A DNA stretch of 64,000 bases, taken from Mytilus edulis. Lineage: Eukaryota. Positions within the stretch are counted from its first letter, which is position 1; the number at the start of each line of letters is the position of its first letter. This document shows positions 1-64,000 of this stretch, one piece after another. The translations under genes and the position numbers were made by a program. The stretch lies in the NCBI RefSeq assembly GCF_963676685.1, contig NC_092346.1, positions 44,702,001-44,766,000 of the forward strand, given 5' to 3'. The notes under the pieces were generated by a model, which saw only the letters and a program-made list of their open reading frames with translations, did no database searches and had not been told where the DNA came from.

Positions 1-234
1 ATGATAGCCAAGTTGAAAATTTTCGTCACATTTTTCTCAGGAATTACAATACAAGAATTTCTGAAATTCGGTTTCAGGATTTATACCAGTCAAGTCACCT
101 ATACCGTGTGATGCGTTTTCAGATTCATCACTCAACAACTTCCTGTTTACCGAACACCTGCATATTTTTACACCATTAGAATTATCCACTTGCGGCGGGG
201 GTATCATCAGTGAGCAGTACCTCGCAGTTTCACT

Positions 235-451
235 TTCGTTCATTTTTTTTTAGATTAAAAAGGCCGTTAGTTTTCTCGTTTAAATTGTTTTACATTGTCA
301 TATCGGGGCCTTTTATAGCTGACTATGCGGTATAGGCTTTGGTCATTGTTGAAGGCCGTACAGTGACCTATAGTTGTTAATGTCTGTGTCATTTTGGTCT
401 CTTGTGGACAATTGTCTCATTGGCAATCATACCACATCTTCTTTTTTATAA
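235..451 (+). repeat. Repeat R1, 3' part
   Basis: Near-identical to 7455-7660. Confidence 0.8.
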
Positions 452-2995
452 TTATAAGTTGTTCCAATTTTATGCTGATTTTTAGGCAGTTAAGCTGCCT
501 TATGCGAGCACTCTGGATTTGGGTTCCCCCTGTGAATTTTTGAAAAAGTGCCTTGCTCTGATTTTGCGGGTCTGGTAGATTTTTTATAACTAATTAGACA
601 TTTTTGTCACACTTTTTGTGATGATAAACAATAAATATGTGGAAGGTTACCTTAAATGATCGTCAAATCACCCAAAACAATTGATGTTCCCCAATTGAAA
701 AAGTGCTAATTAAAAGTTAAACATAGCTTTTTATCGTCTGTGCTTTTGGTAAAGATGTAAGTGAACTATAGTAAGAATAATTTCATCGCCGAAAATGTCT
801 GTAATGAAGTCATTAAAATTTGCCAAATGGCGCATGGATATATTTTGCGGCTATTTTTAATCAGTGACGCCGTTGAATTTAGTGGATTCCATTCTATTAA
901 AGGTAAATATTTATAAGCCTTAACTTACTTACTCTCTGGAATAATTCTTGAATTTGTAAGAATACTTGATTATTTTATTTCTACATTGTATGAAGTTATG
1001 TATTTTATTAATTTAATCCGTAAATGCCAGCTGATGTTTTTATTATTTGGCATCGTGCCTCTGCGTACTTGCTATATATCGTGTAAACCCCATAACATTA
1101 TACTCGATCGGGGCCTTTGCAATTCCAATCGGGACCTCATTCAAGATGGTTTCTTTTTTCGTGTTATTTTAATAAAATTCAGGCTTTGGTGTTACAGACT
1201 GATACATGTGCTTTGATATAGCAAAAAAGTGCTTCAAACAGTTTTGAGGTTAATGACAGAATCAAAAAATATAGCATATATATATATATGAGGGTCTGAT
1301 GGGTTATTTTCGTTCTTCGTTATCGGCGCATATTCGCTATCTTGATCCTTTTTTTCTTTTTTCTTTTTTTTTATATTTCGTGATCCGTGATCATTTAATT
1401 TATTTCTCATTATCTCATTATCGTCTCCAAATCTCGATAGGGTAATTGCTTCACTTCCTGTGGTTTTTAACTCCAATTTCTCTGCTAAATGTCTTGTAAT
1501 AAATGACCTTGAGGCGCCTTCGTCAAAAAGGATCTTTGCATCAATCGTTTGGTCTTTGTAGCTTAGTGGTGCTATTGCGGTCTTTAATAAAACATTTGGA
1601 CGAGCACAATTTAAAGATGAATATAAAACAGAAGTCTCAGATTCCTCCGCGTTGTGTTTTTGTACTGTACTTGTACTACTTGTACTTGTAGTTTCTTTAT
1701 CATGATCGTTGTCGCATAGGCTTGTGTGGTGACGTCTATCACATTTCTTGCAGTTTGATTTAGATTTGCAATCTACTACGCGGTGTCGCCCTAAGCAATT
1801 AAAGCACAATCTATCTTCTTTAACAATTTTCATGCGGTCATTCTGGTCTGTATATTTAGTACATTCTGAGAAAAGTGGGGTTCCTTGCAGAATGCGCAGC
1901 TAATTTGATAAGATTTATGTGGTGAATTGGTTTTTGGCCAGTTCTCGCGAGATTTTGTGTTTGTGTAGAATGTAGCTGTAGTACTAGGACTTTCAAATGA
2001 TTCTGTACTGCTACCAGACTCTAAAATTGCCAGTTCCTTAAAAATAGATCTCCTAAGATCACCAAGATACCAATCTGTTGAACCGTGTTCACGAGTCAGG
2101 TTTTTGCGTATTTCACTGGGCATTTTGTTAAGTATGACTGGTACTAATAACGAGCCGTATGAGTCTTGAGTTTGTCCGAGAGATTCTAGTCCACGTATGT
2201 ATGTTTCTGTTCTGTCATAGTAACTTCTAAGTTGCGAAAGCGTATTCTTTGGTGCGGGTATGTCTAGTAGTGCATGTACGATTGAATTATCTTATGCTTT
2301 TGTCCGAATCTTTCATGTATGAGTTCAATAGCTTTGTTGTAGTTTGTGTGCGTAAGAGCAAATCCGGCAATTGTGTATGACGCTTCTCCCTCTAGTAACG
2401 ACTTTAGGTAATTAAACTTTTGAACGTCGGTTAGAGTGTTGTTGTTGTGAATTGCGGAATCAAAAGAATCCCAAAAGGATTGCCATTCAAGTACGTTTCC
2501 ATCAAATGTAGGTAAATTCAATTTCGGTAGTTTATGAAAGTTGCTGCTATTGACGCTTGAATTTGAACGTAAAGACGTGAAATTGAGGCCAGTATTTTGT
2601 GAGTCATCTCTTATGTTATATACGGGGCCAACATTGTGAATGGGTTGCAGTGTCTCATTGTGCGGCGAAAAACTTCTAGCGGCTGCATTTAAATTTGATG
2701 TTTGAGCTTGAATAAATTTACGAATTTTGCGTATTTTCGTCTCTAAATTAAATTTATACTCATCTGTGTCAAGTATCTCTTGCTCTATATCCTCCTCTTG
2801 TACACTATCTAAAATGTTCTTATCCAAATCCTTCAGAATATCTTGCTTTTCCTTTAATGTATCCAGAATAGTTTCCAGCTCGTCCTCTTCCGGTTTTTCT
2901 TCTGTTTCACTTCTCTCCTCAAATCTTCTTAAAATCCTAGAAACTGCGCTTCTGTGTCCCGCTCGTATAGATTTCAGCTTTGAAGTCATCTTCTT

Positions 2996-3010
2996 CTGGT
3001 CACGGTACCA
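2996..3010 (-). promoter_or_regulatory. Primer-binding site of the BEL element (tRNA-His-like)
   Basis: Minus strand TGGTACCGTGACCAG lies between the putative LTR and the gag ATG. It resembles the complement of a tRNA-His 3' end (TGGTGCCGTGAC...) with one mismatch. Confidence 0.65.
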
Positions 3011-3011
3011 A

Positions 3012-3178
3012 TATCGTAAAGTGGTTTTACTAAAACTGCATGTAATATAACAAAGACGTCTAAACTGAATGAATTTGTATTGATGACTGAAGTACAAGAT
3101 AACGTCATAAGTACACAACGTTGGATATACAATAATGCCGCGTTACGTTAAGTTCTCTTCTGTGCGTGATTTCCAACA
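3012..3178 (-). repeat. Putative 5' LTR of the BEL element
   Basis: Begins TGTTGG on the minus strand at 3178 and ends just before the PBS. Its outer edge coincides with where homology to paralog copy B (~35215) begins. Confidence 0.6.
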
Positions 3179-5108
3179 ATACTGTTGAATACCCAAAATG
3201 GTTTTCATTTCTTCAAAAGGAACATTCAGAAAAAACAAAGGCTTGTGTCATAAAAACAAATTTCAAAAAAGTAATGCAATTAGCTTTTTAAAACTTATTT
3301 CCGATGTATGAATACCATTTCCAAAAGCTGATGAGAACGAGGAAAAAACCAACAAGACTAATAAAAATACCATTGCTTGAGCCTCCGCCCTGCTAATATT
3401 TTCTCGATACTTATGCTTTACTCATAAAAGCGGTCTTTTTTTTGTAACTATTCAGTTTATTTTGTGTCTGTCTAGGATAAGAAACTAGAGTATTATCTTT
3501 GACATATTTTGCAGTGAATAGTTTTTATTATGAAAAGAATAGTTTTATGTCAATTGCTATCGCCAGCAAATTATGTTATTTCAAGTTAAATTTGAACTGA
3601 ACCGACTTGGGATAGAGACACTCTAGAATAAGGCAAGTAGTGAAGAAGAAGTGAGCTATTCGGACTTTTCAGAAAATCTGTTCTACTATAATTGAGTTAT
3701 CATGGATAAGTTATGAAATACAGTTTTCTGATCATTCATTTCTTTGCATAGACAAAAATCATGTTTGTTTTATTATCGTTTTTGCTAAATAAATACTGCT
3801 AAAAGTTCAATATAATTGGATATAGTTTGAATTGAATAGCCATGTATTTCCCGTTTTCGATAAATCAAAAATGTTGTGGTTTAAAAAATATGATAGTATT
3901 GATCCGTTTTTATTGGAATGGTTTTTTTTTCAATAGTGATATATTATTCCTTCTTAGTTATGTGCCATTTGTGTCCTAAACTGTGATGTTGTAAACAGAA
4001 TAGTTAATATTCCACCCCGACACTTATTATCATTCAATATTTTTTTGCAAGTTTTTGAGGGGTTTGAGACAAAAACTGTATTGCCTCCCCAACTCTTTCA
4101 ACAAACACACACAGGTCTGTCCGATTTCCAATATATCATTTTATCTTTCAGATATACATGAGCATTGTAAACTATCTGGATATCTAACTGATATCATGAA
4201 AATCACTGGTCCTATGACACCAAAACGTAAGTATGCACTTAAAACACGTATAGCGTTACTAAGCGGTTAGCTTGAAATAACAAGTTGGAGTCTGATCTTG
4301 CTTCACATGTTTTATCCCGAAAAGTAACAATACGTATACAGATGCAAATTGATTATTTTCTGTAAAAATAACGGTAAAACGCCTTTGAATTCTTTGTTCA
4401 CACATTGTTGTTGAAATGATGGAATTTTATGCGATTGTCATTCAAGTGAGAGGTATAGCTAGCTATAAGACCAGGTTAAATCCACCATTTTCTACAAAAG
4501 AAAATGCCTGTACCAAATCAGGAATATGACAGCTATTTTCCATTCGTTTCATGTGTTTTAGCTTTTGATTTTTTGTTTTGATAAGTGACTTTCCGTTTCA
4601 TATTTTTGGAGTTTGGATTTTTTGTTGTCACTTTTTAAACGATTAATTATGATGGTGTTTTATTTTACCATGTTTTTATTACATGTACTTATATTTAGAT
4701 ATTTTGAATACTTAAGAGCAAGCCCATTCATCCTCTAAACGATACTCTCGACTTGCAACTTATAGAATACGGAAAATTACTTTATAAAAAAGAAAATTAG
4801 ATGGAATACTGTCCTTTTTGTTTAAAGTCTTGTTGAGATCTTCAGCGATTAACCAAGTAGTAAAAAAACATGTCTCGCTTTGTTTTCCACTTCATTGCTA
4901 TCAGTTGAATACACACATGTACTACTTTACTTTTTCATAGTGCATCTTTAATTGATGACAATATTAATAAAAAAAAGTATAACTTTAGAACAATGTTTTC
5001 TGTTTCTTTATCACAGAACTGAATATGTTTCAAGTTCTAATCAGGGACCAGGAGTTTAAGCAGAATATTGCAGATGCAAGAAGAATAGCACAAGAATGCT
5101 TAAGTCTG

Positions 5109-5170
5109 GTAGACGAAACGCGCGTCTGGAGTAAATACAAAATTTAATCCTGGTATCCATGGTGAGTTTA
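5109..5170 (+). repeat. 5'-truncated family 2 hammerhead repeat fragment at the exon 3 splice donor of copy A
   Basis: GTAGACGAAACGCGCGTCTGGAGTA...AAATTTAATCCTGGTATC is the 3' half of the family 2 motif plus its tail (compare 12416-12480). It is absent at the paralogous donor in copy B (38853). Confidence 0.8.
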
Positions 5171-5742
5171 TATTATACAAGTTTACCATTTTGAATATAA
5201 AAATAAGCAGAATCTGCTATACATAAAGGCAACAATACAATAGTATACCGGTGTTCATAAGTCATAAATTGATCTAGAGAAAGAAATCCGTGTCGCATAC
5301 TTAAGCCGAGGGGAACACGTCAACTATAAGAGGAAAACGGAGGAACAACGGGAATATCCGGCACCAACGCCAAGTTGAGATATGCACATTTTCATGACGA
5401 TGGTTTAAACTGAAAGATTAATGTCTATCCACAAAACTAAAAACATAGATTGGTATCAAAGGAAAACAATGAATAAGCTACACGAAACCCAATATTAATA
5501 ACACATTATAAAATAATGTCCTCAGGTACAAACACCGTAACAGTACAGAGCTTCCAAAAATTCCCATAGTATATCTTAGCCCGAAGTATAGGTGTAAAAT
5601 TTTAATCAAAATAGAGTAGCTTGAACCTTGATATATACTGTTATGTTTATTTAGGGAAAAGGGAGACAAAAAGAGCAACTTTAAAACTTATAAACGATAT
5701 TAACATAAAAAGTTACCAAAGGTACCAGGATTATAATTTAAT

Positions 5743-5786
5743 ACGCCAGACGCGCGTTTCGTCTACATAAGACTCATCAGTGACGC
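5743..5786 (-). ncRNA. Minimal type I hammerhead ribozyme, family 2 (intact core)
   Basis: Minus strand reads GCGUCA CUGAUGA GUCU uaugu AGAC GAAA CGCGCG UC^ UGGCGU. It has the canonical core, a 4-bp stem II, a palindromic stem III, a GUC cleavage triplet and a 6-bp stem I. Confidence 0.9.
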
Positions 5787-6855
5787 TCAGATCAAAATAG
5801 TTATAAAGCTAAAAATTAACCATGATATTCTGTATTCTGTATTCTTAAATATTTATTTATTTAAGATTTTTATTGAAATCGTGTTTTGTGGAAATGTCTT
5901 TATATAGACTATGTGACACCCAAAATTACATACACACATGTAGAAAAAATTTAAAACAACATTTTGTTTTTAACTTAATAAAATGGTAGCATACCTTATT
6001 TTTGCATTTGATTGGCATATACCCAACAACTCATTTAATTCATACAAATCTGTTGATTGCATTATAGACAAATCTGATTGACCAGCCATATCAAAGATGC
6101 CATAGCAATAAATTCAGTAAACCAAACATTGACACCATTGATTTTGAAACGCGGATGGAACCAGTAGCTGCTAACATAATTTATGTTTGTACAAATCAAA
6201 TGGAGAACATCGCACGAAACATCTTCGAAGAAATGATGTTCGACCATACCCATGAGTGGAACAAAAACCATTTAGCTATCTCAATGCCACCGATTACCAA
6301 ATGTCACACATCAGGAAGCCAAAATATGTGCCTACTGTTCAAAAAGGCGAATTCACTCCCTACGAATCCTGCAAGTCACATCCTTCAGAATTTTCTTACT
6401 ATACGCCAATTGATGCCGTTCCATACAACTGGGCAGCCAAAGCCCCAGACACATATTATGATTTAACAGAAGATGAATATTTTAGAGAAAATTTGTTTGT
6501 GCCAAAATTAGACCTTTCTTATATAAATGAAAATCCTCCTGTAATATCTGTCACAGACAGTTCCATGTTGTCGCTCAGCTCCTGTGAGTCAGAAGGAGCT
6601 TTCAAGAACTGGCTTAAAAGGAAAGACATGTATGAATCAGAAACTACAAGCAGTGTATCCTTGTCGATTTATAATGTTCCAAGAGGTAAGAATAGTTCCA
6701 ATGATAATGAAGGCGTTAAATGTAAAATGTTCTCGTGTGCCCTAAGACTTGCGTTATTCCAATTATTCCTTGTCTTATACTTTTTAATAGAATGAACAAT
6801 GATTTCGACATTCATCTTTTATATAAGCTTTAGATTTCAAATATTTTGGCTACGA

Positions 6856-6898
6856 GCATCACTGAAGAGACATGTATTGTCAAATGCGCATCTGGTGC
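6856..6898 (+). ncRNA. Hammerhead family 1, copy 1 (probably inactive)
   Basis: GCAUCA CUGAAGA GACA uguau UGUC -AAA UGCGCA UC UGGUGC. The conserved G of GAAA is deleted. Confidence 0.8.
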
Positions 6899-7220
6899 AG
6901 GAAAATTGTTACCGTTAATGTCATTATTACCACTGGGTCGATGCCTCTGCTGGTGGACTGTTAGTCCCCGAGGGTATAACCAGCCCAGTATCAGTACTGG
7001 CATGAAAATACGGATTTTTGTTTGTGTTATTAAAATTTGCTGTTATAAAATATTAGAAATTATTTTAAATTACGGAATGTTTCTCCCTCATGCAAAGCTA
7101 TGATTCCTTTCACGGATTTGGCTATACTTTTTGGACCTTTTAGATTATAGCGCTTCATCTTTTAAATAAGCTTTGGATTTCAAATATTTTGGCTACGAGC
7201 ATCACTGAAGAGACATGTAT

Positions 7221-7660
7221 ACCGGGCCACGTCTACTTGTATTTTTGTCCATCTGATGAGTTAAGCCTTTTTCAACTGATTTTTATAGTTCGTTCTTATG
7301 TTGTACTGTTATACCACTGTCCCAGGTTAGGGGGAGGGTTGGGATCCCGCTAACATGTTTAACCCCGCCACATTATTTATGTATGTGCCTGTCCCAAGTC
7401 AGGAGCCTGTAATTCAGTGGTTGTAGTTTGTTTATGTGTTACATATTTGTTTTTCGTTCATTTTTTTTTTACATAAATAAGGCCGTTAGTTTTCTCGTTT
7501 GAATTGTTTTACCTTGTCTTATCGGGGCCTTTTATAGCTGACTATGAGGTATGGGCCTTGCTCATTGTTGAAGGCCGTGACCTATATTTGTTAATGTCTG
7601 TGGCATTTTGGTCTTTTGTGGATAGTTGTCGCATTGGCAATCATACCACATCTTTTTTAT
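7221..7660 (+). repeat. Abundant interspersed repeat R1 (3' end ...GGCAATCATACCACATCTT), inserted into hammerhead copy 2
   Basis: Homologous copies at ~235-451 (+), ~21015-21480 (-), ~47337-47427 (+) and ~61545-61770 (+). It splits the motif GACATGTAT | ATTGTCGAAA. Confidence 0.85.
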
Positions 7661-7991
7661 ATTGTCGAAATGCACATCTGTTGCAGGAAAATTGGTACCG
7701 TTAATGTCATTACTACCACTGGGTCGATGCCTTTGTTGGTGGACTGTTAGTCCCCGAGGGTATCACTAGCCCAGTAGCCAGTACTTCGGTACTGGCATGA
7801 AAATACTATTTTTTTTCTGTTATTAAAATTTGCTGTTATAAAATATTAGAAATTATTGTAAATTAAGGAATGTATCTCCCTTATGCAAAGCTCTGATTCC
7901 TTTCACGGATTTGGCTATACTTTTTGGACCTTTTAGGTTATAGCGCTTCATCTTTTATATAAGCTTTGGATTTCAAATATTTTGGCTACGA

Positions 7992-8034
7992 GCATCACTG
8001 AAGAGACATGTATTGTCGAAATGCGCATCTGGTG
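7992..8034 (+). ncRNA. Minimal type I hammerhead ribozyme, family 1, copy 3 (intact core)
   Basis: CAUCA CUGAAGA (7998-8004) GACA uguau UGUC GAAA (8018-8021) UGCGCA UC^ UGGUG. Predicted cleavage after C8029 (AUC triplet). Confidence 0.9.
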
Positions 8035-11000
8035 AAGGAAAATTGGTACCGTTAATGTCATTAACAATTATTGTCTGTCGTTAATTGACACTCGACTCGA
8101 AAGACACTATATAACAGTTTCTTGTTTTGCATACAATTTTTTTAGCTATTTTAAAAAAGACAAACACTTTTCAGTACTGTAACTTATCTCAATCCGTTTT
8201 TGTCATTTATTTTTTTTCAAAATAAAGATCTCTGTTGACATGTTTTGTTCGTAAGTATAGCTTATTATTGAAAGATGATTTCAATGGGAAAAAAGTCTGT
8301 TGTCAAACGCAGAAATCTTGAAAGAGTAAATGAAAAAATGAAACCAGACTTCAAATTAGAAATGGCTGAGATTGTTACCGAACACGATATATATAAGCAA
8401 GAAGAAACGAAAAGAAGTGACGTATCAATGAGGTTTTGCTGAGGCGAACATCGACTTAACATCAGCAGAAGTGAACGATTTTACAAAACCGAGAGGTAAT
8501 TACATCTATATTTCTTTTTTCCCCAAGAGAATCCAAACTGATACTTGTCATAGTTACTTTTTTTTATTTAAAAAAAATTAATATATTTACCATTTGAAAG
8601 AAGAACAAAAAAAAATCACATACTTTCATGCGTTACATAACTTTACAATTTTAGAAATTCACTGTGAAAAAATATTGATTATTTTTTGCAGAGTCCAAAG
8701 ACATCCTTCAAGTTACTGAAACAAAAGATGAAGCATCAGAAGCAAGTATGACAGAACATCAAAGTCGTGATATTGGACCTATTGAAGAAACTGATAGAGA
8801 AAGACGAGTAATCAAAGCGGCTAAATGAGTTCTAGCCGTTGACACTTTCATGCAACGAAAAAAAGAACTGAAAGAAAGCGAGGAGTTATTCAGGATCGAA
8901 CACTTGAGATATTTTGACTTAGGATCAAGTCGTTCAAGTATGTCAGGCAGTATCAATATCAAACCCCCACCAATGATTACATCGGACACTTCTCAGGACA
9001 AAAGAGACAATTAAGGTACTAGCATTAGAGATAAGGAATGCTATGCAGAACAGCTAAAATTATCAGATACCATAGAAGACAATAAACAAATGAAAGAAAT
9101 AGTTGACAAGAAAAGTAACATCTTATCTAACAGTGATTGTGTCAGTATAGATTCTACGGATATACATAGAATCTATATTGGGGAGTGATTTTGGTAAAGG
9201 CGAGGGAGATGCCGTCAATGCTAAAATGTTTGAAACTGTGTCTTTAAATGAAGCACCAAAACCTGTCGAACCAGTGGAAAGACCTGTATTTGGAAAACTA
9301 CCTTTGCACCCCAATGTCTATCTAAGAAGGCAAGCTATTCTCAGAGAAAAGGCTAAACAAAAAGATATTGAGGATAGTGAAAACAAAGAATCGATTAAAT
9401 GCACCTATAATGTAACTTCAAATAGAAAAGGAAGATGCGATGATGAATACAGTGATGATAAAAAAGATAGCTCCACTTCAGAAACAGATTTTTCTGATAA
9501 TTATTCATATGAATCGGATTTCAATGAAGAAAGCCACGAGAGTGACAGTTTCTGTAGTAAAAATCCAGATGGAAACAATGAATTGCCATTAGAAATTAAC
9601 GATATCATAAAGGAAAGTAACAGACAGCAAGGGTTAATAAAGCATGAAGAATCAGAAAAAAACGTAAAAGGTTGGTTTACAAATTACATATACGTTTTTA
9701 AATCTTTGGGAGGGTTGTTGTTTTTTTTACACATTCCCTGTTTCCATTTTTCCATTTTACAATATTTACAAAGCAGTTATTGAACCAATGATAACTAATA
9801 TGATACTGTACTGTAGCACTTAAAAGAGAACGACAGTTTGAAAATGATAACTTGTCGAAATTAAAAAGGGAATATAAATCTGAAATGTAACTTCAAATTC
9901 AAACGAACTATGTGTTTAAATTATTGGATATTTTGAAATCGCATCTTTTACATACATTTTAAAGTCGCATTATTTCTCGTTATCGATGCTCCAATCGTTA
10001 TCGTTAATGTCCAACATAAAAAAATCTGGTAACATCTCATTGCATAAATGCATGAAAAAATTTCTTAAGATAAATATTTGACTAAAAAGTACAATCACAA
10101 ACACACTGAACTCAGAAGAAAATTCATAACGAAATATCCCTTATCAAAATGGCAAAATCAAATGAATAAAAGTGTCATATTTAAAAAAAAATGTATTTGA
10201 TTTGATGTTTCAGGAGGCCAACAAAGTTTGCAGGATATATGCACAAAGAATGATTTGTCAACTGCCAAAGATTTTGCCCCAGAGAAGGAATATTCTGAAA
10301 ATTTATCTGCATCCCTGATAATTGAAACCAAAAACAATACCAATGAATATGATATAAAAGAATTAAACATACTAATGCCAATGGAACAGAACGAAAAGGA
10401 ATCATCTACAGAATCGCTGATCAATATTGGTGGTGAAGGAAATAGTGGGTTATTTGACAGGAAAGAAAATTCGTTCAAAATCACTAAATGCATTAACGAC
10501 AACGAAAATCATTCAGAGTTTACCGAACCGAGCGCAACCAACCTGATTAACATGGTAGCCAGTGAAAACAACATATCCAAATTAACGAAAAGTCACAGCA
10601 ATACTCAAAGTGTTGACCAAAAAGTGGCATTAAACGAGAATGTATCAAACCTACTAATAACAACTAAAAGTCATAGTGACACTGGAACCAGTGGGATGTC
10701 TGTAAGGCAAAGACGGATTGGACATAACAATCTTTTGAGAAAATATGAAGGTATGTACTTTCTGAAATACGATTTTGTCAACTTTCAACATAATTTAAAG
10801 ATTTTAATCAATATATATGATTTTAACGAACTTAAATAACAATAAACAATACAAAACAAAAGATCGTGTTAACACTTACAGCTAATCAAAACTTCGTCAA
10901 TATTCTGTCAAGAAGGTTTACATCTTATGAAATATACTCATATTAGTCAATTTATACGATTCCAAAATCAAATCTTCTTTATAGAGATTGTTTAATTTAC

Positions 11001-12269
11001 GAGTTTTTCTCTTTCAAAGACATTACAAATCACGGAATATATAGAGAAAATTAATCATGATATGTAATAGTACAAGCATAAAGTTTCTGATCATAGACCT
11101 TCTGAGAGACAAGTAGACAATGTATTTAAAATCATACAAAATCCCTGTTTGTTTATATCAAACACAGATATATAAAGCAATGCACAAATATAAGAATGAC
11201 AAAAGAAAATATATAATTCTATATTGAAAGACAAGAAAACAAAATGCGTAAATGAAAGCAATATGTACATTTAGATGATATTTGAGTTCGGATGTGAAAT
11301 TATCATTTTTAAAGAATATATTAATTTTTTTTTAAATCTTTCCTTTATTTTGCAACATTTAAAATTCACAGATGAAAACAAAAAGAGAAATATTATAAAA
11401 AATAAAAATAACATCGAATTTGATAAACCAGAAGAAGAAAAATACCAAAGTACGACTGGAAATGATTATGTATCAACTGAGAGTTCTGGTTCATGGGAGC
11501 ATCAATGTAAATGATATTGAATGCACAATGAAGTCATTGGTTCATTTCAAATGATCAAATATCCAATATAAAGTCAGATCCATCTCTTGCAGTCAGTATA
11601 CCAGGAAATTGTGTGTTATATAATGGGAAATTGGTCATATCAGATGAAGGTGGAGACAAAACATCTGATGATGACTCACTTATCAACATGCCAGGAGAAG
11701 AACTGACAAAATTGAAAACTTCAATCCAGAATAAAATAAGCCAAAGTGAAAGTAACAAATCCTTTTACCAAGCACACGTGCACTTGCTAAAACCGTCGCT
11801 ATCTTTGTTAGCCCCAGGTTCTATACAACGTCCAGGGCTGTTGGCACCACTTCTCCCTATTCAGGAAAATGTTCATGAAAAACTTCAACAGAATATATCA
11901 GTAAAGAAAAGGTAAAAAAAAGAAGAAAAAGATAAAAAATAATATAAAGAAGGGAACCTTGCAATGGCCAACACCAAATCAAGCTACAACAGATCCACAC
12001 TGTGATTCTAGTGCAGGTTCTATTTCTATGCCGTCGTTTGAACTTGCAGAGGATTTGGCATTGAAAAGCACCAAAGATTTAAGTGGGTCGAAAACAAACG
12101 TTAACCTTGATTTTAAAGACCCCCTGTCAAGTATATCCATACAGTCCCGCAAACAAGTCAAATTTAAGGAAGACGAAGAAGAATTTTTTTTATAGATTCC
12201 TTCAAAAGTGCAGACGAAGAATCAGCAGAGAGTTTTATTAATAGTGACATTGTTTCAGAAAGGTCATTT

Positions 12270-12480
12270 CTTTTCTACCTCAGGCATAGATTACCTTAGC
12301 TGTATTTGGCAACACTTTTAGGAATTTTGGATCTCAATGCTCTTAAACTTCGTACTTTATATGGCTCTTTTTTTTTTTTTTTTTTTGGGATTCGAGCGTC
12401 ACTGATGAGTCTTTTGTAGAAAAAACGCGCGTCTGGCGTATATATAAAATTTAGTCCTGGTATCTATGATGAGTTTATTT
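12270..12480 (+). repeat. Family 2 hammerhead-bearing repeat with mutated core
   Basis: GCGTCA CTGATGA GTCT tttgt AGAA AAAA CGCGCG TC TGGCGT at 12396-12439, with CG of AGAC-GAAA changed to AA. The upstream flank is homologous to 20700-20809 (minus). Confidence 0.8.
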
Positions 12481-13690
12481 TCAATCTTCACACGAAGTTT
12501 CTATATCACGGAGAAACTTCCGTGAAGATATGAATAGAAAGATGAACGAATAGTTTAGTATAGATTCATACGAAAGTTCCGACTCAGGTTAACTTATTGT
12601 ATTTTAATGTTATACATGTACAAGGAAACAAGTTTTTGTATTTTTTTTAAGGTTAATGTTCATATTTTTTTCCCAAAGTGTTATCCATCCTAACGATCAT
12701 TTTAGCATTGGTTCGTTAAAAAAATTCGGATAATTTATTTTGTTTCAATGATATGCCAGAAAACAAGTATATGCATTTAGTTTTTAGCGTTATGTACATA
12801 TCGATATATAAAACAAATGTCGAATTTATTTTTAATTATTTTTTGTCTATATTGTTTGGGTTTTTTTTATGTAATAAAAAGTTGCTATAAACTTTACTTC
12901 CAAAGTGTTATCCATACTTAAACTAATGAAAGATCATAAAGGTATTTACTCAACGAAATGAATTATTCAAATGTGCATTTAAATTAGTGTTGTCAAATCG
13001 TACACTTTTGCCTAACCAGTTACTCGTATAATCGTTCGACCGATTAACCGGTTAACCGGTAGTTTAATTTAATGTTTGAAGGCCTTATCAATAGTACCCT
13101 ACACATCGATATAAGAAGATGTGGTATGAGTGTCAATCTGACTACATTCCATCCAGGTCATACATTTACGTTTTATAATACGTTGATTTGAAGTTTGGCC
13201 TTTGGTTTTATAAGGCTTGTCTGTGAAGATTCCTGTCGAAGTTTGAATTTTAATAATCAAATTCACGGTATCAACTATGGCGTTTGTACTTACTTCAAAT
13301 TGAAAACTAAAAAACCCAAACGTCTTGATCTCGTAGAATTGAATATGTCTAAAACCGATGATTCTTCCATTTTGTCTTGTTGTCTCCGAAAATAATGTGA
13401 GGTGTTTCAATTAAAATTGATTAATCCTGATATTCGTATCATCAAGTATACATTGATTACATTCACGTTGATTTGCTTTTTTACAGTTTTTGAGTTAGCA
13501 TTTAGTTTAAAGTATGACAAAGACTTGCACGACGGAGATTGCACATTCTACATAATATAAGATCAAAAATGAAATAATGAAGTAAATCGTAAAATTTAAT
13601 CGTATTACTGATTAAAAATTACTGTTAAAAAAACATAAAACTAATTATGTTTCCTTAAGATCTTGCCCCGAGCTGAGAGACAAGTTCTAA

Positions 13691-14435
13691 GGGCGCACTA
13701 CGTTTGCGCGCATTTGGGGATTAAAATATTTTACGTTTGCGCGCAGCTTTTGATTACATTTGCGCGCATTCATTTTACAGGTAATCTCAGGTAAAAATAA
13801 TAAATCATATATATTAACACAATGATAAAATTATAAATGACTATACTTTATTGGTATTTTAATAATAAATATGACTATCAATTATTAATTTTGAAAAAAG
13901 TTTGTTAATTCAAATTATATATTGTTCATATTGAATTCTAAAAACAATTTAAAACCCCGATATATATATATATATCTTAAGTTCAAATGATAAATGGGCT
14001 ATATCACAGATTTCTTAAACTTTTGTCTACACCTTTGACTTGTTGAACTGTATATGAAAATCGGAGAAAAATATGCGGCTTTATCTCCTTTTTCCCTGCC
14101 TAAGAAGAGACTTAGGCTAACTGAAGGGGTACTGATAATTGTAAATAATTGAACAAATTGATAAATAAATATTAAGTATTATAACCTGTATTTTCCCTAA
14201 AATATTATTGATTGAATTCTTTCAAAATAGGTGCCTTAGGAGACTTAGACTAACGGAAGGGGTACTGATACTTGTAAATAATTGAACAAATTAATAAATA
14301 ATAAAGTATTATGACCTGTATTTACCCGAGTTTACCTGTCAAAAAAATGCGCGCAAATGTAAGCAAAAGCTGCGCGCAAACGTAATGATTTTTACGCCCA
14401 AATGTAATGGTAATGCGCGCAAACGTAATGCACCG
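13691..14435. mobile_element. MITE with ~100-bp imperfect TIRs rich in TTTGCGCGCA
   Basis: Inverted arms 13691-~13795 and ~14320-14435, direct repeat AGTTCTAA on both flanks, internal ~130-bp duplication (~14105-14330). Confidence 0.8.
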
Positions 14436-14635
14436 AGTTCTAATTAATTTTATATTTTTGGATTAACAATACTTATCGATATACTGGACAATTGATCCGT
14501 CAAATTGATTACCTGATGACGACAATTTTTAAAGAAAACACAACTATTTAATGATTTCAATACAAATTTATATCAAATCTATTAGAATAAAAAATAAAAA
14601 GTCTACTGTTGCCTTTATTAATAGATCTTTTATAT

Positions 14636-15238
14636 CTGGGCGTCACTATTGAGTCTTGTGTGGACTAGACGCGTTTTTGGCGTATTGAATTTTAAACCTG
14701 ATGCTTTTTGTTATCTATTAATCATGCTTTTCTTTGTCTAATATGGTCTCCTTTTTATTTGTATTGTAGTCCTGTAATATTATGTTGTCATTTCAATGTT
14801 ATATTTAACTTTGCCATTAAAGTGCGAGGTTTGGCATGCCATAAAACCAGGTTCAACCCACCACTTTTATTCCCCTTTAAAAGTGTCCTGTACCAAGTCA
14901 GGAAGATGGCCATTGTTATAATATTGTTCGTTTCTGTGTGTGTGTTGCATTTTAACGTTGAGTCGTTTGTGTTTTCTCTTATTTTTTAGATAAGACGTGG
15001 CACGGTACTTGTGTATCCCAAATTCATGTCTTTGGTTTTGATGTTATATTTGTTATTCTCGTGGTGTTTTGTCTATTGCTTGGTCCGTTTCTGTGTGTGT
15101 TGCGTTTCGGTGTTGTGTCGTTGTTCTCCTCTTATATTTAATGCGTTTCCCTCGGTTTTAGTTTGTTACCCCGATTTTGTTTTTTGTCCATGGATTTATG
15201 AGTTTTGAACAGCGGTATACTACTGTTGCCTTTATTTA
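14636..15238 (+). repeat. Interspersed repeat R2 headed by a degenerate family 2 hammerhead
   Basis: GGCGTCACTATTGAGTCTTGTGTGGACTAGACGCGTTTTTGGCGT is a decayed hammerhead. It is followed by the common GAGGTTT..ATAAAACCAGGTTCAACCCACC module (also ~4450, ~38185, ~46487) and ends CTACTGTTGCCTTTATT. Confidence 0.65.
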
Positions 15239-16716
15239 TAGCGTTTTTGGTATTCGGTATTCGGTCGTTCGAACGGTTAACCGGTTAAACGGTTAACCGT
15301 TGACAACACTAATTTAAATGCATGTATTTAGGAGTTGGGTATTTAACAAAGATGTTTTACTTATAAATATGGAGATATGTTATAAGGCAAACGACATGGA
15401 TACAAGCATAATTATGTAGGTCAGCGTACAACCTTCAACATTTGGAAAAATCCATACATTATTAATCACGATACTTCTACGACCAGTAGCAAAAGTTATA
15501 CAAAAACAACATTTATAAGATAAATATTTGAAGGAGGCTGAATCTGAAGAACCTTCGAGACTAAATATAAGTCCCAAGATGGAACCAAACGCATTTTGAC
15601 GATCTCATTATCACCAAAATCTGAGCATCCTGAAAGACATATAGTTCCAACTATGATTCATAGTCAGAACTATATGTCTTTCAGCTGACATAGTATGACA
15701 GATCTATATCCCTTTATAGAAGACAAGAGTGTAACTTTTTTTTAAATCCGCTGACTGTTGCACAGTAACTGAGAGATAATCAACATGTTACGGCTGACAC
15801 TAAGAACAGAAAATTGACTATTTGGAGTCACAAACTGCTCCTGTAGATTGCCTGATTGATCTTGTGATACCCTTGGTTGCTCTTTTATAAACGTCTCTCT
15901 TCCCTTTACACAGAAAAGTAGATCGTCATTAGCAGATTAGAGGAAGTCGAAACAATTTTGCACAACACACAATAATAGTTTTTGGAACCAACATTGCTTT
16001 GGTCAGGCTAGAGCAATAAGCATGGTCTTAAAAATATCACTCTGAATTGTGTGCAAGATATTGGGGGGGGAGGGGGGAGACGAAAGGGCCGGAACATGTA
16101 AATAAACATTCCCTTTCTATTCAAGCCGTTTCGCCTAGAAAGGGGGAACATTAGTCTCCAAATTGTGATTCAAACTGGTGGCAAAAAGATCTATATGATG
16201 ACGATCCCAATGAAGAATGGTCTTCTGAATTGACAAATTTCCATTCTGGGTTCACTGGAACAGGCGAACGGGAAAGAGGAAGAAGATTGGTGTGTTCCTT
16301 CAAGTGAGCACCTGACCAAACACCTCAGGCTATTCTGCTCACCAGATAAACTCCCCGACCAATCAAGCTCACATCTGTGAACAGAGATAGACTGATGATC
16401 CAACAAAACTCTTCAGAAGCCACTACTTAAGATGAGGTAACAACTGATGAATAATTATAACAGGTGTATCTCACAACTGAGAAATTAGGTGCCAACACTC
16501 CGACAGATGGACGAATGTGTAGACATCGTAGTGGAATGGCGTCCATTACTCAAATCAAGAAACCCACCAGCTGAAGTAATTAAGGAGCTGTGATAGTTGA
16601 TAACTGTATCAGAGCACTGATTAACTGATTAGCTGACTTAAAATGTTCCCCATGTCTGCAAAATGAGTCTCAAGAAATGACAAAAAATGGGATGTAAAAA
16701 TAAGCGTCCATCAATA

Positions 16717-19700
16717 CAGAGATAGGTTCAATTACTTTCAATGTAATTGATTAAATTACAATTACTTTGTCATTTGTACTATTAAATTAAATTAATGATT
16801 ACATCATTTCTGAAAGTGTCTGATTAAATTAATGATAACATTGGCAAAGTAATCATGATTACATCTGATTACAATGAATTTAAAAAAACAAAACATTTTG
16901 AACGAAGTGAATGAATAAACGTTTAATATACTATAGCATTTTTAGAAAGGACTATGTTTCATATATTATAAAATGATAACTTTTAACTTCATCTATTTAA
17001 TAACGCACAAAAGTTCACTACATACATGAACATTGTGTCACGGGTTTTAATCCATTACACTTTGTCATCCTTGATCTCTGAATTATTCTAACGGCAATTG
17101 AATAAAACTTTATAAAGAGTTTGCTCTTTGTCTTCTTATCTCTTTCAGACTTATATGAATTTCAAGGTGCAGTTTATGGAAGCTGAAATATGGATGAAAT
17201 AAAGTTACCAGTAAAAATCTATGTAAAATTTCAATAAAATTGTTCTTTCAAATTGTAAACAAAATACAAGTACTAAACATCATTGCATTTTACATGTCCA
17301 GTCCAAATACATATAAAATTTTGCTTATTTTAAACAATATTTTACCAACTTATAATTTTGTTTGTGCTAATTATAGAATTTTTTGTCCTACAGCTATACT
17401 CAATTGGTAATTGCAAAAAAAACAAACCTTAATTAGTTTCCTACCTGTCAATTCAAAGTTGACAAAAATCACAATATTAACAAAAGATTATAATTCAGGG
17501 TTAAAGATAAGTATTACTAGAATATAACAGTTATTATCAAATAAATATATATATGTACATCATTAAATTGTCAATATATGTACAATATCTTTTACTAAGG
17601 CCAAAGACATAATTGTATTTATATGTCTCTTCTTAGGCTAATGCTGTAACAATTTTTTTTTACTGAAGTATACAAATTAATATACATGCTTTATTTTTTT
17701 TTATTGCATAAACGTTGTGCACGATGTTCCTACAACACGACGTTACACTAAAAATGCGGCGTCAAAGAGGGTTTTTGACTTCGATTAATTTTTGCAAGTT
17801 TTATTCGGGTTTTTATATGTTGTTGGTTGATTCTGTTTCTGTGTTTTTTGTGATATCATTTTATCATAAATTACCTCAAGTTGTGGAAATCAATTTAGTA
17901 ATGTTTACCCTTTAAGTTATTTCATCTATAAATGCATTTACTGTCGCAAGTAATGTAGGATTGATTGATTGATTGTTGGTTTCTTTACTCCGCATTAGCA
18001 CAAAAAGGCTATATATCGCGGCGAGTAATGTAGGAAGGAAAATGTGACGGAAGTACATGTACATACGGTTTTCCATAAATAATTTTTTTTTAGATGTGCA
18101 AAACTTTTATCATAGGATGTTTAACTTTCATGTATATCATGTCATTGTAAAATTTCTATATCTTAATTCAACCCAAATACAAATATATCTGACAGTCTGC
18201 AAGTAAATCGAAACATTTTTACCCTTGGTTAATTTGAATAGCATTGTATTTTCCCTAGCACGTAATTTGTCGAAATACACCCCTTCAATTACTTGAACCT
18301 TGGCTCGAGAATTATTTCCCAAGTCATCTAAAGTTGCTTGCTTAAATTGTTTTACTTCTGATATACATTTTAAAAGATAGAAGTCTACTCCTGAATATTG
18401 TCCGTAAAAACGGATAATATAATCCCGGGTTTTATTAATTCAATGAAACGGTTTTCGTCGCTGTTTGGAATTAGTCTTTCAATTACATCCATTTTATGCA
18501 CAAGTTTATATTGACGAAAAGTTCCGGGTTCGCTAGTACGGGAATTACTTTCTTTCATCACGACAGTTATCACATGAATAGCAGGACAAATTGCGAAGTA
18601 AAACATTCCTTGAACTTGTATTAAGTCTTCAAATATTGGTGAATGCACCTTACTGAAGTGACGACTTTAAATGATTTATTTCGTAGTACTTTCGCAACAT
18701 AAATTAAAATTCGAATTTAACATTTAGAGGACTGTCTTGGTGTCTCCAATTTGTCTTTGCAAAAGTTGAACGAAGTTCATGTAATGAGATTTTTTTCCCT
18801 TTTACCATTCTTTTAAATAAATCGTTAAAAGCTATAAACGATTAATAAAAATTACAAAATTTAACCTGTGTCAAATCTATGTCTCGGCCAGAGTCTATAG
18901 CAACATGCACTATTCTTTTTTTTCGGCAGCCATAAACATCTTTTTTCCAAATTTCACCACACGATTTGTGTTAATTATCATGAACATTTAATTCAAACTT
19001 TTGCACATGTACGTTGGAAATGAGCGTTTTTCGGATTTTTCGACGTTTTCAGACGTTTGGACAAAATGGCTACCGTTTTGTAATGTGTTGAAGAATTTTA
19101 TTCCTTAAAGACCCAAATATGTAGTTTATAAGGAAAGAATCTTGGCATGTTGTACTCTTCGTGTATCTAACTTTTGATTTGATCAATTATAAATAACTTA
19201 TTGGAATGTCAGTTAAAAAATACGCGTAAACTACTTTGAAAAATGAAATATCAACTTGGACAAAATGGCTACCGCTTGAAAAACGACTGTGTAGAGAAGA
19301 ATTTATAAAATCTGCAATATTTGAATTCACGAACAATGAGGCAAATATTTGTACTTTTGGTAGATGATATTTTTTTCTTACTCTTTTTATTCGTTTTCCG
19401 CTATATCTACTTTTAAAATTCACTTTCAGTCGTTAAGTTCCCGAAAAACGTCGTTGGACATTTTTCTTATTCTTGCTTAATATGCAGCCACCGACTCAAA
19501 TGAAATTTGGCAAAATAACGGCTTTAACGACACAAAGAACCGACACATGTCGTTGTTCATGCCAAGTTTCCGGAAGATCAGAGAATAAAAAATAGGATCA
19601 CTATACATAAGAGTTAAACCAGTTTTTCATAAATGTAACGTTGGACATCCGTTTTTTTCACATAGCTTTGTTATTTTAATCCTCAAATATACTGGATATT

Positions 19701-20039
19701 ACTATATGATCAAGAGCTATAAAAACATAATTTAAAACATATATTGAATTTGTTTTAATAGTGGTTCGTGTTTGCTAACATTTTTATTTTGTTTTACGGA
19801 GGAAATTTGGAAGATTCTGTTTTAAATCCTAGGGGTTGTAGGAACAACGTGCGTAACGTTATTGTAATCAGAATGTAATCTAAAAGTAATCAGGATAACA
19901 GGGTGTTTTGAAAAGTAATTGATTAAATTAAATTACATGTAATCAGGTTTTTGGCTGATTAATGATTACAATGATTACTTGAAAAATTGTAATCAATTAC
20001 AGCTGATTAATGATTACAATTACAATTACCCCAAGTCTG
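16717..20039. mobile_element. Non-autonomous hAT-like element with GATTAC/GTAATC-rich subterminal arms
   Basis: CAGA...TCTG termini, inverted arrays of AATTAC/GTAATT motifs at both ends, flanks CCATCAATA / CCATCAAA (imperfect TSD). Its removal restores the DIRS RT motif. Confidence 0.75.
17711..19860. mobile_element. Nested DNA transposon remnant, superfamily unassigned
   Basis: Imperfect ~26-bp TIRs AACGTTGTGCACGATGTTCCTACAAC / GTTGTAGGAACAACGTGCGTAACGTT, with decayed coding fragments at 18137-18648 (-). Confidence 0.6.
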
Positions 20040-20656
20040 CCATCAAATCTAGAGAGATTGTCCCAATTCCTGAATTTAATGTCTACCTGATCGATCTGTT
20101 GGTTTCCATTTTGAAATGTGGGACCACAAGGTATCGATTGAGAACAGAAAGTCCTAGAACTGGTCTTAATTTTCTGTTCTTTTTGAGAATTAAGAGCAGC
20201 CGAGAATATTATCCATAGATAAAATGGTAGATTTACCTCCGCCAACACACCCTTCTGAAAAAGAATTTTCACTTCGTCTTGAAACACCTGATTCTTTTCA
20301 GAATCTTTTGTCATTAATAGATGGATTAGAGCAGAAGAAAGAGGAGGCTGTTCCAAAAAACCGATGATCCACTGGAAAATGAGGGAGAGGAGTACAATAA
20401 GTTCCCTCTTCCAGTGGGGATTGATTTAACGGGTGGAAAAATACACCACTTAACCTGCTCTTTACTCTTTACAACTTTGGACGAATTTGTAGACAATTTC
20501 TAGAAGATAGATGTTTTTCTTTAACTGCGAACCTGACCAAACAACTCCGGCTGTTCAGACGATGGAGAAAACATACATAAAAGCGAACTATTTTATAATA
20601 AAATCCATATTCCTGACTTTGTACAGTTATCAAAGGTACCAGGATTATAATTTAGT

Positions 20657-20700
20657 ACGCCAGACGCGCGTTTCGTCTACATAAGACTCATCAGTGACGC
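20657..20700 (-). ncRNA. Minimal type I hammerhead ribozyme, family 2 (intact core)
   Basis: The 44-nt motif is identical to 5743-5786 and lies within a repeat spanning ~20624-20809. Confidence 0.9.
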
Positions 20701-21014
20701 TCATTTCAAAATATTTATTAAGCCAAACAAGTACAAAGTTGAAGAGCATTGAGGATCCAAAATTCCAAAAAATTGTGCCAAATACGGCTAAGATAATCTA
20801 TGCCTGGGACATTTTAGGACAAAAATGATGGGTTGAACCTGATTTTATGGCAAGCAAAATCTCCCGCTTATATTGCATTCCCTGTCTGCATATAGAGTTT
20901 ATATAACTGCCTTATAAGATCTTATATAATGATAAAGGTTATTTTTTCATTCATATTATATTCTTTATTGTAGGATTATCCCAGAAAGAAATCACACATT
21001 GAAAGATGGTTGAA

Positions 21015-21480
21015 TATATAAAAAAGAAGATGTGGTATGATTGCCAATGAGACAACTCTCCACAAGAGACCAAAATGACACAGAAATTAACAACTAGAGG
21101 TCAGCGTACAGCCTTCAACAATGAGTAAAGCCCATACCACATAGTCAGCTATAAAAGGCCCCTAACTGACAATGTAAAACTAACGACCTAATTTATGTAC
21201 AAAAAAATGATCGAAAAACAAATATGTAACACATAAGAAAAAAACAACCACTGAATTACAGGCTCCAGACTTGAGACAGGCACAAACATACAAAGTGTGG
21301 CGGGGTTAAACATATGAGCGAGATCCCAACCCTCCCCCTAACCTGGGACAGTGGTATAACAGTAAAACATGATAAGAACAAACTATAAAACTCAGTTGAA
21401 AAAGGCTTAACTCATCAGATGGACAACAATACTAGTGGACGTGGCTGGGTACTTGTACATCCCAACAACAAAAAGACTGT
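21015..21480 (-). repeat. Repeat R1, long copy
   Basis: Reverse complement of 7221-7660. Confidence 0.85.
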
Positions 21481-22519
21481 AGGAACAGATCTAAAGTGTA
21501 CTGGACAAAGTGAAAAAAAATAATAGAATTTCATTGCCATATTGTCATGCTTGTCCCAGTATATGGATAAATAAATATGTATTTTGATATACATGTTTTT
21601 TTATATGCATCTCAAAGACTGGATTGCAGAAATTCAAAAACATGCTCAGTCTGGATGACAGTTCAATGAAAAAATATACACAAGTAACCACACATCTTGA
21701 TATATAAAATTTACGTTGGATGAGGTTCTGGGTGGGGGTTCTTTATTTACTAAAATTTCTATGCCATTTTTCTCTATTCTTTAAATTGCAACCCTAATTA
21801 TATTCTCTTCTCTATATTCTTTATTTGTCGGTCCATTTTTTTCTATTCTCTACATTTTTTTTGCCCCTGTAAACCCCCATCTACACCCTTTTTAATCCTA
21901 CCAGAAGTGCACCGACGATAATTGACAAGGTTTACTACAATAAACATGTATATTGGGTACTTAGCTGTGAAAATACCTTAAAAGTTTATTGCAATAAACA
22001 GAGCCTCGTGTATCTTGGGCACCCAGTTGTGAAACGAATTCATCTCCAATGCTATTGAGACTTCCTGTCTTCACAGGTAAAATATTTGTATATTAGATAC
22101 AATTAACGGACCTGTAGCAAAACAATGTACCTAACTGTAAGATGGATAAGATTAATCACATTTGCATTTTCATGAGTCGACGCATAATTAAAATCTATTA
22201 ACGCAGAATACAAAACTTTAAACTAATCAAAAATAAAATCTAGATATGAATAGTGATAACAAAATTTGAGTTAAAAATTATTTTCCTTTTCCACTAACTC
22301 AATTTTGTTTTTAATTTATTTTTAATAAGTTTATTTAAAAAAAAAACTGTTAAACCAGATGCTCCGCAGGGCGCAACTTTATACGACTGATGAGGTCGAA
22401 TCCTGAACAGTTGGGGCAAGTATGGACACAACATTCAAGCTTGATACAGATCTGAATTTGGATTGTGATTAAATAGTTGACACAGCATAGGTTTCTGACA
22501 CAGAATGAGTGTGGTTTAA

Positions 22520-25500
22520 CGAGTTCTGTGCCACAGGGCCGATGATCGGCCCAAAGTCATACTCCTTTCAGTGCCAAAGGGCCGATTCATCGGCCGATTG
22601 AAATGATGTTATGAACTACGTAATGTACTATGACGTCGCCGTTTTTGTGATAAATTAAATTCCTCCGTCTTGAAATATTCGCGCGTTTTTTACCAAGATT
22701 AAAGATATGAAAGGGGAGCTTTGTTATGAAATTTACGAAAATAAAATTATGAAAGGATGCGTTTATAAATATGTATATAATATTTAGAACTATAGAGTCT
22801 CAAATCCACTCTTTTTTCCGACGCTTTTGCAGTAGGCCATTTAGTATATTTATGCATTCTAGGCTAATGTTCATAAGTTTTTACTTTGCAAAAATTGTAA
22901 GAATATAAAACAAATAAAATTGTGCATACAGAAAATATAGAATATACAAGTTATTCAAATAAGGACAAAAAAAAAACCTTTACAAAGAACGGATAAGAAA
23001 AAAAAATACAAAACTTAAAAAGATGAAAAAGTACGCAAAAAGTGCACTACACACTTGAGTGCCAGGAATATTTGTGATTACTCCCTTTGAGTGCCAAGAA
23101 TCGGCCCTACATAAAGTTGTTTTTTCGAGAGAACGTCATAGACGTAATTATTATACAACGTCATAAACGTCAATGGAATAAATTTGTTCTGCGGAGAGGC
23201 ATTTTTCAGACAAGAAGACGGATAGATAGAGCTGACTTGTTGACGATTTAAACATGCAAACCGATATCTGATAGTTCGAAAACTATGCATTTGTTTGTTT
23301 TTGTACTTTCTTCGTTTTAGATTGTGTATTTTTTCATACTTTTGAGTTCGAAAGAGATGAACAATTTAACTTATAAAAAGGGTGGTTTTTTTTCTTGTTT
23401 CAAAATTATTTATGTTTGAAAGACAAAGCAACAAATTATATTTTATCGCAAAAATTTCTCTCTCAAATATTTTTTTTTCTTGCCTTGTTTTTCCACGAAA
23501 AATCCATGCCCCCTTTTTGCAAGTTAAATTGTCCGCCTCAAAGCGATCGACCTTTTAGCTAAAACAAAATCTCTGTTCATTTTTTTTTACGCGATGCAAC
23601 ATTTTCCTAATAGTTTGGCATTGTAGTTTATGTTAAATATTCCCTTTCAGCTTGTTTTCTTCCCTTAAATGCCAGATTTTTATTTTATTCAAGTGTAGAA
23701 TCAAATTATTTATTTCCGAAAAAAAAACGTGCCCTCCTTCCTCCGAGTTTCAAATGTTCGTTCCATAAGTTAAAGAAAGACAAAACCTTGTCATTAGAAA
23801 ATAAAAATACAGCTTTTAATTCAGTTTATGTTTTTACAAGAATATTTTTTATCATAATTCACAAAACAATTTTTTAACATAGTCATTATTCCATTATTAA
23901 CATTCGTGTCTATGAACACATAACTTGTGCAGTCCCTTCGCGCAGCGTGAACACTCGGTCCTTTTTCTTCTTCGTCTGCCGTTTTTCCTGTCGGAACACA
24001 CAGTACAGTCTTTTTCTTTCCTTTCCGTTAACTTCCGTATTTTTTGTCGTTGTCCAGGATTCTGCTTTCTATTTGATAGATGTTCCTCAGTGAGTCCGTC
24101 ATTTACTTGTTTCACGAATTCAAATCTTGTTAATATTGGGTTATGAGATGTGTGTTGATAATACAGGATATAAGAATTAAGCAGTATTCTGTGAAACATG
24201 TGTAATATAATTTTTTTCCATACTTTGGTTTGTTTTTTGTGATCGTTATAAAATGCCATCATTTAATCCGAAAGGTCTACACCGCCCATGAAGTTGTTGT
24301 ACGCGTTAACGATAAGTGGTTTTGCATTCATTGCTCAGACAGCGCTATAAAACGTAGACACTAGCTTTACCTGCTTACGTCGATTCTGTTCTCGGAAGGT
24401 GCACAACAGTATGGGTCCCTGTCTAGCATAAGTTGTCTGTCCTGGATCGGGATTAGCGTTCTTAATCATGTTAGGCATGGGTCGTTTTTTTCGTAAAGTA
24501 CCTGTAAGGTGGGTTCTCTGAACAAGGAGTGTTCTTGTAAGATTTAAGGATGAGAAGAAATTGTCCGTAAAAACATGATACCATTTATTAAGCAGATCAG
24601 CAGATTGTAACAATTTAATTACCACGTTTGTTCCTTGTAATGTACCAGCAGGGAGAGCGGGTTCGAAAGTTTTGCCGAGATAAATGTGCATTTGTAAAAC
24701 GTATCCCGTAACAGCTTCCGCGAGAACCCATAATTTTATTCCGAAGCGGGATCTTTTGCTCGGAATGTATTGCAACACTGCCGTTTTACCTTTTGTTCCG
24801 ACCAACGTCTCGTCGACTGACAACTCCCGTCTTGGTCTATAGTAGTACAGAAATTTTCTATTTACGAAGTCAATTAATGGTTTAACTCTTGAAGCCGGAT
24901 TGTAGTTTTGGTTATTTCTTGCCGGGATCTTTTTACAGTCTACAATATGCAAGAATTTTAAAACATTTTGAAAGCGATTGCGGGCAAAAGTCATTCTAAA
25001 CCATGGAGTAGATTGAGACATGTTTTTTCGATTCCAATATTCTTTTATAGAGCTTTTCCTATTTAATCCCATATTGAAAAGGACGCCTAAAAAAGCCTTG
25101 AACTCGGAAATTGTAAGCTTTCCTTCTTTTCTCCACTGACATTTCCTGGAAAATCTACCAGTCTGGAATCTAGTTCTGTCATACAGGTCTGTAGCATATC
25201 TGAAAATTGTAATGATTGTTATTGAAAGATTATGATCAATTAAGATTACTTTTATTTTTTTATTTTAGAAAAAGCACCTTTATAATCCTACATGTATGCC
25301 TTGAAGAAATAATCCTAATTTAAGCCGTCTTTCTCGTTTGCCAATTTTGATGTCCTTCAGACAGAATCTTTAATAAAAGAATGATATTCTATGTTGTCAT
25401 ATAAGTGAAAACCCATCCAAAAACATATTTTATTCAATTTATCGGAATATTATCACTCGTTCTTCGCGTGAAAACTTTTGTTTTCATTGACTCGGTCCTT

Positions 25501-25997
25501 GTGTGTGTGTGTCTGTGTGTGTGTTTTGTTTTTTTTGGCTTTTCAATAATTAAAAAAAATTTTTTATCGTTTTTCCTGCAAGAACTTTCACTTGGTTCCG
25601 AAACTAGTAATCGCTGAAAACTAAGAATTAAGAATAAAAATTTCTGAATAAAAATCTTTCAAGATTTGTACCTTCACAAATTCTTTCATTAAATCCAATG
25701 AGAAGAGTAGATAAAAGTACAGAATAGGAGGAGAATCTCTCGGTGGCATCCTGATGGGCCCAGATGCAGCTCCGTGAAATGGTGTGTTCTGCTCTGCCTC
25801 TGGTGGAAACACACGGAACCAAATTGGCTGATCTCCCGGTGCGGCCATTTTTGACAGCGTCGCTGGCCGTAGGTTTGACTGTGACGTCACATACTTTGTG
25901 ACGTTAAACCAAATTCAAAAATTGGGCTGGGCCGATCTTTGGCACTCAAAGGGAGCATAACAAGATCGGCCAAATCGGCCCTATGGCACATAGGAGG
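22520..25997 (-). mobile_element. piggyBac transposon
   Basis: TTAA at 22516-22519 and 25998-26001, imperfect inverted termini containing TGTGCCAYAGGGCCGAT and CTCCYTTYAGTGCCAAAG-like motifs. A second left-end-like motif lies at ~23052-23106, so the left boundary is uncertain. Confidence 0.75.
23897..25890 (-). pseudogene. piggyBac (PGBD4-like) DDD transposase, inactivated, with an apparent intron
   Basis: Catalytic motifs SVDETLV, VFTDNFFSS and YNNFMGGVDLSD, plus a C-terminal Cys-rich domain CTVC...CSRC...HKLC. In-frame stops at 24335-24337 and 24263-24265. The N-terminal segment 25890-~25665 is separated from YATDLY...EFKAFLG (acceptor ttttcag, exon from 25199) by ~470 nt of AT-rich sequence. 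Confidence 0.9.
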
Positions 25998-26064
25998 TTA
26001 ATGACGTAATTAATCTAATGACGTTGATTCGTTAACGCAACCATCGGATTATGGCTTATCCTTA

Positions 26065-29000
26065 TAGTACTGCAACTGACATCGAAAAAGACGCTTAGTT
26101 AACGAGTTTAATGGTCCGGAATAACGGCTGCAAATTGTTTTAAATGATAGAGTAATATCTATATTTTAATTTCCGTCGGGTCGTAAAAAGTTTCTATGGT
26201 CACATTTTTGTATTTTATCCCTTTAATGGGGGTACCCCTCAATTTACGGTTTTGGGTAGTTACCTTAAAATCCAAAAATATATTTTTTGGTTAATTTTCC
26301 CGCTATTTTCGTAAATATTTTCTATGCACATATCATCAAGGATCATCGGAATGATGAAGACATAAATATAATACCATCTCCAAGTAAAACTTTCAAACTT
26401 AAAGTTGGCTGATTTTTTAGATAGAAATTTAACGCGTTTTTCTTTGAAAACGAGAAAACATATGATTTAAAAAACAGTATTTGACATTTGAGAGTACAAA
26501 ACATATTATTGCGATACTGCATGCAAATATTTTTGGGCAAATTCCAAACAATTTTGTCAAAAACTCAAAAATAAAAACATCATTTGTACCTTTTTTAATT
26601 ACGGAAATTTCCTATCCGTCAATCAGCTCCACCATTTATTTTTTCCTTCACAATCAATTTGATAGTTTCGATGTGATTATGTAGATTTTGTAGGAGAAGT
26701 TAATTTATTTTTGAGTGATTTGAATATATTTAGTAGTTCTTTCGTGTATTTTCTGTAAAAAAGTATATTTTTGTTAATGAAATTTTGACTTTATATAAAA
26801 GTTAACCAAATCCTTCGGATAAGAGGTTTTTCCGGATAATGACTATAGTTGACATTGTGTGAAAATACATTGTATATCAATGTTTAACCTCAGAGCAATT
26901 AATATGCATGCAAGTGGTCGGGGGAAAAGTACTCTTGAAGTTTCGCAGAGATTTGGTGTGTGACAAGGTGATGCTAAAACCAACTTCTCTTGAAATTCTG
27001 CTTTCCGTGGGCGAATCATCAGTGATGTTATGATACTTGCACCAGAAGGCAAACTTGGTGTGCATCTTTAAATTAGATTGATTGATTGATTGTTGGTTGC
27101 TTAACGTCCAGTGGCAAATGTTTCATGCATTTTCAGGATGAGAACAAGTTAACAATAAAAACAATAGGTAGGTTTTGTCATAATAGAGGCCATTCGGGAT
27201 GATGATCTGGAAAATTTAGACTGCCAATGGAAAATGATGGTATATTGGATTGGGACAGAAATTGTCCATTGCAACATGCCACCTACGGACCCCTCAAAGA
27301 GTTGATGCAAGGGTTTTTAACGTGCAAAGAACGTGACACTATCTTTACACGAGGCATCGGAATTAACGTCCCCATTCTGACCGGACGTGACTGCGAACTT
27401 GATACATCCCGCACAGCCAAACGGACGCCCCACTTCGTTTTACTGCCGGTCGGGGGAAGACCAAGTGACCATATTTCGTTTCCCCAGCCACCCTTGGGGA
27501 ACATCAAATTAGAAACAACAGAAATCCATATATGTGATCAAACTAATCGACATGTATCCTCACAACCTGACACTTTTATACGATCTCGCGCTCAGTTGCT
27601 TCCTTGTAGTTTGGATATGAAAACTGGGTTTTTGTGTAAAAGAAAAACCTTTAAAAAAAACCCAGAAAACTACGCAAAAGTGAGTCCTTCGAACGTGTTG
27701 ACAGTCTTTTAAGTTGTGCTTATTAATGTGAGTAATCATTTATCCATGCATAACCAAGTACTTATTGAAGTCAACATCTGTGCAATTAAGTAAAACAGTT
27801 TCTGAAAAATTAGAATTTGAACTTGCTGTCAGTTCATTAATAACGATTGTTAGTGATGTGATTTGTTCCTCCATAAGAAAAGCCTTTCTCATGTAGCACA
27901 TCCTCTATATATACCGATCAATGTTATCTAAGATTGTCTCTGATGCTTACCAAACTGCCAAACTCCAGAACTAACTAGATATTGTGACACCATACAATAC
28001 AGACACAGTGGGGCCAAGGGATATGAAATATGGAGTTTAGCTTTGAACTCAATTTAGGGGAAGCCATATCTGCTGCAAGAAAATTGAAGTCTATGTTAAG
28101 ACTTTCAGAATTACACCAAAGTGTGTCTGAAATATCAAGGATACATTAAAAGAAGAACAATTACTTCACCCTGCCACCAGTGCTCTTATGAGATATGTCA
28201 ATGTTTTGGTATTTCTATGGAAATGATGCCCGCATAGCTTGTTAATAGATATAGGAAGATGTGATATGAGTGCCAATGCTACCATTAAAGGTCACGGTCC
28301 GGTCTTCAACACGGAGCCTATGCTCCAAAATTCATTTGTTAGTTAATTGATGAAAAATAACACAAAGGCGCTTCTGAACCGTATATTGTCCCTAAAGATA
28401 ACAAAAATTCGTAAACGTATGGCTATTACAAAATCAATCGTTTCTGTAGCAACATTCGCCCCATTACATTTGGGATTGGCAGTGCAGTTACATCATGCAT
28501 ATGCATATGGGAATATAGGTCACGAACATTGATCGAAACTTTGTACTCACATTTCTTTTGTGTTTCCTATGCAAAGGTAAGACTATATCTGACGAGTTTG
28601 ACCGAATCATGACGGTATTTACGCTCCAGATAGCATTTGTACTCAAAAACTGTGTTTGCTTTGAACAAACTCTGTCCTGCGCCTAACTTGTTCTTATAAA
28701 AAAAGGGACCTCGCATTCGCCTCGGGTGACTATAGTATATTTTGTGTTATAACTGCTCTGTCCAGACTTTGCAAAAACACAATATGTATTTATCTATAAC
28801 TAGATACTAATTTTCACAAAATACACAACCTTTAAGATGCAAAATTAAAAACACTGTTTCAGCGCTTGAATTTTGTTTTTTTCAAAGATAGAAAAAATAT
28901 TGAAATAATTTGATAAAGTTGTGTTTTAAACTTTAAAAAATAATTCTGTAATATACTATAGTGAAATACTATACACAATATGAAAGTTTATGGATGTGAA

Positions 29001-29394
29001 AAGGTAAAGGCCACTTCTTCTTTTGTTGTGTCTTAAATGGAAAAAAATCAGAAGGTTCCCGATCAACGCCATTTTGAAATGGCAGCTCTTCATATAAGTA
29101 GTCAAATTTGTCGTTTTAACATCGTTTATAGCATATGCTTATGATTGAATCGTTTTTGTAGCATTCTATTGAATAAATATCAGAATATTTCTCCTTTTTG
29201 TCCTTGTGGTTGAAATATTGATATTTTTAGGTCTGACCTTTGACCTCAATTTCACAAAATTGTGACCACTCTGGATTTTTACGACCCAACTTTTCTTATT
29301 GTACACGTTTCCCTCTTTCCATCGATATATAATTTAGGTGTGTGTTCTTCCGGACCATTAAAGTTTTAAAAAATGAACTCTGGTTGCAGTACTA
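26065..29394 (+). mobile_element. Degenerate Academ-like DNA transposon
   Basis: TIRs TAGTACTGCAAC / GTTGCAGTACTA with further inverted motifs (TTTAATGGTCCGGAA; GGGTCGTAAAAA), TTA on both flanks, and a transposase-like remnant PLHLGLAVQLHH...SRTLIETLYSH..CVSYAKVR at ~28460-28597. The superfamily assignment is from memory of TAG..CTA termini and 3-bp TSDs. Confidence 0.6.
27076..27480 (-). mobile_element. SINE-like retroposon with (CAAT)n tail
   Basis: (GATT)n at 27077-27092 and a core TTTAACGTGCAA..ACACG shared with the SINE at 37386-37728. The 161-aa ORF at 27227 is incidental. Confidence 0.6.
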
Positions 29395-30180
29395 TTATCC
29401 GTGGTAAATCCTCGAGTTTATCCTCCCTTGTGAGGGATCACACATAATTTAACCAGAATGTATGACATATAAAAGAATACCGCAGAGAAATTTCAAAATC
29501 ATAGCCTATTTCATGCTGATTTTCACAATTCATTCGACGAAGAAGTTTGTCTTGATAACATACTATTATTAACCATTAAAACGACATCAGAGAACTTTTA
29601 ATTAATGCATGGAATAAATTTCGATAATTTTTTTGTTTTGTTTTTTGTTGCGTTTAATTTTTCTATGCTTTATACAGCATACCTTTATAGAAATTTCAAA
29701 GGCAAAACAGTTAAACGTGAATACAAGAGATACAAGGAAACAAAAATAATATTGTATTTATCGTGTGAAAATGCGATGACCTGTATTGCATAGTAAAAAA
29801 AAAAGAAGATTCTTGCCGGCCAAATTAACATTCCAGGTCAACATGACACTTTTAATTGATACATATAACCTGTGTCCTAGTAAAATACATGTTCTTTGAT
29901 CGGTGCATGTCTTTACTCATTTATTATTTGTCCCTTCTTCTGAAATATAAGAAAACAAAACCGCACACAACCTGAGAACTTTGTGAACAATTATGATTCT
30001 AAATTACAATCATAGTGACTTATTATTGTACGGTTGTCAAGAATTAATGAACACATTATTTTTCATATTAAGATACGAAAATTTCCTATAAAAATAACTC
30101 CGACAATGTAATTTAGATCAGGTCTTCATTTTATACAATTAATTTCCGAAGATCATATAATAAGAAAAAACAACATTTGA

Positions 30181-30984
30181 GAAAATTGCTTGGTTGAAAA
30201 GAAGAGATTGTTCTGTATGTTCTGTACGGAATTTCTCTGGTGGCAGGAAAAGGCCGAAAATGTATATGCATGTGTGCTCTCATAAAATTGTTCATAAATT
30301 ATGTATACTAATAAATATAAGAAACACGGCAGACGATGTAACACTGACGAATAGAATATCTTTCTTGAGAAATGGTTATATTAATCTTGAATTTTGTAAA
30401 ACCAAGCTCATATAATGAAGTTGTTAAAAAAGAATAACCATAAACTTTCTTTAATTTATTAGTAGTGACAAATTAAATTGCATTATCTCTGTTCGTATTA
30501 CCGAATTTTTACCAGGGAGTATGTGCCGTGATTTTAAGACAGGTTACATTTTCCGTGGTGGGACATTTCTGGTATCAATTCAAGAGAGGGCAACTAAAAG
30601 AAGTAGAGTCAAACTTACAATGGGTTCAATTATTTTGTCATGTTTCATGGACACATAAAATAGTTACCGGCCCTCCTCCTGCCTGGCCCATAAAAAAGGT
30701 TGTATTTTACGTTATTTAGTTGCTCTAACTAGAATCGGGACCAGAATATCTTTTATAACACGTAACTTGTCTAAATAATAACTCCGGGGTGAAAAATCGG
30801 TAATATTTATAAGAAAATGGACTTTTTTTAAAAAAGGTTTATTATTCCCGCCATTTTCAGTTACAATCTTTTTGGCGCTATCATACTTGTACTATGACGT
30901 CGCCGTTTTTGCGTTATCGGAAAGACAATAAAAAAAAGCATTGGCACTGACGGGGTTTTGTTTAAAATTTATTTGGCAGTGAAA
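30181..30984 (+). mobile_element. Second, older piggyBac remnant (Cys-rich domain and 3' end)
   Basis: KRRDCSVCS...VHKLC resembles the CRD at 23897-24020. The terminus TTGGCACTGACGGGG...TTTGGCAGTGAAA resembles piggyBac ends. Confidence 0.6.
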
Positions 30985-31123
30985 CTTAAAAGATTTAAAC
31001 TGAACTATTATGGTCCAATATCCAAAATCTAAATGCATGGCCATGGATTGATTCAGCATATCAAACTAAAGAATCCCAAGAATTCAATTTTTGATGAAAT
31101 CAAACAAAGTTTAATTTTGGAGC

Positions 31124-31415
31124 CCTTTCGCTGCCAAACAAATTGTTTAATAACAAAACCCCTTCAGTGCCGATGCTTTTTTTGATTGTCTTTTAACAAG
31201 ACCGCAAAAACGTCGACGTCAAGTAAAGGTATAATAGCGCCAAAAGATGTTAACTGCAAGTGGCGGGAAAATTAAACTTTTTTTACTAATAGTCCATTTT
31301 CTTACATATAATACCGATTTTTGACTCCGAAGTTATAATATTTAATATTTAGACAAGTTACGTGTGATAAGATATTCTGGTCCCGGTTCTAGTAAAAGCA
31401 ACAAGATAAGGTAAA
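31124..31415 (-). repeat. Inverted copy of the piggyBac-like end at 30705-30984
   Basis: Reverse-complement match over ~290 bp (for example AGAAAATGGACT/AGTCCATTTTCT and GGGACCAGAATATC/GATATTCTGGTCCC). Confidence 0.75.
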
Positions 31416-32429
31416 TTTTTTTTGAGGGAGGGGTCACTATTATATGTTTTCCATGAGTTTTTTCGTTATCTTCATATAGAAATATCAGTATACTTCAAAA
31501 ACATAAAGACCTGAACATAAACTGCAGAAAACATGGAAAATCATGGCGATAATCCACATTTGATAAAAGTAATCCTCAATGTTAAAAACAACAATTTGCA
31601 GACATGTAGGGTTCAAATTTTGGCAGTGATTCGCCTACTATTCAAGAGTTATGCCCCCTTTCAAATGGGAACATTCTGAATGTTTTCATTTCCCCACTCT
31701 TTCTTACGTCATGCAAATATTATGAATCTCATATACATTACTGAGAATCACAACATGTAAACAGGATTCGAATTTCGGTATTTGCCGTTCTAAAATTATG
31801 CTCTTTTTTTTAACTCGAAACATTTCAAACCTTTGGGCGGGGCATTTGTGCTCTCAGATAAATTCTTCTTTTAACTTTTATACATAAGTTTACCGGACGT
31901 ATTATAGTATACCGTTGTCCGTCCTTCCTTCCGTCTGTCCGTCCTTGGTCAATATGTCGGACATTAACTAAAAAACGCTTTAACCAGTTCTCATATAACT
32001 TTGGTGAATTGTTTATATCTATTTTTGTGAGCTCCCTTTCGGTTTTTATAAATTGTTTATATCAATAGATGTAAGATCCGTTTTGATTTTCATAAATTTC
32101 TAATATGACATTGAGAATAGATTGAACTTTAAAATTGAGAAAGAAATGGGGAATGTGTCAAAGCGACGACAGCCCGACCATAGAGCAGACAGCAGCCGAA
32201 GGCTACCAATGGGTCTTCAATGTAGCGAGAATTCCCGCACCCGTAGGTGTTAATTACAATCCTTATTCAGACTGGTATCAAGCTTGAATATTGTGTCCAT
32301 TTTTCAGGGTTGGACCTCTGCGGGCGTATACAGCTGCGCTCAGCGAAACAGTTTATTGATGTATATTTTCAATATGAATGCCGTTATTTGTTCTTATCGA
32401 TTTTAAATTTATCTTTAATTATATTGGTA

Positions 32430-33110
32430 GGTCATGCTTGAATGATAGGTGAACAAAATGGAAAATGTGTGAGTCAAGGAACTAAATCAGGAGACTGCAG
32501 AAAATGTATGTATGGGGATGAAAAGGGAGATAGACATCACGATTGTAGGAAAAATCATACTGGAAGTGCAAAGTCAAACTTAGCCGTTGAAATGGTGCAG
32601 TAGCTGCAATGCTATCATGTATAACGGGAAACAACAAATGTTTTTTTTTGCATGGGACCTGTATGCCTTTCCGTTTGTATTGCTAAGTAATATAAACGGT
32701 TGTAGTGTGTTACTGTGTGCATCGTATAAAGATGAATGATAGGACGGCATTTTTTAAGTAATAATATCAAAGACTTATTTTCAATTGTTTCTTTTTCAGG
32801 TTCTGATTGTAGTATCATTCAATTAGCTGCAACATATGACAACCACAATTATAATCGGCATATGGTACTCAGTCAGCGTATCTCGCCATCTGCTTCTAAA
32901 GTAACCGGGTTTTCAAAAAGTAGTTTAATTTTGTATAAAAATGTGGAAATAATACAGACAGACGAAGAAAGTGAATTTTTTAAACAGTTTATTGCTTGGC
33001 TTCCCAAAAATGCATTTTGATTGGTCACAATTCAAAAAATTTTGATTCCAGAATTTTGACTAAGGCTTTACAAAATAATAATATCATAAAGGACTTTGAA
33101 TTAAAAAAAA
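32430..33110 (+). pseudogene. Remnant of a Mutator-like-domain (Kolobok-type) transposase with DEDDh exonuclease
   Basis: GHA*MIGEQNGKCVSQGTKSGDCRKC...HDCRKNHTGSAKS (32430-32576), then IIQLAA...ISPSASKVTG and LIGHNSKNFDSRIL. Broken by stops and frameshifts. Confidence 0.6.
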
Positions 33111-33338
33111 TGAATAAAAGAAATGTTGTGTTTTGTTTACCACAGTCACTGTTTGTCTTTTGGCATTTTCTGAAGTTTTTCCATGACATTGTCAGTTTGT
33201 TTTCGTCTTTGGTACATTTCGTTTCCATTATTGTGCAGCAGCAAATTTTTCATGTATTTTCGGGTCGAAAATGTAATCAATGAATGTATATCGCCATTCG
33301 GGGAATTTTAAAGATACCTTTGATGGTTTCTAAAATTG

Positions 33339-33555
33339 AAATTGAGAATGGAAATGGGGAATGTGTCAAAGAGACAACAACCCGACCATAGAGCAGACAA
33401 CAGCCAAAGGCCACCAATGGGTTTTCAATGCAGCGAGAAACACCCGCATCCGGAGGAGTCCTTCAGTTGGCCTTTAAACAAATATGTTACTAGTTCAGTG
33501 ACAATCGACGTCATACTAAACTCCGAATTATACACAAGAAACCAAAATAAAAAAT
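33339..33555 (+). repeat. Interspersed repeat R3
   Basis: AAATTGAGAATGGAAATGGGGAATGTGTCAAAGAGACAACAACCCGACC..., second copy at ~32131-32247. Confidence 0.7.
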
Positions 33556-35116
33556 CATGCAATCTGTTTACTAAATGTTTATAACTTTTACAGACTCTAC
33601 AATACCAGTCCATTGTTTAAAGATGATTTTCCTTTTATCAATAAATGATTGCCTTAATTGTTGTTCATTGACGTAAACCCACCACTGATAGAAGAAATAA
33701 GTTATACATGACTAGGGTCTCATATAATCCGTAAAAAATAAATATCGGTAACACGTACTATTTATATTTTTTTCAGACAGGATAGTTATTTCACAGGCGC
33801 TATATAGCTCTGAGTCGCTTTTCAAACAGGATAATTATTTCACAGTCACTAAAGCGCATTAGTTTAAGAACAAATTATTATAATAAAAGAGACACCTTGA
33901 TGAAGCGATCGTTGTCCTTATGTGACACTATTTCTATGTTGGTAGACGACGATTCTGCTGGTTGCGTAATCCTTTTCGGCGACGTTATGCAATTTCTATC
34001 TTTTCCCGTCAGCAATACCCTTTCTACGGCTCATATATAGAAAGGGAGTCCGGTAACGATAGGAAAATTATATATCAATAGAAAGGAAAATTCTATCATA
34101 ATTTTTTTTTTTTATAGACATATCGTAGGAATGGTTTGAACTGAACTGCAGATTAAATTAGACTTGAAATTTCTTATTTTTAGCGTAAATTTGACGTTAT
34201 GTCTTTGTACTTCATGGCGTTTTTTCTTACATTTTCTAATGACTGTAACTTTGACAGTAGATTGGTTACCCACTCAAAATTTTTCAATTTTTCTGGTTAT
34301 TTTTAAAAGTTCTATGTGTATACAATTTCTTTAAAAAAAATCGGTGGACAACCCATTTACGTACCTGTTACCTTAAACCATTAAAAAAAGGATTTTTGTT
34401 GTCTGTTATTATGATTATTTCATTGTTCCCAATAAGGGTGGATTGTTGGTTGCTCGCAAACTTTTTCAAAACCGTCACATTCAGTATGTACCTGTCCCAA
34501 ATCAGGTGACTGCTATTCAGTTGTGGTTGGTTATTGTTGTAGATTCTATATGCTAAAAAAATGTGTATTGCTTTGTAAATAAATTAAACCTTTAGATTTA
34601 TCGTTTGAATTGTTTTACACTTGTCTTATTGGGAACTTTATATAGATCACCCCTAGTTTTTGGTGCGGTTCGTGTTGTTTATTCTTTAGTTTTCTATGTT
34701 GTGTCATGTGTACTATTGTTTTTCTGTTTGTCTTTTTCATTTTTAGCAATGGCGTTGTCAGTTTGTTTCAGATTTTTGAGTTTGACTGTCCCTTTGGTAT
34801 CTTTCGTCCCTCTTTTATAGATTTATGTGCGATATTGGTAGTGTTTCGATTGTTGAATACCGAACAAGAGGCGTATTTAGGTGATAGGGTCCCGGATTCC
34901 CCTTATGAAGCTACATATCGGGTAAATGCAAGGGTGTTTTTGCAAACAATGAAGCAACGTCATAGAACATTTCCAGGTTAACGTCCATTTCCGCCCAAGT
35001 TAGTTGCGAAAAATTCGTCATTGCGTACAGATTTCTAGTAACCCGTTCTGCGGTCTTTTATCGTTTATCGTTAATTATCGTATGACAAACTATCCGACTG
35101 TGGAAGAAAATCAACA

Positions 35117-38100
35117 ATGGGTGAGTTACACTATATTCTTTATTCATTAACATGCATTATCTTGTCCGTTTCTTCTTTAACTATACAATATTCCATCGAC
35201 ATCTGATGGCGACATACTGCTGCATACCAATATGTTTTTCATTTCTTTAAAAGGAACATCCAGAAAAAAACAAAGGCTTGTGTCATAAAAACCAAATAAA
35301 AAAAGTAATTCAAATAGCTTTTAAAAACGTTTCTGAAGCATGCATACCATTTAACAGCTATTGTGCCAATAAAAAAAAAATAGACTGATACCAGAAACAC
35401 TGCGTCTGATATTTTCTCGATACTAATTCTTCATCTACTGTTTCTGATATTTTCTCGATACTTATGCTTCACCTCCTGCTTCTGATAATTTCTCGATACT
35501 CTTGCTTCAAATACTGCTTCTGATATTTTCTCGATACCCATGCTTCCCCTACTGCTTCTGATATTTTCTCCATACTCATGCTTCACCTACTGCTTCTGAT
35601 ATTTTCTCGATACTCATGCTTCACCTCCTGCTTCTGATATTTTCTCGATACTCATGCTCACCTACTGCTTCTGATATTTTTCTCGAAACGTATGCTTCAC
35701 CTACTGATTCTGACATTTTCTCGATACTCTTGCTTACCTACTGCTTTTGATATTTTTCTCGAAACGTATGCTTCACCTACTGCTTCTGTCATTTTCTCGA
35801 TGCTCATGCTTTGTCTACTGTTTCTGATATTTTCTCGATACTCATGCTTCACCTACTGTTTCTGATATTTTTTCTCGAAACTCATGCTTCACCTCCTGCT
35901 TCTGATATTTTCTCGATACTCATGCTTCACCTCCTGCTTCTGATATTTTCTCGATACTCATGCTTCACCTCCTGCTTCTGATAATTTCTCGATATTCTTG
36001 CTTCACCTCTTGCTTCTGATATTTTCTCGATGCTCATGCTTTATCTACTGCTTCTGATATTTTCTCGATACCCATGCTTCACCTACTGCTTCTGATATTT
36101 TCTCGATGCTCATGCTTCACCTACTGCTTCTGATATTTTCTCGATACCCATGCTTCACCTACTGCTTCTGATATTTTCTCGATATTCTTGCTTCACCTAC
36201 TGCTTCTGATATTTTCTCGATACTCATGCTTCACCTCCTGCTTCTGATATTTTCTCGATACCCATGCTTCACCTACTGCTTCTGATATTTTCTCGATGCT
36301 CATGCTTCACCTACTGCTTCTGATATTTTCTCGATACCCATGCTTCACCTACTGCTTCTGATATTTTCTCGATATTCTTGCTTCACCTACTGCTTCTGAT
36401 ATTTTCTCGAAACTCGTGCTTCATCTACTGCTTCTGATATTTTCACGATACTAATGTTATGCTATGAAGATGGTCTATTTTCAATATTCATTTCATTTTG
36501 TGTCTGTATACAATAAGAAACGAGAGTGTTCTCTTTGAAATTTTCTGTGAATAGTTTTTATTCCGTAAAGAATATTTTTATGTGAGATGCTATAGCCAGC
36601 AAATTCTATTATTTCACATTAGATATTTATAGTACTCACACGACTTGGTACAAACACCAAAAATAAGATAAGAGGTGAGCTATTTGGACTTTCGTGCTTC
36701 TTGTTCTATTATAGTTGAGTTATCATGACAAAGTTATGAAATACAGTTTGCCGAACATGGCGGTAAACATTCAGTTTCATTGGACAAACAAATCCTGTTT
36801 GTTTTATTATTCATTTTTACTAAATAAATACTGCTGAAAGTTTTATATAGTTAAAAATATTTGAATTGCATACTCTGGTATTTCCCGTTTGCATGAGGTT
36901 TTTTTCAATAGTAATATGTTCCTTCTTAGTCTAATCTAGAAGGTCATATAACCTCCTTATATTAATTGTTGAAACCATTTCTTTTACTATAACGTACAAA
37001 TTCTATACTGGGATAACATGTGCTATTAATAGTGTCGTAAACTGTGATGCTGTAAACAAAATAATTAGATATATTGCATATAGACACTTCACACCATGTA
37101 ACCTTTTCTTTATTAAATGCTCATTCAGTAATTTCGTGTAAGTTTTTGAGGAGTTTGACAAACAACTGTGTTGCATCCCTCCATCCTTTCAAAACAAACA
37201 CAAATAGGTCTATCCGATTTCCAATGTATCGTTATATCTTTCAGATATTCATGAGCATTGTAAACTATCTGGATATCTAATAGATATCATGAAAATCACT
37301 GGTCCTATGACACCAAATCGTAAGTATGCTCTCAAAACACGTATAGCTTTATTAAGTGGATAGAAATGACATAGCCTTTATACTAGTTTAAACATATTTA
37401 TTTATAGTGGATTTGGAAACAAGTTTTGCAACTTATATTAATCCCTTTCCACTTTGCGAATGCTGCCTTGTAGTGGGATTAGCCTTCTTTTTTCGAAATC
37501 TACAAGGGTGACTTTAACGTGCAAGAGATATGGCTCTCTCTTAACACGGGTCAGCCATTTATCGTCCCCTTCCGACGGACTATCATCGTTTCCTCAAGAC
37601 CATACTCGCAAATGGTGTCAAGGGAGAGCCGAAAATTGAGTTCCTGAAATTTTCATCCCGAACGGGAATCAAACCAGGAACCTTTGTGTTAGTAGTCTGA
37701 TGCACTAACCACTACGCCATGGCTCTCTTAGCTTTTATACTAAGCGGATAGCTTTAAATGACAAGATTAGGGTTTGATCTTGCTTCACATGTTAATATAT
37801 CCCGAAAAGTAACAATACGTATATTAGATACAAATTGATTATTTTCTGTAAAAAAAATTATAAAAGAGGGGGGGGGGGGGCAATACCTTTTTATATTAAC
37901 CTGTTTTGGCCCTTTTCAAGGTGTCGTTGACTGTTATCTGAGATAAATTTCAGCTGTTAACTGTTTTCAACCCACATTGTTAACTGTTATCAGCATTTTG
38001 AATTTGTTGTTAACTGTTTTTGCCAAAATCGATGTGTTGCTAACGTGTTAACGGACCCCCTACTGCCCTCCCTCATAAAACGCTTTTAGATTAGGAATCG

Positions 38101-41100
38101 AAGGTCACGTTTTCTTTGTTTTGTTCACACATTGTTGTCAATATATTGAATATAATGAAATTTTATACAACTGTCATACAATGGAAAGGTTTAGCTAGCT
38201 ATAAAACTAGGTTAAATTCACCATTTTCAACTTAAGGAAATGTCTGTACCATGTCAGGAATATGGCAGTTTTTACCATTCGTTGGATGTGTTTTAGCTTT
38301 TGATTTTGCCATTTGATAAGGGACTTTTCGTTTGGAATTTTCCTTGAATTTCGGTTTTTTTGTAAATTTACTTTTGAAACGAATATGATAGTGTTTTATG
38401 TTACCACGTTTTTATTACATGTACTTATACTAGTATTTAAATGTTAAATACGTTAGAGCAAACTCATACATCCTCTAAATGATGATCTCGACCAGCAACT
38501 CATATAATACTGAAAATTACTTTATAAAAGGAAGTGTAGCTTTATTAATGTCCTTCTTGCCTAATGTATTGTTTAGAACTTCAATGATTAACCAAGTAGT
38601 CAAAAAGAGGTCTGGCTCTCTTTATTATTTCAGTGCAAGACAAAGTTTAATAAACACACATTGTTTTATATTACTTTTGCATAGTGCATCTTTAGTTTAT
38701 GACAATTTTTATTCATCAACGAATAATGACTAACAAATGTTTCATTTTTCGTAATTACAGAACTGAATATGTTTCAAGTTCTAATCAGGGACCAGGAGTT
38801 TAAACAGAATATTGCAGATGCAAGAAGAATAGCACAAGAATGCTTAAGTCTGGTAAGTTTTGATTTGATGAATGATATAAATAAAGGCAACAGTAGTATA
38901 CCGGTGTTCAAAAGGTCATAAATCGAGTGAGAGACACAAATCTGGGTTACAAACTAAAACCGTGGTAAACAACTATAAGAGGCAAACAAAGGAACACCAG
39001 GAAAACTGAAGTGCAGTCAAATCAAACGCCAATATACAAAAAATGATTAGCAACTGCAATATTCTGGACTTGGTTCAGGACATTTTTGGAACAAATGGTG
39101 GGTTGAACCTGGTTTAATGGCTAGCCAAACCTCCCGCTTTATGACAATGTTTTTCTCATTTTCCAGGATTTCAATGACTACCGTTCACAGGCAGAGTTGA
39201 AGTCAGATAGGAAGTACGAATCCACCGACAAGTCAACGGGGGACAAGTTGTTGGAAGATAAAGAAACCCAAACGCAGGCTGTTCATACTGTCGATTTCTC
39301 TGTACAAACAGAAAGTGAGAATACAGTCAGCACCGAAAAGTTGACAACATTGATGGTAGATGCATTAGCTAATGTACCAGGTACTATTACACAATATACA
39401 ACTAAACTTATTACAGATGCGAAGATATGCTTACCCTCCGTTCTACGGTTAAAAGTAAAGTTGGTTTTTTAGACGTTGATTTTTTTAATATTGCCGTTGT
39501 TGTTTGTTTTCTGAGAGTGTGTTGAGATTGTGAAATAGTAATACTAATTCTTTTCTTTATTTCATAGTATGGTTTTTGTAGCACATTTTCCTATGTCAAA
39601 TACGGTATTCGATTTGTTTCTTGTTGGGGTATTTCAAGATATTTTTTTATGTTAAGCAAAAAAAAACAAAAAAAAAACAAAACACGTTTTATTCTTTTTA
39701 ATTTTTAGATCATGCAGTTGGTTATATAAAGGATTTCCTACAATTATCTCTGAAAGGAATAATCAATATTAATAGCAAAAAGGTAAGATTTTGTTATACA
39801 TATTAAAAGATAAGGACACCAGACAATATAAAAGATTAGTAAATTGTTAACGAGTAGAATAGAAAAAGTAAAATTACAAAAATACCAAACTCTGGGGAAA
39901 ATTCACAATGGAAAGTCCGTAATCAAATGGCAACACCAAAAGCTCAAACACACCAAACGAATGGCAGAAATACTGTTAAGACATCTAACAAAAGGAACAA
40001 ATCACAACTGGAAGCACTATTAGAAGAGACTTAAATAGAAAGCAGATAGTATTAAAATAAAGGCAACATTAGTATACCGCTGTTCGCAATTGAGAGATAA
40101 AAAACAAGAATGTGTCCTCAGTACACGAATGCCCCACTCGCACTATCATTTTCTATGTTCAGTGGACCGTGAAATTGGGGTAAAATCTCTAATTTGGCAT
40201 TAAAATTAGAAAGATCATATCATAGGGAACATGTGTACCAAGTTTGAAGTCGATTGGACTTCAACTTCATCAAAAACTACCTCGACCAAAAACTTTAACC
40301 TGAAGCGGGACAGACGGACGAACGAACGAACGAACGAACGGACGAACGAACGAACGAACGGACGAACGAACGAACGGACGCACAGACCAAAAAACATAAT
40401 GCCCCTCTACTATCATAGGTGGGGCATAAAAACAAATCCGGGCTACAAACTAAAACTGAGGGAAACACATCAACTATAAGAGAACAACGACACCACAAAA
40501 ACACTAAAATGCAACTAACACAGAAACACATTCTAGACTCTGTAATCGTTACAAAATAAGACTTAAAATACTTCTTTGGTCGTACCTTTGATTAGAGTAT
40601 ATGATCCCATGGAGAGATCCATATGTAGAAAAAATTTAATAAAATGCTAGCATAGATTTTATTTGCGTTTGATTGACATGTATCCAACAACTCATTTAAT
40701 TCATACAAATCTGTTGGTTGCATTTTAGACAAATCTGATTGACCAGCCATGTCAAAGATGCCATTGCAATGTATTCAGTAAACCAAACTATGACAACATT
40801 GATTTTGAAATGCGGATGGAACCAGTAGCTGCTAACATAATTGATGTTTGTACAAATCAAATGGAGAACATCGCACGAAACATCTTCGAAGAAATGATGT
40901 ACGACCATTTCGACCATACCCATGAGTGGAACGGAAACCAGTTAGCTACCTCAATGCCACCAAGTACCAAATATCATGCATCAGGAAGCAACATTTATGT
41001 GCCTAACGTTCAAAGAGGCGACTGCACTCCCACCGAATCCTGCATGTCACATCCTTCAGAATTTTCTTATTATACGACCATTAGTGCTGTTCCATACAAC

Positions 41101-44100
41101 TGGGCAGCCAATGCCCCAGACCCATATTCTGATTTGGCAGACGATGAGTATTTTAGAGAAAATCTGTTTGTGCCCAAATTAGACCTTTCTTATATGAATG
41201 AAAATCCTCCTGTAATTTCTGACACAGACAGTTCTATGTTGTCGCTCAGCTCCTGTGAGTCAGAAGGAGCTTTCAAGAACTGGCTTAAAAGGAACGACAT
41301 GTATGAATCAGAAGATACAAGCAGTGTATCCTTGTCGATTTATAACGTTCCAAGCGGTAAGAATAGTTCCAGTGATAATGAAGGCGTTAAAATGTAAAAT
41401 ATTCTCGTGTGCCCTACGGCTTACGTTATTCCAATTATTCCTGGGTTTATATTTTAAATTGAATGAATAATGATTTCTTTTTCGACATTCATTTTCTGTC
41501 TTTATTTGATACTAGTATTCCAAAATATTATGTAACAGTTTCTTGTTTGGCATACATTTTTTCTTTCTTGATTAGGCATTAATAAAGACAAACACTTTTC
41601 AGTAGCTATTCTCGATCAGTTTTTTTCAATTATTTTCGTAAGTATAGCTTATTATATTTTTTTTTATAGAAGATAATTTCAATGAAAAAGAACAGGCTGT
41701 TGTCAAACGCAGAATTCTTGAAAGAGTAAATGAAAAAATTAAACCAGGCTACGAATCAGAAATAGCTGAGATTTTTACCGAACATGATAGATATAAGCAA
41801 GAAGAAACAAGAAGAAGTGACGTATCCATGGGTTTTGTTCAGGCGAACATCGACGTAACATCAGCAGAAGTGAATGATTTTACAAAACCGAAAGGTAATT
41901 ATATATATATCGATATTTAACAAAAGTGATGCTTGTCCCTTTTTCTCCATGTAAATACAAAATGATACATGTCATAGTTACTTTTTTAAAGTTTAAAAAA
42001 AAATATATATATATTTACCATTTGAAAGAAGAACAAAAAGAAAAAAAAATCACTTTCAAGCATTACATAACTTTATAATTTTTAGAATTTTTTTTGCAGA
42101 GTCCCAAGATATCCTTCAAGCTACTGAAACAAAAGATGAAGCTTCAGAAGGAAGTATGACAGAGCATCAAAGTCGTGATATAGAATTTATAGATGAATCT
42201 GATAGAGAAAGAAGAGTAATCAAAGCGGCTAAATGGGTTCTGGCCGTTGACACTTTCATGCAACGAAAAAAAGAACTAAAAGAAAGCGAGAGATTATTCA
42301 GGATCGAACACTTGAGATATTTTGACTTAGAATCAAGTCGTTCAAGTATGTCAGGCTGTTCAAATTTTGAACAACAGTCAATGTTTAAATCGGACATTTC
42401 CCAGGACAAAAGAGATAGTTTAGGTACTAGAATGGGAGATAAGGAATTCTATGAAGAGCAGCTAAAATCGGACACTTCTCAGGACAAAAAAGACAATTTA
42501 GGTACTAGCATAAGAGATAAGAGATGCAATGAAGAGCAGATAAAATTATCAGATACCATAGAAGACAATAAACAAATGAAAGAAATAGTTGACCAGAAAA
42601 GTAACATCTTGTCTAACAGTGATTGTGTCAGTTTAGATTCTATGGATATAGACATAGCATCTATCTTGGGGAGTGATTTTGGTAAAGGCGAGGGAGATAC
42701 CGTCAATGCTAAAATTTTAGAATCTGTGTCTTTAAATGAAGCACCAAAACCTGTCGAACCAGTGGAAAGACCTTTATTTAGAAAACCACCTTTGCCACCC
42801 AATGCATATTTGAGAATACAAGCTATTCTCAGAGAAAAGGCTAAACAAAAAGATATTGAGGATAGTGAAAACGAAGAATCGACTGAAAGCACCAATAATG
42901 TAACTTTAAATAGAAAAAGAAGATGCAATGATGAATACAGTGATGATGAAACAGATAGCTTCACTTCAGAAACAGATTGTTCTGATAATTATCTTTATGA
43001 ATCAGATTTCAGTGAAGAAACTCATGAGAGTGACAGTTTCTGTAGTGGTGATGAACCAGATAATGGAAACAACGAAATGAATGATATCATAAAGGACAGT
43101 AACATAAAGCAAGGGTTAATAACACATGAAAACGCAAAAGGTTGGTTTACATATTACATATGGTTTGGGCTCTTTGGTTGGGTAGTTGTTTGTTTAACCC
43201 ATTCCCCAAAACTCAATCCCAGCCTTTCCTCTGTGATTTGGATCCTTGTGGTACAATTTCAGAAAGATCCATACAATAACGCCAGATTCCATTAACTGTT
43301 GGAACCCCGAAAATATATCCCAACCTTCCTTTTGTGATTTCAAACCTTGTATTTAAATTTCATACAGATCCATTCACTTAAACTAAAATTATTGTCCAGA
43401 AACCAAGTGTCTTCGACAAGGCGGACGACGACGACCAATACCGGTATACGACCCGAAATATTTTTGCTTGCAGTTGCATAACAAGACACAATATAGAAAC
43501 TAAAGCTTAGCAACAAAATTCACATCAAAACTGGGGGTTATCTCAGGTGCTCCGGAAGGGTGACAGGATCTGCTCCACATGCGGCATCTACCGTTAAAAT
43601 GAAATTATATTGTTCTTGGTACGGTAATTATTGAGATAATGTCTCACAAAAAAATTTAAACGCATCTCATTGCATTAATGCATGAAACAATTTCTGAAGA
43701 AAAAGTTTAACTAAAAGTGTCATTTTTAAAACAAATTTATTTCATTTGTTGTTTCAGGAAGCAAACAATGTTTTCAGGATATATACACACAGAAAGATTT
43801 TTCAACTGCCAAAGGTGATCTTTTCCCGGAGAATGAATATTCAGAAAAATTATCTGCATCCGTGAAAATTGAAACTAAAAACAATGCAAATAAGCATGAT
43901 ATAAAAGAATCAAACATACGAATGCCAATAGAACAGAATAAAAAGGCTTCCACTACAGAATCTCAATTTATTAGCAACATTGGTGGTGATGGAAACACTG
44001 GGTTGTATGTCAGGAAAGAAAATTCGTTCAAACTGACTAAATACAAGAACGACAACGAACGTTGTAGAGGGTTTGCCGAACCGAGCGCAACCAACCTGGA

Positions 44101-44302
44101 TGATATGGTAGCAAATGAAACTGAAATATTCAAATTCTCAAAAATTCACAGCAACACTGAGAGTGTTGACCAAAAAGTGTCATTACATCTGGATGTATCA
44201 AACATACCAATATCAACTAAAAGTCAGAGTGAAACTGGTACGAGTGGGATGTCTGTAAGGCAAAGACGAATTGGACATAATAATCTTTTGAGAAAAAAAT
44301 GA
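35117..44302 (+). CDS. Uncharacterised acidic low-complexity protein, copy B (9 coding exons, 965 aa predicted)
   Basis: Exons 35117-35120 (ATGG|gtgagt), 37245-37319, 38761-38852, 39167-39380, 39709-39782, 40729-41356, 41670-41894, 42100-43140 and 43758-44302. All introns are GT-AG with consistent phases; total 2898 nt with no internal stop. Begins MDIHEHCKLSGYLIDIMKITGPMTPNQLNMFQVLIRDQEF. No domain recognised. Confidence 0.75.
35401..36455. repeat. 38-bp minisatellite, ~28 copies, in intron 1 of copy B
   Basis: Consensus CCTACTGCTTCTGATATTTTCTCGATACTCATGCTTCA. Confidence 0.95.
37386..37728 (-). mobile_element. tRNA-derived SINE with TSD
   Basis: Minus-strand head GAGCCATGGCGTAGTGGTTAG (A box) ... 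GGTTTGATTCC (B box). TSD TAGCCTTTATACTA / TAGCTTTTATACTA (37372-37385, 37729-37742). Absent from copy A (~4250). Confidence 0.85.
40103..40430 (+). mobile_element. HINE/pearl-like non-autonomous element with (GAAC/GGAC)n microsatellite
   Basis: Microsatellite 40310-40380 is followed by the 3' palindrome ATGCCCC..CTA..TAG..GGGGCAT. It interrupts a copy of the AAAGGCAACA.TAGTATACCG repeat. Confidence 0.65.
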
Positions 44303-45133
44303 AGGTATGTTCTTGCCGAAATACGAAATTTTGTCAATAGACACTCAGATCAAATAGTAATAAAGCCAAACAAGTACAAAGTTTAAGAGCATTGATGACC
44401 ACAGGCACTCGTCTCAGAATATTTTTTTTCCCCTATATACCTTTATAAAGATATATAGGGAAAAATCGAAAAATTTTGTAACCGGAAATTTATAAAAATT
44501 ACCATATAATTGATATTCATGTCAACATTCAACATAATTAAAAGATTTTAATCAATAAATATGGTTTTAACCAACAAAAATCACATTGAACAATAAAGAA
44601 GATCGTGTTAACAGCTAATAAAAACTTCGTCAATCTTCTGTCAGGAAGGTTAACATCTTACGAAATATACTCCTATTAGACCTAAATTAGTCAATTTATA
44701 CGAATCCAAAATCAAATCTTCTGTATAGAGATAGTTAATTTACGTTTTTTTCTCTCTCAAAATACAAATCACGGCAAATATAGAGAAAATTAATCATGAT
44801 ATGTATATTAGCTCAAGCACAAAGTTTCGGATCATAGACCTTATGGAAGACAAGCACACAATGTATAAAAATCAAACAAAATGCCAGTTTGTTTATCAAA
44901 CACAGACATATTATATAGTTGTGCAGACAATCTAAGAAGGTCAAAATAAACTATATAATTCTATGTTGAATCCAAGGACGTATGTTAGTTATACGTCCTT
45001 GGTTGAAACACACAAAAAACAAACTCTAAACTGAAAGCAGTTCGGACATTTACATGATATTTGAAATCAGATGACTGAGAATTAATCATTTAAGAATATT
45101 ATCATTTATTTTTGCAACATTTATAATTCACAG

Positions 45134-45270
45134 ATGAAAACAAAAAGAAAATGCTGATTAAACGGAAAAACAACATCGAATTTGATAAATCAGAAGCACA
45201 AGAACAGAAAAATACCAAAATGTTACTGGCAGTGATGGTGTATCAACTGTGAGTTCTGCTTCATGGGCAT
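45134..45270 (+). other. Degenerate terminal exon 10 of copy B (probably now 3' UTR)
   Basis: Acceptor ttcacag at 45133; homologous to 11372-11497 but frameshifted and truncated. Confidence 0.6.
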
Positions 45271-47911
45271 CATGGCAACAACACGAGATGGATCACAACT
45301 TTTTATATGGCATATGCTTGTATGTCTTATGATACAGTAAGCCACCTGAGAGAATCCTGTTTTATACTCGGTAGTTTACTTTATTAACACTTAAATACAG
45401 TATATGACTCCTGGAGCACCTGATTTACAGGCTCCTGACTTGGGACAGGCACATACATAAATAATGTGGTCTATATTGTTGTTTATTTTTCATTCTCAAC
45501 TTTTTTTCCCAAAGTGTTGTCCATCCTTGGACTAAAGAAATATCATTTTACTATAGATTCAAACGAAAGATCTGATTCAGGATAACTTAATATTGTATTT
45601 AAATGATATGCAAGGAGGAAACAAGTGTTTGCATTAATTTTTGTGTTTATGTTCATGTTGTAATATAAAACAAATGGGGATTCATTTTATTCAATTTTTG
45701 ACTTTATTGTTCTTTTTTTTTTAATAAAAATCTGTTATAAACTTTTTTCCCAAAGAGTTATTTATCCTTGGACTAACGAAATATCAGTAAAGTATTAACT
45801 CAACGAAATAACTTATTCAAACATGCATCAAGATGTGCATGTATTTAGGAGTTGGAAATTGATATACACATATGTAGGTCAGCGTAAAACCTTTAACAAT
45901 GAACACAACCCATACATTATTGTAAGCTATTATAGACCTCCACATGACAAAGACGACGTGAAACAATTCAAATGAGAAAATTAATAGATTGATGATAAAA
46001 CAATAAAGGAAAAAAATATGACAAATAAAAACCATCGAATCGCAATATCCTGACTAGGACAGACACATATATAATATGGCGAGGGGATACATGTCATAGT
46101 TGTGGGCTTTAAATTCCTTTTCCCTTGTTTTTGCAATATTTTATGTCAAATAAATGCAAATAATTGCCATGAATACACAAAAAAGAAATAATATATCTGA
46201 ATATAAAATCTATGGATGATACTGATTACATACATATGCACACATATGACACAAATTTTATGAGAGTAAATTTTAGTATTTGATCCTAACTGTATAATAC
46301 ATGTGTTTGTTAAATTTTATATTTCCTTTTTGTGCTTCTTTGTTATATATTTGTGTTTTGTTCTGATTTAGATTGTGACATGGTGATGATGGATGCATCC
46401 CTATTTTGACAATTTAACCTATTTTGTCTGTTTTTTCACACATTGTTATAAATATATTGGAATTTGATGCGACTGTCATACAAGTGAGAGGTTTAGAGCT
46501 ATAAAACCAGGTTCAATCCACCATTTTCTACATTTGAGAATGCCTGTAACAAGTCAGGAATATGACATTTGTTATCCATTCATTTGATGTGTTTTATCAT
46601 TTGATTTTGCCATTTGATTAGGGACTTTCCGTTTTGAATTTTCCTAGTTCAGTTTTTTTTGTTATTTCAAATTTTGCTAAGCCAAGGAAAATTGAGAAGT
46701 GTCTGCGGGAGAGCTTGTTGTGAATTGACCCGAGTTTGGACAAAAATGATACCCCTTCAAATCTGGCTAGACTAAATTAGAGCATAAAATCTGAAGGGCA
46801 ATCGAAACCCTTGGTGTAAAAGACATGGTCATATCTGACATATCCCTACAAATACAATAAACTAGACTAGGGGTTGCCTGAAGAAGGCTCCTTGAAAAAA
46901 TCATAGCATTTCCTTCTGTGCAACCAACACTGTCATTATCTGAAGAAGCACTTCAGTTTTCGAGAAAGTCAGCTTTTAGGATTCTGGGTGCCAAGAAACA
47001 GAATCATCTACGCCAGATGTCTCGGAGGTCTGGGAGGGTCCGGAGATTTTTTCATTTGAAAAATAATATACAAAAATAAACATTATTATAACAGAATTGC
47101 ATTTTATTTTTCAGTTTTAATAATGCAAAATATAACATGTACATAGATATTGTCTTCATAAAAATGCTTATCAATAGGAAGTGTATTTATTCCTCTACAT
47201 TGTAGTCAACTAACAACCATTATTTACATATCATATATGATTGCGATTTGACTTCTAACAATACAGCACCAGTTACTACTTCTGTTTGGTATCTCTGTCC
47301 ATTTTGGGTGGAATAAGACAAAATATTTGGCTAACATTACGGTGACCTATAGTTGTTAATTTCTATGTCATTTTGGTCTCTTGTGGAGAGTTGTCTCATT
47401 GGCAATCATATCACATCTTTTTTATATTGTAAATATGTTTCATGATTCATTGCTGTTTACAATGTTTGATTGAAGATTCAAGGGATATTTGACCTTAGAG
47501 TGAAAATTATTAAATTACCCGGTATATTTAGATATATAAATGTGATATGATCATGAATTTTGATTACATCTGGACTCTTACAAAGATTTATTAATTTGTA
47601 GTGTTTATCACCACTTTCAGCGCTCTTTGCTCTATCATGGCATACATATTATCTTGGAGGAGGAGGCTGTAAAGCCTAAAGATAACCATTGACCTTGGGC
47701 AGGAAAAATAGCAATCCTATTCAATTAAGATCATAGTCAAATGCAGACATGCAGGATTCAAACTCACAAAGTTCATGTAGTTAGACTGCACTTTCAATGG
47801 GCCAGATTATTAATGTTCTAACTCACAAATAGCAACAGTATTATATCAACAAATTTTGGCTCATTATTCTAGTTAACCAGACTTTGCTGTACTAGAAAAA
47901 CAAAGGATATG

Positions 47912-49058
47912 GGGAGCGTCTTTTTACCACAGAACACCACAGAATATTAAAAATATACCACAGAACACTTAAAATATGCCACAGAACTCCTAAATAGTAA
48001 CAATTCAGACATTATGGTTGTTGATATTTCTAATTATGTCTATAATATGATTTTAATTATTCAAATAAATTAAAATTTTCAATCTAGTGTCGACTCATTG
48101 TCATTACACCCCCAATTGACTTGGCCTTAGATTGGATCCAGACTAAAAATTAATGTAAGACCAATCATCGAGAAAACCACATAGAGTTCTACCAAATATA
48201 ATGTTTTAGATAACCTATAAATTATAGTTTACATGTATTTGTTTTTAATTGTTGAAAATTGAAGGTCGAAGACTGATTTCCGTGTGTGTGTGTGTGTGTA
48301 TCTTCCTCAAATTTCAACCTCATTAGTGGGTTGTGTTTGTTTAATTACTCTTAATAATGACCATAACATAGACTTTTGTTTTATTAGCATTATTCAAAAC
48401 AAAAATGAATTATAAAATTATATAAGTATGTAAAAAAAAGACCCATTCAAAGATATTGCATGATAATTGATTAAAATCGTGCTAAAGGAACTTTATGCAT
48501 TTCAAATAAAATTTAAATATATTCATAATAAGTAATCCGTCAAAGTCATCGATCTATTTCCGTCGGTTAGATTTTGATATTTGTCTCGTCTTATTATTGG
48601 TATAACTATTTTATATAAGAAGAAAATGAATAAAATATATACGAGGTGTTGATGACGGTGGTCTGCGGAGTTGTTATGTTATAGACTTTCCTTTTCTGTT
48701 CGGCGTGTTCAATGTAGACATATTTGATAATTCAAACTTTAAATTTAATATGATGTGTTGCATTAAGAACTGAAATAATATATTAAGGTCACAATTAATA
48801 CGATAAAAAAAATTATTAAAAACAAATTGCACTGATCAATATGCGGTTTGCGATCGGTGATGACATTTAGATTTACCGGCTTATTGATATTAGTTCATGC
48901 ATTTTGTTAAGTTTTTTTAATGTTATATTGAATATTTAAGTTATTTTGTTATTTGTTTTTATGTTCTGTGGTATATTTTGAGTGTTCTGTGGTATATTTT
49001 TAGTGTTCTGTGGTGTTCTGTGGTATTCTGCGGTGTTCTGTGGTAAAAAGACGCACCG
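47912..49058. mobile_element. MITE with ACCACAGAACA subterminal repeats
   Basis: TIRs GGGAGCGTCTTTTTACCACAGAACACC / GGTGTTCTGTGGTAAAAAGACGCACCG; TSD AAGGATAT(G) of 8-9 bp. Confidence 0.85.
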
Positions 49059-49562
49059 AAGGATATGGTGTATTCATCCAAAACACAAAATCAGATCATG
49101 CACAGCAAAAAAAAATAACCAAAAATAGCAAAGGAACAGTCCTTTTACTGCTGTTCTTCGTCTCAGCCACAGTGAGGCCTTCATGTTTTACCTAGAAACT
49201 GCAAAGATCAGAACAATTTTAGCCAGCTTTGGATACACAACATACAGGCAGATCTTAACATTACCATTGGACTTAATGTTGGTTATTACATCACATCAAC
49301 TAGAAACTTACAAACCATAAAAATGTTCACAGCTTCACTTGATAATAATATCGCCAGGATATTTATGAAGGTTAACATTCACAGTAAACAGTTATGGTAA
49401 CATTTACAAAATTCATTTGTTTACAGTATTCGATTAATATGTCATTTCAATCATTGTTTTTATCTCATTGTCTTCACATCAATGAAGTCTCTTGGAATGT
49501 AAGTTTACATAAAATAATGTTTATTGCACAAAATATCACAGTCAATATCACATTTCATGCCA

Positions 49563-52500
49563 TCAATTCTTCCATTTTATACTCTGTAAATAAAAAGAAA
49601 AAGAAATCATTTTGAAATCTGATATCTGTTGACAAGAAAGTTTCAATTGCTGTCCTATAAAACTGTACATCTTTATTGTTATAAGTTTTTAACTGATTTC
49701 AATCCTTTAATGTAGATAACAAAAGTTGTACCGGTACACCTGGTTTTGTTCAAGATTTATCTTCTCAACTAGATGTCTTTTTGTTATTTTTGCAGTGTTT
49801 TCATTACTGTCTAAATGATATTCACCTCAAAGTTTTTATCTATACTTCCAAGTCAAGTTATACAGCATCATATTGTAGCATAGCAACATAATAGGTTAGG
49901 GTTTCAAAAGAAGTAATCTAGCAAAGTATGTTAAAACAATTAAGTCTTAAAACTTGTTGTTAAACTAGGGTTAACTCTATTAATATTTGCCATCACAGTT
50001 TGTTATACCTTGGTATGGCCTTAGGGAAACGAAACAAACTGTACATTGACAGAGAATAAGGAATCCAACTTCTGAAAATTTAGTACATATTGAAACTATG
50101 AGCCTGTGTTACATAATAAGATTTTTTTTTGTTAAAGGTGTTCCATCATGTCAAATGACAGAGGCAGATTTAAGAGGGAGGGAGACCCTCTTTTGTAGCT
50201 ACATGTATGGTTAATTAATCTATAGACTTTTTACAAAACCCACTCCTAACATTACTTTGGTGGGCCCCCTCTGAAACTGTAAAAAGCACAAGTATGAAAA
50301 AAATAGAAATTCAAAACATAACATTTTGTAGCAGTTAATTGGTGTCTTACAACAACTTACAGAATTATTAAGAGCTGCAGCAGCACTTCTTGCCTCTATT
50401 GTGCCTGGCTGTAATTTTCTACCATAAAACTCTAATTGTGATCGATCTTTCATGGATGCTAGTGTCTAAAATAGAATATTATTGTCAGTAGGGGTAGTTT
50501 TTGAAGGGTAATTGAATAATGGATTTGTTTTTCTACTTCTAATTGTAACCATTACATGATGTTATGGAGACATGATATTTTAATACTTTTTTTTTTTGTT
50601 ACAATGGCTCTCCATACTTTGAGATGGCAAATGAATGTGACATATTTCGAAATTGATATGTTTCCTCATCCCAAAATTGTAATGTTTCTCAGGTTTAAGG
50701 TAGATAAGGTGTCTTTCTAGTGCCATCCCTAGTGGTCATATTTTGCAAAATCAAAAGAATTGAGTGCCGCTTAGTGTATTTAAATTTTTAAGAAAATATT
50801 TTTTTAAATCAAGGGCAGATAATTTTATTGAATTTGATAGGACAATTTGTGTTTTTTCTATTTCTATAAAATATAAGGATTGTGACCACTTATTTCTATT
50901 TAATATTTCAGAAGTAATGATTGTAGGTATTTCTCTCATTGAATATTAACCAATGCTATCATTCAATGTTTCCTCAATAGATTAAAATTATGTTTTACCT
51001 ATAAAAGTAGCTGTGATTTTAATTTCTTTGTATTTTGACAAAAAAGGTCCCTGACTAAAGTTATTGTATTGAAATTTGTAAGTACATTGTCCAAGACATC
51101 TTTTACATAAGTTTAAAAAGATCAATTGTCATGCGTTTATACACCCCAGCAGCTAAAGGTGCATTTTGAGCAAAAATTCAAACTTTTAAATCTAAATTGG
51201 TTAAAAGTTATTTCTCTGATTTGGTGGGCTTCCCTTCTGTGATTGGCACAGACAGTTCAGAGGCCTAAATATTACAAACATAACTACTGGTCATTTTCAT
51301 TATTAAAATATGTAACAGAAAGAACAAAATTCCTTCTTTTAATGGTACTCTTTAGCTGGAGTCGTCATCTATCTTATAATCTTGTAAATTCATCCCATTA
51401 AAGATAAATTATTAATTGTTTGTTAAAAGTTACTTACCTCAATAACGACATTATGACATTTAAATTTTTTAGCCAGTTCTAATCTTTTCTCTGTATTATC
51501 AATCAACTTCAAATATTTTGTAAGAACCTGTAAGAAGGAATGACTAGATGTTACATTATGCAAAGTCTTATCATTCGGTAATCTACCAGTGCATTATACA
51601 GGCATTGGGAGTATCTACTAATGGATTTGAAACCCAGTAAATTACATCAACCCTTCCGCAACAAAACTTAATTCTTTTGAATTGTAAATGAAATGAATAC
51701 TGAAACTCTATGGCATGAATGTACTATTTAAAGACCATTATAATGTTTAGCAATCCAAATTAGCTCATTCATCACATTATTAATTAACTTCACAAATAAT
51801 CTTTCAGACAAAATTCAGATGCCCTTTCCTTTTTACATAACTTCTTAACTGCTGCGGTGGACTAATAAGTAATAATAGTTCAGTACTTTACCTCTAATGG
51901 AGGATTACACTGGTTGAGTATCTGACACACACGATCAAATCCAATCACAGCTCTCGCTTTAGTACCACCAAACCAACCCTATAACAATCATGATATAATA
52001 AACAAACCTTGAAATAACAGTAGTTCATCAAGAAGAAAACTTTATTTAGTATTACCTTTAATAATTATATATATTAGTTCTGAATAGTTCCTCCTTTTAA
52101 TTCTTACAGCACCATCTTAATAAAGTTTGAATTTTAAGTAAACGGGAAAAAAACTGGATATTTCAATAGTTTAACTTACCTAATATAAATAGATAGAAAC
52201 AAAGCAATCTGAAGACTATAAATAACATAAATTGCATGGGTAAATGTTGCTTGCATACTCCTTAAACTGATCTTATATCAAAGTACTCATATGACAATAT
52301 TGTACACCCTTTCACTAACCTCATAGTCGTGAAATATGATCTATTATTACCTCTTTACTATGGTAACAGTTCAATTATTATTAAGAGCATACCAAATGGT
52401 AAACTTTCATGGTAATCTGTTTATAGATTTATGTTTTAAGATGATTTACCTTTGTTGTAAGTAATTCGTCTACACCATTCCATTGTTTTAACCTAGCTCT

Positions 52501-55500
52501 GGCAGATAAAGCTGTCCATACAAACTGTTTATCTGTCAACTGAAATAACAATACTTGGTATGAATTTTCATTAAAGAAATGTGACCAATTAGTAATGAAT
52601 GATTAAAGTAAAATGTCGAAATTAAATGTATAGGAAAGATAAAGATGAGACATATAACTTGTACATCAATGAGACAGCTAGCGATTAGTTATATATGGGG
52701 TTCATATATCATAATGAACATATTTTCAATTTTTTTTAAAACTTTAAAATTTTAAGTAATATACAAATAAGAAATCTGATTTACCTGGTGTTGTTTTCTA
52801 ATTGCTTCTGGACATGCCAAATGATTCTGAAAGACACAAAATATTTGTTTTCATCTAGCAAAAACTACAAACAATTTCTTTGAAGAAAACTGACTTTCAA
52901 CACCTTACTTGCACTCATTTCAGGAAACATATGATCTTTTATACATATTCAAAATTACTCAAATAGTTCATAGTCATTAATTTTTGAGGTTTGTGAAAAA
53001 CCTTTTTTGGTTGGGGCTTCAAATTCATAGTTTTTAAGATATACTCATCTGGAATCAACTGAAATGTGTACTCCTTGAACAATAAAATTTTTCACAACAG
53101 GTATGGTTGGTTTCTTGTTCTCACATTTTAATAATGGTAAATTTTCTATTACTTCTACATGGTTTATTTTTTTGCAAAGGTTATATTTCCAGATTTAAGG
53201 AGTGAAGTTTAAATTGCATGTTTCTTAAAAATTTATCCAAGTTCTGATCTATCTACTATATCAAAGACATGAGGGAATATCTTTTGTCATTCTATTCGAA
53301 ATGCAAAATAAGCCAAAATTAACTGCTTTCATTTTTTTTTTATTATCTATTCAAGTTTCAAATGTACATTTGTACTATCATTATAACAAAACAAATTATT
53401 TTGCCTTTCATTTACCTCCCCTTCTGTGGAATGATAAAAACAACAATAGTAAAGAGTGGTAACAGCTGACATGTTCAGTATAGAAGCTTTACGTGGATAC
53501 TGCTTAAACATCATTACTGTTCCACTTAATTCAGCTTTCTTATCGGAATCCTGAAATGTAAAACATAAACAAGATATACTGTGAGAAAAGAAAAAGAGAC
53601 TATGTACACCAGGATTCACATCAATATGATCTTATATGAATTTAAGTGACTGGAAGAAATGATATATATTCTGCACTTCTGATGGAGGATGTACTTTTTA
53701 CCTAAATGACAAGGAAAACCAAAGTTTTTCAAGGCTATTTTTCAGAATCTATTTTTAATTTTTTAACACAGCAGAAGTATAATCTAGGTAAAACAGTTTT
53801 GATGACCTGCTGTGACAATGTGTCACCCATGCTACCACATAAAAGGCAATTTGCTTTTTTCAGAATCTAAAGGTAATCTTTCATTGTTTGTACACCAAAA
53901 TGAAAATAACGTTACGTCATTGGATGGATTTCCATTGTTAACATGGTTAAGAACGGTTTTTAAAAACCAATCACAAAGTTTTGGTTTACAATTTCGAAAA
54001 TATTACCAAGAATGCATAAGATTCTAAAATGTAGAATTGGGAAAATATATGACAATGTGGAAAGTAACTGCATACTTTAATTTTTTTTTAATATAAACTA
54101 AATTGATCTAAAATATACTGATAAATACAGGATTACATGCATTGAAATGTAGAACTTGATTAATTGATAACAGCTGAATAATCTGAGATAAATATCTCTA
54201 AATTAAATAAAAATCTACATATAACTCAACACTTATTTACCTCTATTGGTCTTTGTCTTTCTAATAATGCTATGTGTTCCTGTAACAATGGTGTTTCAGA
54301 TGATAGCTGTGGATTAGCTGAGAAGTGTGCTCTGAAATTTACATTAATATTTTGCATTAAATTTAGTAGAAGAAACAATTTGAATAACTGAGAAGAAAAG
54401 ATTCAATGAATATCATACATTGATCAATGTATAATATTCATTTAATCTTTTGTTGCCATGAAAGTGAAGCCAAAAGCTCTAGCTACCACTGTAAGATTGA
54501 CGAGAAAAAATATTGATTCTCTAAATAAAAGATGAAATTTTTTAAGCAGCTTAAAAAATCACTTTATAAATGTGAAAAATTTCAGGTGATGGACAATGAA
54601 AATTAAGTGAAGGGCCAACTGACATATACCACTTTGAACATAAGACAATCATGTATAAAAAGAATTATATATCTCGTTTATCTTTGGAAACATTTTCTTT
54701 ATAAACAGTTACTATCACAGTTGCAAAAGAAGCATATGCATTTCATAGCCTAAGCAACATTTGCAGTTGAGACAAGAAGGCACAAATATTGTTCAGGGGC
54801 GTAGCTAGAAAGAAATGATGTGCAAGCAACTACCGCCGAGCGTAGCGAGGCGAAAAATTTTTTGGACCTTTTTATGCAGGAATTATTTTTTTCGGTTTTC
54901 GGTCATAGAACAGTTGAAAGAGGAGCTACATGTAGATAGGACTTATAAACAATTTATGAATGTAAAACTATTCATAAAGCTTCTGAATAGAGTAAATCAT
55001 GGTTAATTGAAAACATAAACTACACATTTTTCTGATACAGAATTTACTCAAAATTGTTCAAAATCGGCTCTTCGGGTCTAGGCAGAAACGAGTTTCTCTA
55101 TTTATTTGTCAATATTCACACTGAAATCCCGATGAATTATAAACCAGTGTACGTCTTCGCCATCGAGCGACCTCCCAATTGAATTCGTCAAAATTACATA
55201 CCAGGTCAGTTTCGTATGTCTCATGCAATGTTGAGATTTGTTCGTTTGTTATATTTCCTAAAAAAACGAGGAAGCGATTTTCTGATAATACCAGACGTAA
55301 CTCCACTCTTCAGTTCCATATCAAACGGACTATAAACGCAAAATATAATGAGACTTTCTAATACTGTTTTGGCGTGTTTGCAGGGTGATTGGCTCTGGTA
55401 GTCCGTCGAACACATCGCCGTGGCATAATTTCAACGATATCGAAGGGTTCTGATAAATCTAATGCCGATTGGTACATCTCATTCCAAACAGATAAACCGT

Positions 55501-58500
55501 ACTCTGTAATATGTGCTCCGAAACTACATGTATAAGACTGAGTATAACAAATTCAAATCTTGTAAAAGATACAAGTTACTGTCCGATTATGTCATGCATG
55601 ATCTCCAATAAAACTTCTATTTTGAAACCAAATGCCGTTATTTAATGACATTTCATCAATTAAAAAAGTGACAACATATGTGTTTCCTTAAAAATTTAAT
55701 TTATAAATTTTTAATTTTGCAATAATTTTTTTTGCCGCACCGATGTGCACGCAACTGCGTGTGAGCGTATATGGAGCTACGTGCCTGTTGTTCCATCTGA
55801 TCTGTGCATTTCTCATTCACCTTCAAGAGGAAACACTCAGAGCTCAAAATAGCTATAAATGTATCTGCTGAGATATTGAAGGAGTTGCATAATATAGGAA
55901 AATATAACTGTGAAAGTAAAGTGATAAGGAAACGGAAATGGCAGCAGTATAGTAATATTGTTAGTTTTGTAAAAATTAAAACATTTTTATGAACAATTAT
56001 CTTAATTATAATAACTTGTGATATGTAGTTGCAAATGACTAAGAAGAAAAACTGTATTCACTCTATTCACTCAATTTTGAAGACACTCTAGCTGTTTCCT
56101 TTTTAAGAAGGAGAAGTTTGCAACCTTGATATTGGGGTTCAAATCTGTTTTATGCCACACCTTATTGTAATATGATTATGATGAATATGAACCCCATTTT
56201 GTACAAGACTAACAAGCTGTACTGTATTTTTAGTGTGCTACCTCACAAGGTAATAGTCCCCAGGAAGTCATGCCATCTTACAAAGATACTGACATCAGTG
56301 TTCTCCCCAGGATTTTTGGATAGCGCTGTGGTAAGCGCGTAATTTTCGACAATTCTCAGTAACTTTATCGTGGCGCGCGGTTTGTTTGTAATTGATTTGT
56401 GATGTGTTTTTATTATATCATGCTGTTGATGTTTCCTCTTGTTATGATGTCCTTGTCATGCTCATGGAAGTTGCAGTGTATCCCTTAATGATGCTTTGTT
56501 TGTTAATTTTATTGTCTGGATATAGAAGTCTGAAGAGTCTTTTTTTCTCCATTGTAAATTCATATATTAAATCCTCATACTATCTATGTATAAAACTGAA
56601 GAAAGAGTCCTTTTCCATGATGGATCTTCACCAGACTGCCTGTGCCAAGATTTCTTAGCACCATCAGGTAATGTTGCAGAACATGTAGGACCAACAATAT
56701 TAAAGTCATTGTCAGCTTCTGTTTGGTTTTGTAACAAACTGTAGCAGTGTACTGTTTACCTTACGACGTTTGACAGGAATTGACATTTTTTAGCATGAAG
56801 ATTTCTCATTTTTATGACCTAAACGTTTTATAATATTTAAATGGCCTCATCCAAGCTGGACATCGAGAAAGTAAAATTTCTCCAGTCGTATCAGCTTGGG
56901 GTTTGTTTTGCTAATCATATCCTCTCAAATTGTTATCAAATGGAAGAATTTCTGACTAAATTATAAGTTCGAATAGGGGATAATTAATATTTAAAAGACT
57001 TGATCATTTTCGGGGTTCGTATGGATAGTAAACCCGGCAAATAATTTGTAACAAACCCCTGTGTTTGATCGTTTTTAAAATCATCGTTTGTTCAAAGTTC
57101 GTAAAACGTTTGTGAGTGACGTCGGGAAATGCGGTCAATTCATTTCATCACATTTCATTCATATATGCCTCTATATTTTCTTTAAATTGAATAAAAATCG
57201 ATGTCAATGTTGAAATCTTTGTTTATTTTGATCTTCCAAAAACACCATTTTGTAAAATTTATTAGACTGGTCCCGCGAAGTTACTTTAATACAACGGAAA
57301 TAATTCATTCAAAAATCGTAAACCAGTCGATCACGCTATCCGCAGTGAAAAATAAGCGGGAAATTTGAAAAAAAATGAAAAATACGGGAAAAAAATATAG
57401 CGACACGGTTGCGTTGGATAGCGCTGCGGTCAGTGCAATAGGACAGCGGGGAATTGCAATAGCGCTGAAAATCGCTGTGCTAAATCGGCCTGGGGAGAAC
57501 ACTGGATCATACATCATTCTGACTTATACTTTTTAAAAAAGTGCGCTTAATAGAAAAGCAGCTAATACCAATTTTAAAGTCTTTGGTCTGACCTGGCTGG
57601 AAGTCAAACTCATAATCGCCAGCATCAAGGCAAGCATACTACTGCTAGCATGAGATTACCTTCTGATTGAAGTAAAAATTCATAACAAAGGTTATTCAAG
57701 TACAAAATGTAGATGGTTAATGAATTTTTAAAAGGGTTAGCAACCTTCAACTAAGTTTGGGACCTAAACTTTCACCCACATATTCAAATTTCTTGCACAA
57801 CAAATCTTCTAGCATCAGTGACAATTAATTATCATTAATTAAATCCAAAGGGTACTAAAGACAATATAGACATTTTCAAAAAATGTCCATGTGTTAAGTC
57901 TGGGGGAAAAAAATTGTGTTTCCACAATTGAATGTTTTCAGTTATAAATCTAGGCCAACAAATAAAAATCTGGAATAAATGACCAAATTTGGAAGAACAT
58001 GCAACTTTCTTCAAAAGCGTCATAAAATTCTTTTGGAAATTGTGTTACTGTGCATGATATTAGGGAAATATGGGTACAATGAATGATTAAAGGATCTTAC
58101 CTAATAATTCTAAGAAAATATAATTTAAGTTATATTTTTCTATTTGCATAAACTTAATAGCTACAAAATTACACTAGAGTGACCAATTGAATTTAAATTT
58201 CTATTTCCAATATATTATGATCATGATTGTTATATTTACTTTACCTTAGTAAGAGACTGTTAAAGTGAGTAGACAGCTGCAAATGGTGATTTGTAAGACC
58301 ATTATCTCAAATAATTTCAATGCATCGAGAATTAAAGAACCTTAGTGAGCACGCTCACATACCCCACGTCCCCACATTGTCATTGGAGAAATTAAATAAG
58401 TATAAGAAAAAGAAATTGTATAAGAAAAAATACTGAATAATAATTTCCTGTCAATATACACATCTACATAGTATGTCCTTATTATCTACAAAATTTCATG

Positions 58501-59228
58501 AAATTCTGTTGTGTGTTTTCAGAGGAGTTGAGATGACAAACTGTTGCAGAAGTACATTGAAGCAAATAAGTTCAAAGGGGCATAACTCCTAAAAAAAATT
58601 GAATCGTAATTTCCTGTTGATATGCACATCTACGTAGTATGTCCTTATTATCTGAAAAGATTTCGTGAAATTCTGTTGTGTGGTTTGAGAGGAGTTGCGA
58701 TGACAAACTGTTGCAGTAGTACATTAAGGTAAATAAGTTCAAAGGGGCGTAACTCCTAGAAAAAAAATTGAATCGCAATTTCCCGTCAATATGCACAACT
58801 ACATGGTATGTCCTTATTATCTGAAAAGGTTTCATGAAATTCTGTTGTGTGGTTTGAGAGGAGTTGCGATGACAAACTGTTGCAGTAGTACATTAAAGTA
58901 AATAAGTTCAAAGGGGCGTAACTCCTAGAAAAAAAATTGAATCGCAATTTCCCGTCGATATGCACAACTACATAGTATGTCCTTATTATCTGAAAAGGTT
59001 TCGTGAAATTCTGTTGTGTGGTTTGAGAGGAGTTGCGATGACAAACTGTTGCAGTAGTACATTAAAGTAAATAAGTTCAAAGGGGCGTAACTCCTAGAAA
59101 AAAAATTGAATCGCAATTTCCCGTCGATATGCACAACTACATAGTATGTCCTTATTATCTGAAAAGGTTTCGTGAAATTCTGTTGTGTGGTTTGAGAGAA
59201 GTTGCGATGACAAGAAACAGGACTGACG

Positions 59229-59264
<36 letters not shown>

Positions 59265-62200
59265 TCGTTGCGTGGGGTATAATTAAGTGTTATCATTTTG
59301 AAAATACATTAGCCTAAAAAATATCATCTTATTCTTTATGAAATAACCTAGTTATGAGTCAAAGAATCAGATTTAGAACAAGGAGATTATTTCACAACAA
59401 ATAATTTCAATTCAATGACTTTTTTTTAAAACTGTTTACTAATGCAAATCAACCACATCTTACTAAATTTAATTTTGTACAATGGGGACTGATTGATCTT
59501 TATCATGTCTCCTTCCAATAAGTCATCTTTTTAATGGAAAACATTTTCTTTTTTTGCACAGTAATGATTTTCCTATTAAGGTGGTGCCTAACACTACAGG
59601 GAGATAACTCTGTAAAGTCAGCTAAACGTTTAAATTACGTTGTGTTGTAAAAGGAATATTAAGCTTCTCAATGATCAAAATTGTTGTTTGTCAAAGTGCT
59701 GTATAACAAGTGTAATTTTGCTAACATAACGGTTGGTTCAAAATTTTTGAAATTTTTATATTTTTGTTAAAGGGTCAAAGTAAATACTTTGACAAAATTT
59801 TATGAAAATTAAACGAGCCAAATTAATTTTAGTGAAAGTGTTGGGTACCACCTTAAATCTAAATAAATTGTAAAATTAATTTTTTGGAGAAAAAATTGCT
59901 ATAATCCTTTTTTATGTTGAATTTTCAAAATTTATAGGTTATTAAAGGTTATAAAAATGAGGGTTAGTTTCTTGGCTATAAGCCTCATTATATCAATGGT
60001 TATAGCCCTGAAATAAATGTAGCTGAGATAAAACCTAGAGTTTGAAAGACCAAAGATCATAGAAAGTAGCCACATTTGTAATTCTTTTTTAAATACAGAT
60101 TTTATAATCAATGACAGAACAAAACTTAAATTCTAGCTATTAGAATATAGAAAAGAAGTAAAATAGTCCCTTGTGCTATAGCAGTTGTATGAAGACGAAC
60201 AATATACCCACTTAAGACACATATCCAAGGACTTCAGTTTAGCACCTGCATCACTTATAGAAACTGCTTGCTTATACTTCAACATCTATTAATTGAAAAG
60301 AAATTACTATTGTTCACATATTTCAATAAAATAAAAAAACAACATATCAATATTTTTCCTCATTTATAAACTAGAACTTATATATTAATATTGTGATGGA
60401 TTGAAATTAAGTCAACAAGTTGCTTTATGTTTTTAGCAGTTCTACAATCACTGAAAGATTATCTCTTTTAAATATTAAAACTATCATGAATTATAGTGTT
60501 CAGATTTTCAGAATGTTACACCTATACTGTATATGCCATTGAAACAAATCTCTATCTTTTAAGGTCAACTTATTTTTTAACACTAAAGGAATATTTTTTT
60601 TTAATAACACTTCCATTTATAATATCTTAACTCTTTAAAACAAATTACTGATGGCTATTGCTTAGTCCTAAAGAAAAGGTGTTCATGATATAGTTTTCTA
60701 GTTAATTTGGCAAATAATAGTGACACAAGATCTTATTTTCTTAAAAAATTGTTGCAAAACAGTACTCATTGACCAATATACAGTTGGGTGTCATATGGGA
60801 ATTCATTGAAAAATTCTCCAAAAATTAAATTATCTAATCATAGGTAAATTATTTTTTTCATCCTAAACATTTAATTTATGACTGGAAATTCAAGAATTTA
60901 AATCCCAATCCTCCAACAAACATTTTTTGACCTTCTTGATTGATTGTTAACTATAAACACTTGATAAACAAGAGTTAAAAATATAATATATCATACATAC
61001 TGCTGCTTCTTCATTTCTCCCTAACATTCTGAAAAAAAAATATTTATATATCTTCCTGAATTGACTCTTAAATTATAATTTGTGGGATACCAATTATTGT
61101 TGCTTTTGTGTGTAAAGGTCAACCATTAAATTTAAAATGTTAGACTAAGTACAAATTTTCTATTGCTTTGTATGGAGAATTTGTCAAAATCTCAATATCA
61201 ATTTATCCCCAAAAATACAAAATACCTTGCTGTCTATTAGACTGAAACAATCTCAGATTCTGCCCTTGTGTTTATAATAGTTGTTTAATGAATATACAAT
61301 TATACTTACCCTAGTAGATCCTCTAATTCTTTCAGGTCAAAATGAGCTTTCATATAACTGATCAAATGATTAGCTGCTACAGGCCTTCTCTGTAACTCTA
61401 GATTAAATATGGAGGGTTTGATTGTTTTCTTTATGAAAAGGATGATCTGAAATGAAAAAATTATTATAGGTTAAAATATTTTATTTTTCTATATTTTGGA
61501 GGACAGATAATAAAAGCTTATTTTAATGCTGTGTTTCATATTTTGTTTTCGTTCATTTTTTTGGGTCTATCTATTAGGCCGTTAGTTTTCTTGTTTGAAT
61601 TGTTTTTCATTTGTGATTTCTGGGCCTTTTATAGCTGACAGTGCTGTATGGGCTTTCATCATTGTTGAATCAGGCTGTACAGATACATATATAGCTGTTA
61701 ATTTCTGTGTCTTTTGTGATATTGTGGAGAGTTGTCTCATTGGCAATCATACCACATCTTTGTTTTTATATTATCATGATGCTAGATACCATTTCATACC
61801 ACTTTAACCACCAAACCAATCCAAGTGGCATACAATTCAATTGAAAGCTAAAATTATTCCAACAAATAACAACTATCCACTTATATGTTATAGGTCATGA
61901 AATGAATAATGTTTGACCTGATTTTGAACACTTTCAATTCTACAGTTGTAGTAGTTAGTTTTATGTTTTTGCGGACTGTTAAATTGAGACATATGTTGGC
62001 ATTAGAAGTATTCCAAGGAATACACTTTTCTTAATTTTAATAAATGACATATTTTTGTTCAAATTAACAACTTTGAAACTAGCAGAAACCTCTGAAATAT
62101 TCAGCATAAGATCAGGAAAGGAATGACCTTAATTCTATTCCATAACAATTAACATTGTATGAGTTTTTTCTGGTAAAAATCGTTTATTTATTTAATTATT

Positions 62201-63035
62201 TATTGTGATTTCTAAATATTTTGATCTGATGCATGTTTATACTCACTGCTGTAATAGCATTCCCATCATGAAGTTTTATAGCTCTATCTAAAAGTGCAAA
62301 TTTGTCGTCCTTTGACTTGTACATCTCTAAACTGTATTGCTGTAATATATAAAACAAAACATTGTGTATATGTGTATTCATAATAACATTCTGATCACTA
62401 AGTTGTAAATAGTATTATATATTAAGTAGATTAGTGATCTTACTCAAAATATTACATATACATGAACTGCCAGAAGAAAAATGTTGTAAAAAAGTCAGGT
62501 TAAATCAAAAAGAATGTGTCAATGGGCAACAGAAAAGCATGCTTGTAGTGCAGAAATGGCAAATTCATCATTTTTCCCCCATTTATTAGAGTACATTAAT
62601 TTAGGACAGTGAAAGTGACGCCATCGAAATTTGCATACTTAGATAACAGAAACCAGGTCATACATACATAGGTAAACCTTAAAATGCCCCCATCACAATC
62701 AGCAGAGGCATACAAATGTTAAACATATATTCATTTTCCTGTCCAAAGTAGGGTATCACATCATTGGTTTATTTTGTTTCAACCAAACATTTTTTTTTCA
62801 TTTTGGAAACTGTTTTTGATGGCAGATTTTCAAGAGAACCTGTTAAATTAAATCAAATGTCATTGAGATTCTGGGAATTAAGAATGATACATTTCGCATG
62901 GACACTTGTGTATTGTTGATGATCATATGATCACCTCTAGAGGTCCTAAAGTTTTTTGCATCATACCTTTCCATTTATAATTCTCTGTACTGTCTCATCA
63001 ACAGGAATCTTACTGCCTCCACTAGCCTTAGCTCT
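49563..63035 (-). CDS. VIPAS39: Spermatogenesis-defective protein 39 homolog (VIPAR, VPS33B partner), 3' 13 exons
   Basis: Exons 63035-62967, 62339-62247, 61446-61310, 61028-61001, 60285-60212, 54331-54241, 53550-53416, 52826-52785, 52539-52450, 51978-51892, 51527-51438, 50465-50361 and 49583-49563. All GT-AG and in phase. Peptides [62 protein letters not shown] and SIKWKN* match remembered VIPAS39 motifs. Confidence 0.93.
54794..55787 (-). mobile_element. Internally deleted hAT element in a VIPAS39 intron
   Basis: TIRs CAGGGGCGTAGCT / AGCTACGTGCCTG; transposase remnants [15 protein letters not shown] and [11 protein letters not shown] on the minus strand. TSD unclear. Confidence 0.7.
56296..57504. 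mobile_element. hAT-like non-autonomous element inserted in a decayed SINE-like sequence
   Basis: Perfect 16-bp TIR CAGTGTTCTCCCCAGG / CCTGGGGAGAACACTG and subterminal TAGCGCTG repeats; no clean TSD. Confidence 0.75.
58335..59283 (+). mobile_element. HINE/pearl-like element carrying a ~168-bp satellite array (~4.6 copies, 58441-59215)
   Basis: TTCAAAGGGG recurs at 58571, 58738, 58907 and 59076, followed by (GACG)n and the hairpin ATACCCTCCGCAAC-TTC-GTTGCGTGGGGTAT. Confidence 0.8.
59580..59852. mobile_element. 273-bp MITE with TTAA target site (Kolobok-like)
   Basis: TTAA|GGTGGTGCCTAACACT ... AGTGTTGGGTACCACC|TTAA. Confidence 0.8.
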
Positions 63036-64000
63036 CTGAAAATCAAACAAAAAATCTGTAAGACTAATTAATATAATTACAAAATTTGGACATGTATAAT
63101 CCTCAGCTTTTTACTCTAAAATTCCAAATGCTAGGCAGAGGTACAGAATATTCGGTAGAACAAATATACACCCAAAAAAAACCATGTTGATTCCACAATG
63201 TCGATTACATTTGCAGCCATCTTTTTATAAATCAGAGGGCACTATATTTTCTTTTTAAAATTCTTAAAACTATTTGCTGAATAAATATACAGTAATTATG
63301 AAATTTAATATTGATCAATCAGTAAGGCCACACCAATTAGATTTATAGTTCTTTGAACATAAGCTCCAAAAAAAATGGGGCGAGCGAGCGAAATTTTTTT
63401 GATTGTAAAAAATTCGTGAAAATGAGTTTTGTAGAGGCAGGTGCTCTGCAAGTGGAGCAAGCGGTCTACTTTTTTTTTAAATTGTGCAATTTAGAAAGTT
63501 ATGTACATGTTAAAACTGGGTAACTTCATAGAAAAAAGAGGAGAAACATGCTCTAATGCAAATAATTTGATGTATTTGTGCCTGTAGTACAGTCTATACC
63601 ATACCTTACTTTCTGGTTCACTTTGGTTTTATAGTATAATTTTGATTATTTTGTCAAATAAGCTTTAACTGTGTGAATTTTTATTTGAATTCACAAATGC
63701 ACACATGTGTAATTAATAAGGAGGCAAAGCTGATAAAGTTTAGCGAGAGAGATTGTGTTAGTTAGGTTAATACATGTATATTGTATTGAATAAAATTAAT
63801 TAAGATATATGTATGTTAAAAAAAATGCCCTTGGAAAATATTAAATATCTTTGATACAGTTGTTTTCATATATAGTAGTGATTGTTTATTGGCTGCTTGG
63901 CATCTAGTTGGAAATGTTTATCCATAATATGATCAACATAATGAGTGTGGTGAATATTGCAACAACATCTTGAGTAAAATAGTTATATTGATGCATGGAG

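Follow-up and report, generated by a model that had tools for sequence, protein, structure and literature searches.

The hammerhead copies in the window, by which we mean the whole 64,000-nt stretch of Mytilus edulis DNA analyzed here, are clipped members of two sister families of non-LTR retrozymes. It is likely that these truncated insertions, whose ribozyme fold was kept by compensatory base pairs, were copied by the reverse transcriptase (RT) of Naiad Penelope-like elements (PLEs) through a folded 60-nt RNA that retrozymes and Naiads have in common. A preliminary description of this DNA had proposed that one selfish RNA diverged into two lineages under selection on ribozyme structure. That part of it stands, borne out by homology along the whole unit, by the compensatory pairs, and by the existence of a third family. 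The flank upstream of the ribozyme, which it had put forward as a possible signal for RT recognition, is likely not that signal; a block located downstream of the cut site, absent from that description, is the better candidate.

Hammerheads and insertions in the window

The ribozyme of family 2 is a canonical hammerhead of type I, and its catalytic core is unchanged. Two copies on the minus strand, at 5743-5786 and 20657-20700, are intact and identical 44-mers, just as they had been described. They display the CUGANGA, GAAA, and NUH core elements together with helices I-III, and they are open at helix I. The predicted cut falls after GUC, between 5749 and 5748 (hammerhead numbering) in the first copy and between 20663 and 20662 in the second. 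Both copies scored 33.0 bits (E 6e-5) on RF00163 with the full model aligned; the gathering score of that model is 34, and an Rfam scan of the whole window at the gathering threshold returned zero matches. Family 2 agrees letter for letter with the RF00163 consensus in stem III and at the base of stem II, and family 1 went unrecognized as RF00163 at E values up to 1. The hammerhead was not the lowest-energy fold of the 44-mers, and a constrained fold did not yield an extended helix I.

How do the two families differ? Between the family-2 copy at 5743-5786 and the family-1 copy at 7992-8035 there are 12 differences, 8 of which make up four double-sided compensatory pairs spread over the three stems. 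From family 1 to family 2, an A-U pair becomes G-C in stem I, A-U becomes U-A twice in stem II, and U-A becomes C-G in stem III. Position N7, two bases in loops, and the outermost pair of stem I account for the rest. All 12 invariant positions of the core are unchanged, and the stem III octamers are palindromic in both families. These were the central claims of the preliminary description, and each of them holds. When 12 changes were placed at random, at least four compensatory pairs arose in 17 of 200,000 trials. All four compensatory changes lie on one branch, and the family-1 copy in the window also has a private mismatch, for which reason a permutation count with all 13 pairs kept is not relied on here. 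A pair-level shuffle on 8 distinct hammerhead copies was not significant (5 pairs observed, 110/500 shuffles; slid controls gave at most 2). The third family, with 282 pattern matches and units of 504-551 nt, has altered the stem III palindrome again in a way that is still self-complementary, and it adds a fifth compensatory pair. We consider the covariation between the two families to be real but expected, and it has probably been published already.

The palindromes also bear on pairing between families. Stem III duplexes had energies of -10.5 and -13.3 kcal/mol within families and -8.9 kcal/mol in the mixed-family duplex. In mixed-family dimers each core is predicted to receive one mismatch, in helix I or helix III, along with an extra G-U.

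Every family-2 insertion in the window is a truncated piece. The hammerhead at 5743-5786 belongs to a 5'-truncated family-2a insertion at 5706..5813 (minus strand) that comprises ~70 nt before the cut and a 43-nt tail and ends at the fixed 3' end of the family. Likewise, the hammerhead at 20657-20700 belongs to a 5'-truncated family-2a insertion at 20625..20806 (minus strand), which has 145 nt before the cut and a 38-nt tail and lies within a repeat common to Naiad 3' UTRs. No target duplication was seen at 20625..20806; there is ~2 nt of microhomology. Two other copies on the plus strand are damaged, as had been noted. The hammerhead at 12396-12439, within a 5'-truncated family-2b insertion at 12270..12484, has mutations in G12 and in the pair at the base of stem II and is predicted to be inactive. 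The family-2b-like insertion at 5109..5171 is truncated within the hammerhead, leaving its 3' half (5109-5133) and a tail. Family 1 is present on the plus strand as a retrozyme of ~1.2 units at 6811..7220, with one hammerhead at 6856 that lacks G12 and another at 7199 that is cut off, and as a retrozyme at 7660..8063 that consists of one full 350-nt unit and a 34-nt tail. The hammerhead of the latter (7992-8035) is intact and has an AUC site. The motif GGTACC, which had been reported downstream of the cut in both families, is indeed seen in the tails of both families' window copies.

Retrozyme units and insertion ends

Exact patterns for the two families matched 12,914 (family 2) and 4,311 (family 1) sites in the genome (1.37 Gb, 14 large contigs), and reversed controls matched none. 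A generic hammerhead pattern gave 21,317 matches. From 60 loci, 17 distinct tandem units were obtained, each 332-368 nt long with a GC content of 36-39% and one hammerhead, arranged head-to-tail; metazoan non-LTR retrozymes have units of ~170-400 nt with under 45% GC. Families 1 and 2, with units of ~350-365 nt, are homologous along the whole unit with 65% identity; identity within the families was 95% and 86%, and family 2 contains two subtypes, 2a and 2b. The longest ATG frames (21-61 aa in family 2 and 28-113 aa in family 1) differ between units, with no conserved protein. Array composition varied, with one array of four identical units and two others whose units differ by 9 and 16 positions. 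No inter-family chimeras were obvious among the first 100 of the 21,317 matches. Whole-unit circles folded no better than shuffles in two of four units (z 0.45, -0.6, -1.8, -2.3).

RNA reads from four runs covered both family units. For both families the first mates favored the opposite strand in three of the four runs, which points to RNA of the ribozyme strand, given the usual stranded chemistry; one of the four libraries had no strand bias. These runs carry the same species label as the genome and come from another individual, and reads of this length cannot separate circles from tandem or embedded copies. Read ends in this fragmented RNA did not pile up at the cut site in any of the four runs for either family.

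The ends of the insertions have a polarity. The 3' ends are fixed after the cut, at +32 to +42 in 20 of 21 family-1 insertions and at +36 to +52 in 28 of 31 family-2 insertions. The 5' ends are variable and lie 42 to 350 nt upstream of the cut. A set of 30 loci was picked by the tail alone, which avoided selection on the hammerhead. Twenty-seven of these cross the cut site, and three stop inside the tail; no more than one of the three stops within 2 nt of the cut. Furthermore, 12,914 of 14,642 hammerheads (88%) continue into TGG, as predicted by ~3% decay per base. In other words, copies run across the cut site, so the template would have been continuous there, as either a circle or a multimer that had not been cut. 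Among the 22 of the 30 tail-selected loci that have a full hammerhead, there was no sign of selection on individual genomic copies; changes affected 11/264 core positions, 12/528 stem positions, and 6/110 positions of loop II. Target duplications of metazoan non-LTR retrozymes, when present, are longer than 4 bp; a few 5-7-nt matches noticed by eye here are candidates.

A folded block shared with Naiad elements

When family 1 was compared with three family-2 units region by region, all regions beat shuffles (z 2.3-14), and the 60-nt block alone stood out. Its identity was 89-93%, against 71-74% for the hammerhead, 62-65% for the upstream 100 nt, 60-63% for the middle of the unit, 57-67% for the hairpin that follows the block, and 54-60% for the tail. 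The block folds better than shuffles (z -2.8 to -4.8). Read by eye, the hairpin downstream of the block is closed by a UUCG loop in families 1 and 2a and shows two further compensatory pairs. Comparison by eye with the consensus structures of HDV-like ribozymes, twister, and the kink-turn led us to drop these three as readings of the block.

Where else does the block occur? Among 20 loci around GIY-YIG matches, a single element with its endonuclease before the RT bore part of the block at its start. The relatives of that element form three families, A-C, which encode proteins of 1053, 1007, and 1000 aa that are 56-64% identical. All three display the Naiad features, namely an N-terminal GIY-YIG before the RT, CxC, and DKA. 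In each of the three families, 8-15 nt separate the end of the block from the first ATG. Of 21 Naiad loci, 18 contain the block, and two of the three loci that lack it have a different upstream sequence. Across the three retrozyme and three Naiad versions of the block, every one of the 66 cells is paired, and 7 of the 11 pairs have changed at both positions. None of 500 shuffles matched this, and slid controls gave at most 2, controls that are lenient because the structure was derived from the same sequences. The inner core of the block is invariant, so covariation gives no support for the pairs within it.

A model built from five versions of the block (R1) was run on 49 sources. It recovered Naiad B and C with 74-91 bits (both are in the model) and found both blocks in the window, at 6928..6991 (80.7 bits) and 7714..7777 (82.2 bits), each on the plus strand in a family-1 retrozyme. 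Naiad A, which was held out, scored 20-23 bits (E 0.03-0.19), a low score because of a 25-nt insert. Nothing was found by the model in nine family-3 loci. The distance from the insertion end to the first helix of the block is nearly constant. Its median was 5 nt in retrozyme family 1 (n 14), 6 nt in family 2a (n 30), and 8 nt in family 2b (n 7), and it was 6 nt in each of Naiad A, B, and C (n 14, 12, and 17); insertion ends spread over 2-10 nt. Thus, the retrozymes have both the terminal signal and the end position of Naiads, as befits a non-autonomous Naiad partner. Naiad C is a young family to judge from its sequences, with 131 scored RT matches at 98-100% identity.

What does the shared block do? 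One possibility is that it is a promoter or 5'-leader taken from Naiad, that the fixed end marks the RNA start, and that tandems arose by template jumps rather than by RT binding. The block does open the Naiad unit, shortly ahead of the ATG, and retrozymes need some transcription signal. Part of the block also resembles the consensus of the Pol III B box, with one mismatch. However, its base pairs are conserved with G-U wobbles that work on the sense strand only, the B-box-like letters are missing from Naiad B, and each unit contains 4-10 runs of at least four T, which would stop Pol III. We regard the promoter or leader as an unlikely explanation.

The block could also be an unrecognized self-cleaving ribozyme that cuts just upstream and substitutes for the hammerhead in Naiads, in which case the fixed ends would be cleavage products. 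Naiads are without canonical hammerheads, the block has an invariant core within covarying helices, and the end offset is constant. Yet an Rfam E-value scan of three loci found no family for the block and no ribozyme family except the hammerhead, the helices are nested and not HDV-like, and the ends vary over 2-10 nt rather than falling at one position. Furthermore, reads pass through the junction, one array has four identical units, and abundant 350-nt circles have been reported in a part of the M. galloprovincialis study (PMC7229834). A second ribozyme is therefore quite improbable.

Slightly less probable still is the original proposal that the RT recognition signal resides in the ~100 nt upstream of the hammerhead. 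That this flank can be aligned between the two families was confirmed in their window copies (score 72 vs 33.5 ± 7.8; 0/1000 shuffles). It is homologous (z 5.5-6.8), it occurs in nearly every copy, and a 70-72% match to it exists in Naiad B. However, the flank is no better conserved than the unit's central part, and 5' truncation accounts for finding it in nearly every copy. In 13 of 22 copies of family 3, which has the hammerhead and a few flanking bases in common with families 1 and 2 and is without the block, the end lies at +364 to +369, mostly within TA repeats.

The match in Naiad B belongs to a longer and decayed piece of family 2. In 7 of 7 Naiad B loci the 3' UTR contains a stretch of ~270 nt with 70-72% identity to family 2; its hammerhead core is dead, and it ends at the normal family-2 3' end. 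No family-2-like flank is present in Naiad A or C. A copy of this fragment is found in the window, where the hammerhead at 14639-14684 had been listed as a separate damaged family-2 copy. It lies instead within 14625..15239 (plus strand), a recent 5'-truncated 3' end of Naiad B that matches the last 615 nt of a Naiad B unit (locus L203) at 97.7% identity. The dead hammerhead itself (14640-14683) differs from family 2 at 9 positions and from the copy in the Naiad UTR at 2. Exact matches to this dead motif number 77 across the genome, and six of eight loci checked extend to the Naiad B end. On the simplest reading, a retrozyme would have inserted into a Naiad long ago and been copied with it as a passenger ever since. 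The proposed check for an autonomous Penelope-like element that shares the retrozyme flank was thus partly borne out. Probable helper families of this type exist, the Naiads, but what they share is the downstream block, and the flank match is the Naiad B passenger.

It is very improbable that the helper was instead a hammerhead-bearing Penelope- or Neptune-type element (PLE) or a LINE, with the block as a relic of origin. Vertebrate retrozymes resemble the pLTRs of such PLEs, according to the portion of a recent preprint cited here (bioRxiv 10.64898/2026.07.22.740005), and intact ORFs of this type are present in the mussel genome. However, 19 control loci around matches to PLEs with a C-terminal endonuclease had neither the block beside their ORFs (5' ends checked in part of these loci) nor the shared flank, and the three block matches within these loci all fell in decayed retrozyme copies. 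A hammerhead descriptor scan of 20 PLE loci found retrozyme copies and one lone candidate (locus L107). The retrozyme end offset equals that of Naiad, and one would not expect a relic to be the most conserved stretch of the unit. Spread as satellite DNA by recombination with no RNA step is hardly credible: head-to-tail arrays of units do occur, but the majority of loci are scattered single copies, fixed at one end and variable at the other.

Proposed copying route and known systems

The preferred reading, copying by Naiad RT, may be pictured as follows. Tandem transcripts would self-cleave, probably aided by pairing of the palindromic stem III, and a host ligase would close the retrozyme unit into a circle; the literature and the anatomy of the unit suggest both steps. 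The Naiad RT, a relative of telomerase, would then bind the block on the RNA circle or on a multimer and nick AT-rich DNA. Copying would start 5-8 nt upstream of the block and proceed back through the resealed cut site and the hammerhead. An RT that stops would leave solo truncated copies such as those in the window, and an RT that goes round again would leave arrays. Selection would act on the source lineages, and single genomic copies would decay. The circle step may be dispensable, since in the Poseidon element discussed below hammerhead mutants inserted normally and uncut RNA was the main substrate (PMC11167929, in the results drawn on here). A more detailed version, for and against which we see about equal chances, is that the block is a docking site that sets the start of the Naiad RT, that hammerhead circles captured it, that Naiad B in turn captured a retrozyme, and that the mismatches in mixed dimers keep the competing lineages apart.

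How does this compare with known systems? The passages of the M. galloprovincialis report used here describe two families of type I hammerheads, alike in sequence, within 350-390-bp repeats of low GC, a retrozyme monomer that cleaves at ~0.1 per min, circles, and PLEs as proposed helpers (PMC7229834). The mussel retrozymes described here likewise have two hammerhead families, that repeat length, and low GC, and the families are probably the two published ones, corresponding either to 1 and 2 or to 2a and 2b. The two-family headline is therefore probably in print, and the second family of hammerheads is probably not new to science. Short DNA words from the families, searched in the literature, matched no paper. 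The same passages of PMC7229834 give a copy count of ~5000, against 21,317 by the generic pattern here, and contain no named helper family, fixed 3' end, or shared signal. Metazoan type I hammerheads have a 6-bp helix I, a 4-bp helix II, and a short palindromic helix III that favors dimers, and family 2 resembles them in helix lengths and in the palindrome (PMC4209133, in the part concerned). In the sources as far as they are cited here, the hammerhead type and the palindromic helix III (PMC4209133) and the proposal that PLEs move retrozymes (PMC7229834; bioRxiv 10.64898/2026.07.22.740005) were already known.

Naiads were described by an N-terminal GIY-YIG, CxC, and DKA, by 5' truncation and partial tandems, and by the lack of canonical hammerheads, and it is the 5' block and the end offset that they have in common with the retrozymes here; the passages drawn on here mention no 5' RNA structure or retrozyme partner, and the main text of that description speaks of no stem-loop or hairpin (PMC8557442). 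For Poseidon PAc of the green anole, the in vitro experiments cited here found that the RT initiates within the RNA at fixed positions, which coincide with the ends seen in genomic copies, and that it nicks AT-rich DNA, with uncut RNA as the main substrate and normal insertion of hammerhead mutants (PMC11167929). That element is autonomous, has a C-terminal endonuclease, and starts inside an AC-rich stem-loop. In contrast, the mussel retrozymes would start just upstream of the structure, which is proposed to be used in trans. Vertebrate retrozymes have sequence in common with PLE termini and were proposed to hijack PLE enzymes; in the sections cited, that study includes no mollusc or Naiad partner and proposes no specific signal (bioRxiv 10.64898/2026.07.22.740005). 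A link between mussel retrozymes and Naiads was not found among the papers listed for Naiads, retrozymes, and Penelope elements, whose supplements could contain one.

In the portions of the literature consulted, the enzyme that copies animal retrozyme circles into DNA has so far been proposed and not demonstrated. The reading offered here names a candidate helper, Naiad C, that is apparently young, points to a 60-nt signal that covaries across six families, and predicts the start of copying within a few bases, which makes it directly testable. If true, it would explain how an RT of the Penelope type chooses where to begin within an RNA that is not its own.

A third hammerhead family and other hammerhead-related pieces

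Besides the sister retrozyme families 1 and 2, the genome carries a third hammerhead family, whose units at genomic loci such as L141-L170 are 504-551 nt long. Its stem II resembles that of family 1, but its stem III palindrome differs, and its copies terminate at about +369, within TA repeats. Pattern searches returned 282 matches genome-wide, and RNA reads were numerous relative to that count. The 60-nt structured block common to family 1 and 2 retrozymes and the 5' ends of Naiads was absent from the third family at these loci. The helper of the third family is likely a different one.

Two pieces of family-2 body lacking a hammerhead lie at 44340-44527 (-) of the window. In another genomic locus (L107, near 4393, -), a GIY-YIG match is adjoined by a distinct motif that resembles a hammerhead but has a longer stem II.

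Surroundings of the family-1 copies and other features of the window

The regions ~4100-10800 and ~37190-44300 of the window, ~33.5 kb apart, form a diverged duplication (83-93%) containing exon-like frames of low complexity, and the family-1 copies sit between these frames. No Pfam match was found for the two frames tested. Elsewhere, open frames at 1234-3142 (-) and 23897-25264 (-) resemble remnants of a Bel/Pao gag-protease and a piggyBac-like transposase, respectively. Tandem arrays occupy 35399-36456 (38-nt unit, 27.8 copies) and 58423-59213 (169-nt unit, 4.7 copies), and an abundant dispersed repeat occurs at 243-467, 7462-7681, 47342-47446, and 61559-61787.

Naiad-related pieces

At a Naiad C locus (L218:1-1214), the block alone is repeated head-to-tail in ~15 copies of 83 nt, immediately upstream of the ORF. 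In the window, a short copy of Naiad B terminal bases (14603-14624) directly precedes the 5'-truncated Naiad B insertion at 14625-15239 (+).

Repeats matching the 3' ends of Naiad A, B, or C are located at 4393-4595, 5219-5338, 34644-34816, 38115-38375, 38877-38989, and 46308-46675. Naiad tails may account for many of the short, abundant repeats in the window.

What the first reader, a model, noticed from the sequence alone, without database searches (positions are those of the whole stretch)
6813..8068. Tandem hammerhead-ribozyme array (retrozyme-like) inserted in an intron, with the empty site visible in the paralog
Seen: head-to-tail monomers of 343-351 nt, each marked by a minimal type I hammerhead (stem I GCAUCA/UGGUGC, CUGAAGA, stem II GACA/UGUC, GAAA, palindromic stem III AUGCGCAU, AUC site). 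The third copy (7992-8034) has an intact core. The same intron in copy B (~41483-41500) lacks the whole array, so it is a mobile insertion. Known: non-coding tandem repeats with minimal type I hammerheads (non-LTR retrozymes) occur in animals including mussels, yield small circular RNAs, and are thought to be mobilised by Penelope-like RTs. Inference: the multimer records reverse transcription around a circular ~350-nt RNA. It is sense to the host gene, so it could have cut the pre-mRNA. The class is known; this particular family may or may not be described.
Basis: partly seen in the sequence, partly recalled or inferred. Interest (0 to 1): 0.85.

Follow-up and report, generated by a model that had tools for sequence, protein, structure and literature searches.

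The report
Mussel hammerhead retrozyme inserted in intron
A 1.25-kb block in a mussel gene's intron is a decayed 2.3-unit copy of a small non-coding "retrozyme" retroelement carrying hammerhead self-cleaving ribozymes, a class already described in mussels, and the gene's duplicate still shows the empty insertion site.

Summary
Window 6811-8063 (+) is a head-to-tail array of a ~350-nt unit with three type I hammerhead (HHR) sites. Only the last one (7992-8035) has an intact core. HHR-1 has lost G12. HHR-2 is split by a nested 439-nt interspersed repeat. The paralogous intron has the empty site at 41487|41488.

The interpretation (a non-LTR retrozyme) is supported. The unit is homologous along its whole length (62-68%) to the published Mytilus retrozyme family of Cervera & de la Peña 2020. 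Its HHR stems differ from that family's by compensatory changes. The exact 32-nt HHR occurs 3,336 times in this 1.37-Gb genome, in roughly 2,000 arrays. RNA-seq shows the family is transcribed, but this locus and its host gene are nearly silent.

- Arrays of the family share a fixed 3' end 33-34 nt past the cleavage site, while their 5' ends are scattered. This is the signature of 5'-truncated target-primed reverse transcription of an RNA in which the ribozyme site is uncut or re-ligated.
- Short target-site duplications (TSDs) straddle the junctions.
- The helix-III hexamer stays palindromic across families, which points to ribozymes acting as dimers.
- The insertion post-dates the gene duplication.

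The class is known; this is a sister family. The scan has flagged such arrays many times in this genome. No Penelope-like partner was identified.

The parts
6811..8063 (+). The whole retrozyme insertion: 2.3 units (811 nt) plus the nested repeat. The 5' edge is ambiguous over 6811-6815 because TTCAT is also present at the empty site.
   Evidence: the fam350 consensus aligns at 6811-6892, 6893-7220, 7679-8029 and 8030-8063.
6856..6898 (+). HHR-1, defective. The G of GAAA (G12) is deleted between 6881 and 6882. The predicted cleavage site is after C6892.
   Evidence: sequence; 112 of 122 reads insert a G behind 6881. RF00163 scores 18.8 bits, E 0.02.
7199..7219 (+). HHR-2, 5' half: stem I 5' arm, CUGAAGA, the stem II 5' arm and part of loop 2.
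7221..7659 (.). Nested 439-nt high-copy interspersed repeat inserted into loop 2 of HHR-2, flanked by TAT/TAT. It is not part of the retrozyme.
   Evidence: other copies in the window, e.g. 21016-21451 on the - strand; more than 5,000 candidate copies, full-length ones at 94-95% identity; a read joint 7218->7662.
7660..7684 (+). HHR-2, 3' half. The hexamer is UGCACA (palindrome broken) and the stem I 3' arm is UGUUGC. The predicted cleavage site is after C7678.
7679..8029 (+). The one uninterrupted unit (U2, 351 nt, from cleavage site to cleavage site). It is 94.3% identical to the family consensus.
7992..8035 (+). HHR-3, intact catalytic core. The predicted cleavage site is after C8029. The outermost pair of stem I is G:A.
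   Evidence: RF00163 matches end to end at 25.4 bits, E 1.3e-4, below the gathering score of 34.
8030..8063 (+). The canonical 34-nt 3' tail (...CCGUUAAUGUCAUUA). This is the family-wide 3' terminus and the inferred start site of cDNA synthesis.
   Evidence: 22 of 23 arrays end at +31 to +36, with the mode at 34..
7713..7798 (+). Conserved structured block shared with the published Mg family, including the UUCG-capped hairpin CCAGUACUUCGGUACUGG. The U1 copy at 6927-7003 carries a deletion in the hairpin.
   Evidence: read depth peaks here and loose ends come from other families.
6808..6810 (+). Left copy of the 3-nt target-site duplication ACA.
8064..8066 (+). Right copy of the 3-nt target-site duplication ACA.
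41483..41492 (+). Empty target site in the paralogous intron (CGACA|TTCAT).
6686..8274 (+). Host intron, from GT at 6686 to AG at 8273-8274. It is inferred from the ORF, the paralog alignment and the splice consensus, not from RNA.
   Evidence: RNA coverage was too low to show the splice joint.

Best explanation
This is an old, partly decayed insertion of a non-autonomous, non-LTR retrozyme: a ~350-nt non-coding unit whose RNA carries a type I hammerhead ribozyme. It belongs to a sister family of the experimentally studied Mytilus retrozyme.

Proposed mechanism:
1. Genomic arrays are transcribed. This is shown for the family as a whole, not for this locus.
2. The hammerheads cut the multimeric transcript into units, most likely acting in pairs through an intermolecular 8-bp helix III. 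This step is inferred.
3. The units are ligated into circles. This has been published for the sister family and was not tested here.
4. A retroelement reverse transcriptase starts cDNA synthesis at a fixed site 33-34 nt downstream of the re-joined cleavage site (...UUUAUUA, just 5' of a conserved structured block). It runs round the template for a variable distance, so the DNA copies have a constant 3' end, a random 5' end and non-integer unit numbers. This is inferred from roughly 25 arrays read in detail and from genome-wide counts.

Here one such cDNA of 2.3 units, from a single template molecule, was inserted in sense orientation into an intron after the host gene had duplicated, giving a 3-nt ACA target duplication and TTCAT microhomology at the 5' junction. 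Since then each unit has accumulated about 2.7% substitutions. Two of the three ribozymes were disabled and a second mobile element landed inside HHR-2. The locus is now essentially an inert fossil.
For: Array anatomy and empty site.

Family size and spread:
- 3,336 exact copies of the 32-nt HHR, against 0 for the control.
- 99 scored full-length matches at 87-95% identity on all large contigs.

Ends of the arrays:
- 22 of 23 arrays end at +31 to +36 after the cleavage site, while their 5' ends fall at consensus positions from 31 to 347.
- Genome-wide, the tail motif occurs 3,296 times but is followed by the next unit only 1,041 times, which gives about 2,000 array ends.
- Junction-straddling TSDs are enriched: mean 3.76 nt against a null of 3.16 (P = 0.007), and 7 of 25 arrays have 5 nt or more.

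Single template and dating:
- U1 and U2 share 8 derived differences from the family consensus and carry 9-10 private ones each. This fits one template and about 2.7% decay since insertion.
- The paralogous introns differ by 9-27%.

The ribozyme:
- Rfam RF00163 matches HHR-3 end to end, 25.4 bits, E 1.3e-4.
- 94% of cells are paired and 7 of 14 pairs show compensatory changes. 0 of 500 shuffles reach the observed covariation score, and the slid controls are far lower.
- The substitution rate is 1.2% in the 13 core nucleotides against 2.8% in the rest of the unit.

Dimer: all three hexamer pairs covary. The two-strand fold forms the 8-bp trans helix at -27.3 kcal/mol, against 2 x -7.8 for separate monomers.

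Homology to the published family.

RNA:
- 100-500x depth over the units, mostly at 90-95% likeness, and zero on the flanks.
- No pile-up of read ends at any cleavage site (under a fifth of the local depth).
- A strand bias consistent with HHR-sense RNA in two of the four runs.

Literature: self-cleavage and abundant circRNA were shown for Mytilus retrozymes (PMC7229834). Retrozymes are proposed to be non-autonomous derivatives of Penelope-like elements (bioRxiv 10.64898/2026.07.22.740005).
Against: - No experiment or read evidence here shows cleavage or circularity for this family. Reads that run across the cleavage site fit uncut multimers as well as circles.
- The HHR scores below Rfam's gathering threshold.
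- In the predicted minimum-energy fold of the circular consensus, the stem I 3' arm is sequestered, so the ribozyme is not pre-formed. The fold's z-score is only -2.1.
- The sequences used for covariation come from only three families. They were selected with a pattern that required partial pairing in stems I and II; the hexamer was not pre-filtered.
- No Penelope-like element with a matching hammerhead or 3' tail was found.
- The arrays read in detail were chosen because they contain a full unit, so the length distribution is biased.
- TSDs are short and are missing in many arrays.
Confidence: 0.88

Rival explanations
1. Same element and same reverse transcription, but the template was a linear, uncleaved multimeric read-through transcript of a genomic array rather than a circular monomer.
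For: DNA alone cannot tell the two apart. RNA reads run through the cleavage sites without excess ends, which uncut multimers would also produce. Long genomic arrays that could serve as sources exist, for example 13 or more consecutive units on C1 near 57.06 Mb. The predicted circle fold does not favour the active ribozyme.
Against: For the sister family, Northern blots showed that most of the RNA is monomer-sized circles (PMC7229834). A fixed initiation site inside the unit with no fixed 5' end is simply explained by an endless template. Units within this array share 8 derived changes. That is expected for laps round one circle, though a young source array would also give it.
Confidence: 0.25
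2. An ordinary satellite or minisatellite that grew in place by unequal crossing-over or replication slippage. The hammerhead-like motif would be a passive passenger.
For: It is a tandem repeat. Some loci hold long arrays. The 2026 preprint argues that local amplification contributes to retrozyme arrays.
Against: The paralog shows that the whole 2.3-unit block arrived at one point with a TSD. About 2,000 dispersed short arrays share one 3' terminus and have scattered 5' ends. The HHR stems covary and the core is about twofold less variable than the rest of the unit.
Confidence: 0.04
3. A DNA-level mobile element that carries internal tandem repeats, such as the Helitron/Helentron- or MITE-borne repeats known from bivalves.
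For: Bivalve genomes do hold satellite-like repeats carried by Helentrons and MITEs (from general knowledge, not tested here). The flanks are AT-rich.
Against: The inserted segment consists only of retrozyme units. Compared with the empty site there are no terminal inverted repeats, hairpin or extra non-unit sequence. Variable 5' truncation with a constant 3' end is a hallmark of reverse transcription.
Confidence: 0.03

Closest known systems
Mytilus galloprovincialis non-LTR retrozyme (construct Mg353; HHR A/B) of Cervera & de la Peña, NAR 2020 (PMC7229834)
   Same: - Same genus-type genome: the published 32-nt HHR occurs 3,596 times here.
- Same architecture: a 350-370-nt AT-rich tandem unit with one type I HHR that has a vestigial, palindromic helix III.
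- Collinear homology over the whole unit at 62-68% identity.
- A near-identical ~65-nt block (ACCACUGGGUCGAUGCC...CCCAGUAG) and a conserved UUCG/UUCU-capped hairpin.
   Different: - A different family. The HHR differs by CUGAUGA>CUGAAGA, one compensatory pair in stem I, two flipped pairs in stem II, C-G>U-A in helix III, and loop 2.
- The post-cleavage tail is 15 nt shorter.
- The published primer pairs would not amplify it: 8-13 mismatches for three of the four primers. The cloned circRNAs and cleavage kinetics in that paper therefore belong to the sister family.
- I could not tell whether this family was among the roughly 5,000 motifs counted in that paper.
Amphibian satellite 2 / axolotl retrozymes (HHR_Amex1), whose hammerheads act as dimers
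   Same: [quoted passage not shown] Efficient cleavage there needs two ribozymes (PMC7229834). Here the hexamer stays palindromic through covariation, and a trans 8-bp helix is predicted.
   Different: No sequence homology. In amphibians dimer dependence was shown by experiment, whereas here it is inferred. The 2020 papers describe invertebrate retrozyme HHRs as cleaving as monomers.
[quoted passage not shown]
   Same: Type I topology, a weak helix III, a tandem arrangement, and an HHR close to the element's 3' end followed by a short tail (PMC8557442). PLEs are the proposed source of the reverse transcriptase.
   Different: The unit has no ORF. The 30 best GIY-YIG loci of this genome carry no HHR. 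A 911-aa PLE with a C-terminal endonuclease lies next to arrays of the related 550-nt family, but it is on the opposite strand, has no sense-strand HHR in its 3' UTR and sits in (TA)n. Arrays of the 350-nt family are not in (TA)n.
SINE/LINE-type target-primed reverse transcription with 5' truncation
   Same: A constant 3' end, variable 5' ends, short target duplications and 5'-junction microhomology.
   Different: There is no poly(A) or simple-repeat tail. Copies can exceed one unit length, which a linear monomer template cannot give.

Membership tests
Hammerhead ribozyme, type I (Rfam RF00163) | Conserved catalytic core CUGANGA ... GAAA ... UH | tested here: met
   HHR-3 (7998-8029) has the complete core. 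HHR-1 lacks G12 and HHR-2 is split, so the feature is met in one of three copies. It is also met in the family consensus.
Hammerhead ribozyme, type I (Rfam RF00163) | Three helices round the core with stem I open, supported by covariation | tested here: met
   94% of cells are paired, 7 of 14 pairs have changes on both sides, and 0 of 500 shuffles reach the covariation score. Caveats: only three families, and stems I and II were pre-filtered for partial pairing.
Hammerhead ribozyme, type I (Rfam RF00163) | Covariance-model score at or above Rfam's gathering threshold (34 bits) | tested here: not met
   25.4 bits, E 1.3e-4, full-length match 1-45/45. There was no hit when 1.5 kb or 64 kb was scanned. 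The experimentally validated sister type also falls just short, at 33 bits.
Hammerhead ribozyme, type I (Rfam RF00163) | Site-specific self-cleavage | not testable with these tools
   No excess of RNA ends at the predicted sites. That fits re-ligation or non-cleavage equally well.
Non-LTR retrozyme (Cervera & de la Peña 2020) | Short (150-450 bp) tandem units, each with a type I HHR; non-coding; GC under 45-50%; no LTR, PBS or PPT | tested here: met
   A 350-nt unit with 38% GC and no ORF beyond a 90-codon stop-free stretch in a consensus trimer. The inserted segment holds units only.
Non-LTR retrozyme (Cervera & de la Peña 2020) | Dispersed multicopy insertions with target-site duplications | tested here: met
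   for copy number and spread. for TSD enrichment (P = 0.007). for the empty site and the ACA duplication.
Non-LTR retrozyme (Cervera & de la Peña 2020) | Expressed as monomer-sized linear and circular RNA | tested here: inconclusive
   The family is transcribed at 100-500x in four RNA runs, and reads are continuous across the cleavage sites. Neither size nor circularity can be read from short reads laid on a tandem reference.
Non-LTR retrozyme (Cervera & de la Peña 2020) | Sequence homology to a described retrozyme | tested here: met
   Collinear alignment with the genomic family that matches the published Mg primers and HHR. The published Mg353 sequence was read.
Non-autonomous derivative of a Penelope-like element | A PLE in the same genome sharing the HHR or the 3' terminal sequence | tested here: inconclusive
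   None was found among the 30 GIY-YIG loci or the three PLE-adjacent loci examined.

The most novel reading that the evidence does not exclude
Mussel retrozymes may carry a dedicated start site for reverse transcription. Three families with otherwise different sequence all end in UUUAU(U/A)(A). In the two homologous families this terminus lies 2-5 nt upstream of a conserved, structured ~85-nt domain and 34-49 nt downstream of the re-joined ribozyme site.

If so, the circle (or uncut multimer) would be recognised and primed at one defined position, much as a SINE borrows its LINE's 3' end, and the hammerheads would work only as pairs through a palindromic helix III kept by covariation. That would give the first concrete handle on how animal retrozymes are primed, and on which element supplies the enzyme.
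Probability: 0.35. Interest if true: 0.55.

Novelty: new member of a known kind. Interest (0 to 1): 0.33.

Why it matters
Taken alone, the locus is an ordinary fossil of a known class of retroelement in a genus where that class has already been studied. Its value is as a clean natural experiment. A filled and an empty site lie side by side in one window, showing that a multi-unit block arrived in a single event.

The family-wide pattern gives sequence-level support for the published but untested model that animal retrozymes spread by reverse transcription of a circular or uncut RNA. That pattern is a fixed 3' end 34 nt beyond the ribozyme cut site, scattered 5' ends and short target duplications. 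It also points to where priming occurs, which can be tested directly.

The locus also illustrates how sense-strand ribozymes inside a gene can be disarmed, here by a core deletion and a nested insertion.

Tried and rejected
- **Rfam scans.** At gathering threshold on the whole window, and at E <= 10 on 1.5 kb, no hammerhead was reported. This was a filter effect: 111-nt scans gave full-length RF00163 matches. The weak twister-P1 hit at 7369-7404 (16.5 bits, E 3.7) lies in the nested repeat and is treated as chance.\n- **Tandem Repeats Finder.** It did not report the array.\n- **Host gene.** Its exons have no Pfam domain, and I did not pursue its identity.\n- **RNA for this locus.** The exons are covered 0-3x and the flanks 0x, so there is no splice joint and no evidence for or against cutting of the pre-mRNA.\n- **Read-end peaks at 6997/6998 and 7782/7791.** They sit at an indel in U1 and in the UUCG hairpin, not at cleavage sites. 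I read them as mapping or structure effects.\n- **Search for the autonomous partner.** The 30 best GIY-YIG loci have no hammerhead. Loose read ends led to a 550-nt tandem family that shares only the 30-nt ribozyme module. In three loci that family abuts a 911-aa Penelope-like element inside (TA)n, but on the opposite strand, and that element's 3' UTR has no sense-strand hammerhead. I therefore do not call it the partner of the 350-nt family. Further loci could not be fetched.\n- **First TSD test.** With loose placement it was not significant (P = 0.17). The junction-anchored test was.\n- **B-box-like GGGUCGAUGCC in the conserved block.** I considered it as a Pol III promoter and set it aside. 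There is no A box, there are T-runs inside the unit, and no read starts occur there.


Full report
**What is there**

Window 6811-8063 (+) is a head-to-tail array of a ~350-nt unit. Counted from one predicted ribozyme cut to the next, it consists of:
- an 82-nt partial unit, 6811-6892;
- a full unit, 6893-7678, interrupted by foreign DNA;
- a clean 351-nt unit, 7679-8029;
- a 34-nt tail, 8030-8063.

Only the third ribozyme (7992-8035) has a complete core.
- HHR-1 (6856-6898) has lost the G of GAAA. RNA reads from other copies re-insert that G in 112 of 122 cases.
- HHR-2 is split in loop 2 by a 439-nt element at 7221-7659, flanked by TAT on both sides. That element is a separate high-copy interspersed repeat, with more than 5,000 candidate copies and full-length ones at 94-95% identity. 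Other copies lie in the window.
- HHR-2 also has a substitution in the helix-III hexamer and one in stem I.

The 32-nt core is not a chance match. It occurs once in the window against 0.00 expected, and 3,336 times in the genome against none for the reversed control.

**The empty site**

The window holds two diverged copies of a gene, roughly 3.4-13 kb and 36.4-45.8 kb. The exon upstream of the array is an open frame on the + strand in both copies, followed by a GT donor. The array is therefore in sense orientation within an intron, inferred as 6686-8274.

In the paralog the flanks meet at 41487|41488 (CGACA|TTCAT). In the filled copy, ACA is present on both sides (6808-6810 and 8064-8066). 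The first five bases of the array, TTCAT, coincide with the target sequence, so the 5' junction shows microhomology.

**Which family it belongs to**

The genome is 1.37 Gb with 14 chromosome-sized contigs. The hammerhead of the published Mytilus galloprovincialis retrozyme construct Mg353 (read) occurs in it 3,596 times exactly.

I built a consensus for that genomic family ('famMg', 365 nt). It matches the published primers 109R, 110R and 110D with 0, 1 and 4 mismatches. The unit in the window ('fam350', 350 nt, 38% GC) aligns with famMg over its whole length at 62-68% identity. The two share a nearly identical ~65-nt block and a conserved hairpin capped by UUCG or UUCU, whose stem shows two compensatory pairs.

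The hammerheads differ by CUGAUGA>CUGAAGA and by compensatory changes in all three helices. Three of the four published primers have 8-13 mismatches to fam350, so the published clones and kinetics belong to the sister family. Whether fam350 was among the roughly 5,000 motifs counted in that paper cannot be decided from the text. The window also contains fragments of the Mg family at 5749-5813 (-), 12270-12484 (+) and 20663-20806 (-).

**Is the hammerhead real?**

- Rfam's type I model matches HHR-3 end to end at 25.4 bits (E 1.3e-4 for a 111-nt scan). That is below the gathering score of 34. HHR-1 scores 18.8 bits.
- The sister hammerhead at 20657-20700, which differs from the one cleaved in vitro (PMC7229834) by a single base in loop 2, scores 33 bits, also just under threshold. 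The larger scans missed all of these because of speed filters.
- I aligned 39 distinct variants from three families. 94% of cells form pairs, and 7 of 14 pairs show changes on both sides. No shuffle reached the covariation score, and the slid controls collapse.
- Two caveats apply. Three families amount to few independent events, and I had pre-filtered stems I and II for partial pairing. The hexamer was not filtered.
- Among 46 full units picked by BLAST without regard to the ribozyme, the 13 core nucleotides differ from the consensus at 1.2% of cells, against 2.8% for the rest of the unit.

**Dimer action**

Helix III can form only one or two pairs within one ribozyme. The hexamer between A15.1 and U16.1 is nevertheless a palindrome in each family: UGCGCA, CGCGCG, UCCGGA and UCUAGA. 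All three nested hexamer pairs covary. The two inner pairs cannot form in a hairpin, so their maintenance argues for pairing between two ribozymes.

In a sample of 100 genomic sites, the palindromic forms dominate, and most exceptions are single CpG transitions. Two-strand folding gives the 8-bp trans helix with swapped stem I at -27.3 kcal/mol, against -7.8 for each monomer alone.

In that geometry, one ribozyme's core cuts its partner's site. In this array the intact core of HHR-3 would then cut after C6892 or C7678, not after C8029. This is inference. The 2020 papers describe invertebrate retrozyme ribozymes as active as monomers.

**How the copies are made**

I mapped about 25 independent arrays of the family.
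- Their 3' ends fall at +31 to +36 after the cleavage site in 22 of 23 cases. The mode is 34 and the terminal sequence is ...CCGUUAAU(G/U)UUAUUA.
- Their 5' ends are scattered over the unit.
- Their lengths run from 1.15 to more than 6 units.

Genome-wide, the tail motif up to +33 occurs 3,296 times but is followed by the next unit only 1,041 times. Allowing for decay, that gives about 2,000 array ends.

Junction-anchored direct repeats are longer than in permuted pairs: mean 3.76 against 3.16 nt, P = 0.007. Seven of 25 arrays have 5 nt or more, often including the terminal UUA.

A constant 3' end with random 5' truncation is the signature of target-primed reverse transcription. The start lies beyond the ribozyme cut, and copies exceed one unit. 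The template must therefore have had that site uncut or re-ligated, meaning a circle or an uncleaved multimer.

The Mg family ends at a homologous point (+48/49...GAGUUUAUUU). The 550-nt family ends at +366-368 (...GUUUAUA). All three termini therefore read UUUAU(U/A)(A).

**History of this insertion**

The two full units share 8 differences from the family consensus and have 9-10 private ones each. They come from one template and have decayed by about 2.7% each since insertion. The flanking intron differs by 9-27% between the paralogs. The insertion is thus younger than the duplication, in line with the empty site. At 90-94% identity to the consensus, it is older than typical copies of the family, which average 97%.

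**RNA**

Four raw-read RNA runs carrying the species label of the best DNA holder were laid on 6300-8600 at 90% likeness.
- The units are covered 100-500x, mostly by reads 90-95% alike, so they come from other copies.
- The flanks have zero coverage and the host exons 0-3x. This locus is effectively silent in these samples.
- No splice joint or truncated host transcript could be assessed.
- No cleavage site shows a pile-up of read ends above a fifth of the local depth. Most molecules are therefore continuous across the site, as expected for circles or for uncut multimers.
- Two runs show a roughly 3:1 bias of first mates on the - strand, which in common stranded protocols means RNA of the ribozyme's polarity.
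- Loose read ends revealed a 550-nt tandem family (about 1,400 copies) that shares only the 30-nt ribozyme module with fam350. They also revealed further families that share the conserved block.

**Search for the partner**

This failed. The 30 best GIY-YIG loci have no hammerhead. A 911-aa Penelope-like element with a C-terminal endonuclease abuts 550-family arrays in three loci inside (TA)n. It lies on the opposite strand and has no sense-strand hammerhead in its 3' UTR. fam350 arrays are not in (TA)n.

**Comparison with what is known, and verdict**

Mytilus retrozymes, their self-cleavage and their abundant circular RNAs were published in 2020 (PMC7229834, PMC7761336). A 2026 preprint argues that animal retrozymes derive from Penelope-like elements and are depleted from introns in frogs (10.64898/2026.07.22.740005).

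The finding is a correct recognition of a known class. It is a sister family that has apparently not been characterised experimentally. The scan's own notes show many similar flags in this genome.

The points added here are the fixed +34 terminus with a shared end motif, the TSD enrichment, the palindrome covariation and the dating against the paralog. I did not find these stated in the papers I read, though I read only four. They are modest, testable refinements rather than a new kind of system.

Noticed in passing
window 7221-7659 (other copies at 21016-21451 on the - strand, 234-449 and 61530-61775): A discrete ~440-nt interspersed repeat with more than 5,000 candidate copies, 94-95% identity between full-length copies, TAT flanks here and an end reading ...CATCUUUUUUAUA. 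It is heavily represented in RNA-seq on both strands (200-900x). I did not determine its class (SINE or MITE).
   Followed up: partly
window 5749-5813 (-), 12270-12484 (+), 20663-20806 (-): Fragments of the published Mg-type retrozyme family. Two have intact hammerheads (5743-5786 and 20657-20700, both on the - strand; RF00163 scores 33 bits). A degenerate one lies at 12402-12433. The one at 12270-12484 ends at +51 after its cleavage site.
   Followed up: partly
L044 973-2667 and L080 2568-4286 (genome C1:25.85 Mb and C1:72.88 Mb): A third tandem family with a ~550-nt unit and about 1,400 copies. It shares only a 30-nt hammerhead module (96.7% identical) with the 350-nt family, which suggests module exchange. 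Its arrays end at +366-368.
   Followed up: partly
L079 6065-9593 plus L082 (genome C1:41.916-41.922 Mb): A classic Penelope-like arrangement: a 911-aa ORF with a C-terminal GIY-YIG domain, a 1,067-nt partial tandem copy and an inverted copy at 99.8-99.9% identity. Its 3' end lies in (TA)n. It abuts a 550-family fragment on the opposite strand, and the same composite recurs in L080 at 92% identity.
   Followed up: partly
window 7713-7798 and 6927-7003: A conserved ~85-nt block shared by the 350-nt and Mg families. It has a predicted branched fold, an 8-bp UUCG/UUCU hairpin with two compensatory pairs, and a B-box-like GGGUCGAUGCC. It sits immediately 3' of the families' common 3' terminus. RNA depth peaks here because several families share it.
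   Followed up: partly
window 1234-3118 (-): ORFs with DUF1759 and aspartyl-protease-like matches, which look like a remnant of an LTR or Pao-type retroelement upstream of the host gene.
   Followed up: no
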